From Gammaproteobacteria bacterium (GTDB lineage Bacteria; Pseudomonadota; Gammaproteobacteria; UBA9214), in contig JBFELL010000003.1 of NCBI GenBank assembly GCA_041552135.1, forward strand, positions 1-45,223: 45,223 nucleotides of DNA, in the 5' to 3' direction. A program made the position numbers and the translations under genes. The stretch's first letter is position 1. Each line of letters starts with the position of its first letter. Positions 1-45,223 of this stretch are shown here, piece after piece. Below the pieces are notes generated by a model. The model had not been told where the DNA came from. It did no database searches and worked only from the letters and a program-made list of their open reading frames with translations.

Positions 1-405
1 GGCGACTTCCCGGTATGCGCGCAGCCTTACCGGGAAGTTGCCGAGCAGCTCGGCAGCACGGAGAGCGAGCTGATCACCCGCATCGGCTGCATGCTCGACG
101 ACGGGCTGCTGACGCGTTTCGGGCCCATGTTCCATGCCGAACACATGGGGGGCGCCCTGAGCCTCTGCGCCATGCGCGTTCCGCCCGACCGCTTCGATGC
201 CGTGGCGGACACGGTGAACGCCCTGCCCGAGGTCGCGCACAACTACCAGCGTGACCACGAAATGAACATGTGGTTCGTGCTGGCAACCGAAACACCCGAG
301 GCCCTGCAGGCGACTGTCGAGGCGATCGAGTCACAGACCGGGCTGAAGGTATTCAACCTGCCCAAACTGGAGGAGTTCTATGTCGGCCTGCACTTCGAGG
401 TCTGA
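1..405 (+). CDS. nirG: Heme d1 biosynthesis siroheme decarboxylase subunit NirG (Lrp/AsnC-like), 5'-truncated by window edge
   Basis: Frame is open from base 1 (GDFPVCAQPYREVAEQLG...RFGPMF...EVAHNYQRDHEMNMWFV); lies directly before nirH-nirJ. Confidence 0.85.
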   Translation, partial: GDFPVCAQPYREVAEQLGSTESELITRIGCMLDDGLLTRFGPMFHAEHMGGALSLCAMRVPPDRFDAVADTVNALPEVAHNYQRDHEMNMWFVLATETPEALQATVEAIESQTGLKVFNLPKLEEFYVGLHFEV

Positions 406-408
406 GCG

Positions 409-918
409 ATGAGCGCCACCAGCCCGGAATTGCCTGGCGAATCACTGCCGGCCCTTGACCGGCGCATTGTACTGGCGACGCAGACCGGTCTGCCGCTGCA
501 CCCCCGGCCCTACCACTGGCTGGCCAGCGAACTCGGTGTCACGCCGCAGCTGATCATGGAGCGCCTCAATGCCATGCTGGCCGATGGCCGCATCCGCCGC
601 ATTGGCGTGGTTCCCAACCATTACCGCCTCGGTTACGTGGCCAACGGCATGACGGTCTGGGATGTGCCGGACGAGTGCATCCACGAGGCCGGACAGGAGG
701 TCGGCAGGCTGGAGTATGTCAGTCACTGCTATCACCGGCCGCGTCAGTTGCCGGAATGGCCCTACAACCTGTTCGCCATGGTGCACGGACACAGCCGCGA
801 GGAAGTGGATCTCCAGGTCGATCGCATCGCGGCCCTGCTCGGTGAGCGACAGCGGCAACATGATATCCTGTTCAGTAGCAGGATACTGAAAAAAACCGGA
901 TTGCGCCTGGGGGGCTGA
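409..918 (+). CDS. nirH: Heme d1 biosynthesis siroheme decarboxylase subunit NirH
   Basis: GLPLHPRPY, PNHYRLGYVANGMTVWDV, VSHCYHRPR..WPYNLFAMVHG and ILKKTGLRL motifs of NirH/AhbB. Confidence 0.9.
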   Translation: MSATSPELPGESLPALDRRIVLATQTGLPLHPRPYHWLASELGVTPQLIMERLNAMLADGRIRRIGVVPNHYRLGYVANGMTVWDVPDECIHEAGQEVGRLEYVSHCYHRPRQLPEWPYNLFAMVHGHSREEVDLQVDRIAALLGERQRQHDILFSSRILKKTGLRLGG

Positions 919-919
919 T

Positions 920-2137
920 ATGTTTCGCATTTCACACTACATGCAGGCGCTGGCACAACCGGCGCCCGAGACCATTCCGGCAGTGCGCAAACCGTCAGGT
1001 CCGGTGGTGATCTGGAACCTGATCCGCCGCTGCAACCTGACCTGCAAGCACTGCTACTCGATCTCCGCCGATATCGATTTCCCCGGCGAACTGACGACCG
1101 CGCAGGTGTTCGATGTCATGGACGACCTGAAAGGCTTCGGCGTGCCGGTGCTTATCCTCTCCGGCGGCGAACCGCTGCTGCGCCCGGACATCTACGAAAT
1201 CTCCGCCCGCTCCAGGGCCATGGGCTTCTACACCGGGCTGTCCACCAACGGCACGCTGATCGACGCCGGCAATATCGATCGCATCGCGGAGGTCGGCTAC
1301 AACTACGTCGGCATCAGCCTCGACGGCATGCGCGAGACACACGACCGCTTCCGGCAGAAACAGGGCGCGTTCGATGCCTCGCTCAATGCCATACGCCTGT
1401 GCCGCAAGGCCGGCATCAAGGTCGGTATGCGATTCACGCCAACACAGGACACCGCCGACGAACTGCCTGACATACTGCGACTGATGGACGACGAGGACGT
1501 CGACAAGCTCTACGTCTCGCACCTGAACTACGGCGGGCGCGGCAACCGTCACCGCGGCTCGGATGTCATCCACGCCGTGACCCGGCAGGTCATGGACCTG
1601 CTGTTCGATGCCGGCTGGGCCGATGCACAGGCCGGGCGCAACCGCGAGTTCGTCACCGGCAACAACGACGCCGACGGCGTCTACCTGCTGAAGTGGGTGG
1701 AACGCAACCTGCCGGAGCGCTACAGGGAGATGCATGAGCGACTGGTCCGCTGGGGCGGCAACGCCTCCGGCGTCAACATCGCGAACATCGACAACCTGGG
1801 CAATGTGCACCCGGACACCTTCTGGTGGAACTACAACCTCGGCAACGTCAGGGAGCGCCCCTTCTCCGACATCTGGGTGGACACCAGCGACCCGCTGATG
1901 GCCGGCCTGAAGGCCTCGCCGCGACCACTGCGCGGTCGCTGTTCGGCCTGCGGCTTTCAGGACATCTGCGGCGGCAACACCCGCGTGCGCGCCTTCCAGA
2001 TGACCGGCGACCCCTGGTGGGAAGACCCGGCCTGCTACCTGGACGATGCCGAACTGAACATGCGAGCGGAGGATTACGCCGACGCGAAACCGGAGCCGCT
2101 GGCACTGAACGTGCGTACCATTCGCCGGGCGAGCTGA
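920..2137 (+). CDS. nirJ: Radical SAM heme d1 biosynthesis protein NirJ
   Basis: N-terminus MFRISHYM; PVVIWNLIRRCNLTCKHCY (CxxxCxxC); C-terminal SPASM cysteines CSACGFQDICGGNTRVRA. Confidence 0.95.
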   Translation: MFRISHYMQALAQPAPETIPAVRKPSGPVVIWNLIRRCNLTCKHCYSISADIDFPGELTTAQVFDVMDDLKGFGVPVLILSGGEPLLRPDIYEISARSRAMGFYTGLSTNGTLIDAGNIDRIAEVGYNYVGISLDGMRETHDRFRQKQGAFDASLNAIRLCRKAGIKVGMRFTPTQDTADELPDILRLMDDEDVDKLYVSHLNYGGRGNRHRGSDVIHAVTRQVMDLLFDAGWADAQAGRNREFVTGNNDADGVYLLKWVERNLPERYREMHERLVRWGGNASGVNIANIDNLGNVHPDTFWWNYNLGNVRERPFSDIWVDTSDPLMAGLKASPRPLRGRCSACGFQDICGGNTRVRAFQMTGDPWWEDPACYLDDAELNMRAEDYADAKPEPLALNVRTIRRAS

Positions 2138-2202
2138 GCTAACAACGGTCTGGATATGAATCCAAACGCGTATTGCTTCAGATCGAAGTCAAAATGGGAA
2201 CT

Positions 2203-2286
2203 CCCTCTCCCTCCAGGGAGAGGGCCGGGGTGAGGGTGATCTGTTATTCTAGCCCCCTCACCCTGCCCTTCTGCCAGGAAGGCAGG
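2203..2286. repeat. REP-like palindromic element (CCCTCTCCC-N4-GGGAGAGGG-CCGGGGTGAGGG type) with a degenerate inverted partner
   Basis: 9-bp perfect stem at 2203-2224, CCGGGGTGAGGG at 2225-2236, inverted partial copy CCCCTCACCCTGCCC from about 2254. Confidence 0.7.
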
Positions 2287-2348
2287 TTGATCGCTGCGCC
2301 CGGTCTGCCTATGTTCTGCTCGCAGCAACACCCTGTTTCCCGCACTCC

Positions 2349-3947
2349 GTGACCGCCTTGCCAATCCTGAAAAAACCGTTTGCAAACAAACTGTGCGGCC
2401 TGCTGGTCATCGGCACTACGGTTGTTACCAGCTACGCCAGCGCCGGCGAGGTAGATGCAACCGCCCTCTACCGCAAGCACTGCGTCGACTGCCACGGCGC
2501 CGGGCGCCTCGGCGGCATGGGCCCGGCCCTGTTCCCCGAGAACCTGCGGCGCCTGCATCGGGACAAGGCGGCAAAGGTCATCGCCAATGGCCTGCCGGCC
2601 ACGCAGATGCCGGCCTTCGGCGAGAAGCTCGACACGGCACAGATCGACGCCCTGGTCGGGTACCTCTATTCGCCCCCCGCGAGCATACCCGTGTGGGGCG
2701 AGAGCGAGATCCGCGCCAGCCACGTGATACACAAGCCGGCCCTGCTGCAGCCGGATGCCGCCGCACTCAAGCCGCTCTACAGCGCCGACCCTTTGAACCT
2801 GTTCCTGGTCGTCGAGGCCGGCGACCACCATGTCACGGTGCTGGACGGCGACCGGCTGGAGCCGATCCACCGCTTCAAGTCACGCTACGCGTTGCATGGC
2901 GGCCCCAAGTACTCCTCCAGCGGCCGCTATGTTTATTTCGCATCGCGCGATGGCTGGATCAGCAAGTTCGACATGTACCGCCTGGAGACCGTGGCCGAGG
3001 TACGCGCCGGCATCAACACCCGCAATGCGGCGGTCTCGGCGGACGACCGCTATGTCATGGTCGGCAACTACCTGCCACACACTCTCGTGTTGCTGGACGC
3101 CCGCGATCTCGGCCTGATCAGGGTCATCCCCGTCATGGACGACCACGGCAGCAGTTCGCGCGTCAGTGCCGTCTATACCGCGCCACCGCGGGACAGCTTT
3201 ATCGTCGCCCTGAAGGACCTGCAGGAAATCTGGGAGATCAACTATTCCGATGATCCGCCACCCGTGTACCGCGGCCTGGTGCATGACTACCGCATGGAGG
3301 AAGGCATTGCGGAACGCGGACGTTTCCCGATACGTCGCATCAGGCTGGAAGACTATGTCGATGATTTCTTCTTTGACCAGGCCTACCAGAACCTGATCGG
3401 TGCCGCGCGCAGCGGCAGCAAGGGCCAGGTGGTCAACCTGATTGTCGGGCGCAAGATCGCCGACATCGATCTGCCCGGCATGCCCCACCTGGGGTCGGGC
3501 ATCACCTGGCCGTACCGGGACACCACCATCCTGGCAACCCCCAACCTGAAGGAAGGCGTGGTAAGCATTATCGACACGCGCGACTGGAAGACACTGAAGA
3601 AGCTCGACACCCTGGGGCCTGGTTTCTTCATGCGCAGCCATGAGGACTCCCGCTATGCCTGGGTCGATGTCTTCTTCGGCCCGGACCGTGATGCCATGCA
3701 TGTTATCGACAAGCAGACGCTGGAAATCGCCAAAACGTTGCGCCCGTCACCCGGCAAGACCTCAGCGCACGTCGAGTTCACCCGTGACGGCAGGTATGCC
3801 CTGCTCAGTATCTGGGACATGGACGGCGCCCTGGTGGTGTACGACGCCGAGCGCCTCGAGGAGGTCAAGCGGATCCCCATGAAAAAACCGGTCGGCAAAT
3901 ACAATGTCTACAACAAGATCCACCGCTCCGAAGGCACCAGCCACTGA
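2349..3947 (+). CDS. nirN: NirN, dihydro-heme d1 dehydrogenase (cytochrome c plus d1-type beta-propeller)
   Basis: Signal peptide; CVDCH heme c motif; RYALHGGPKYS, GMPHLGSGITW, GPGFFMRSHE and KPVGKYNV motifs; last gene of the nir cluster. Confidence 0.9.
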   Translation: MTALPILKKPFANKLCGLLVIGTTVVTSYASAGEVDATALYRKHCVDCHGAGRLGGMGPALFPENLRRLHRDKAAKVIANGLPATQMPAFGEKLDTAQIDALVGYLYSPPASIPVWGESEIRASHVIHKPALLQPDAAALKPLYSADPLNLFLVVEAGDHHVTVLDGDRLEPIHRFKSRYALHGGPKYSSSGRYVYFASRDGWISKFDMYRLETVAEVRAGINTRNAAVSADDRYVMVGNYLPHTLVLLDARDLGLIRVIPVMDDHGSSSRVSAVYTAPPRDSFIVALKDLQEIWEINYSDDPPPVYRGLVHDYRMEEGIAERGRFPIRRIRLEDYVDDFFFDQAYQNLIGAARSGSKGQVVNLIVGRKIADIDLPGMPHLGSGITWPYRDTTILATPNLKEGVVSIIDTRDWKTLKKLDTLGPGFFMRSHEDSRYAWVDVFFGPDRDAMHVIDKQTLEIAKTLRPSPGKTSAHVEFTRDGRYALLSIWDMDGALVVYDAERLEEVKRIPMKKPVGKYNVYNKIHRSEGTSH

Positions 3948-3980
3948 TCAGGCCGCTCCTGCCAGCATTGGATACGCACC

Positions 3981-4023
3981 TGTAGTAGCGCCGCCCCCGG
4001 CGCGATAGGGCGCCGCTCCTGCA
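3981..4023. repeat. Degenerate GTAG-type REP inverted pair between the convergent nirN and hemerythrin genes; may act as a terminator hairpin
   Basis: TGTAGTAGCGCCGCCC...GGGCGCCGCTCCTGCA; an extra GCCGCTCCTGC half-copy at about 3952-3962. Confidence 0.5.
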
Positions 4024-4121
4024 CCGGTTTATCCCGGATTGAGGTCGTGTCAGGTGCATAGCACCGTAACCGGACACGGATACTCCCCCGCGGGAGAGGC
4101 AGGATTGCAGCGGATACCGCC

Positions 4122-4514
4122 TTATCCCAGGTGTTTGTGCAAACGGGCATCCCGGTTCCTGAAGTGGTCGGTAAACCATTTGCCGACGGCTTCCGCGAAT
4201 TCGTCATCGCTGAACCAGGCATTTTCCTCGTAGTCATCCATGATGTCGCGCAACTCATCCAGCAGATCCTCGTGGTCCGCCTTGTGCTCGGCATACCGGT
4301 CATACTTGCGCTCACGCATGATTTTCTCTTCCAGCGCAAAGTGCGCCGCCACATGCGCATAGATCTCGCCGAGAAAATCCATTATCGTGTAATCGCTGTC
4401 GCCCTTCGACACGGCCTCATGCAGGTCATTGATCAGCGCGATGAGTTCCCGGTGCTCGTGGTCAACATCGGGCACACCTACGGAGAACTCGTCTTTCCAC
4501 TCGATCAGCGCCAT
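4122..4514 (-). CDS. Single-domain bacteriohemerythrin
   Basis: MALIEWKDEFSVGVPDVDHEH...HFALEE...HKADH...HFRNRD gives the full H/HxxxE/HxxxH/HxxxxD di-iron ligand set; GAGGAG RBS before ATG 4514. Confidence 0.92.
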   Translation of the reverse strand: MALIEWKDEFSVGVPDVDHEHRELIALINDLHEAVSKGDSDYTIMDFLGEIYAHVAAHFALEEKIMRERKYDRYAEHKADHEDLLDELRDIMDDYEENAWFSDDEFAEAVGKWFTDHFRNRDARLHKHLG

Positions 4515-4521
4515 GGTCTCC

Positions 4522-5025
4522 TCACAGAAACAGGAATCCGCCGAATTCCGGCCGGAAGTCGATAACAAAATTCTGCTGCGGCGCCAGCGTGACCTCGGCC
4601 GATTTCACGTAATCGAAGCCCTCTTCGCGGCGGCTGTCACGCAAGCGTGCTACGAGCTGATGTGATCCGGCGGCCACGGGAAACTTCCTGTATGCAGTCG
4701 AGGCACCGTCACCGGCCAGCCCCGAGGGGGGCAATTCATCACGGTAGAGGATTTCGCCATCCAGTTCCAGTTCAACCAGCAGCGGCCGTCGCTCACGCGG
4801 ACAGTCCATGGGCCGCCGCATATTGGGTGGCAAGCGGTCCAGTTCCTCCTGTGTCAGCTGCCGGCATTCCTCCCTGTGGGCTCCGGCATGGCTGAAACTG
4901 AGCTTGATCAGCGCCTTGTCCGGATCCAGGTGGGTATAGGCCGGTTGTGTCGCGAAATAACCCACCACCAGCGCAAACAGCGCGTAGGCGATGAACTGAC
5001 CGATAAACCGGGTCACCTTAATCAT
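4522..5025 (-). CDS. Membrane-anchored hypothetical protein, partner of the cytochrome b/Fe-S fusion
   Basis: N-terminal TM helix, two Cys (EECRQ, MDCPRER), beta-rich C-terminus; start overlaps the stop of the upstream gene. Confidence 0.75.
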   Translation of the reverse strand: MIKVTRFIGQFIAYALFALVVGYFATQPAYTHLDPDKALIKLSFSHAGAHREECRQLTQEELDRLPPNMRRPMDCPRERRPLLVELELDGEILYRDELPPSGLAGDGASTAYRKFPVAAGSHQLVARLRDSRREEGFDYVKSAEVTLAPQQNFVIDFRPEFGGFLFL

Positions 5026-6601
5026 GAGACCCGGCGCCCTCCTCTACGCGTTCCTCCGACGACCTGCGAGGGCGTCGCTTGAATGGCGGCAGCGCCCTGA
5101 GCCTGTCCTGGAATGCCTGGATTTCCCGCTGCAGACGCCTGCTGCGGGTGATTCCCGCCCAGAGTCCGGCGACACGTTCACGCGGGATACGCTTGCGCAA
5201 ATACGGGTCACGCTCGCCGGCAAGCCGTTGCCCGGTCCAGTCTATGCCCAGTCGGTAGTAACAGTTGCCATCGCTGCATCCGGTCAGGAATACGCCATCG
5301 GCATGGTCGCGGGAGATCACGAAATCGATGAATGAGGGTGGCAGCATGGCGATGCATGGAAGTTCAAGGACCGCAACATCCGCACCCCGGAACTGCTGCA
5401 GCGCCGGACCATGGCCGCATCCATACACAACGACACGTGCGTTACCGCTCAGATTTTCCGTTGCGCTCAGGGTATTCGCGAGCAGTGTCTGTACATCCGA
5501 GTCAGGCAGGTCGATGCCGGGTACAAGTTCAGAGGTGCGACGAAAGGGGGTGGCCGTTGGACAGGCGCCCACACAGATACCGCAACTGGTGCACAGGTTG
5601 TCGATGACGACGGCCTCGTGGGAGAACGCAGCAGCATCCGTACGCGGTTCCAGTGACACCGCGCTGAACGGACAGTCGTCCACACAGCGACCACAGCCAT
5701 TGCAATTATCGAGATCCACACTGGCCGTTGCCCGACGGCGCAATGGTGGCAACCAGGGCAGCAATACCAGCAGCAGGGTGCCGGCCCCGGCAATTGCCCA
5801 CATGGCCAGCCCGGGGATCCTGTCGAGCAGCGGATAGGCCACCAGGTAAAACCAGTCGAAGTCCATGACCGCAGGTACCCTGTCGAGATTCGCGGGTGCC
5901 TGGCTGACCGCCGGCCTGACCAGGGACAGCACCAGCAGCATACCCAGGGTGCCAACAGCCAGCCCGACCGGCGGGTTGACCCTGGCATTGCGCTGCCGCT
6001 GGATATGTATCCACATCACCAGCAGCATGAAGAGCGGCACCGCAATGTGGATGAACACCATGAGCGTGAAGAACCGGCCACTCAGCGTGTCGTTGTTCAG
6101 GAAATTTCGGGCGATCGACTGGCCGAAGATGCCCAGCGAGTCGAGCCACTCGGTTGAGGCAATGGCGATATACTGCGCCAGCACATCCCATACCATCCAG
6201 TAGCCACTGATACCACAGGCAAACACCAGCCACAGCAGCGGCACCCCGGTAAACCAGGTGAACCAGCGCGCACCGCGGTAACGGTCCATGACAAACTCGC
6301 GCACCAGATGCAGCATCATGACAATGATCAGGGCGTCAGAGGCATAGCGATGCAGGCTGCGCATGACGCCACCGGCATACCACTGCACGTTGGTGATATA
6401 TTCAAGCGATTCGTACGCCTGGTTTATACCCGTGTCGAAAAATATGTAGAGATAGATACCGCTGACAATGGTAATCCAGTAGAAATACCACCCCAGCGTA
6501 CCGAGGTGGAAAAGCGGATTCCACGCCGGGGTAAAGGCGGAGTTGAATACGTTGTCTACGCCTTCAAAGGCCGCTCTGGCAACGCTACGCAGACCGGTCA
6601 C
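5018..6601 (-). CDS. Cytochrome b/b6-like membrane protein fused to a 2x[4Fe-4S] ferredoxin and an MvhD/FlpD-like [2Fe-2S] domain
   Basis: Heme His pairs LHRYASDALIIVMMLH and IHIAVPLFMLLVMWIH; DWFYL at the PEWY-like position; CNGCGRCVDDCP and CTSCGICVGACP; YGC..LPC..ADGVFLTGCSDGNCYY; GTG start at 6601 with AGGAG upstream. Confidence 0.85.
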   Translation of the reverse strand: MTGLRSVARAAFEGVDNVFNSAFTPAWNPLFHLGTLGWYFYWITIVSGIYLYIFFDTGINQAYESLEYITNVQWYAGGVMRSLHRYASDALIIVMMLHLVREFVMDRYRGARWFTWFTGVPLLWLVFACGISGYWMVWDVLAQYIAIASTEWLDSLGIFGQSIARNFLNNDTLSGRFFTLMVFIHIAVPLFMLLVMWIHIQRQRNARVNPPVGLAVGTLGMLLVLSLVRPAVSQAPANLDRVPAVMDFDWFYLVAYPLLDRIPGLAMWAIAGAGTLLLVLLPWLPPLRRRATASVDLDNCNGCGRCVDDCPFSAVSLEPRTDAAAFSHEAVVIDNLCTSCGICVGACPTATPFRRTSELVPGIDLPDSDVQTLLANTLSATENLSGNARVVVYGCGHGPALQQFRGADVAVLELPCIAMLPPSFIDFVISRDHADGVFLTGCSDGNCYYRLGIDWTGQRLAGERDPYLRKRIPRERVAGLWAGITRSRRLQREIQAFQDRLRALPPFKRRPRRSSEERVEEGAGSHD

Positions 6602-6662
6602 TTGCTTCGGGGCTCCTGCGCGGATCCAGGGATATCCGCTACCGGCAGCTTGCCATCCGGCA

Positions 6663-7592
6663 TCATGCCACCGGTCCCGATGATGAGGATTCCCGCCAGC
6701 TGCGCACAATCACCCAGGCAATCCCGCTGAGCACCAGCACGCCAATGCCGAAAGCGATAAAGGGGGAATAGTCAAATTGATACATGCCGGTCGTCGGGTC
6801 ATACACCGTACAAAACAGCTTGATATTGTTTATCCACCCGGCAATCGGTGTGGAAGCGACCTGCTTGCCCCACAGGATCTCCTTGAGCGGTTCCACCAGG
6901 GACGGCGGCTCGGGGGCCATGCCGTAGATCTGGCGATAGACCTTGCCCTCCCCGTCGATCACGGTCGCCTGGATCATGTGATCGAAGCCCTTGGGTGAGC
7001 TGAAATAGCTGAACCCGATATCGCTGGACAGACCGCGCATGGTTTCGGCGCTGGCGCTGACAAAATGCCAGTCATTGATATCGATCCCGCGCTGCCCGGC
7101 AAACACGCGCATCCGGTCGGGGGTGTCGTTCGGGGTATCAAAGCCGATGGTCAGGACCGAGAAACTGTCCGTCCCCAGGGCATCCCTGGCGACCCTGACC
7201 ACGCTGGCGAGATTGGTCGTGATGGTCGGACAGATGTGGTAGCAACTCGTATAGATCAGGCTGATCACCACCGGCCTGCCGCGCAACGCACTCAACGCAA
7301 CCTGCTGACCCTTGCCATCGAGGAAGGTGTAATCATGCACGGTCCGGCCTATGGCTGCCTGGCTCAGGGCAAGCGCTGCAGCCTCGTCATAATCCGGACC
7401 CGGCTCATGCGCAGCTGCGTCGTGGTCTTGCCCGGCGATGGCATCCACATGCCCGCCTGCAGCCATATCATGAGCGGCCGCGTCATGATCGCTTGCCGCA
7501 TGCCCCGGGGACTGCGCAGCAGCCGTACCCATAATGAACAGCATCACAAGCACCAGCAGGCGTGCAGAATGCAGCCAGCCGGTAGCGTTCAT
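6663..7592 (-). CDS. SCO/SenC copper chaperone with His-rich N-terminus and C-terminal membrane anchor
   Basis: YTSCYHICP (CxxxC), FDHMIQATVID (Cu-binding His), DHDAAAH twice; start position approximate. Confidence 0.88.
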   Translation of the reverse strand: MNATGWLHSARLLVLVMLFIMGTAAAQSPGHAASDHDAAAHDMAAGGHVDAIAGQDHDAAAHEPGPDYDEAAALALSQAAIGRTVHDYTFLDGKGQQVALSALRGRPVVISLIYTSCYHICPTITTNLASVVRVARDALGTDSFSVLTIGFDTPNDTPDRMRVFAGQRGIDINDWHFVSASAETMRGLSSDIGFSYFSSPKGFDHMIQATVIDGEGKVYRQIYGMAPEPPSLVEPLKEILWGKQVASTPIAGWINNIKLFCTVYDPTTGMYQFDYSPFIAFGIGVLVLSGIAWVIVRSWRESSSSGPVA

Positions 7593-7743
7593 GTGTGAAT
7601 CAGTGCAAATGTACCGGGGGCGCAAGGCAGAACCTCATTTCACAAGACACCGGAGGTGCACTGAGCGGAGCGGCTGCAGGAAATCGCCGGGACACGCGTT
7701 GACATCGGGAATCATCGACCTTGCGTGCGACCGGACCTTCAGC

Positions 7744-8646
7744 CTAGATCAGCCAGGCATCCAGAATGGCGCCCGTGAGCAGCAGGCTCAGCTGCACCAG
7801 CGAGGCATGAAAGTTTATCATGGCCATCCCGGGTGACGGGTCACGCACAAGAGCGACACTGGTCCATAAAAACCTGGCCCCGCCCAGGGCCGCGCCCAGC
7901 AGATAGATCCAGCCCAGGCCATACATGACCGGCAACAGCGAGAGTCCGACGAGCACGACGGTATGCCCCAGTATGATCCACGCGGCCGTTGCGTCCCGGA
8001 CCACCACCGGCAGCATGGGAACGCCGGCGGCCGAATACTCGTCCTTGTACTTGAACGCCAGGCTCCAGAAGTGTGGCGGCGTCCACAGGAACAGGACAAT
8101 CGCCAGGATCAGCGGCGCCGGCGCAAGCCCGGGATCTACCGCGGCGGCCCCCGCAAGGATGGCAAAGCTGCCGGCAAGGCCGCCGATGACGATATTCACC
8201 CAGGTGCGGCGCTTGAGCCATACGGTATAGACCACGCCGTAGACGAAAGCCCCCATGAAGACATAGAACGCCGCAACGGCATTGGTCGCAAGTGTGGCGG
8301 CGGTGATGGACACCACCAGCAACAGCACGATTCCGGCAAGCCAGTAACCACTGGCGTGGAACCGCCCTGTCACAAAGGGCCGGTTGCGGGTACGGTTCAT
8401 GCGCGCATCAAGATCGCGCTCCATGTACATATTGAAGGCGCCGGCACTGGCCGAGGACAGCAACACCGCCAGCGCCAGCAGCACAAGCTGCAGTGTGCCC
8501 GGCGCCTGTCCGGGGGCCACCGCCACACCCGCCATGGCGGTAAACATGATGGCAAACCCGATGCGCAGCTTGAATACCGAGTAGACGAGCGCCAGCGTCT
8601 CCTTCACCGGGATGCCATCAGCACGACTGATCAGCGCAGTGGCCAT
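7744..8646 (-). CDS. cyoE: Protoheme IX farnesyltransferase (heme o synthase)
   Basis: FNMYMERDLDARMNRTRNRP, YTVWLKRRT and FLWTPPHFWSLA...EYSAAGVPMLPVV motifs. Confidence 0.95.
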   Translation of the reverse strand: MATALISRADGIPVKETLALVYSVFKLRIGFAIMFTAMAGVAVAPGQAPGTLQLVLLALAVLLSSASAGAFNMYMERDLDARMNRTRNRPFVTGRFHASGYWLAGIVLLLVVSITAATLATNAVAAFYVFMGAFVYGVVYTVWLKRRTWVNIVIGGLAGSFAILAGAAAVDPGLAPAPLILAIVLFLWTPPHFWSLAFKYKDEYSAAGVPMLPVVVRDATAAWIILGHTVVLVGLSLLPVMYGLGWIYLLGAALGGARFLWTSVALVRDPSPGMAMINFHASLVQLSLLLTGAILDAWLI

Positions 8647-10307
8647 ACTTCCGCCAGGTACTTCCAGTTGACGAAGTAGTACAGCACGAAGGCCGTGAAG
8701 AACACCGCAACCAGCACCACGGTTCCCGGTATCCTGATGCTCTCCGCACTGCCATATTTGGTGGCCGTTGTCATGGTAAGACCTTCCAGCGGCTTGTCCC
8801 CGGTGCGCTTGCCGAACAGCACAGAGCCCACAATGATCAGGATAAACAGCAGCCCCCCGAGTGCCGCCAGCACGGCGCTCATGCCGTTCAGGCCCATCAT
8901 CAGGTACGCTGCACCGGAATAGTCATATTTGAGTGCCGCATCGGCACCGGTGATGTCCCACACCCTGCGCGGCACACCCAGGGTGCCCGCCCCCATCATG
9001 AAGACCGAAATGCCCATCACACCGAGACCGAACAGATAGGGTTGCCACCTGGCGAACCCTTTCATCACCAGCTCGCGCCGAAAGATCAGCGGCACCAGCA
9101 GGTAGGTGCCCGCCATGAAGGCCAGGGTCGTACCGGCCACCACCGTTGCGTGGAAATGGCCGGGTACATACAGGGTGTTGTGCATGATCAGGTTGATCTG
9201 TTCGGTACCCATGACCACACCGGAGATACCGCCCAGGAAACCGAACATGACCAGCGACATGAACATGCCGGAGAAGGCCGGATTGCCCCACGGCGCCTTG
9301 CGCAGCCACTCGAACAGCCCGTTGGTGTAGCCGCGGGCACGCTGCGCCGCCTCGATCGAGCCGGGTACGGTCATGCCGTGGAGCATGCTGCCCAGCACGG
9401 CCAGGTACAGGGCGTAGCTGGTATTGAAGACCTTCCACTCGGAACTGATACCCGGTTCGACCAGCAGGTGATGCGCACTGGCAAGCTGCAGAAACAGGAT
9501 GTACATCAGGAACGCCATGCGGCTGACCTTCTCGGACAGCGGTTTGGCACCGAGCACCACCGCGGCGATCAGGTACCAGATCGCGACGTGCGCCGAGACA
9601 TTGATCTGCTGGGAAGAATGGCCCATGGCCCACCAGACGGTCTTGTACATCAGGGTATCGATATTGCCGATATAGCCCAGCGACCACAAAAAGGTCGGGA
9701 TCAGGATGATGGCGCCCGAGGCAATGGTGAATACCGCGATGATTGCGGCCGTGACGGCGCCGAAGGTTACCAGCGGGATGGAACCCTCATAGGTCTTCTC
9801 CTCCTTGGCAACCACCAGGGTGCCGAAAAACACAAAACAGCCGATCAGTGCGCCAACGGCAAACAGGATCAGGCCCAGGTAGAAGTGCGGCGCGGCCTGC
9901 ATCGGCACGTAGGAGGTAAACATGACACTGGAATTACCCTGCAGCACGGCGACGTTGACGATGATGGCACCGACCAGCATCAGGGCAAACCCGGTCCAGG
10001 CCCAGCGGGGTGCGGCAAGACGCGAATTCAGCAAAATGGCCGAGGCGAAATACAGCACCGCGATTTCGAAAAAGATGATCCATACCAGCAGTACGTCCAG
10101 TCCGTGCCCGGTCAGCACCAGGTAGAACCACTCGGCCGGCAGCAGGTGTACCCCGGGCCAGCGCGTGAGGGCCACCAATAGGCCGAAAAAGCCGCCGACA
10201 GCGAGGAAAATGATCGCCGTCACGGCGTTGGCCTTGATCAGGTTCTCGGCGGAACTGTGAATGCGCAGCCCGGTGGCCGGGCAGACACGATGTTGGAAAG
10301 TTGACAT
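8631..10307 (-). CDS. Heme-copper superfamily subunit I, B-family-derived, eNOR-type nitric oxide reductase
   Basis: LTGHG, WWAMGHSSQQINV (Gln at the H+4 position where O2 reductases have Tyr), ASAHHLL, GTEQINLIMHNTLYVPGHFH and GVPRR. Confidence 0.85.
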   Translation of the reverse strand: MSTFQHRVCPATGLRIHSSAENLIKANAVTAIIFLAVGGFFGLLVALTRWPGVHLLPAEWFYLVLTGHGLDVLLVWIIFFEIAVLYFASAILLNSRLAAPRWAWTGFALMLVGAIIVNVAVLQGNSSVMFTSYVPMQAAPHFYLGLILFAVGALIGCFVFFGTLVVAKEEKTYEGSIPLVTFGAVTAAIIAVFTIASGAIILIPTFLWSLGYIGNIDTLMYKTVWWAMGHSSQQINVSAHVAIWYLIAAVVLGAKPLSEKVSRMAFLMYILFLQLASAHHLLVEPGISSEWKVFNTSYALYLAVLGSMLHGMTVPGSIEAAQRARGYTNGLFEWLRKAPWGNPAFSGMFMSLVMFGFLGGISGVVMGTEQINLIMHNTLYVPGHFHATVVAGTTLAFMAGTYLLVPLIFRRELVMKGFARWQPYLFGLGVMGISVFMMGAGTLGVPRRVWDITGADAALKYDYSGAAYLMMGLNGMSAVLAALGGLLFILIIVGSVLFGKRTGDKPLEGLTMTTATKYGSAESIRIPGTVVLVAVFFTAFVLYYFVNWKYLAEVWPLR

Positions 10308-10325
10308 CTGTATATCTCCCCCTGG

Positions 10326-10859
10326 TTATTCGGTCACGTAGATCTTGCCGATCATGTTGTGATGACCGATGCCGCAGAATTCATTGCAAACCACCCCGAA
10401 CTCGCCCGCTTCATTCGGTGTCAGCGTCACGACCATGTCGTAGTTGGGATGAACCTGCAGGTTGATATTGACCGGCTGCAGGGAAAACCCGTGCTGCCAG
10501 TCCATGGAGGACAGATGCAGGCGGTAGGTCTGGTCTTTCTCGAACTCGATGATCGGCCACCACTGCCACAGCCTTGCGATCATGTAAACATCACTGCCGG
10601 GTGGCGGATGCACTACCGGGAATCCCGCCTCCTCGCGCACCTGGTATTTCTCCACCATGGCATTCGCCTTTTCGGCAAACAGCTCCGGTGTGATGCGATA
10701 GGATTCATTGGACAGGTTCTGTTCACCGTACATGTGCCAGTAGATCATTGCCGAAAACATCAACAGCCCCCACAGGAAGGCAATGACGATCCAGACAATC
10801 TCGGTACGCGCTATCGGCTCTTTCCACCAGATGCGCTGGGGTGGAGGAGTAATTGCCAT
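10326..10859 (-). CDS. Heme-copper enzyme subunit II with CuA centre
   Basis: One TM helix; DWQHGFS and CNEFCGIGHHNM CuA ligands; ba3-type size. Confidence 0.92.
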   Translation of the reverse strand: MAITPPPQRIWWKEPIARTEIVWIVIAFLWGLLMFSAMIYWHMYGEQNLSNESYRITPELFAEKANAMVEKYQVREEAGFPVVHPPPGSDVYMIARLWQWWPIIEFEKDQTYRLHLSSMDWQHGFSLQPVNINLQVHPNYDMVVTLTPNEAGEFGVVCNEFCGIGHHNMIGKIYVTE

Positions 10860-10877
10860 GGTATGCCCCCTTTTTGG

Positions 10878-11063
10878 TTACTTGGCTATCGGGATCGTTA
10901 TGATTTCCATGATCCCCCAGATCAGATAAAAGACCGTGGGCATAACCACGCCCAGGAACAGCAGGAGGAATGGGTTATCCAGGAGTTTCTGCATGGTCGG
11001 GATGGGCTCATCCTCGCCACCCCCGGTATCAGGTTTGTTGCTATCCGGATTCGATTCGCTCAT
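10878..11063 (-). CDS. Small single-TM subunit (subunit IIa-like), 61 aa
   Basis: MSESNP...MQKLLDNPFLLLFLGVVMPTVFYLIWGIMEII; GAGGGGG RBS; first gene of the operon. Confidence 0.75.
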   Translation of the reverse strand: MSESNPDSNKPDTGGGEDEPIPTMQKLLDNPFLLLFLGVVMPTVFYLIWGIMEIITIPIAK

Positions 11064-11244
11064 CCTTACCCCCTCGGTAGATGTTTGCTTCAGATCAGCC
11101 GGTGCTCGCAGGTACTGCAGCCTTGCACATCCACACGGCATCGCGGTTTCAAGTGGTAGTGTTGTCAAATCACGGCAGTCACCGCGATCAGCAACACGTA
11201 TCAAGCATTAACCCGTATAGAACTATTTATTGCAATTATCTGCC

Positions 11245-11258
11245 TTGACTTATATCAA
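11245..11258 (-). promoter_or_regulatory. FNR/DNR/NnrR-type binding box upstream of the eNOR operon
   Basis: Minus strand TTGATATAAGTCAA matches 9 of 10 positions of TTGAT-N4-ATCAA; extended palindrome CCTTGA..TCAAGG at 11243-11260; -10-like TATACG on minus at about 11214-11219. Confidence 0.85.
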
Positions 11259-11335
11259 GGTGCTGCAGCCACTTTATACACCCCTTCAAGCATCAAAGAA
11301 ACAATACACCAGCTGGAATGAGTCTAATGTAAGAG

Positions 11336-11518
11336 CTACTGACTGGAGAGATGGCGAATCAACGCAAAGGATGACAGGGCCATGACGAGCAGAATTGCGA
11401 AGAAAATGATACTGCGGTATTCAAAGCGCCTGCCGACAATGACTTCGATGCGGTTCAGTATCCAGTCAGCGCCCAGATAGAGCAAAACCGCCGCAAGGGT
11501 GAAATAGAGCATCTCCAT
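11336..11518 (-). CDS. Small two-TM hypothetical membrane protein (60 aa)
   Basis: Two hydrophobic segments flanking DWILNRIE..GRRFEYRS; lies between the regulator and the eNOR promoter. Confidence 0.7.
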   Translation of the reverse strand: MEMLYFTLAAVLLYLGADWILNRIEVIVGRRFEYRSIIFFAILLVMALSSFALIRHLSSQ

Positions 11519-11673
11519 TTGCTGCCGAGCTTACCCCAATCCCCGGGCCAGGTCATCGCAGGAGTGGTTTGTGAAGCCGTTTACCGGAATGGGTAACACC
11601 GACGCCGGTGACATAATCGCTGTAATCCATCGATGCCGGTAGCGCATTGCAGGCAGGGTTCCATGCAACCTGG

Positions 11674-12393
11674 CTAGAAACCTGCGCGCGTTATGTAAGT
11701 TCGCAAGCGCTCGATGTCATGAATCCTGATGGTGTTATCAGCGATATCAATGTAGCCATCCCTGCTCAGCTTGGCGAGCGTGCGTGACAGGGTCTCCGGT
11801 GTAACGGACAAACGCGATGCAATCACGTGCTTGGGGGCATCCAGTTGAACCTCTGAAGCATGCCGGTGAGTACTGGGCAGGTGATCCAGCAGGTAGGTCA
11901 CGACGCGGAAGGCCGCATTGTGCAGCGTCAGGCGGTCGAGTTCGGCAATCTGCCAGTGCAGTCGGCGGCTCATCTGGGCCATCACGGCGAAACAGGCGCC
12001 GGTCGATTGCCGCAATATGGCTTCATAGGTCGCGGCATCGATCCCCCACACCTGGCTTCCGAGCAGTGCCGTGGCCGTGACCGGGTAGCGCCGCCTGCCG
12101 GAGAACATGATGGCCTCCGCAAACGAGCCGCCGGGCGCAATGAGATCAATGACCTTCTCATGCCCATCGGGCGATATCAGCGCCAGCTTGATCTGCCCGC
12201 TACGCAACAGGAAGATTTCCTTCGCCGGCTGCTGCTGCTCGAACAGCGTATCGTTCTCTGCCAGCAGCACCGAACGGGTGCGGGAAAGTATTTTTTCAAA
12301 TTGCCCGTCGTCAAGATCGGAAAACAGCAGACATTGGCGCAAACACTGCCGCGCATCCGTACCCTGCTTATCGCTCAGTTTTTCAGGTCTCAT
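11674..12393 (-). CDS. dnr: Crp/Fnr family regulator, DNR/NnrR-like
   Basis: GHEKVIDLIAPGGSFAEAIMF, YPVTATAL and HTH KHVIASRLSVTPETLSRTL; denitrification context. Confidence 0.8.
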   Translation of the reverse strand: MRPEKLSDKQGTDARQCLRQCLLFSDLDDGQFEKILSRTRSVLLAENDTLFEQQQPAKEIFLLRSGQIKLALISPDGHEKVIDLIAPGGSFAEAIMFSGRRRYPVTATALLGSQVWGIDAATYEAILRQSTGACFAVMAQMSRRLHWQIAELDRLTLHNAAFRVVTYLLDHLPSTHRHASEVQLDAPKHVIASRLSVTPETLSRTLAKLSRDGYIDIADNTIRIHDIERLRTYITRAGF

Positions 12394-12650
12394 TGAAGGT
12401 CGGTAATATTGTTGTTAACGCTCCCCGGCCGGCACAGGGCACCAGGTTAGACAGGCAAATGCCGTGCAAGGCCCGGCACGAAGTCTCGACAGGATCACGG
12501 ACCGGATTCCGGCGCCTCCCGCACCGTAGTATAGCCCAATACACCTGCATATATACTCCTGTATGTATCTGTTATAAGTGAGGAAAACGACCCTGCAAGC
12601 GGGCGTCGACCGGCGATCCTTGCCGATATGCCGGCTCGACAACGACAGAA

Positions 12651-12673
12651 TCTTGACTACACTGTATTCAAGA
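12651..12673. promoter_or_regulatory. 23-bp near-perfect inverted repeat, candidate operator
   Basis: TCTTGACTACA-C-TGTATTCAAGA (10 of 11 arm positions pair) in the divergent dnr/hypothetical intergenic region. Confidence 0.45.
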
Positions 12674-12705
12674 ACAAGACGTGAACCAACACGAATTTCA
12701 TAATA

Positions 12706-13419
12706 ATGACGGTATCAAGATCAGCTCCGGGTACGCCGTTGCACACAGGCAGACACCGGGCTGCCCGACAACCCTCACTGGACATCAATCGCGGGCATGT
12801 TCTGGGACTGGTGCTGACGCTGGTGCTGTCCCTGCTGCTGCTCAACATGCTTTCGCTTCCACCGGCAGATAAGCCCCCCCTCGAGCAGCCGGCCAGGACC
12901 GCGACGGCGGGCTTCCGGGGCCTCCCCGTGACCGATGACCTGTCGCTGCAGGATACGGCGAGGAACCACGAGTATTACCGGATCATGACATCTGTCTGCC
13001 ACAGCCGTGGCCGTGACAGGGCCTCCGCCGCCTATGCCTACCTGTTTCATGCCAGCAGCCGCTATTCGCAAAATGGCCGGTGGCCAGGCCGCATGTTTGA
13101 TTCGGCGGTCGATTCGGTGGAGAGCTATTTTGACATCGACCCGGTTGCCGACTGCGATCCTGATACCGGCAATTTTCACGGACTCGACCTCGACGCGGAC
13201 CTGCGCCTGCACACGAACGCACTGAACTATGTGTTCTACAGCAGGAAGGTCGAGACCTGCAGGCAGGCCGGTAATGTGATACAGGCCAGATCATACGGCT
13301 TCCTGGCCGACACGGAACTCGACAAGGCAGACAACGGCAGGCGCACGCAGGCGGCGATCAATACCGCCATCCGCGATGCCAGGGCTGCAATGGAATTGCA
13401 GCCTGTTCGCGGTTGCTAA
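12706..13419 (+). CDS. Membrane-anchored hypothetical protein with two tandem 81-aa Cys-pair repeats
   Basis: TM helix at about aa 32-50; gapless internal repeat aa 70-150 vs 157-237. Confidence 0.7.
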   Translation: MTVSRSAPGTPLHTGRHRAARQPSLDINRGHVLGLVLTLVLSLLLLNMLSLPPADKPPLEQPARTATAGFRGLPVTDDLSLQDTARNHEYYRIMTSVCHSRGRDRASAAYAYLFHASSRYSQNGRWPGRMFDSAVDSVESYFDIDPVADCDPDTGNFHGLDLDADLRLHTNALNYVFYSRKVETCRQAGNVIQARSYGFLADTELDKADNGRRTQAAINTAIRDARAAMELQPVRGC

Positions 13420-13506
13420 TCGATAACCGCATTCGGCAGTAACGTTATCCAGTCATTGCAAGGCTCTGGGTGACACGAAGCGGTGGCGCTTCCCGCAAGC
13501 TCCCAG

Positions 13507-14289
13507 TCAGGTAGTCCGAGCCATCCCGAACAGGGTGTTGAAATTTGCCGTGGTCGCCGCAGCAACAGCCTCGTAGGATTCACCGCGCAGTTCGGCAATG
13601 AATTCCGCCGTATGGCGCGTCCAGGCCGGCTGGTTGGGCTTGCCGCGATGCGGCACCGGTGCCAGGTAAGGGCAATCGGTTTCGACCAGCATCCGCTCTG
13701 CCGGCACCCGCCGCGCCACATCCTGCAGTTCTGTCGCGCTTTTGAAGGTCACTATACCGGAGAAGGAAATATAGAAACCCATCGCCATGGCGCGCTGCGC
13801 CATGTCCCAGTTCTCGGCAAAGCAGTGCATCACCCCGCCGGCCCCGGCCGCATTCTCCTCGACCATGATTTTCAGGGTATCTTCACGCGCCTCGCGGGTA
13901 TGAATGATGAGCGGCTTGCCACAGTGTCTGGCGGCCGCAATATGGTTGCGGAATCGCTCGCGCTGCCAGTCAAGGTCACCCTCGCTGCGAAAGTAGTCCA
14001 GCCCGGTCTCGCCGATGGCGACCACCTTCGGATGCGCCGCAAGCTCCACCAGCTCCTCAATTGATGGTTCATGGCCGTCCCGCGCATTGGGATGCACACC
14101 GACCGAGACCGTGACGTCATCGCAGTCCTCGACCAGCGCCAGCATGGCGGGGTAATCCTCGAGATTCACGGACACGCACAGCATGTGCCCGACATCGGCC
14201 GCATGGGCCGCCGCACGCACGCCATCAAGCCCGCCCTCGAAGGTGTCGAGGTCGAGCATGTCGAGGTGGCAATGGGAATCAACCAGCAT
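13507..14289 (-). CDS. tatD: TatD family nuclease (YcfH-like)
   Basis: MLVDSHCHLD, VGVHP, AIGETGLDY, IIHTREA, GVMHCF and ETDCPYLAP motifs. Confidence 0.93.
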   Translation of the reverse strand: MLVDSHCHLDMLDLDTFEGGLDGVRAAAHAADVGHMLCVSVNLEDYPAMLALVEDCDDVTVSVGVHPNARDGHEPSIEELVELAAHPKVVAIGETGLDYFRSEGDLDWQRERFRNHIAAARHCGKPLIIHTREAREDTLKIMVEENAAGAGGVMHCFAENWDMAQRAMAMGFYISFSGIVTFKSATELQDVARRVPAERMLVETDCPYLAPVPHRGKPNQPAWTRHTAEFIAELRGESYEAVAAATTANFNTLFGMARTT

Positions 14290-14316
14290 AAAAAAGCCCC
14301 TGTCGTTGCAGGGGCT
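14290..14316 (-). terminator. Rho-independent terminator-like hairpin after pilZ, abutting the tatD start codon
   Basis: Minus strand AGCCCCTG-CAACGA-CAGGGGCT followed by TTTTT and then ATG. Confidence 0.6.
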
Positions 14317-14354
14317 GGATAATAACCGGTTTGCCTGTCAGGGCAAACTGCGGG

Positions 14355-14708
14355 TCACATGGTGTGGGTCGGGCGATCGGCATCCAGTGCGCCCGCCAGG
14401 TAGCCCTCGATCTTGTTGCGCGCCGCACCGTCATCCTGGTCACTGAACTGCACGCCGATACCGGCGGCACGGTTACCCTGCGCACCCACCGGGGTAATCC
14501 AGATGATCTTGCCGGCCACCGGAATCTTCTCGGACTCGTCCATGAGCGTCAGCAGCATGAACACCTCATCGCCCAGCATGTAGCTTTTCTTGGTGGGGAT
14601 AAACAGTCCGCCGCCCCTGACGAACGGCATGTAGGCTGCGTACAAGGCGCTCTTGTCCTTGATCGTCAGCGAAAGAATACCCTGTCTCGGTGCAGTCCCC
14701 TGGTTCAT
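14355..14708 (-). CDS. pilZ: Type IV pilus assembly protein PilZ
   Basis: GILSLTIKDKSALYAAYMPFVRGGGLFIPT...RPTHTM; canonical holB-pilZ-tatD position. Confidence 0.95.
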   Translation of the reverse strand: MNQGTAPRQGILSLTIKDKSALYAAYMPFVRGGGLFIPTKKSYMLGDEVFMLLTLMDESEKIPVAGKIIWITPVGAQGNRAAGIGVQFSDQDDGAARNKIEGYLAGALDADRPTHTM

Positions 14709-14750
14709 GTCTCTCTACCCCTGATGTTGATCAGTCGCGTTTCGCCGTAA

Positions 14751-15719
14751 TCAGCTGTCCGCCCATGCCAGCAGGACATCTTCCGTCATCAACTGACGAT
14801 TCAGGCTGGTGTTTTCCTGTCTCAACAGCCGGTTCAGCCGATCCAGTTGCTCGAACATTACCCTGCTGTCCAGTCGCTGTGCAAGTGGCGCCAGCCGCTC
14901 GGCCAGATCGATGCTGTGGATCATGCCCATGTCACCGGTCAGGCGAATCCTCAGCAGGTCCATCAGCCAGCCGCGCAGCCAGTGCAACCCCTTCAGGTCC
15001 TCGTCCTTTGCCCAGGCCTGGGCCACACTGATTGCATCTGTCCTGCCCTCGCGCAGCTCGAGGAGTGCCTCGAACCGCGCCTGCCGCTCTTCCAGGGCAT
15101 TCTCCCGGGCCAGTTCCAGTGCCCTCAGCGGTGCCCCGTGTGCCAGCCGGAGAAACACCTCCGACTGCGGTCCGTCGTACTGCGCCTGCAGCCACTTCAG
15201 CGCTTCCGGCTCCGGCGGAGCCTCTATCCTCACCCTGTTGCAGCGACTGCGAATCGTGGCCGGCAGACGGCCCGGCTGGGCCGAAACCAGTATCAGTACC
15301 GTCTTATCGGCCGGCTCCTCGAGGGTCTTTAACAGGCTGTTGGCGGCGTTGATATTGAGTGCCTCGGCCGGCTCCAGCACCGCAACCTTGTAGCCCGCTC
15401 CGTGGTGACTGAGCGCCAGCCCCTCCCCGAGCCGCCTGACCTGGTCGATCTTGATGACGCTGCTGTCCTCTTCCGGCGTTACCCGGAAAAGGTCGGGATG
15501 GGTGCCGGCGGCAAACAGCTGACAGGCACTGCAGCGGCCACAGGGAACGGTTCCAGCCGAGTCCTCACAGACCAGCAAGGCAGCGAGCCGGTCTGCAAAG
15601 GCGGACTTGCCGACACCCGGCAGGCCGGTCACCAGCAAGGCATGGGGCATGCGCGACTGCTGACGCAACTGCGCGTAGTGTTCAAACTGGCTGTGCAGCC
15701 AATGAGGTATTTCGGGCAT
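14751..15719 (-). CDS. holB: DNA polymerase III subunit delta'
   Basis: PHALLVTGLPGVGK, Zn-finger CGRCSAC, HPD, AANSLLKTLEEP and LPATIRSRC. Confidence 0.95.
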   Translation of the reverse strand: MPEIPHWLHSQFEHYAQLRQQSRMPHALLVTGLPGVGKSAFADRLAALLVCEDSAGTVPCGRCSACQLFAAGTHPDLFRVTPEEDSSVIKIDQVRRLGEGLALSHHGAGYKVAVLEPAEALNINAANSLLKTLEEPADKTVLILVSAQPGRLPATIRSRCNRVRIEAPPEPEALKWLQAQYDGPQSEVFLRLAHGAPLRALELARENALEERQARFEALLELREGRTDAISVAQAWAKDEDLKGLHWLRGWLMDLLRIRLTGDMGMIHSIDLAERLAPLAQRLDSRVMFEQLDRLNRLLRQENTSLNRQLMTEDVLLAWADS

Positions 15720-15947
15720 CGGCACGTTCAGGCCCCGGCATGACGGCAGATCATGCCGGCATTTTGCCTCAATGCCAGCCCACCTGCCACTGCGGTCATG
15801 GCAAAGGCGTATTGCCAAACACGGCGGTCATCGGCAAATGCATGGCGATATCCCGCTACATGGATGGCTGCCTGCAGACCGGCTGCTGGAAACAAGCCGG
15901 GGCCGGAGCCCTGGCGGAAGCCTGAACTCCGCTAAAACTCTCCTCGC

Positions 15948-17708
15948 TCAGTCTGGGTTGACCGTCTGGAAGAAGCTCATCATGCCGCGCGCCGAGTGTT
16001 CCAGTATGTGACAGTGGAACAGCCAGCCACCCGATACGCCCTCTTCCGGCACCTTGCCGGCTGCAGCCACCTGTCCTTCCCGTCCGGTATCGTCGAAGCT
16101 TGCCGCCAGCCGGATAATGGTGCGGCTTCTGCCGCGCGCCCCCGGTCGTGCCGGCAGCTGGATGGTGTCCTTGATCTCCCGGTACGGCGCGGCCTCGGTG
16201 TAGTTGTTCTCCGGGTTGTCCATGTCCATGTACTGCGTCTCGATCAGCTGGAAGCTGAAGCCGTGGGTATGGAAATTGTGCATACCGCCGGTCATGTTGT
16301 GCACTTCCCAGATGCCGTTCTCACCGACAGTGACGGTATAGGCATCCTCCGGGGTCACCTTGTCGAATGGCAGGGGCATCATGCCACCGCTGCCGTCCGG
16401 CTTCATCTGCACGAAGAAGGTGACATCGCCGTTTGCATCCGGCGCACTGTGTCCGAACATGGATTTCAGGATACCGGCGCCCGTGGTATCGATGGGTTCG
16501 ATGGCACGCAGCGGATCCGGCGGGATGTAATCATCCTTGCTGTCGTTGGCAATCAGCTTGAAGCGCATCAGCACCTCGGGCGGTCGCTTGCCGTCATCGT
16601 GGGCATGTCCGATGCCGATGCTGCCGTCATCGTTATAGAAGGTGCTGTGCCTGCCGCGGGCGACATCGTGCCATTCGAGCGACAGCGATCCCTTGCCATG
16701 CGGGGTGAAGACGACATCGGCCCGCTCGCCCGGTGTCAGCAGGATTCCCTTCGATAAATCGGGGTCGGAGATCATCGGCATCTCCTCATCGGATATGTCT
16801 GTCGAAGCGGCGGCCATGCCGTTCATATGCCCGCCATCCTGCATGAGTTCGACGGGTTCGATCGCCAGCGGCGATTCGATCAGCCCGCCATCCCCGCCGA
16901 TGCGATACAGCGTGTGGCCGGGGATGGACAGCCGCATGAAACGGGCATTGGCGGCATTGACGATGCGCAGGCGGTACGGCTGCCCCCGGCGGAACTTGGC
17001 AAGGGGTTGCGTAACACCATTGACCAGCAGGACATTGCCCTCCCGCCCGTTCAGCTGGGTCGCGGCATTCTCCAGGGGATCGTCCGGAAACGGATCCGCC
17101 ACCCGGCCATCCGCATCCAGCAGGATGTCATCCAGCACGAGGATGTGTTCATTCGCCGGCAGCCCCAGATCCCGGTTTGCCCCGGGATCCTCGACCAGCA
17201 GGGCACCGTACAGGCCCTTCTCGACCTGCACGTTGGTGCGTATGTGCGGGTGATACCAGAACAGCGAGGCATGCAGGAGTTTGAACTCGTAGCGGAAATA
17301 GTCATCGCCCTCACGGCTGAGGTCGCAGTTGCCGGGTTTAACGGGCAGCTGTGCAATGTGGCTGCCGTCCATATTGGCGGGCACATCCATGCCATGCCAG
17401 TGAATCGTGGTGTCCTCGTCCAGGCAGTTATGGAAATGCACAATCAGGGTGTCGCCGACCTTGCCACGGATGGTCGGGCCGGGTATGCCACCATTGTAGG
17501 TCCATACCTTCGTGGGGATCCCGGTACCGAAGTCGACATAATCCTCACGAGCAACCAGCTCCACTTCGACAATATCCGGATCCGGATTGAGATCGACGGC
17601 GTCGGCGGGCGCGAAAGGTCTGGGTGGGGCTGCGCTACCGGACGAGGCGGTAAACAACAGGCTCAAGGCCAGGAGGAAGCCACAAAAACCGATTGGCCTT
17701 TTGGACAT
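15948..17708 (-). CDS. Secreted three-domain multicopper oxidase (laccase/CueO-like)
   Basis: IHWHG, WYHPH, HNFHTHG and HCHILEHSARGMM give all T1/T2/T3 ligands; signal peptide from ATG 17708; Met/His-rich insert. Confidence 0.92.
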   Translation of the reverse strand: MSKRPIGFCGFLLALSLLFTASSGSAAPPRPFAPADAVDLNPDPDIVEVELVAREDYVDFGTGIPTKVWTYNGGIPGPTIRGKVGDTLIVHFHNCLDEDTTIHWHGMDVPANMDGSHIAQLPVKPGNCDLSREGDDYFRYEFKLLHASLFWYHPHIRTNVQVEKGLYGALLVEDPGANRDLGLPANEHILVLDDILLDADGRVADPFPDDPLENAATQLNGREGNVLLVNGVTQPLAKFRRGQPYRLRIVNAANARFMRLSIPGHTLYRIGGDGGLIESPLAIEPVELMQDGGHMNGMAAASTDISDEEMPMISDPDLSKGILLTPGERADVVFTPHGKGSLSLEWHDVARGRHSTFYNDDGSIGIGHAHDDGKRPPEVLMRFKLIANDSKDDYIPPDPLRAIEPIDTTGAGILKSMFGHSAPDANGDVTFFVQMKPDGSGGMMPLPFDKVTPEDAYTVTVGENGIWEVHNMTGGMHNFHTHGFSFQLIETQYMDMDNPENNYTEAAPYREIKDTIQLPARPGARGRSRTIIRLAASFDDTGREGQVAAAGKVPEEGVSGGWLFHCHILEHSARGMMSFFQTVNPD

Positions 17709-17795
17709 ATCTAAATCCAGTATTTCGTTTGGTGACTCGTATGCTGAGTGAGAATGGATTGAATGGTCAAGAACTGAACATCTGTCAGGAAATAC

Positions 17796-17823
17796 GGGCG
17801 CCCGGCCTTGCAACCGGGCGCCC
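17796..17823 (-). terminator. GC-rich hairpin downstream of the 785-aa SoxB-like gene
   Basis: GGGCGCCCGG-N8-CCGGGCGCCC, a perfect 10-bp stem; weak U-tract (GTATTT) on minus. Confidence 0.5.
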
Positions 17824-17875
17824 TTTGCCATACACACGTGCAGTTGTTGATGAACTCGATCCGCAAGCCCGGCCA

Positions 17876-20233
17876 TCAATCCCCTATGTAGGTGATCTGA
17901 CCGCTGCTGATCTCGATGATGCCGTTGTCCACGCACTCCTGCAGACGCCGGCCCTTGAGATAGGGGATCAGGTTCAGGTTGGCACCGAAGATGGACTGGA
18001 TCATGGGGAAGCCGATATCCACAATCGGGAAATCCTCATCGAGTATCTGGCTGTTCCTGGTGTTCTTTACCGCCGCCATATTCGGCTGGTGGCACAGCAG
18101 ATCCACGCGCGACACCGGTTCCTGCAGCATGAACGGCTGGGCCGAGTAGTTGTCCAGCAGGTAGCGTGCCACCAGGTCGACCACCGGCAGGGAATTGATT
18201 GCCGGGTTCGAGCCGTTGGTTGAGAACGGCACCGCCACCAGGTCCAGCGGGTTGTTGGTCGTATCGAGCGTCGAGTAGGTTTCATTGTCGAACACGATGC
18301 GCCAGACATTGCCCAGACCCGCCTGGTTCATCTTGAACGGCTTGTTGACGAACACGTACTCGTTGGCACCGGAATCCGTGCCGAAGACCACGTCGTTGAA
18401 GCCATAGCCGACAATGATGTACTTGCCCTCGGGATCCACCGGTTCGTAGTTACCCGCGTGGTTTTCGATCAGGACCTTGTCGTTGGGTATGCGATGGTCC
18501 TTGGCGGCATAGGGATTGAGGCTGTACTTCATGCCGGCATAGGTCTGCAGCCAGCCGCCGCCCCACTCCCGGACGTTGGTGCTGAGCGACAGGTGGGCCG
18601 CATGCTCCAGACCGTTGGCGGTCGGCGCCTGGTTGTTGGCTGCACCGCGTCCCAGCAGCACCTCGCCGGTGACCACGCCAACGGTGGCAAAGGGACCTAT
18701 TGGTGCGACATGGTAGAGCGTTTCCAGGGTGATGGGTTCCCCGGCCCGAACAGAGGTCGCGTAGCGGAAACCGCGGATCAGGCCCATGATTGGCAATGGG
18801 GCTTCACACGCACCCGCGGCATCATGCGAGGCGCATAGATCAGCGTACTCACCACCCTCGTCGAGTCCGCCATTGGCTAACTTGTCATCGATGAGTTGGA
18901 TACCGGTGGCACGCAGGGCGTCCGTGAACATCGAATGCAGCGTGCCCTCGTAGATGGCCGCGGTAAATTCATGCGTGAAGTTGTTGCGGTTCAGATCCAT
19001 GCCCGCAATGGCCAGCGGCTCCTCCGAACCGAAGTGTATCGTCGGGTCGTCGATGTCCTTGGGAATCATCCTGCCGTGCACGAAGTGCCTGGCATCGGAT
19101 GTGCCGTTCATGAAGGGTTCTCTCACTTCCTCGACCATTTCTGCGATGAGCGGGTCCTCCTTAACCTTTTCCTCGACGCGGTGTTGCTTGAAATTGATCT
19201 TTGTCAGCTTTTTGTTCTTGAAGGTCAGGTTGATTTCACCCAGGTGCGAGCCATCCTGTCCCTCGGAGACCATGGCGGTACCGTTCTTCGTGTAGATGAT
19301 CTTCGGTGTACGCTCGTGCATGTCCGCCGACAGCACCAGATCCACACCACCGGGACCAAGCTCCCCGTCGACCAGGTCGATCAGGCGGCGGTTGTTGGCA
19401 TGGTTCAGCTCCGAGATCATCACCACCATGTCGACCTCGCCGGCCTTTCGCTTCTGGTTCATTATCCCGACCAGCTCGACGATCTCCTCGTCACCCTTGG
19501 TGAAACAGATGCCTTCCACGACCGGGTTGCCGATGACCCTGGGTCCGCGCTCCGTGGTGAAAGCGATGACGCCGATGTTGATACCCGTGCGGGGATCGGT
19601 GACGATATCGTATGGTTTGAACAGCCGAACCCTGTCTTCGACCGCTGGGCAGTTGGCCGAGTTGCGGTCGTTGTCGATGTACGCGTTCGAGGCCATTGTC
19701 ATCCAGTTCGCGAGCGGGGTCTCGACAAAATTGCACTTGTTGGGATGGAACGGCGGATCAGTCCCGTCGCTGGTGTCCTTGATGCGGGGGTTGGTATCCA
19801 GTATGCCTCGCGCCTCATCGGTGAAACCCCACAGTTCGTTTGCGCGGCAGGTACCGTAGGTAAACTCCCAGTTGCCCGGCGCAAACCGGTCGATATCGAA
19901 TTCGTTCAGGATCCCGACGATGCCGTCACCACGGGTAAAGGTGACCTCCAGCCCGCCATGGGAGGTATCGCCCGTGAGAAAGGTGAAATGCGTACGGCCC
20001 TTGTTATCTGCGTTTTTGCGGATTTTCTTGACCAGTGTGTACATCCTGGCCAGGCCGCCTTCCAGGTCCTTGTTGGTGTTGTCACTTCGGACATTCGTCG
20101 TGGGTTCGATTTGTCCGTGGGTATCGCCGATATGGATCAGGGTGATCTTCTGCTTGATCCCTGCGTGTGCGTTGAATGCGCAACTCATTGCCATGGTTGC
20201 AATTGCTGTTGTGATTTTCTGGTGTATTTTCAT
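17876..20233 (-). CDS. Secreted SoxB-like/5'-nucleotidase-family metallohydrolase (785 aa)
   Basis: Sec signal (AHA); IGDTHG, GGLAR, GDTSHG, PGNWEFTYG, ISELN, SADMHE, RGFRY and WGGGW. Confidence 0.8.
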   Translation of the reverse strand: MKIHQKITTAIATMAMSCAFNAHAGIKQKITLIHIGDTHGQIEPTTNVRSDNTNKDLEGGLARMYTLVKKIRKNADNKGRTHFTFLTGDTSHGGLEVTFTRGDGIVGILNEFDIDRFAPGNWEFTYGTCRANELWGFTDEARGILDTNPRIKDTSDGTDPPFHPNKCNFVETPLANWMTMASNAYIDNDRNSANCPAVEDRVRLFKPYDIVTDPRTGINIGVIAFTTERGPRVIGNPVVEGICFTKGDEEIVELVGIMNQKRKAGEVDMVVMISELNHANNRRLIDLVDGELGPGGVDLVLSADMHERTPKIIYTKNGTAMVSEGQDGSHLGEINLTFKNKKLTKINFKQHRVEEKVKEDPLIAEMVEEVREPFMNGTSDARHFVHGRMIPKDIDDPTIHFGSEEPLAIAGMDLNRNNFTHEFTAAIYEGTLHSMFTDALRATGIQLIDDKLANGGLDEGGEYADLCASHDAAGACEAPLPIMGLIRGFRYATSVRAGEPITLETLYHVAPIGPFATVGVVTGEVLLGRGAANNQAPTANGLEHAAHLSLSTNVREWGGGWLQTYAGMKYSLNPYAAKDHRIPNDKVLIENHAGNYEPVDPEGKYIIVGYGFNDVVFGTDSGANEYVFVNKPFKMNQAGLGNVWRIVFDNETYSTLDTTNNPLDLVAVPFSTNGSNPAINSLPVVDLVARYLLDNYSAQPFMLQEPVSRVDLLCHQPNMAAVKNTRNSQILDEDFPIVDIGFPMIQSIFGANLNLIPYLKGRRLQECVDNGIIEISSGQITYIGD

Positions 20234-20358
20234 GTTGTACTCCTCACATCAAATTTCGGGCCGCCCCTGCTTCTGCTGTTTTTAGACATCATCAGACCCG
20301 TTAGTGTTTTTATGGCAAGCACACGGTGCATTGCCCCTTCCTTTACTACTTGGTTCTT

Positions 20359-20559
20359 CTAGCGTTTGTACAAAAAACCACTGGTTAGTGATCGATCAGT
20401 ATTCAGTGTGACCTCCTGTAATTCATTCTCGATATTACCCAGGCGTCGATCGGGTTGCCTGCGTCGATCCTCTAGGATCATTTTTTTATCTGAATCTCTC
20501 AACGGGAAACTCGCTTTATTGCAGTTACGACGACGGTCCTTCCTGCTTCGCATGATCAT
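20359..20559 (-). CDS. 66-aa Arg-rich microprotein with three DRR motifs
   Basis: KDRRR..FPLRDSD...EDRRRQPDRR; GGGAG RBS upstream; co-oriented with neighbours. Confidence 0.65.
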   Translation of the reverse strand: MIMRSRKDRRRNCNKASFPLRDSDKKMILEDRRRQPDRRLGNIENELQEVTLNTDRSLTSGFLYKR

Positions 20560-20704
20560 CGTTTAATCAACTCCCAGCGCATTTGCCGTCACAGGGGCCT
20601 GATGACTGTTTTCGTGACCAGGTAGCAGCCCGCTGGATACTTTATCGCTCAGCGGACTGCTACCGGCTTTTCCTGGCGTCTTTTCTGCCCTGGATGTTGT
20701 TTCC

Positions 20705-22879
20705 CTATTCCACGAACTCCCGCTTCAGCCACTGGGCACCCGCGCCCTGTGTCGGTTGCACGATACCGGGACCGCCTTCCGCGGATTCCGGCACCGGATC
20801 GATTGCATTTACGCGACCAAGCCCGTCGTCAGTTTCGTTGACCACGTGCCCGACCAGGTCCGGGTCAAGGTAACGACGCAGCGCATCTACCGGGTGCACA
20901 AAATCATTCGGGGCAACCTTCCGGAAGATCGGCGTGCGCGATGGATCAAACACTGGTAGCTGCGCATCGGTTACCACAGGATTTACCACATTAAAGCCAC
21001 CACTCATATCGAGCTGGCAATTACTGATACCGCCGGCAAAGGTGACCGGGTTCGGGCAGTCTTCCTGGCTTGCCGTTATGAATCGCAGATTGGTCGCGCC
21101 GGTAGTGCGGCAGACCTCATCAGTCGGATTGCCGTGAGGATAGCAGGAGGCCAGCGTGTAGATCTTGCTGTCATCAACCCGCTGATCATCAATGCTCACC
21201 CTGGCTATGCGCTTGGCTCCATAGCTGATACTGCGCGGGAAGTCATCACTCAGGCGAATATCAAAATGCATATTATTGGTATAGCCAAGGAACCAGCCGC
21301 CGCGCTGGCGGTATGGATTCGGATCGAACACATTGTCCAGGATACCCTCCCAGTGTGCCTTTATCCGTCCACCGGTGTATTCGGCCAGGCCGGTCGCGGC
21401 GCCGATCGGATAGTAGTCGTACAGATCGCCGACGGTGATGTCGCCGTTGGCATAGGTATCGTCTGAAAGCAGCTCACCATCTCCGAATATGACAACATCG
21501 AAGCGGAATCCATTAGTGGTAGATAACGTGTTACCTGTAGTTAAGGGATTACCCTTGGAGTCATACTCGCCCAGGATGAGCGCCAGATCCAGGAAGGCAT
21601 CAACCATAACATTGTTGGAGATATCCTCCAGCACGTCGAATCGCTGGATTGTCACATCGCTATGACCAATCACAGTATCCAGCGGATCGCACAACGTGTG
21701 GCCTGTACCGAACGGAAATGCGTTGACACCAAAGGTGTGACACTGTTGGTCATCCCCCGAGAGAAAGGTAGACTGCGCCTCTTCCACCATCTCGGCCACA
21801 GCGGTATCTTCCTCAACATCCGAGTCAGCCTCGATAAGGTTCCACTCGTAATCCAGTATCTGGCCCTTGTTGATGGTGAGATCAAGCCGCCCCAGGAAGC
21901 TGTCCTCGCCAGCTTCGGTGACAAGGCTAAGCTTTCCGTCATTATGGTAGATTTCGATCGCCTCGGGTGTGCGTTCATGCGTATGACCGCTGAACATCAC
22001 ACGGATATCCGGAAACTCCTTAACCAGCTGCACGTTCTTGGACAGGCCCAGCTCGGATAGCACGACGATGATTTCAGCACCATCGGCTTCGGCATCCGCG
22101 ATTGCCTGCGGCAGCTCCTTGTAACCCATGGTGAAACGAAAGCCTGTGTTGAAGGCCTGCGCCTGCTGCGGGACCACGTCAGTCGTGATACCGATGATAC
22201 CGACATTCACACCGCCCGCCCGCTTGATGATATAGCGCGGGTGTACATGCGGACCCAGCGGCTGTGCCGGGTTATTGAGACCTGCGACCTCATTGAAGTT
22301 GTACACATTGATGGCCACAGTCGGGAAAGTCGCCTTGGTCACGTGACAATCTTCGTAAGGCTTCAGACCACCGGGCTGGTTACAGTTATTACCCAGCTGG
22401 TCGTCCATCCACGCGATGGTGGTGCGATTGTTTGGAGCAAGCTCAATTGATGTGTTTGGTGTAAATCGCTGCCGGTAGACACGCGGGCCGTAGCCGAAGT
22501 CCCAGTTGCCTGGAGTGAAAGCATCAATACCGATGGAATTGAGCCAGGGCATCATGAGATCACCCAGTGAGAACAGCATCTCAGCGCTGCCATGCGTGGT
22601 ATCACCCAGTGCCAGCAGCAGGCTGTCGTCCGTGTCCTCGCGCACGTCGTTGATCAGTGTGGTGAGTTTGGCGAGTCCACCAGCATGTGGATCCTTGCGG
22701 CCATCAGGGAATATCTCGGCATGCGGATGAATATGGCCATGGATATCGGATAACTGCATCAGCGTCAGGGCCCTTGGTTCTTTTGGTCCCCCTTTCGCGA
22801 TTGCAACCGGACTTGCTGCAGATGCCAGCAGCGCAAATACTGCCACGCAGGCAGACATCGTTCTAACGGGTGGTTTCAT
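20705..22879 (-). CDS. Secreted SoxB-like/5'-nucleotidase-family metallohydrolase (724 aa)
   Basis: Sec signal; LSDIHGH, GGLAK, GDTTHGS, PGNWDFGYG, LSELG, SGHTHE, NGFRF; SoxB-like DNVFDPNPYRQRGG. Confidence 0.85.
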   Translation of the reverse strand: MKPPVRTMSACVAVFALLASAASPVAIAKGGPKEPRALTLMQLSDIHGHIHPHAEIFPDGRKDPHAGGLAKLTTLINDVREDTDDSLLLALGDTTHGSAEMLFSLGDLMMPWLNSIGIDAFTPGNWDFGYGPRVYRQRFTPNTSIELAPNNRTTIAWMDDQLGNNCNQPGGLKPYEDCHVTKATFPTVAINVYNFNEVAGLNNPAQPLGPHVHPRYIIKRAGGVNVGIIGITTDVVPQQAQAFNTGFRFTMGYKELPQAIADAEADGAEIIVVLSELGLSKNVQLVKEFPDIRVMFSGHTHERTPEAIEIYHNDGKLSLVTEAGEDSFLGRLDLTINKGQILDYEWNLIEADSDVEEDTAVAEMVEEAQSTFLSGDDQQCHTFGVNAFPFGTGHTLCDPLDTVIGHSDVTIQRFDVLEDISNNVMVDAFLDLALILGEYDSKGNPLTTGNTLSTTNGFRFDVVIFGDGELLSDDTYANGDITVGDLYDYYPIGAATGLAEYTGGRIKAHWEGILDNVFDPNPYRQRGGWFLGYTNNMHFDIRLSDDFPRSISYGAKRIARVSIDDQRVDDSKIYTLASCYPHGNPTDEVCRTTGATNLRFITASQEDCPNPVTFAGGISNCQLDMSGGFNVVNPVVTDAQLPVFDPSRTPIFRKVAPNDFVHPVDALRRYLDPDLVGHVVNETDDGLGRVNAIDPVPESAEGGPGIVQPTQGAGAQWLKREFVE

Positions 22880-23038
22880 CTGGTGCTCCTCGGTATGTAG
22901 TTATGATGCCGCTGGGGCGGTCTTGTTCTTGCCATTTGTTTTTATAAGCGCAATTGTGTGGTTGAACGGCGCTGCGCCCCTGGCAGGCCTGTGTTATTGC
23001 TGCTTTATAATAATAAGCGTGCGGGTGCTCTACGGCGA

Positions 23039-23055
23039 ATAGGGAATTTCCCTAT
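23039..23055. promoter_or_regulatory. Perfect palindrome, candidate binding site of the adjacent NarL-type regulator
   Basis: ATAGGGAA-T-TTCCCTAT, 160 bp upstream of the SoxB-like start; AT-rich -10-like TATTAT/TATAAA on minus at about 23004-23015. Confidence 0.55.
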
Positions 23056-23174
23056 AAAACCTGAGCAGAAAGATGGATAAGTTAATTAGAACAACCTGAC
23101 ATGCTGATGTAGCGGGCACCGACGCGGTAATTGGCCCTGCACGCGTCAGATTTCAGGTAAACAGCCTGGAGCGG

Positions 23175-23813
23175 TTATGGATTGATGATACCCAGCCTGA
23201 TGGCCAGGCGCGTCAGGCCAGCGATATTGCCGATACCGAGCTTGCTCTTGATATGGGTCATGTGGTGTCCGACGGTCTTCGGGCTGAGGCTGAGGAGTTT
23301 CGCTATCTCGTTGACGGACTGGCTGTCCGCAAGCAGCCTGAATACCTCGAATTCACGCATCGACAGCCCGGCGACGAGCTCGCTGTCGGGCGAGAGCTTG
23401 CGCTTGACCAGGAAGGGCATCATCTCCTGTCCCACGTACATTTCACCCGCTGCCACCTTGCGTATTGCGTCGACCATTACCTGCGAGGCGCTGCGCTTGG
23501 AGATGTAACCCAGCACGCCGAGATCGATTGCCCGATTCAGCATGACCTCGTTCTCGTGCACGCTGAAGACCAGTATCTTCGCGGCACTGTCATGCGCCAG
23601 GATCCGCCGGCTGGCTTCCAGACCCCCCATCCCGGGCATGGTCAGGTCCATGACCACGACATCAGGCTGTACATCGCAGTACCGGCTATAGGCTTCCTCG
23701 CCATTCTCGACTTCCGCGATGACTTCCAGGTTGGGGGTACTTTCCAGCAGCCGTCGATAGCCGGCGCGCACCACCTCATGATCATCAGCAAGCAGGATTC
23801 TGGTCAGTCCCAT
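23175..23813 (-). CDS. NarL/LuxR family response regulator
   Basis: ILLADDHEVVRAG, VVVMDLTMPG and HTH LSMREFEVFRLLA...LSLSPKTV. Confidence 0.93.
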   Translation of the reverse strand: MGLTRILLADDHEVVRAGYRRLLESTPNLEVIAEVENGEEAYSRYCDVQPDVVVMDLTMPGMGGLEASRRILAHDSAAKILVFSVHENEVMLNRAIDLGVLGYISKRSASQVMVDAIRKVAAGEMYVGQEMMPFLVKRKLSPDSELVAGLSMREFEVFRLLADSQSVNEIAKLLSLSPKTVGHHMTHIKSKLGIGNIAGLTRLAIRLGIINP

Positions 23814-23822
23814 AACCTAACA

Positions 23823-25652
23823 TCATGCAGCAGATTCGGCCGGCGTCAAGGGCAATTCCACCGATATGGTTGTTCCCCCGTCAGGATCCGAGACCACCGA
23901 GAAACGGCCACTGAAGCCCTCGACCCGCTCGCGCATACCGATCAGCCCCAGCCCGGGGCCGCGCACGTCGGCATCGATGCCCACCCCGTCATCCGTTATT
24001 TCAAGCCGCGCAGCCTGTGTGTGGAGCTGTCCTGCAGGCCCATCGCCGGAAGCCTCATCTACCATGCTCAGCCTGATGGCAACGTGATTTGCCTGCGCAT
24101 GCTTGGCGATATTGGTGAGACATTCCTGCACAATGCGATACAGCGTGATGTTGGTATCCTCGCCGAGGCCGGACAGGTCATCGTCAATCACCAATTCATA
24201 GTCCATACCCGGTTGCCTCGCCCGCCACGCATCGACTTCCTCGTTCAGGGTATCAATGAGACCAAGGTCATCCAGCATGCCGGGGCGCAGGCGCTGCATC
24301 ATGGAATGCACCACCTCGTAGATTCGCGTTGCCACCTCCTGGATTGCCGCAACGCTGGTTGCCACGTGCGTATCACCTCGTGGTGCCCGCTCGCTGATGA
24401 TTTTTGCGTCTGCCTGTATCGCCGTGATGCACTGCCCGAGTTCATCGTGCAGCTCTCGTGCCAGGTGCCGGCGTTCGCCCTCCTGCACCGCGAGGGATTT
24501 ACGGATCAGGAAGCGATTCTCGCCCAGAAGCTTGCGACTTTCTTCCTCGGCGCGCTTGCGCTCAGTGACCTCCCTGGTGAGTTCGGCGGTCCGCCTGACA
24601 ACCTGGCGTTTGACCATGACGTTGAAGGACAGGCTGAACAGAATGAAAAACAGTATCACCGCAAACCAGTACCAGTAGCGCTGCATGACATCCATGAGCG
24701 TGAAGCCGCCGGACCTTGCATACGGTCCGATACCCAGTTCCATGAACAGTTCGTGCACCGGCTGGTAATTGAGCGGCACCGTCCAGCCGGCATAATCGCC
24801 GGCCCGGGCTGCCGGATGTGCTTCGGGCATCTGCAGCAGGGCCACTGCCACGTTGCTGGCCAGCATATCGGGCGTGGGACGCGCCTTGGCAAAGGCCCAC
24901 TCCGGATAGAGCCGGGTACTGTGAAGGAAGGGGAAATCGTCGTCCGTCTGCGGGTTGAGAATACGGAGATCCGACAGATCGATACGCCCCCTTGCCGCCA
25001 GGCCCTCGAGTATGTCGGTGCGCACCGTGCCGGCATCGACCCGGCCATCACGCACATCGAAGACAATGTTGTCCTGCGGGAAACCGGAAAACCGAAGTTC
25101 GCGCAGGTCGGCAAACGGATCGATGCCCGCGTCCTTCAGCTCGCGCCAGGCCATCTGGAAGCCACCGAAGGCGCCCTCGTCCACTGCTGCGAATGTCTTC
25201 CCGCGAAGGTCCTCCAGTGTCTGGATATCATCACGACCGGCCTGGGTAAAGATCACGGCACCGAATGTCTTCGATGGTTCGCCTTGTCGGATATTTTTCA
25301 ACGTGGCGATGCGGGTAATACCGTGAGCGGCTTCCAGCTCGACATAGTGCCCCGGATTGGTGAGGATGAAATCGAGCTCACCTCGCGCCAGTGCGACAGG
25401 CATCTCCTGGAGATCGAGGGGCACAAGCCGGAACTCGCGCCCGGGAACCCGGTCCGCCAGGTACTCGACCGTCGGGGTCCACATGGCGATGGCCTTGTCG
25501 GTTCCCCGATGGGCCAGCACCCCGACCGTGACCTGTTCGGCGACAGCCACGCTCGACACCAGCAAGCATGCCAGTCCGGCTCCAGTACGCCATCCAGACC
25601 GCACAAGCGTTATTCCAGCACGTATCCGCCAGCTGATAAGCATCCCGGTCAC
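23823..25652 (-). CDS. Sensor histidine kinase with a PhnD/TtrS-like periplasmic binding domain and a HisKA_3 core
   Basis: VGVLAHRG, ILTNPGHY, AFGGFQ, GFPQD, GTVRTDILE, STRLYPEW, WTVPLNYQPVHELF; TM helix; ERRHLARELHDELGQ; QECLTNIAKHA, DDGVG and GLGLIGMRER. Confidence 0.9.
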   Translation of the reverse strand: MTGMLISWRIRAGITLVRSGWRTGAGLACLLVSSVAVAEQVTVGVLAHRGTDKAIAMWTPTVEYLADRVPGREFRLVPLDLQEMPVALARGELDFILTNPGHYVELEAAHGITRIATLKNIRQGEPSKTFGAVIFTQAGRDDIQTLEDLRGKTFAAVDEGAFGGFQMAWRELKDAGIDPFADLRELRFSGFPQDNIVFDVRDGRVDAGTVRTDILEGLAARGRIDLSDLRILNPQTDDDFPFLHSTRLYPEWAFAKARPTPDMLASNVAVALLQMPEAHPAARAGDYAGWTVPLNYQPVHELFMELGIGPYARSGGFTLMDVMQRYWYWFAVILFFILFSLSFNVMVKRQVVRRTAELTREVTERKRAEEESRKLLGENRFLIRKSLAVQEGERRHLARELHDELGQCITAIQADAKIISERAPRGDTHVATSVAAIQEVATRIYEVVHSMMQRLRPGMLDDLGLIDTLNEEVDAWRARQPGMDYELVIDDDLSGLGEDTNITLYRIVQECLTNIAKHAQANHVAIRLSMVDEASGDGPAGQLHTQAARLEITDDGVGIDADVRGPGLGLIGMRERVEGFSGRFSVVSDPDGGTTISVELPLTPAESAA

Positions 25653-25661
25653 ATCACCGCA

Positions 25662-27340
<1,679 letters not shown>

Positions 27341-27348
<8 letters not shown>

Positions 27349-28222
27349 TATGCCCGCCCGGCATTTCATCCGACATCCATCCCGTACCTTCCTCCGTCAG
27401 CCCGGCGAGTGCGTCTTGCAGTTGCCTCGTGACGGGCCCGACCGAATAATCCCTGGCATCGATTCGCCGCACGGGCCAGATACCGATGAGACTGTTGGCG
27501 AGAAACACCTCGTCGGCCTGCGCCAGATCATCCGGCGATACAGCCATGGCCTGCACCGGCAGGTCCAGCGCCCGGGCCTGCTCCATCACAACGCTGCGCA
27601 TGATGCCGGCGACCCCGCAACGGGACAGTTCAGGGGTGACCAGTCTGTCATGCAATATCATGAAAACATTGCTCATGGTGCCTTCCACCAGCCGGCCATC
27701 GACATCGAGCACCAGCCCCTCAGGGATACCGGGATCATCCCACTCGCTGCGCGCCAGCACCTGCTCCAGCCGGTTCAGATGCTTGATGCCCGCCAGCCGG
27801 GGATTATGCGACAGACGCGACTCGCAAAGCCGTACCCTGACACCCTCACGCTGGCATGCATCCGGGTATTCCGGCGCGGCGTGCCGCTGGAGTATGCGGG
27901 TCGGTTGCCCGCAGCCGGCCGGCCCATAGCCACGCCCGCCGGCACCACGGGTAATGATGACCTTGAGTATGCAGCGCCCTTCCCCGGCAAGCAGCACCCC
28001 GGCTTCCTCGTATAGCGCATCGGTGTCGACACCGGTGATGGCAAGGCGCCGGCAGCCCGCCTGCAGACGGGTCATGTGACGCTGCCAGAACCGTGGCACG
28101 CCCTGCTCCACGGCAAGGGTTTCAAACACGCCGTCACCGTATAGCAGGCCGCGGTCCGCGCTGGAGATGCAGTCAACGGCCTCGCCGTTGATCATCACCG
28201 CCTGTCTGTCTGCTGATGTCAT
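27341..28222 (-). CDS. pabC: Aminodeoxychorismate lyase
   Basis: DRGLLYGDGVFET, LAGIKHLNRLEQVL and VEGTMSNVF; position next to mltG. Confidence 0.93.
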
Positions 28223-28289
28223 CGTCTATACAATGGTAGTCGGTACACGCAAGTCAACGCACCCGGCCGTATTGCTGACCGCCGTTATT

Positions 28290-29693
28290 TCATGCATCCC
28301 GCACACCGAGTGCACGTAGCAGCCCCCGCGCCTTGGCCCGTGTTTCATCCAGCTCTGCCTCGGGTACGGAGTCTGCCACAATGCCGGCACCGGCACGCAG
28401 CCGGATACGGTCACCAGCCACTGTCATGGTGCGTATCAGGATATTCAGATCCATGCTGCCGTCGCGGTTGATATAGCCCATGGAGCCGGTATAGGCACCC
28501 CGCGGCTCCTGCTCCAGTTCGGCAATGATTTCCATGCAACGGACCTTGGGACAGCCGGTGATGGTACCACCGGGAAAGACGGCACGGATCACCTGCCCCG
28601 GCGTCACATCCTCGCGCAGTTCACCGCGGAGGTTCGAGACGATATGGTGTACATGCGCATAGGACTCCAGCACCATGAACTCGTCCACCTGCACCGTCCC
28701 GGGCCGGCAGATGCGGCCGAGGTCGTTGCGTTCCAGGTCAATCAGCATGATGTGCTCGGCCTGTTCCTTGGGATGCGACATCAGCTCCTGCGCCCAGGCA
28801 GCATCGGCCGCCATATTGTCGCTGCGCGGCCGGGTGCCGGCAATCGGCCGGGTCTCGACGCTACGCCCCTGCACGCTCACCAGGCGCTCCGGCGAGGAAC
28901 TGACAATGGCGGCACCGTCCCGGCGGGCCACACCGCCGAAGGGTGACGGGTTGTGCTGCATGAGGCGACGGTACAGCCCGGGTATATCAACAGCCTGGTC
29001 TGCCACGACCTGCCACTCCCGTGACAGGTTGACCTGGAAGACATCACCCTCGCGGATATAGTCGAGGACACGGCTTACGGCCTGCCGGTAATCCCCCGGC
29101 GGCGCCTCGGTAATCCTGTAGCTGCCGTTATCAGCATGACCTGGCACACCGACTGGCGACAGACGCGCAATGTCACGCTCGATCCTGGCAACCTGCTCCT
29201 CGTGTCCGGCTTCGGCAACGAGAACCGTTCGTCCCGACGTGTTGTCATGAACTATTGCACTGACAAAGCGTGTAGCAAGTGCAACGGGCATAGCGTCATC
29301 CGAGGACGGCAGACGGAGCCTGGGTTCGACCTGGCCAGCCAGTTCATAACCGAGATAGACGAACCAGCCTCCATGAAACGGAAGTCCGGTATCTTCACAG
29401 CCGGTAGCGCGATGCGCTGTCCACCAGTCGTCAAGGGCCGCAAGGAAGTCACCCGGCGCAGGCCCGGCGGCCCCGCCATGCAGCCTGCCGGCGGCGTCCA
29501 GCGTCAGGCTCTGGCCGGGATAGGCGAACAGCATATCGAAGCGACCCTGTCCGGCGCTTTGCAACAGATGCGGGTACTGGCGGGGATACTGTGCATGCAG
29601 ATGCAGCAGGTCGAACGACTGCGGGATTTCCCGGACGATGCAGGGACAACCTTGTGAACTGCGGTTTGCGCCCGAGCCAGACAGGGCCTGCAT
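28290..29693 (-). CDS. pabB: Aminodeoxychorismate synthase component I (anthranilate synthase component I family)
   Basis: GDVFQVNLS, SSSPERL, TRPIAGT, AEHIMLIDLERNDLG and FPGGTITGCPKVR; adjacent to pabC; start uncertain. Confidence 0.8.
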   Translation of the reverse strand: MQALSGSGANRSSQGCPCIVREIPQSFDLLHLHAQYPRQYPHLLQSAGQGRFDMLFAYPGQSLTLDAAGRLHGGAAGPAPGDFLAALDDWWTAHRATGCEDTGLPFHGGWFVYLGYELAGQVEPRLRLPSSDDAMPVALATRFVSAIVHDNTSGRTVLVAEAGHEEQVARIERDIARLSPVGVPGHADNGSYRITEAPPGDYRQAVSRVLDYIREGDVFQVNLSREWQVVADQAVDIPGLYRRLMQHNPSPFGGVARRDGAAIVSSSPERLVSVQGRSVETRPIAGTRPRSDNMAADAAWAQELMSHPKEQAEHIMLIDLERNDLGRICRPGTVQVDEFMVLESYAHVHHIVSNLRGELREDVTPGQVIRAVFPGGTITGCPKVRCMEIIAELEQEPRGAYTGSMGYINRDGSMDLNILIRTMTVAGDRIRLRAGAGIVADSVPEAELDETRAKARGLLRALGVRDA

Positions 29694-29698
29694 CGAGG

Positions 29699-30940
29699 TC
29701 AGTCGGGCTTGCGCAGGATAAGCGTGCCGTTGGTACCGCCAAAGCCGAACGAGTTCGACATCGCGACAGCGATCTTCATTTCACGGGCGGTATTCGGCAC
29801 ATAGTCCAGATCGCAATCCGGATCGGGATCAGTCAGGTTGATGGTGGGCGGCGCCACCTGGTCGCGCAATGCCAGTGTTGTGAAAACCGCCTCGATGCCG
29901 CCGGCGGCACCCAGCAGGTGGCCTGTCATGGACTTGGTGGAACTGACGGCCACGGCGCCAGCGCCCTCGCCGAAGACCGACTTGATCGCCTGGGTCTCGG
30001 CAACATCGCCGGCCGGCGTGGAGGTACCGTGCGCGTTGATGTAATCGATATCCCCCGCATCCAGTCCGGCATCGGCAAGCGCGTTGCGCATGCACAGCGC
30101 CGCACCCTCACCACCTGCCGAGGGCTGTGTCATGTGGTAGGCATCCCCGCTCATGCCGAATCCGGCGACCTCGGCATAGATATGCGCGCCACGGCTGCGT
30201 GCCTGTTCGTATTCCTCCAGCATCAGGATGCCGGCGCCGTCACTGAGTACAAAACCGTCACGCCCCCTGTCCCACGGCCGGCTGGCGGCCTCGGGATCAT
30301 CATTGCGGGTCGACAACGCACGGGCCGAGGCAAAACCGCCGATCCCCGTGGGGCAGGTCGCCATTTCCGCACCGCCGGCCAGCATGATGTCCGCATCGCC
30401 GTAGGCAATCATGCGGGCCGCCACGCCGATGTTGTGTGTGGCCGAAGTACAGGCCGTGACGATGGCGATATTCGGTCCACGCATGCCGTAGGTGATCGAC
30501 AGGTTTCCGGCAATCATGTTGATGATGTTGGCGGGCACAAAGAACGGCGAGATCTTGCGCGGACCGCCGTCCAGGTAGGCCTGGTAGGCGTTCTCGATAC
30601 CCGGCAGGCCGCCGATGCCGGAACCGATTGCCAGGCCGGCACGCGCGGAATTGGCAGCATTTATCTCGACACCGGAATCGGCAAAGGCCTGGCTGGCGGC
30701 GGCAATTCCGTAGTGGATAAACTCGGCCATCTTGCGCGCTTCCTTGGCGCTGATGTAGTCAGTAATGTCGAAGTGCCTGACTTCACCGCCGAAGCGCACC
30801 GGGAATTTGGAAACGTCGAAATGGGATATCGGTCCGATCCCGCTCCTGCCGGCAAGGATACAGGACCAGGCATCATCAACAGAATTCCCGACAGGTGAGA
30901 TGACACCCAGACCGGTAATGACTACGCGTCTCTTGGACAA
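29699..30940 (-). CDS. fabF: Beta-ketoacyl-ACP synthase II
   Basis: [38 protein letters not shown] and [10 protein letters not shown]. Confidence 0.97.
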
Positions 30941-30983
30941 TGTCCTGTTCCTGTAAACATCAAGATTGGAAAGTTACGCATTG

Positions 30984-31022
30984 AAACTAAAAGGCCGCAC
31001 CCGTTGCAGTACAGGCGCGGCC
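30984..31022 (-). terminator. Rho-independent terminator after acpP
   Basis: Minus strand GGCCGCGCCTGT..ACGGGTGCGGCC stem (with G-U pairs) followed by TTTTAGTTT. Confidence 0.7.
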
Positions 31023-31041
31023 AATGTTCCTTGGATGACGA

Positions 31042-31278
31042 TTAACCCAGATGGGCGTTTACGTAATCGATCGCCTGTTGGACGGTAGTGATCTTTTCGG
31101 CTTCCTCGTCAGGAATTTCGCACTCGAATTCCTCTTCCAGGGCCATGACCAGCTCAACCGTATCCAGCGAATCGGCGCCAAGATCATCGACAAAGGAAGC
31201 AGCGTTGGTTACTTCATCTTCCTTCACCCCCAGCTGCTCGACAACTATCTTCTTGACGCGTTCATCAACATTGCTCAT
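31042..31278 (-). CDS. acpP: Acyl carrier protein
   Basis: [20 protein letters not shown]. Confidence 0.98.
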
Positions 31279-31490
31279 TTCGGGTTAGTCTCCTCGGTTT
31301 GAATAGGCAACACTCACTGCTGCGGTATTGTAGTGAATGCAGGTTGAAAGATACAACACGTAAGCCGCACCCCCCGGTGACAGACATCCGGTCATGCGCA
31401 TCAGGGTCTGCCGGCACCACAGAAAATCAGATAATTATATTATTATAAACATGTAGTTAAATTAAACACCTCATCTGTTTTCTCGACGCA

Positions 31491-32234
31491 TCAGCCCATG
31501 TACATACCACCGTTGACGTGCAGTGTTTCACCGGTGATATAGGACGCCTCGTCCGATGCAAGAAACGCTACCGCATTGGCGATGTCTTTCACATCGCCGA
31601 GCCTGGCCATCGGTATCTGTTCAAGCAGGTGTTTGCGCTGCTCCTCGGGGAGCGCACGCGTCATATCGGTATCGATAAAACCGGGAGCAACGGCATTCAC
31701 CGTGATGTTGCGCGAGCCGATCTCGCGCGCCAGCGATTTGCTAAAACCAATGACACCCGCCTTGGTCGCAGCATAGTTCGCCTGCCCCGGATTGCCCGTT
31801 GCACCGATAATGGAACTGATTGTGATAATCCGGCCGTGCCTTGCCTTCATCATGCCGCGCAGACAGGCCTTGCTCATGCGAAAGGCCGAGGTCAGGTTGG
31901 TGCTGATGACTGCATCCCACTCCTCGTCCTTCATGCGCATCATCAGATTGTCCCGGGTAATGCCGGCGTTGTTCACCAGCACCGTCGGATTACCGTATTC
32001 ATCCTGGACTGCCTTGAGAAAGGCGGCGATGGAATCCGCATCCGTGACATCCAGCACCATGCCGGTACCGCGCACGTTAACTTCCGCCAGTGATGTCGTG
32101 ATCGCCTCCGCCCCCTTGTCGCTGGTCGCTGTACCGACCACCGTCGCACCCCGAGCGCCCAGCTCAAGTGCAATGGCCTGGCCGATACCGCGACTGGCAC
32201 CGGTCACTACAACAATCTCGTCATTCAATGCCAT
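31491..32234 (-). CDS. fabG: 3-oxoacyl-ACP reductase
   Basis: TGASRGIG, NNAGITRD and GQANYAATK. Confidence 0.97.
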   Translation of the reverse strand: MALNDEIVVVTGASRGIGQAIALELGARGATVVGTATSDKGAEAITTSLAEVNVRGTGMVLDVTDADSIAAFLKAVQDEYGNPTVLVNNAGITRDNLMMRMKDEEWDAVISTNLTSAFRMSKACLRGMMKARHGRIITISSIIGATGNPGQANYAATKAGVIGFSKSLAREIGSRNITVNAVAPGFIDTDMTRALPEEQRKHLLEQIPMARLGDVKDIANAVAFLASDEASYITGETLHVNGGMYMG

Positions 32235-32246
32235 GCCTGTCTCCCG

Positions 32247-33203
32247 TTATTCCTTGTTCAGGGCCGCCGCCAGTGACTCGGGATCGAATACCGGCCAGGC
32301 GGTCAGTGAGCGGTCAATGCGCTTCGCGAGACCGGCAAGCACCTTGCCGGGACCGGCCTCGACCAGGCGGGTGATGCCGCGCTCGCGCATCGCCTCGATG
32401 GTCCGCACCCACTGCACCGGGCTGTACAGCTGCTGCGACAGCACTTCACGAATAGTGTCCGGGTCGTCGTGCGCCATGACATCCACGTTCTGTAACACGG
32501 GGATCTCCGGCTTGACAATGGGGGTCGTCTGCAGCAGGCCGGCAAACTGTTGCGCCGCCGGTTTCATCAGTTCGCAGTGCGACGGCACACTGACCGGCAG
32601 TTGCACCGCACGCTTGGCGCCGCGCTCCCTGGCCAGCCGCGTGGCACGCTGCACGGCTTCGGTATTACCGGCAATGACCACCTGCCCCGGGGAATTGAAA
32701 TTCACGGCCGTAACGACACTGCCCTCCTCTGCCATGCGGCAAACATCGATGACGGTATCGTCATCCAGCCCGAGGATGGCCGCCATCGCACCGGTGCCTT
32801 CCGGCACTGCACGCTGCATGCAGTGCCCGCGTTCCGCCACCAGCCGGATAGCATCGTCAAAATTGATAGCGCCGGCACACACCAGTGCGGTGTATTCACC
32901 GAGGCTGTGGCCTGCCATCACGGCCGGGACAGGTCCATCGCTGGCCAGCCATACCCGCCAGACGGCAACACCGGCCGCCAGCATCGCGGGCTGGGTGCGG
33001 TCGGTCCGGTTAAGCTCATCGGCAGGCCCGTCACTGACGAGTTGCCAGAGATCGTAACCGAGCATGTCGCTGGCCTCGCTGAAGGTCTCGTCCACCTGCC
33101 GGAAGCGTGCAAACAGATCGGACAGCATGCCGACCGATTGCGATCCCTGACCGGGAAAAATGATGGCCAGGCCGGTATCCGTATTTTCAGTTGCTGTGCT
33201 CAT
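32247..33203 (-). CDS. fabD: Malonyl-CoA:ACP transacylase
   Basis: FPGQGSQ, AGHSLGEY and VSVPSHC. Confidence 0.96.
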   Translation of the reverse strand: MSTATENTDTGLAIIFPGQGSQSVGMLSDLFARFRQVDETFSEASDMLGYDLWQLVSDGPADELNRTDRTQPAMLAAGVAVWRVWLASDGPVPAVMAGHSLGEYTALVCAGAINFDDAIRLVAERGHCMQRAVPEGTGAMAAILGLDDDTVIDVCRMAEEGSVVTAVNFNSPGQVVIAGNTEAVQRATRLARERGAKRAVQLPVSVPSHCELMKPAAQQFAGLLQTTPIVKPEIPVLQNVDVMAHDDPDTIREVLSQQLYSPVQWVRTIEAMRERGITRLVEAGPGKVLAGLAKRIDRSLTAWPVFDPESLAAALNKE

Positions 33204-33236
33204 GGATTCGCAAGTTGTGATCAATCACCAATATTC

Positions 33237-33406
33237 ACCGCAGAGACGCAGAGAAAACGTTATTCAGATTAAATTATGAATTCACAGTACAGCAGGATTT
33301 GCAGTACAGAGCCGATGAACTTGATGAGATTCCATTCACTCCGATTGCGGCTTGAGAATCCGCTGCAAACAAAGATTGTTCTCTGCGTCCTCTGCGTCTC
33401 TGCGGT
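33237..33406. mobile_element. 170-bp MITE/REP-like element with 17-bp perfect terminal inverted repeats between fabH and fabD
   Basis: ACCGCAGAGACGCAGAG (33237-33253) and CTCTGCGTCTCTGCGGT (33390-33406); extra CTCTGCGTC unit; AT-rich interior. Confidence 0.7.
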
Positions 33407-33413
33407 TATCGAA

Positions 33414-34382
33414 TTAATACTTCACCAGCGCCGAACCCCAGGTAAAGCCACCACCGAAGGCCTCCAGCATCAGCGTCTCGCCGCGTTTGATGCGGCCGTC
33501 GCGAACGGCCGTATCCAGCGCCAGCGGTACCGAGGCCGCGGAGGTGTTGCCGTGCTCGTCAACCGTGACCACGACATGGTCCATATCCATCTTCAGCTTC
33601 CTGGCCGTGGCCTGGATGATACGAATATTCGCCTGGTGCGGTATCAGCCAGTCGATGTCTGACTTGTCGAGCCTGTTCGCGGCCAGGGTCTCATCGACGA
33701 TGCGTCCAAGCGTATTCACCGCCATCTTGAAAACCTCGTTGCCCTGCATCTGCACATAGGCGTGTCCGGCCTGGACATGCTCGTAGCCGGAAGAGATGCC
33801 GTGCGGCACCGTCAGCAGGTGTTCGTAGCTGCCGTCGGCGTGCAGGTGCGTCGACAGGATCCCCGGCTCGTCGCTGGCCTCTATGATCACCGCTCCGGCG
33901 CCATCACCAAACAGGATACTGGTGCTGCGATCATTCCAGTCGACGATGCGCGACAACGTCTCGGTTCCGACAACCAGTGCGCACCTGGCCGAGCCGGTAC
34001 GGATGAACTTGTCCGCGATGCCCAGCGCATAGATGAAGCCGGTGCACACGGCCTGCACGTCAAAGGCGGCTGTGCCGTGTATGTCCAGACGCTGTTGCAA
34101 CAGGCAGGCGGTACTGGGAAAGACCCGGTCGGGCGTGGTTGTTGCCAGCACGATCAGATCCACCTGGCGCGGTGTCTTGCCGGCAGCCTCCATGGCCCGC
34201 GTGGCGGCGACCTCGGCAAGATCGCAGGCGGTTTCATCACCGGCGGCAATGTGCCGCTTGCTGATGCCGGTGCGTTCCCGGATCCATGCGTCGGTGGTAT
34301 CCATGATCTTTTCCAGGTCATGGTTGGTCAGGACCTTCTCCGGCAGGTAGCTGCCGGTACCGATGATACGCGAATACTTCAT
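33414..34382 (-). CDS. fabH: Beta-ketoacyl-ACP synthase III
   Basis: [29 protein letters not shown] and FGGGFTWG. Confidence 0.97.
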
Positions 34383-35407
34383 ACTGCCTGCCTCTGTTCC
34401 ACGTAGGTTTGCAGCTGGCTGCTGATGCGTTCCGGCACGGACTCGCGCACGGCAAGGACGGCGACCTTGATGGCATTGGCGAAGGCCAGATCATCGGCGC
34501 TGCCGTGACTCTTGATGACGATGCCCCTGAGGCCCAGCAGGCTGGCGCCATTGTAGCGCCGCGGGTCGATCCGGTTGCGGAAGGCGCGCAGAACCGGCAT
34601 GGTAATAAGCGCCGCGAGCCTGGTCAGGATATTCCGGCTGAATTCCTCGCGGATGAACTGGGCTATCATCTTGGCAACGCCTTCGGTGGTCTTGAGCGAT
34701 ACATTGCCGACGAAGCCGTCACACACAACCACATCAAAGCCACCCTTGTAAATGTCATCGCCCTCGGCATAACCGCCGTAGTTGAGGTGACTCGAAGTCA
34801 GCAACTGGCCGGCCTCCTTGACCTGCTCGTTGCCCTTGATCTCCTCCTCGCCGATATTCAGCAAGCCGATGCGCGGGTTCTCATTGCCGTCCACGGCACG
34901 CGCCATCACTGAACCCATGACGGCAAACTGAAGCAGGTGCTCGGCATCGACATCGACGTTCGCACCCAGGTCGAGCATCCAGGTGTGGTTCGTCATGGAC
35001 GGCAGCGCGGTACAGATTGCGGGACGGTCAATGCCGGGCAGCATTTTCAGGACAAATCTGGCGGTCGCCATCAGGGCACCGGTATTGCCGGCGCTGACAC
35101 AGGCGGAGGCATCGCCCTGCTTGACCAGGTTGATCGCCACGCGCATGGAGGAGTCCTTCTTGTTGCGCATGGCGTGGGAAGGCAGATCATCCATTTCGAC
35201 AACCTGGCTGGCATGCCGGATCTTCAGGCGATCGCTGACGGCGGCCCTGTGCCGTGCCAGGGATTCTCCCAGCACCGACTCGTCACCGACCAGGATAATA
35301 CCAAGGTCCCGATGTTCACTGAGCGCCGCGAGCGCGGCAGGAACCACGGTATCCGGGCCAATGTCCCCGCCCATGGCATCGAGTGCAACAGTGACTCCAG
35401 CGCTCAT
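34379..35407 (-). CDS. plsX: Phosphate acyltransferase PlsX
   Basis: [31 protein letters not shown] and KSHGS. Confidence 0.97.
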
Positions 35408-35502
35408 GCAGGATTATGGAGCAGCGGATCGGATGCAGACGCGGGGCAATAATGCGGCAGTCACTGGCGGTATGGCATCAGCCTGCCGCCCCCCGGGAGG
35501 GG

Positions 35503-35682
35503 TCAGTCAAGGTCCTTGCTGATGACCTTGCGGCCGCGGTAGAAACCGTCGGGACTGATGTGGTGCCGGCGATGTGTTTCACCGGTGGTCGGCTCAATCG
35601 ACAGTGCGGCCTCGCTGAGGCTGTCATGGGACCGGCGCATGCCACGTTTCGATGGCGTCTTTCTGTTCTGCTGAACGGCCAT
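35503..35682 (-). CDS. rpmF: 50S ribosomal protein L32 (59 aa, absent from the ORF track)
   Basis: Hand translation gives [59 protein letters not shown]; AAGGAG RBS. Confidence 0.97.
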
Positions 35683-35709
35683 GGTTTTTTCTCCTTGAAA
35701 ATCGTGTAA

Positions 35710-36216
35710 CTATTTCTGTTTCAGTTGCGCCAGCACGTCAAACGGATTTTCCCGTTCGGCCGCAGCAGGCGCGTAATCGTTTACCAGTGCCCGGCATTCC
35801 GCCTGTTCATCGTGCATGGGCACGATCGGCAATGCCAGCAACACTTCTTCCGAGACCACTTCCGCAACCAGCGTCGGCTCCCGCGTAAGCAGCAGGGGCT
35901 CGTAGCGCGCAGGCAAATCACCTGCCGCCTCCTGGCTGAACACAAGCCCCAGCCGGAAGCTCGTGGCCAGCGGGTATTCCATGGACTCCAGACAGCGCTG
36001 GCACTGCATCACAAGCCTGCCGTTTACCGAACCGCACAGCGTATGTGTGCCGTCCTCGTCCTTGCCAAGTTCCAGCACGACATCCAGTTCGCCGGCATCT
36101 GACGCCAGTAGCGGTAAAACACGCGGCAAGCTGGCCACCGTTACCCGGCCCCGCAGCACGCGCCCCGCCTCTGCCATCGCATACAGATCGAGGCGATCAG
36201 GCAAGTGGTCTATCAT
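35710..36216 (-). CDS. yceD: YceD/DUF177 protein
   Basis: CQRCLE, EEVLLALPIVPMH and ENPFDVLAQLK; directly upstream of rpmF. Confidence 0.93.
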   Translation of the reverse strand: MIDHLPDRLDLYAMAEAGRVLRGRVTVASLPRVLPLLASDAGELDVVLELGKDEDGTHTLCGSVNGRLVMQCQRCLESMEYPLATSFRLGLVFSQEAAGDLPARYEPLLLTREPTLVAEVVSEEVLLALPIVPMHDEQAECRALVNDYAPAAAERENPFDVLAQLKQK

Positions 36217-36405
36217 AACCCGCTTATATTATCTTCGGAGTCAATAACTGTCAAAGAAAACATTGATATTCAGAGACTTTGACTACCCGCCGGCAAGCTC
36301 TCGTATTGACAGGGATCCGTGGATTGCGTACTAGATGATATCGCGCTGATGCTGTCAAACCTGTGCCCATGCCACTGCCATGACCATAACTACGCGGAAT
36401 ATCAA

Positions 36406-37824
36406 TTGATTCAGAAAATCCTGATTGCGAACCGCGGTGAAATCGCCGTTCGCATCATCCGCGCCTGTGCCGAGGCCGGCATCACCGCCGTGGCGATCTA
36501 CGCCGACCCGGACCGCCACGCCCTGCATGTCAAGAAGGCCGACGAATCCTACAATATCGGACCCGACTCCGTCGCCGGCTACCTGAACGCCCACCGCATC
36601 GTGAACCTGGCCGTCGCTACCGGCTGCGATGCGCTGCACCCCGGTTACGGCTTCCTGTCCGAGGATCCGCAGCTGGCCGGGATCTGCCAGCGTCGCGGCA
36701 TCCGCTACATCGGGCCGGGTCCCGACGTCATCCGGCAGATGGGCGACAAGGTTGCCGCCCGCGCGGCCATGCAGGCTGCAGGGGTGCCGGTCATACCCGG
36801 CAGCGATGCCAGTCTGAGCGGCATCGACGAGGCGCTGTCGCTGGCCGAATCCATCGGCTACCCGGTCATGCTGAAGGCCACATCGGGTGGTGGTGGCCGC
36901 GGCATCCGCCGCTGTAATTCTGCCCATGAGCTCAGGCGACACTACGACCGCGTGCTGTCCGAGGCCGGCAAGGCCTTCGGGCGCGCCGAGATCTTCATGG
37001 AGAAATGTATCGACCGGCCGCGCCATATCGAGGTACAGGTGCTGGCCGACACCCACGGCAGCGTCGTGCATCTCTACGAACGCGACTGCTCCATCCAGCG
37101 CCGCCATCAGAAGCTCATCGAGGTGGCACCCTCCCCCCAGCTCGACGAGGCACAGCGCAACTGGCTGGGTGATACCGCGGTTCGCGCCGCACGCGCCGTC
37201 AACTACGAGAATGCCGGCACGGTGGAGTTCCTGATGGACCGCGACAGTAACTTCTGGTTCATGGAGATGAACACCCGCCTGCAGGTCGAGCACACTATCA
37301 CCGAGGCGATCACGGGCATCGACATCGTGCAGGAGCAGATACGGATCGCGGACGGACTGCCGCTGGGGTTCTCTCAGTCCGATATCCAGCGGCGCGGCTT
37401 CGCCATGGAACTGCGCATCAACGCCGAGGACCCGCAGAACGACTTCCTGCCCAGCTATGGCCGCATCACACGCTATTTCGCACCGGGCGGGCCCGGCGTG
37501 CGCACCGATGCCGCCATCTATACCGGCTACCCGATACCGCCACACTACGATTCCATGTGCGCCAAGCTGGTCGTCTGGGCGATGGACTGGCCGCAATTGC
37601 TCAACCGGGCACGACGTGCACTGCTGGACACCGGTGTCTATGGGGTGAAAACGACCATCCCCTATTACCTGGAAATACTCAGGGTCGATGATTTCCGCAT
37701 GGGGATCTTCGATACGGGTTTCGTCGACGCCCATCCGGAACTGGTGAAATACCGGACCAGTCGCCCGACCCGCGAACTGACCGCCGCCATTGCCGCGGCC
37801 CTTTCTGCACACCACGGACTATGA
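36406..37824 (+). CDS. pycA: Pyruvate carboxylase subunit A (biotin carboxylase)
   Basis: KILIANRGEIAVR, HPGYGFLSE, KATSGGGGRG, ERDCSIQRRHQK and EMNTRLQVEH; probable TTG start at 36406. Confidence 0.85.
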   Translation: MIQKILIANRGEIAVRIIRACAEAGITAVAIYADPDRHALHVKKADESYNIGPDSVAGYLNAHRIVNLAVATGCDALHPGYGFLSEDPQLAGICQRRGIRYIGPGPDVIRQMGDKVAARAAMQAAGVPVIPGSDASLSGIDEALSLAESIGYPVMLKATSGGGGRGIRRCNSAHELRRHYDRVLSEAGKAFGRAEIFMEKCIDRPRHIEVQVLADTHGSVVHLYERDCSIQRRHQKLIEVAPSPQLDEAQRNWLGDTAVRAARAVNYENAGTVEFLMDRDSNFWFMEMNTRLQVEHTITEAITGIDIVQEQIRIADGLPLGFSQSDIQRRGFAMELRINAEDPQNDFLPSYGRITRYFAPGGPGVRTDAAIYTGYPIPPHYDSMCAKLVVWAMDWPQLLNRARRALLDTGVYGVKTTIPYYLEILRVDDFRMGIFDTGFVDAHPELVKYRTSRPTRELTAAIAAALSAHHGL

Positions 37825-37837
37825 AAGGTAAACTGCA

Positions 37838-39667
37838 ATGACCATGTCCCGCGTCCACATCACCGATGTCATCCTGCGCGATGCACACCAGTCGCTGATT
37901 GCGACCCGCATGCGTACGGAAGACATGCTGCCGGTATGCGCCCGACTCGATGCCATCGGCTACTGGTCACTGGAGGTCTGGGGTGGCGCAACCTTCGACG
38001 CCTGCCTGCGGTTCCTCAGGGAGGACCCCTGGGAGCGCCTGCGACAACTGCGTGACGCGCTGCCGAACACCCGCCTGCAGATGCTGCTGCGCGGACAGAA
38101 CCTGCTGGGCTACCGGCACTATTCCGATGACGTGGTGCGGTCCTTTGTGCAACGCTCGGCTGACAACGGCATGGATGTCTTCCGCATCTTTGATGCCCTG
38201 AATGACACCCGCAACCTGCAGGTGGCAATCGAGGCAGTGAAGCAGTCGGGCAAGCATGCCCAGGGCACGATCTGCTACACCACCAGTCCGGTACACAACC
38301 TGCAAAGCTTCGTCGACATGGCCCGCGCGCTCGAGGACATGGGCTGTCACAGCATCGCCATCAAGGACATGGCAGGCCTGCTGACACCGATGCTCACCGG
38401 TGAACTGTTCCGGCAGATCACGGCTGCCACCGACCTGCCGCTGCACCTGCACAGCCATGCCACTGCCGGTCTTGCCGAGATGTGCCAGCTCAAGGCCATT
38501 GAAAACGGTTGTCGGCATATCGACACGGCCATCTCCTCTCTTGCCGGAGGTGCCAGTCACCCGCCAACCGAGAGCATGGTTGCTGCACTGCGCGGCACCG
38601 GGTACGACACCGGCCTCGACCTGCAGGCGCTGCAGGACATTGGCCTTTATTTCCACGAGATCCGCAAACGATATCACCAGTTCGAGAGCGATTTCACCGG
38701 GCTCGACACCCGCGTCCAGGTCTACCAGGTGCCTGGCGGCATGATCTCCAACCTCTACTCGCAGCTGAAGGAACAGGGTGCGCTGGAGCGTATCGACGAG
38801 GTCTATCGCGAGATTCCGCGTGTCCGCAAGGAACTGGGGTATCCGCCGCTGGTCACCCCGACCTCGCAGATTGTCGGTACGCAGGCGGTGTTGAACGTAC
38901 TGACCGGGGCGCGATACAAGACCATTACCAACGAGGTCAAGCTCTACCTGCAGGGTCGCTATGGCAGGTCGCCCGCCCCGATGGACGAGGACATCCGGCG
39001 CCAGGCCATCGGCACCGCGGACGTCATCACGGTACGCCCGGCCGACCTGCTGGATGATGAAATGGATGCCCTGCGGACGAACATCGGCGATCTGGCGGAG
39101 ACGGAGGAAGACGTGCTGACCTGTGCCATGTTCCCCGAACTCGCTCAGGAGTTTCTCCAGCAGCGGGCTGCCGGCACCCTGGCCCCCGAACCACTGGAAC
39201 CGATCGAGGTCAAACGTGACAACGGCCACAGCCGGCCGACGGAATTCAACGTCACGCTGCACGGCGAGACCTATCACATCAAGGTCACGGGTACCGGCCA
39301 CCGGACGCAGGACAACCGCCCCTTTTATATGACGGTCGACGGTATCCCGGAAGAGGTTCTGGTGGAAACACTGGACGAACTGCAGGAAGAGCGCGGCGAA
39401 GACGCGGCACCCGCGCGCGCCGTCAAGGGCAGTCAGCGACCGCGCGCCACATTACCGGGACACGTGACCAGTTCCATGCCCGGGACGATTGTCGATATCC
39501 TGGTCAGCACCGGCGATGATGTCGATGCCGGTACGCCGGTGCTGATTTCCGAGGCGATGAAGATGGAAACCGAGATCCAGGCACCTGTGGCCGGTACGGT
39601 CAGGGCAATCCACGTCAGCAAGGGCGACACCGTCAACCCGGACGAGACGCTGGTGGAAATCGACTGA
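37838..39667 (+). CDS. pycB: Pyruvate carboxylase subunit B (carboxyltransferase plus biotinyl domain, OadA-like)
   Basis: LRDAHQSL, WGGATFD, IKDMAG, HSH, PPLVTPTSQIVG and biotin site EAMKM; paired with a biotin carboxylase; no oadB/oadG nearby. Confidence 0.85.
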   Translation: MTMSRVHITDVILRDAHQSLIATRMRTEDMLPVCARLDAIGYWSLEVWGGATFDACLRFLREDPWERLRQLRDALPNTRLQMLLRGQNLLGYRHYSDDVVRSFVQRSADNGMDVFRIFDALNDTRNLQVAIEAVKQSGKHAQGTICYTTSPVHNLQSFVDMARALEDMGCHSIAIKDMAGLLTPMLTGELFRQITAATDLPLHLHSHATAGLAEMCQLKAIENGCRHIDTAISSLAGGASHPPTESMVAALRGTGYDTGLDLQALQDIGLYFHEIRKRYHQFESDFTGLDTRVQVYQVPGGMISNLYSQLKEQGALERIDEVYREIPRVRKELGYPPLVTPTSQIVGTQAVLNVLTGARYKTITNEVKLYLQGRYGRSPAPMDEDIRRQAIGTADVITVRPADLLDDEMDALRTNIGDLAETEEDVLTCAMFPELAQEFLQQRAAGTLAPEPLEPIEVKRDNGHSRPTEFNVTLHGETYHIKVTGTGHRTQDNRPFYMTVDGIPEEVLVETLDELQEERGEDAAPARAVKGSQRPRATLPGHVTSSMPGTIVDILVSTGDDVDAGTPVLISEAMKMETEIQAPVAGTVRAIHVSKGDTVNPDETLVEID

Positions 39668-39678
39668 GCTGTTTGCGT

Positions 39679-40269
39679 ATGAACACCGCCCAGACTCCGC
39701 CCATCATCCTCGCATCCACTTCGCCGTTCAGGAAGGAACTGCTCGGCCGGCTGAACCTGCCGTTTGCGACGGTTGCTCCCGATGTCGACGAAAGCCGGCT
39801 GGATAACGAACCTGCCACTGACCTGGTCGGGCGCCTGTCAGAGGCAAAGGCACGCGCCGTCGGCGCGACACATGAGGGGCTGATCATCGGCTCCGACCAG
39901 GTCGCCACGCATGGCGAGACGATCCTCGGCAAGCCCGGGGACCATGCAACTGCCATGCAGCAGCTGCGGCAACTGTCCGAGGAACATGTCACCTTCCTGA
40001 CCGGACTGTGCCTGCTGAACAGCGTGACTGGCGAGGTGCAGCTGGATGTCGTGCCGTTTTCCGTGGTGTTCCGCCGCCTGGACGACGCCCGGATCGACCG
40101 TTATCTTCGCCATGACCAGCCCTACAACTGCGCCGGCAGTTTCAAATCCGAGGGTCTGGGAATCGCGCTGTTCGAGCGCATGGAGGGCGACGATCCGACG
40201 GCACTGGTTGGCCTGCCGCTGATCCGCCTGACCGGCATGCTGGCGAATGCCGGCATCACCCTGCCCTGA
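39679..40269 (+). CDS. maf: Maf family nucleotide pyrophosphatase (YceF-like)
   Basis: ILASTSPFRKELL, IIGSDQV, GKP and CAGSFKSEGLG. Confidence 0.92.
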   Translation: MNTAQTPPIILASTSPFRKELLGRLNLPFATVAPDVDESRLDNEPATDLVGRLSEAKARAVGATHEGLIIGSDQVATHGETILGKPGDHATAMQQLRQLSEEHVTFLTGLCLLNSVTGEVQLDVVPFSVVFRRLDDARIDRYLRHDQPYNCAGSFKSEGLGIALFERMEGDDPTALVGLPLIRLTGMLANAGITLP

Positions 40270-40279
40270 TCGCCGGTAC

Positions 40280-42178
40280 TCAGGGAGCGGGAATTTCTCC
40301 GAGCACGATTCGCGACATCAGCACCAGGTCACCGGCGTCCAGAACACCGCTGGCATTCAGATCACCGAAGGCGATCTCCACGCCAGTGGGCGCAATTGCC
40401 CCACTGACCAGCCGCATCAGGACCAGGTAATCAGCGACATCGATCATGCCGTTCGGTGATCCGCGCGGCGCCAGGTCCGCCGTGTTCGATGCAAGTGGAT
40501 CGGTGCTGTAGGTAGTCACTTCATCGCCATCAGACAGTCCGTCGCCGTCAGTATCCGCCAATAGCGGATCCGTCCCGTACGTCTCTTCATCATAGTCAGA
40601 CAGGGTGTCGCCATCAGTATCGCCATCCAGCGCATCTGTGCCCAGCAGGCATTCCTCGAAATCAGTCAGCCCATCCCCATCTGTATCAATTACGCTGTTG
40701 TTATTTACGGCCGGACAGCTATCACATACATCACCGCTGCCGTCACTGTCGCTATCCTGCTGGTCAGAATTGGCAGTACCTGCACAATTATCACAGGCAT
40801 CGCCGACGCCATCCACATCCACATCTTCCTGCCCCGGATCAGGCGTCAACGGGCAGTTATCCGCATCATCGCAGACACCATCGCCATCCGCGTCGTCACA
40901 GCCCAGCATCAACAGGGGCTCCTGTATGCCATCCGGATCATCGGCGCAGGTCCCGTCACTGCTGTTTGCACAAGGAGCAACGTCACCGGACGCCAACAGC
41001 ACAGACTTGACAGTAGCCGGACTCGCACCGGGATTCTGGCTCAGGTAAAGAGCAGCAGCACCTGCCACGTGGGGTGCCGCCATGCTGGTGCCGTTTTTAT
41101 CACCCAGGCCTCCGCCGGGTATTGTGGAGCGAATTTTCCTCCCCGGCGCCATAATGTCGACCCCCGACCCGTAATTACTGAAACCGGCGAAGGTATCATC
41201 CTGGGAATTACCCGAGAGCCCGCCCGGCTTGCCGTCATAATCTTCCAGTGCCGATACCGTAATGGCATTCGGATTGCCGGCCGGGAAAGACTGCGAAACA
41301 TCCTGGCCATCGTTGCCCGCCGCGAGAGTGAAAACAACGCCTGCATCCACGGCATTATTGATTGCCGTATCCAGTGATGCAAATGTGCCCTGTCCTGTCA
41401 GGCTCATATTGGCCACATCAATCTCATCAGCATGCGCCGTGACATAGTCCACGCCGGCAAGTACCTGGGAACCTGCACCGGTCCCGTTATTCTCCAGCAC
41501 CTTGACAGCCCATAGCCTGGCACCCGGTGCAACACCAACGACACCCGAACCATTATCAATGGCAGCTGCCGTGCCTGCGACATGGGTACCGTGGCTGTTC
41601 ACGTCATTGGCGCCTGAGTCATTGCCAGCACAATTGGCATTGAACGGCCCCTGCGTTTTGCAATAGGCATACCTGAAGACATTCAGGTCCGGATGATCAA
41701 GATCGATACCTGTGTCCAGGATGGCGATATCAACATTCATTGCATCATTGACACCATCGATCCTTGCCACAGGATCAAGGTCGGCATTAATACGATCGAT
41801 ACCGGTTGGTAATGTTTGCGCATCAATACTGACAATGACATCGGGTTCAATATAGGCAACCCGGGGATCAGCGGCGAGTCTGCCCAGCAGCGTCTCCGGC
41901 ATTTTGACGGCCATGCCACGCAAGGCATGGCGGTAGCGAAAACCCACGGACAAATCAAACCGGCCTTTCAGCTCATTGGCAGCCACGTCCGTATTCACAT
42001 CGTCGTTAAACACCACGATGTAGCTAGACGGGATGATGCGCAGGGATCTTTCCGGAGGTTCTGCGTGCAGCCACTGACTGGACAGGAGCAATGCAAATAC
42101 GGCACTGACACAGAGCACGGTGTCTGCAATGCGAGCTATTGTTGTTACTGGATTCTGCATTACATGCTTGTTTCGCAT
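40280..42178 (-). CDS. Secreted S8 subtilase with I9 propeptide, TSP3/DxDGDG Ca-binding repeats and dockerin-like C-terminus
   Basis: ILDTGID, SHGTHVAG and NGTSMAAPHVAG triad; DNCP..QEDVDVDGVGDACD; DTDGDGL repeats; paired NGMIDVADY and DLNASGVLDAGDL loops. Confidence 0.9.
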   Translation of the reverse strand: MRNKHVMQNPVTTIARIADTVLCVSAVFALLLSSQWLHAEPPERSLRIIPSSYIVVFNDDVNTDVAANELKGRFDLSVGFRYRHALRGMAVKMPETLLGRLAADPRVAYIEPDVIVSIDAQTLPTGIDRINADLDPVARIDGVNDAMNVDIAILDTGIDLDHPDLNVFRYAYCKTQGPFNANCAGNDSGANDVNSHGTHVAGTAAAIDNGSGVVGVAPGARLWAVKVLENNGTGAGSQVLAGVDYVTAHADEIDVANMSLTGQGTFASLDTAINNAVDAGVVFTLAAGNDGQDVSQSFPAGNPNAITVSALEDYDGKPGGLSGNSQDDTFAGFSNYGSGVDIMAPGRKIRSTIPGGGLGDKNGTSMAAPHVAGAAALYLSQNPGASPATVKSVLLASGDVAPCANSSDGTCADDPDGIQEPLLMLGCDDADGDGVCDDADNCPLTPDPGQEDVDVDGVGDACDNCAGTANSDQQDSDSDGSGDVCDSCPAVNNNSVIDTDGDGLTDFEECLLGTDALDGDTDGDTLSDYDEETYGTDPLLADTDGDGLSDGDEVTTYSTDPLASNTADLAPRGSPNGMIDVADYLVLMRLVSGAIAPTGVEIAFGDLNASGVLDAGDLVLMSRIVLGEIPAP

Positions 42179-42363
42179 GCCGTCGCAGTGCTCCGGTTTT
42201 CAACTGGAACGGCATGACACACAACCTGCCTGGCATGCGCCAGGGCGGTGCATGACAGGAAGGCGCAAGCGGCGACCAGTCCGGCTCGTGGTGTTATTCT
42301 CATCGAGCATCCGAACGGTACGGTATTCGGACAACAAACTTACCACAAACCGCCAATCGACGC

Positions 42364-42398
42364 TGATTCCTGGCATGGAATTTCCATGCCAGGAATCA
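42364..42398. terminator. 35-bp perfect palindrome just downstream of the S49 peptidase gene
   Basis: TGATTCCTGGCATGGAA-T-TTCCATGCCAGGAATCA with 17-bp arms; no clear U-tract on minus. Confidence 0.5.
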
Positions 42399-42423
42399 TG
42401 AAAAGCCACTACCTGATTGAATG

Positions 42424-43440
42424 CTATCGGATTGTGGTGGATCCGGTGGCCAGTATTTTACCCAGCGCCTGAGCCGTCGCAATGCCGAGCCGGTCAGTGA
42501 AACGCTCCAGCAGGTCGGGCTCGGCAGTGAACTCGACAATCTCCTCGGCCTCGATAATTTCCCTGGCGACATACGAGGAGCTGCCCAGGCCGTCCGCCAT
42601 TCCCATTGCCAGGCTCTCTTCACCGGTCCAGATCAGGCCACTGAACATGTCCTCGCTTTCCTTGAGCCGGTCGCCCCGGCCATCCTTCACGGCATTGATG
42701 AACTGCTCATGGATATCGACCAGGAGCGTCTCGATATGTGCCACGTCAGACGCCTTCGAGGGCAGAAACGGATCCAGGAAGGCCTTGCTCTCACCGGCCG
42801 TGTACAGGCGTCGCTCGACACCGAGTTTGTCCATGGTGCCGACAAAACCGAAGCTGTCCATGCGCACACCGATAGAGCCCACGATACTGGCCTTGTCAAC
42901 ATAGATTTCATCGGCAGCCGTCGCGACATAGTACCCGCCCGAGGCGCAGATATCGGTGATCACGGCATACAGGGGGATATCGGGGTACTTCTCGCGGAGC
43001 CGCTTCATCTCGTCGTAGATATAACCGGCCTGTACCGGGCTGCCACCCGGGGAGTTGATGCGCAGGATCACACCGGCCGTATTGTCATCCTCGAAGGCAT
43101 CGCGCAGGCCGCTGATAACGTTGTCCGCACTGGCCTCGGCCTCGTCGGAAATGATGCCCTTCAGTTCGACCAGCGCCGTGTGCTTCTCGCCCGACCCGGC
43201 GGTGTCCGGCCATTCACCCGGCCAGTACAGCAGCAGGATAGCGCCAAGGTACAGGGCCAGCAATACCTTGAAGAACACATTCCAGCGGCGCGCACGGCGC
43301 TGTTCATTGAGGGAGGCAAAGGCAAGCCGGTTGACCAGATCCCTGTGCCACACATCATCCCCGTGCAGCGCCTGGTCACCAGACGCTGGCTGGAGCGGAT
43401 CGTTACCGGCGGGCATGCGGGGCGGTTTCCTGTATGACAT
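42424..43440 (-). CDS. sppA: S49 family signal peptide peptidase (SppA short form)
   Basis: EQRRARRW plus TM, RINSPGGSPVQ, CASGGYY and VGSIGV. Confidence 0.88.
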   Translation of the reverse strand: MSYRKPPRMPAGNDPLQPASGDQALHGDDVWHRDLVNRLAFASLNEQRRARRWNVFFKVLLALYLGAILLLYWPGEWPDTAGSGEKHTALVELKGIISDEAEASADNVISGLRDAFEDDNTAGVILRINSPGGSPVQAGYIYDEMKRLREKYPDIPLYAVITDICASGGYYVATAADEIYVDKASIVGSIGVRMDSFGFVGTMDKLGVERRLYTAGESKAFLDPFLPSKASDVAHIETLLVDIHEQFINAVKDGRGDRLKESEDMFSGLIWTGEESLAMGMADGLGSSSYVAREIIEAEEIVEFTAEPDLLERFTDRLGIATAQALGKILATGSTTIR

Positions 43441-43455
43441 ATCTGTTCTCGGTAG

Positions 43456-44154
43456 TTAGGGGGTAATGAGGCCGGCCTCGGCCATCCAGATCGGCATTTC
43501 TGCCAGCTTCTGCAAGGTCACCATGGGTGTATGTTGCGCAAGGCGCTCCGGCGTGTGCACACCGGTCGTCACGGCCACCTTGCCGGCCCCGGCACTGGTC
43601 GCCATTGCCATATCATACTCGGTATCCCCGACCATGAGCGTCTGTTCGGGACGCACATCGAGCGCCTGCATGATATCAACCAGCATCCGGGGATGCGGCT
43701 TGGAGGGCGCCTCATCGGCACACCGCGTGGCATCGAAACACGCGTCCAGTCCGGTCTCGCCCAGCACACGGTCAAGGCCGCGGCGTGACTTGCCGGTGGC
43801 AACGCCCAGCAGGAACTCCTGCTGTTTGCACAGCGCCAGGACCTCCCTGGCACCATCGAACAGGCGTGAACCTTCGGAGGCAAACCAGTGGTTGCGGTAA
43901 TGTCCGACGAAGGCCTCGTGGAAGGCCTGGTCCTGCCCCGGAACCAGCGCATCGACGGCCTCGCGCAGCCCGAGCCCGATGACATCCCTGAGCACATCAT
44001 CCGACAATGGCGCCAGCCCCAGGTCATGCATCGCGGCACGCAGGCAGGCGACGATCTGGCTTTCGGAGTCCATGAGTGTCCCGTCCCAGTCGAATACGAT
44101 CAGACGGATTTCCCGTCGCAAGGTCCCGGTTTTCAGCTTGCAGTCATTCACCAT
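43456..44154 (-). CDS. HAD-IA hydrolase (phosphoglycolate phosphatase-like)
   Basis: IVFDWDGTLMDS, VATGKSRRGL, SKPHP and MVGDTEYD; start uncertain. Confidence 0.9.
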   Translation of the reverse strand: MVNDCKLKTGTLRREIRLIVFDWDGTLMDSESQIVACLRAAMHDLGLAPLSDDVLRDVIGLGLREAVDALVPGQDQAFHEAFVGHYRNHWFASEGSRLFDGAREVLALCKQQEFLLGVATGKSRRGLDRVLGETGLDACFDATRCADEAPSKPHPRMLVDIMQALDVRPEQTLMVGDTEYDMAMATSAGAGKVAVTTGVHTPERLAQHTPMVTLQKLAEMPIWMAEAGLITP

Positions 44155-44317
44155 TTTTCACACAGGGTTTACCCTGTCGTTGTAATAATTCTCCTGCAAA
44201 ACCATGCCAGAAATGCGCTATCGGTGAATTCCAGAATCAGAACACCTGGAGGCATTTCATCCTGTTAATCACCCGTCGATAGCGAATTTCAGACCAGGTT
44301 TTACGCAACTGGCGAGT

Positions 44318-45223
44318 TTACCCGCCTTCCAGGCTGTCGAGAACGCCCTTGAGTTCAGCGTCCAGCGGTGCGCTGACATTGACCGGCTCACCGCTGGCCG
44401 GATCGGTGAACTCGAGCATGTGGGCGTGTAGAAACATGCGCCGCAGGCCGTGCGCCTTCATGTCCCGGTTGAATTGCGCATCACCGTACTTGTCATCACC
44501 CGCCAGCGGATGACCGATGTGAGCGGCATGAACACGGATCTGGTGTGTCCTGCCGGTCTCGAGCACCGCCTCGACCAGGGTGGCATCGCCATGCCGGCTG
44601 AGCGGCCTGAAGACCGTCGCGGCCGGCTTGCCGTCCGCCTGCACCCTGACGATACGTTCACCACCCTGTAACCGGTTCTTGCTGAGCGGTGCATCGACAC
44701 GGCATGCACTGTCCAGCCCGCCCCGCACCAGCGCCAGGTAATGCTTGGTCACCCTGCCCTCGCGCAACTGCGAGTGCAGGTCGCGCAGTGCACTGCGCCG
44801 CCTGGCAATCATCAGGCAGCCCGATGTCTCCCGGTCCAGCCGATGCACCAGTTCCAGGTAAGGCGCCTCCGGGTGCAGCGCGCGCAGCGCCTCGATCACA
44901 CCAAAACTCAGGCCGCTGCCGCCGTGGACCGCAATACCCGCCGGCTTGTCCAGCACCAGCAGGCGGCTGTTCTCGAACAGAATACGCCCGGCAATCGCCG
45001 GCAACCGCTCCGGGCTGAGTACCCGCTTGCGGGCCGGTTCGAGCCGCACCGGCGGGATGCGCACCCTATCCCCGGTCCGGAGCTTGTACTGTGGCCGTAT
45101 CCGGCCGCGGTTTACCCGAACCTCGCCACGCCGCAGTATCCGGTAGATATGACTACGCGGCACGCCCTTCAAATAACGCGACAAAAAATTGTCAATACGC
45201 TGCCCCGCCTCCTCGGCGGACAC
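44318..45223 (-). CDS. rluC: 23S rRNA pseudouridine synthase RluC, probably 5'-truncated by window edge
   Basis: S4 domain GQRIDNFL..PRSHIYRILRRGEVRVN; KPAGIAVHGGSG, HRLDRETSG and GRTHQIRVH. Confidence 0.93.
   Translation of the reverse strand: MSAEEAGQRIDNFLSRYLKGVPRSHIYRILRRGEVRVNRGRIRPQYKLRTGDRVRIPPVRLEPARKRVLSPERLPAIAGRILFENSRLLVLDKPAGIAVHGGSGLSFGVIEALRALHPEAPYLELVHRLDRETSGCLMIARRRSALRDLHSQLREGRVTKHYLALVRGGLDSACRVDAPLSKNRLQGGERIVRVQADGKPAATVFRPLSRHGDATLVEAVLETGRTHQIRVHAAHIGHPLAGDDKYGDAQFNRDMKAHGLRRMFLHAHMLEFTDPASGEPVNVSAPLDAELKGVLDSLEGG

What the first reader, a model, noticed from the sequence alone, without database searches (positions are those of the whole stretch)
4522..6601. Rieske-less cytochrome b-ferredoxin-MvhD fusion plus partner in the eNOR operon
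Seen: one polypeptide with four heme-b His in b6-like spacing, a PEWY-like DWFYL, two CxxCxxCxxxCP clusters and four MvhD-like Cys. It overlaps a 167-aa membrane-anchored two-Cys protein. No Rieske protein, cytochrome c1, hydrogenase or HdrA is nearby. Established: MvhD normally wires HdrA to hydrogenase or formate dehydrogenase. Inference: an uncharacterised transmembrane electron module linking cytoplasmic Fe-S carriers or quinol to eNOR, or supplying redox power for its cofactor maturation.
Basis: partly seen in the sequence, partly recalled or inferred. Interest (0 to 1): 0.8.

Follow-up and report, generated by a model that had tools for sequence, protein, structure and literature searches.

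The report
Cytochrome b/iron-sulfur partner of eNOR
A membrane protein with two haems and three iron-sulfur clusters, plus its small periplasmic partner, is a real and conserved but untested companion of one type of nitric-oxide reductase that makes N2O; this copy is an ordinary member of a family already noted in print.

Summary
Window 6601-5018 (minus strand) encodes a 527-aa protein with three parts: a six-helix, two-haem cytochrome b; two CxxCxxCxxxCP motifs; and an MvhD/FlpD domain with four Cys. It overlaps by 8 nt a 167-aa single-helix protein with two invariant Cys. One detail is off: the helix-D His spacing is bc1-like, not b6-like.

The neighbouring haem-copper enzyme carries the eNOR marker, Gln at the cross-link Tyr site. 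The link to eNOR is strong. Subunit I lies beside the fusion in 57 of 57 and 35 of 36 testable loci. In a 401-genome sample, 50 genomes have both genes, 3 only the fusion, 1 only eNOR, and 347 neither.

The 167-aa protein is the split-off fourth module: many relatives carry it fused after MvhD. Its fold is a generic beta-sandwich with no cofactor fold. The genome also has a canonical bc1 and CtaA, so the module replaces neither.

Sister proteins swap the Fe-S/MvhD arm for NAD(P)H-flavin reductase modules. This suggests, but does not show, that electrons enter from the cytoplasm. The function is untested.

The architecture was catalogued in 2014, and its place in an eNOR operon was noted in a 2026 preprint. 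This scan found the family before on other DNA. Verdict: a new member of a known but uncharacterised kind.

The parts
5018..6601 (-). Cytochrome b / 2x[4Fe-4S] / MvhD-like fusion protein, 527 aa plus stop, with a GTG start
   Evidence: Translation; AGGAG 11 nt upstream of the start. Pfam PF00033, Fer4 and PF02662. Homologues are 527 aa. AlphaFold model has pLDDT 83.1 and pTM 0.80.
5747..6601 (-). Membrane domain, residues 1-285: six helices, haem ligands H84/H98/H185/H199, and a Qo-like FDWF at 248-251 in the periplasmic E-F loop
   Evidence: The family profile aligns to yeast cytochrome b residues 19-310 and to b6. Best Foldseek match is bc1 cytochrome b, 9bpb_C, E 1.2e-7 over 282 columns. 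Residue conservation; helices.
5549..5716 (-). Two ferredoxin-type CxxCxxCxxxCP motifs, residues 296-351, predicted to lie in the cytoplasm
   Evidence: Pfam Fer4 and Fer4_7. All eight Cys are kept in 72 of 72 loci. The profile matches the HdrA C-terminal ferredoxin domain, 5odc_A.
5072..5446 (-). MvhD/FlpD-like domain, residues 386-510, with C395, C416, C442 and C447
   Evidence: PF02662 at 39.3 bits against a cut-off of 22.3. The profile matches MvhD chains 9sw2_D (4.5e-11) and 5odc_D (1.1e-9). Cys conservation.
4522..5025 (-). 167-aa partner: one N-terminal membrane helix plus a periplasmic beta-sandwich with invariant C54 and C75. It is the split-off fourth module of the fusion.
   Evidence: 8-nt overlap with the fusion gene. 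AlphaFold pLDDT 93.6. Alignment A1. Fused in frame after MvhD in 57 of 150 representative proteins, in 3 of 80 loci and in 13 of 79 loci. No Pfam or NCBIfam match.
4122..4568 (-). Bacteriohemerythrin. The ORF starts at TTG 4568; the family match begins at residue 19-21, so ATG 4514 is the likelier start.
   Evidence: NCBIfam NF033749 at 104.5 bits against a cut-off of 84. Downstream of the partner gene in 69 of 71 near loci and 37 of 54 wider loci.
6663..7625 (-). Sco1/SenC-type copper chaperone with a CxxxC motif, a His/Asp-rich N-terminal stretch and a C-terminal membrane helix
   Evidence: PF02630 at 1.1e-11. Sequence and hydropathy. Directly upstream of the fusion in 70 of 70 and 63 of 64 testable loci.
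7744..8646 (-). Heme O synthase (CtaB/CyoE)
   Evidence: TIGR01473 at 260.6 bits against a cut-off of 210.3. Present in 44 of 57 near loci.
8631..10307 (-). eNOR-type haem-copper subunit I, 558 aa, with Gln234 at the site of the cross-linked Tyr
   Evidence: PF00115 at 8.1e-65. In the alignment to T. thermophilus ba3, GHSSQQ pairs with GHPIVY. The marker is defined in PMC8756737, section 2.7.1 (passage read). H..Q plus HH is present in 105 of 105 neighbouring subunit-I ORFs of at least 500 bits.
10326..10859 (-). eNOR subunit II: a cupredoxin with a complete CuA motif, H123...C158-x3-C162-x3-H166-x2-M169
   Evidence: TIGR02866 and COX2 matches are below their cut-offs. The CuA ligands are invariant in 37 of 37 aligned sequences.
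11245..11258 (.). FNR/DNR-like palindrome TTGACTTATATCAA, about 385 nt upstream of subunit II
   Evidence: Pattern scan found it with 1 mismatch. The consensus used is recalled. This is a consensus match only.
11674..12393 (-). Crp/Fnr-family regulator upstream of the operon
   Evidence: PF00027 and PF13545.
2349..3947 (+). Cytochrome cd1 nitrite reductase NirS, convergent with the operon. NirJ lies at 920-2137 and a NirD/L-like gene at 409-918.
   Evidence: PF02239 at 1.3e-119. TIGR04051 NirJ at 626 bits.

Best explanation
The 527-aa protein and the 167-aa protein are two pieces of one membrane redox unit. Many relatives make it as a single polypeptide of about 700 aa.

The unit has three parts:
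- a bc1-type cytochrome b with six helices and two haems, which keeps a Qo-like pocket (FDWF) on the periplasmic side;
- a cytoplasmic chain of two [4Fe-4S] clusters and an MvhD-type cluster;
- a seventh helix carrying a periplasmic beta-sandwich with no cofactor fold.

It is a dedicated accessory of the eNOR-type nitric-oxide reductase. It does not replace bc1 or haem A synthase.

Proposed mechanism (inferred, not shown): it is a transmembrane electron wire. Electrons from a cytoplasmic reductant enter at the MvhD/ferredoxin arm. They cross the membrane through haem bH and haem bL. They leave at the periplasmic face, where eNOR's CuA subunit takes electrons. This would resemble NOX/FRE-type reductases, or NarI-NarH run in reverse.

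Shown: the anatomy, the conservation, the genetic link to eNOR and Sco, and the split/fused relation of the two genes. Inferred: cofactor occupancy, physical contact with eNOR, and the direction of flow.
For: Anatomy:
- Pfam and NCBIfam domains.
- The family profile matches b6, bc1 cytochrome b, MvhD and the HdrA ferredoxin domain.
- Foldseek matches bc1 cytochrome b.
- All 4 His and all 12 Cys are kept in 72 of 72 loci.

Topology:
- Homology to cytochrome b helices A-F.
- The loops predicted to face the cytoplasm, DRYRGARW, HIQRQRNARVN and RRRATAS, are rich in Arg. This puts the Fe-S arm inside and the partner's sandwich outside.

One unit:
- The two genes overlap by 8 nt.
- The partner lies downstream in 73 of 74 and 59 of 61 testable loci.
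- It is fused in frame in 57 of 150 representative proteins.

Link to eNOR:
- Subunit I lies beside the fusion in 57 of 57 and 35 of 36 testable loci.
- The Gln marker is present in all 105 neighbouring subunit-I ORFs of at least 500 bits.
- In a 401-genome sample the counts are 50 both, 3 fusion only, 1 eNOR only, 347 neither.
- Sco is adjacent in 70 of 70 and 63 of 64 testable loci.

Not a replacement:
- G000 has CtaA, Rieske proteins, cytochrome b and cytochrome c1 elsewhere.
- Five of five other genomes with both genes have c1 and CtaA.

Direction:
- Sister proteins of the same cytochrome b clade, 48-54% identical in that domain, carry different cytoplasmic arms.
- One arm is flavodoxin + FAD + NAD(P)H (P0167). 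Another is [2Fe-2S] + FAD + NAD(P)H (P0166, P0232).
- In characterised enzymes such modules pass electrons from NAD(P)H to an acceptor. This point is recalled knowledge.

Expression:
- Contigs from RNA libraries of two studies cover the whole operon, junctions included. This is weak, because DNA carry-over is not excluded.
- The Ferrigenium preprint reports all four proteins (eNOR I and II and the two cytochrome b-[Fe-S] proteins) in a denitrifying proteome (passage read).
Against: - No cytoplasmic donor for the MvhD arm is encoded in the operon.
- The Qo-like Asp-Trp and the cd-loop residues (G130, G133, Y134, W135, W138, D139) are invariant. This argues for a working quinol site rather than a plain wire.
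- The partner's periplasmic domain shows no cofactor fold, so the last step to CuA has no obvious carrier.
- The genome already has bc1 to feed a CuA enzyme.
- Outward electron flow would waste membrane potential.
- In one family the pair lies 10 kb to 927 kb from the eNOR genes.
- The flavin-arm variant was not found full-length in the 401 genomes sampled. Its own link to eNOR therefore rests on one preprint.
- R. marinus eNOR, purified as the enzyme alone, reduces NO with artificial donors (PMC11214002, passages read). The module is therefore not needed for catalysis itself.
Confidence: 0.45

Rival explanations
1. Rieske-less Qo-type quinol oxidation with two exits. Quinol is oxidised in the FDWF pocket. 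One electron goes to a high-potential acceptor on the outside: eNOR's CuA, in the place of the Rieske head. The other runs inward through bL, bH and the Fe-S chain to a low-potential cytoplasmic acceptor such as NAD(P)+ or ferredoxin. NO reduction would then pay for reverse electron flow. The Ferrigenium preprint proposes something close to this.
For: - Qo-motif Asp249 is kept in 72 of 72 loci and 100 of 103 representatives, and the cd loop is invariant.
- The fold and sequence are bc1-like through helix F.
- No Rieske protein is encoded nearby.
- The preprint suggests coupling NO reduction to NAD+ reduction (passage read).
- G000 has an Hdr-like cluster, so it may be a lithotroph that needs low-potential reductant.
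Against: - Electrons would have to go uphill from b haems to low-potential acceptors, and against the membrane potential.
- Diflavin reductase arms such as that of P0167 are not known to run towards NADP+ (recalled).
- Many carriers are labelled Rhodospirillales and similar. Whether they need reverse electron flow was not tested here.
- No contact between CuA and the module has been shown.
Confidence: 0.2
2. Maturation aid rather than catalytic electron supply. The module would send electrons to the periplasm to keep copper, iron or Sco in the reduced state needed to build CuA and FeB. Alternatively, it would feed electrons to haem A synthesis, with hemerythrin supplying O2 at low oxygen.
For: - Sco is directly upstream in 70 of 70 and 63 of 64 testable loci.
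- Heme O synthase is present in 44 of 57 loci and a CtaA homologue is adjacent in 5 of 80.
- Hemerythrin is adjacent in 69 of 71 near loci.
- eNOR uses a modified haem a, whose synthesis needs O2 (PMC11214002, passage read).
- One representative, P0222, joins Sco to the cytochrome b.
- Two-haem membrane proteins with NADPH-flavin arms include metal reductases (recalled).
Against: - Five redox centres kept in every lineage, and a partner gene that overlaps the fusion by 8 nt, seem a lot for an assembly step.
- The partner's Cys are 21 residues apart, not a CxxC motif.
- P0222 has no membrane helix between Sco and cytochrome b, so it may be a gene-calling artefact.
- Other CuA or haem a oxidases are not known to carry this module (recalled, not tested here).
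- In the family where the pair is unlinked, it leaves Sco and CtaB behind with eNOR.
- Hemerythrin is adjacent in only 37 of 54 wider loci.
Confidence: 0.2
3. An inward redox loop of the NarI/QmoC kind. Quinol is oxidised on the outer side and both electrons go inward to a cytoplasmic acceptor. The acceptor could be the adjacent hemerythrin, kept reduced for O2 or NO binding, or an unidentified reductase.
For: - Membrane cytochrome b proteins joined to cytoplasmic Fe-S proteins usually connect the quinone pool to a cytoplasmic enzyme (recalled: NarI-NarH, QmoC, HdrE-HdrD).
- Hemerythrin is directly downstream in 69 of 71 near loci.
- The Qo-like pocket is conserved.
Against: - This does not explain why the module tracks eNOR, a periplasm-fed enzyme.
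- Hemerythrin is missing in 17 of 54 wider loci and in the family where the pair is unlinked.
- The flavin-arm variants point to NAD(P)H as a partner, not to a terminal acceptor.
Confidence: 0.1

Closest known systems
'PDWF-FeS' clade of cytochrome b (Kao & Hunte 2014, Genome Biol Evol, PMC4122944; passages read)
   Same: [quoted passage not shown] No Rieske protein in the cluster. [quoted passage not shown]
   Different: In the passages read, the paper catalogues the architecture only. They mention no eNOR link, no partner protein and no function. The first position of the motif is Phe here rather than Pro (Leu in 50 of 72 orthologues).
Cytochrome b-[Fe-S] proteins of the Ferrigenium straubiae eNOR operon (bioRxiv 10.64898/2026.01.22.701106; passages read)
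   Same: Cytochrome b/[Fe-S] genes sit in an operon with eNOR II, eNOR I, heme o synthase, sco1 and a protein of unknown function. The proteins were seen in a denitrifying proteome.
   Different: That operon has two such genes, one with FAD- and NADH-binding domains. The window has one gene, with an MvhD-type end. The authors call the genes 'rather unusual', whereas here they accompany eNOR in nearly every locus sampled. Whether their 'eNOR scaffold protein' is the 167-aa family was not checked.
Cytochrome b of bc1 complexes, and cytochrome b6 plus subunit IV of b6f
   Same: Same fold through helix F, four His haem ligands, cd-loop motif and a Qo-type motif.
   Different: There is no Rieske or c1 partner and no helices G and H. 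The Qi side is followed by a fused Fe-S arm. The helix-D His spacing is 14 here against 15 in b6. NCBIfam scores are far below the cut-offs: b6 81 of 325, ExtP 98.5 of 290.
MvhD of the Mvh-Hdr complex (PDB 5ODC, 9SW2) and the C-terminal ferredoxin+MvhD end of HdrA2
   Same: Sequence matches to MvhD chains and to NCBIfam HdrA2 positions 570-773. Four conserved Cys.
   Different: No hydrogenase, formate dehydrogenase or HdrA is encoded beside it. Here the domain ends a membrane protein.
NarI-NarH, QmoC, and NOX/FRE-type reductases (working analogues only, recalled)
   Same: Two haems across the membrane are joined to a cytoplasmic Fe-S or flavin module.
   Different: The membrane folds are unrelated. 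No membership is claimed or tested.

Membership tests
Cytochrome b of Rieske/cytochrome b complexes (bc1, b6f) | Four His haem ligands on helices B and D, and the cytochrome b fold | tested here: met
   H84, H98, H185 and H199 are invariant in 175 of 175 sequences. PF00033 scores 60.4 bits against a cut-off of 27.2. The profile matches b6 at 2.7e-26. Foldseek matches bc1 cytochrome b at 1.2e-7.
Cytochrome b of Rieske/cytochrome b complexes (bc1, b6f) | PEWY-type Qo motif in the E-F loop | tested here: met
   The variant here is FDWF. D249 is kept in 72 of 72 and 100 of 103; W250 in 72 of 72 and 69 of 103. It corresponds to the PDWF pattern of PMC4122944.
Cytochrome b of Rieske/cytochrome b complexes (bc1, b6f) | Encoded and working with a Rieske iron-sulfur protein and a c-type cytochrome | tested here: not met
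   None is found among the window's ORFs. None of the window genes used as queries (which included no Rieske or c1) placed such a gene in the loci. The genome's Rieske, cytochrome b and c1 lie on other contigs.
Cytochrome b of Rieske/cytochrome b complexes (bc1, b6f) | Helices G and H, or a separate subunit IV that completes the C-terminal domain | tested here: not met
   The model has six long helices and then the Fe-S domain from about residue 296. The alignment to yeast cytochrome b ends at residue 310.
PDWF-FeS clade (Kao & Hunte 2014) | Cytochrome b with xDWF, fused to a 4Fe-4S domain and an MvhD-type domain, with no Rieske protein in the cluster | tested here: met
   The definition comes from PMC4122944, section 14. 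No tree placing this protein with the named members was built.
MvhD/FlpD (PF02662) | Sequence family match and four conserved Cys | tested here: met
   39.3 bits against a cut-off of 22.3. MvhD chains match at 4.5e-11 and 1.1e-9. The Cys are kept in 72 of 72 loci. That they bind a [2Fe-2S] cluster is inferred from the solved MvhD (recalled).
MvhD/FlpD (PF02662) | Works between a hydrogenase or formate dehydrogenase and HdrA | tested here: not met
   No such genes lie in the window. An Hdr-like cluster with its own Fer4-FlpD protein lies on contig C39.
eNOR family of haem-copper NO reductases (the neighbouring enzyme) | Gln in place of the cross-linked Tyr, with three His ligands kept | tested here: met
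   Q234 aligns to the Tyr of ba3, and HH and HFH are kept. The marker is present in 105 of 105 neighbouring subunit-I ORFs of at least 500 bits. It is defined in PMC8756737, section 2.7.1.
eNOR family of haem-copper NO reductases (the neighbouring enzyme) | CuA-type subunit II | tested here: met
   H123, C158, C162, H166 and M169 are invariant in 37 of 37 sequences.
eNOR family of haem-copper NO reductases (the neighbouring enzyme) | NO reductase activity, FeB, and modified haem a | not testable with these tools
   Shown only for the R. marinus enzyme (PMC11214002, passages read).
ExtP b-type cytochrome (NCBIfam NF040969) | Score over the curated cut-off | tested here: not met
   98.5 bits against a cut-off of 290.

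The most novel reading that the evidence does not exclude
The module is a Rieske-less Qo site in which eNOR's CuA takes the high-potential electron. The low-potential electron is driven inward through the haems and Fe-S chain to make reduced ferredoxin or NAD(P)H. The very high potential of NO reduction would then power reverse electron flow. This would be a new kind of quinol-based electron bifurcation.
Probability: 0.15. Interest if true: 0.9.

Novelty: new member of a known kind. Interest (0 to 1): 0.5.

Why it matters
eNOR is described as one of the most common NO reductases in nature and as a source of N2O (PMC11214002, passages read). In the papers read here, the purified enzyme was assayed only with artificial donors.

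The module described here tracks eNOR across genomes. This holds even where the two are not in one operon, and even though the same genomes keep a normal bc1. That makes it a strong candidate for a missing piece of eNOR's electron supply or assembly.

If it draws on cytoplasmic reductant, NO removal would be uncoupled from the quinone pool. If it splits electrons at a Qo site, it would be a new way to conserve energy. Either result would change how N2O-producing pathways are modelled.

For this window alone, the finding is an ordinary copy of that family.

Tried and rejected
- **Complex prediction.** The job held cytochrome b residues 1-295, the 167-aa partner, and eNOR subunit II residues 40-177 as the partner in question. 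It scored 0.00 against a mark of 0.32, and the tool's verdict was 'no answer'. I draw nothing from it. The pair fusion + 167-aa protein alone was never folded: the queue was full four times.
- **Fold of the 167-aa protein.** Only generic beta-sandwich matches came up. The best were the luminal domain of HGSNAT, at Z 9.1 and 8.6, followed by unrelated sandwiches at Z 5 to 7.5. Rieske and cupredoxin folds were not among the rows listed, which excludes nothing. The Atlas gave only unnamed 'hypothetical protein' clusters.
- **The fusion as a substitute for CtaA or bc1.** Rejected. G000 and five of five other carriers have both. CtaA sits beside the module in 5 of 80 loci.
- **The hemerythrin as obligatory partner.** Weakened. 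It is adjacent in 37 of 54 wider loci and absent from the unlinked loci.
- **A full-length cytochrome b + [2Fe-2S] + FNR variant (P0166).** Not found in 401 genomes. All hits covered only one half of the query.
- **P0222 (Sco + cytochrome b) and P0176 (end of an HCO-like protein + cytochrome b).** Not used as fusion evidence, because their linkers look like gene-calling artefacts.
- **Supplements of PMC11214002.** Seven files were searched for 'cytochrome b', 'Fig. S1', 'operon', 'ferredoxin' and 'hemerythrin', with no hits. One PDF could not be read. I therefore could not learn whether the R. marinus eNOR locus holds the module.
- **Promoter and terminator scans.** They gave nothing above the shuffles that I would use.
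- **Literature searches**. They found no functional study of this protein.
Full report
**What is there**

The minus strand of window 10859-4122 carries a tight gene row:
- a cupredoxin subunit II (10859-10326);
- a haem-copper subunit I (10307-8631);
- heme O synthase (8646-7744);
- a Sco1/SenC copper chaperone (7625-6663);
- the fusion gene;
- a 167-aa gene (5025-4522);
- a bacteriohemerythrin (4568-4122).

A Crp/Fnr regulator lies upstream (11674-12393). nirS and haem d1 genes lie on the other strand (409-3947).

The longest ORF for the fusion begins at 6709. Homologues are 527 aa, however, and they fit the GTG at 6601, which has AGGAG 11 nt upstream. The fusion's stop overlaps the ATG of the 167-aa gene by 8 nt.

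**Check of the observation**

Pfam places three domains on the ORF read from 6709, all above their cut-offs: cytochrome b at residues 64-236, two Fer4 motifs at 330-386, and FlpD/MvhD at 444-540.

I aligned the fusion with 72 orthologues from genomes and with the 103 representatives of at least 480 aa, out of the 150 listed.
- The four His (H84, H98, H185, H199) are invariant in all 175 sequences.
- The eight ferredoxin Cys are kept in 72 of 72 loci and 96-99 of 103 representatives.
- The four MvhD Cys are kept in 72 of 72 loci and in 96, 93, 94 and 76 of 103 representatives.
- In the FDWF motif, Asp249 is kept in 72 of 72 and 100 of 103. Trp250 is kept in 72 of 72 and 69 of 103.

A profile of 50 orthologues was searched against solved structures. 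It matches:
- cytochrome b6 at 2.7e-26;
- yeast cytochrome b over residues 19-310;
- MvhD chains at 4.5e-11 and 1.1e-9;
- the ferredoxin domain of HdrA.

The AlphaFold model has pLDDT 83.1 and pTM 0.80. Its best structural match is bc1 cytochrome b, at E 1.2e-7 over 282 columns.

The helix-D His pair is 14 residues apart here and 15 apart in b6.

**Topology**

By homology to cytochrome b helices A-F, the N-terminus, the B-C loop, the D-E loop and everything after helix F face the cytoplasm. These stretches are rich in Arg. The Fe-S arm is therefore inside, and the FDWF loop is outside.

The 167-aa protein has one helix after a short basic N-terminus. The rest is a confidently modelled beta-sandwich, with pLDDT 93.6, and it would lie outside.

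**The neighbouring enzyme is eNOR-type**

Subunit I aligns best to ba3 oxidase, at 5e-44. GHSSQQ aligns to GHPIVY, so Gln234 stands where the cross-linked Tyr is. The other His ligands are kept. This Gln is the published eNOR marker (PMC8756737, section 2.7.1, passage read). Subunit II keeps a full CuA motif in 37 of 37 aligned sequences.

**Association with eNOR**

I tested the association in three ways.

*Near relatives.* The 80 best genome loci are 54-86% identical. Counting only loci with enough flanking DNA:
- Sco, 70 of 70;
- subunit I, 57 of 57;
- subunit II, 54 of 55 (L007 misses);
- heme O synthase, 44 of 57;
- the 167-aa gene, 73 of 74 (L024 misses, and its fusion is truncated);
- hemerythrin, 69 of 71 (L024 and L042 miss).

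*A wider metagenome set.* The query was a profile of distant forms of about 700 aa, 24-40% identical to one another. It returned 79 metagenome loci. The counts are:
- Sco, 63 of 64;
- eNOR-like subunit I, 35 of 36 (L131 misses);
- subunit II, 30 of 31;
- the 167-aa module, 59 of 61;
- hemerythrin, 37 of 54.

All 105 neighbouring subunit-I ORFs of at least 500 bits that cover the active-site region have the Gln marker.

*A phylum sample.* In an even sample of 401 genomes of the phylum, G000 included, the fusion is in 53 and eNOR-like subunit I in 51. Both occur in 50, and neither in 347. Of the four exceptions I looked at two. In G090 the contig ends right after sco. In G174 a 5.3-kb contig starts in heme O synthase. 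Related genomes are not independent: the 53 genomes fall in 20 genera.

**The pair is not always in the eNOR operon**

In one family (f44), the fusion and its partner stay together but leave the eNOR-CtaB-Sco block.
- In G010 they are 927 kb apart on one contig, and the pair lies next to the isc genes.
- In four other genomes they lie 10-20 kb away among nirS-like genes, with no hemerythrin.

The genome-level link survives the loss of the operon link. This argues for a functional tie rather than mere hitch-hiking.

**The 167-aa protein is the fourth module**

Of the 150 representative proteins listed for the family (3,941 hits at E up to 0.001), 57 carry a match to the 167-aa protein after the MvhD domain. 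These are proteins of 595-750 aa. Two more, P0182 and P0239, join it straight to the cytochrome b with no Fe-S part.

It is in the same reading frame in 3 of 80 genome loci and 13 of 79 metagenome loci. The topology is consistent: the cytoplasmic end of MvhD leads into a helix and then an outside domain.

Its fold is a plain beta-sandwich. The best match is the luminal domain of HGSNAT at Z 9.1, with nothing specific beyond that. It has no family name. C54 and C75 are invariant and H46 nearly so. A disulfide is my guess, not a result.

**What the module is not**

G000 is 89% complete. It has CtaA on contig C55, three Rieske-domain proteins, and a cytochrome b next to cytochrome c1 on C221. Five further carriers from five families all have c1 and CtaA. 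The module therefore replaces neither bc1 nor haem A synthase.

**A clue to direction**

Within the same cytochrome b clade, at 48-54% identity to the window's membrane domain, the cytoplasmic arm varies:
- P0167 has flavodoxin + FAD + NAD(P)H domains.
- P0166 and P0232 have a [2Fe-2S] ferredoxin + FAD (+ NAD) module.
- P0172 has the [2Fe-2S] domain.
- P0168 has Fe-S motifs and part of a pyridine-nucleotide-disulfide oxidoreductase.

Kao & Hunte report such a form in Alicycliphilus. The Ferrigenium preprint reports one inside an eNOR operon. In characterised enzymes these modules take electrons from NAD(P)H (recalled). This is why I favour input from the cytoplasm.

Several observations count against that reading:
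- The Qo-like pocket is as well conserved as the haem ligands.
- No donor for the MvhD arm is encoded nearby.
- The flavin form was not found whole in the 401 genomes sampled.

**Expression**

Contigs assembled from four RNA libraries of two studies cover the operon, in 30, 30, 29 and 30 of 30 bins. One piece spans hemerythrin, the partner gene and the 3' part of the fusion (3945-5548). Another spans the fusion, sco and the start of ctaB (5512-7821). DNA carry-over was not excluded, and contigs do not prove a single transcript.

**What is already known**

The architecture was catalogued in 2014 as the PDWF-FeS clade (PMC4122944). Its place in an eNOR operon was noted in 2026 for Ferrigenium. 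This scan has reported the same family beside eNOR on other DNA more than a dozen times, and one of those reports was later marked as partly fallen.

No functional study turned up in three literature searches.

This window is therefore a new member of a known, uncharacterised kind.
- the split/fused relation of the partner, with counts;
- the family in which the pair is unlinked from the eNOR operon;
- the variable cytoplasmic arm as a hint to direction;
- the presence of bc1 and CtaA in carriers.

Noticed in passing
window 2173-2186 and 11085-11098; also 11245-11258: The same 12 bases, TTGCTTCAGATC, stand upstream of nirS and upstream of eNOR subunit II. A better FNR-like palindrome, TTGACTTATATCAA, lies at 11245-11258. 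These may be a shared DNR/NnrR-type site for the two operons.
   Followed up: no
L012:12553-14436, L013:9592-11016, L016:2790-4316, L052:7976-9406, L146:10723-12129 and others; protein P0252: A second, divergent haem-copper-like gene often lies just beyond the hemerythrin. It is 24-27% identical to eNOR subunit I. In P0252 this kind of domain is fused behind a cytochrome b of this clade; there it lacks the His-His metal ligands and has Phe at the Tyr/Gln site. The two low-scoring subunit-I-like ORFs in L104 and L121 show the same Phe and no His-His. The window itself has no such gene.
   Followed up: partly
L136:5833-7968, L138:6181-7992, L147:6253-7968, L165:6286-7965, L172:6005-7951, L177:6205-7965: Heme O synthase and Sco lie in one open frame in six metagenome loci. 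This may be a CtaB-Sco fusion protein.
   Followed up: no
G105:C1:51294-54404, G069, G137 and others of family f41; L108, L121, L134, L149: Two tandem copies of the cytochrome b/Fe-S/MvhD gene occur in a family of genomes of about 2 Mb and in four metagenome loci.
   Followed up: no
window 6663-7625: The Sco protein has a His/Asp-rich stretch after its first hydrophobic segment, and a second membrane helix at its C-terminus.
   Followed up: no
G000 contig C39 (L003:1-2871): The genome has an Hdr-like cluster. It comprises a 442-aa protein with Fer4 and a strong FlpD/MvhD domain (126 bits), an HdrC-like protein and an HdrB-like CCG-domain protein.
   Followed up: partly
L011, L012: Two MAGs labelled 'uncultured Halobacteria archaeon' carry the whole operon, with fusion proteins 71-76% identical to this one. 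The other close hits are labelled proteobacterial. The label or the binning looks doubtful.
   Followed up: no
window 15948-22879: A multicopper oxidase lies next to two large metallophosphatase/5'-nucleotidase-C proteins. There are also large ORFs with no Pfam match at 23253-26126 and 31792-33057.
   Followed up: no
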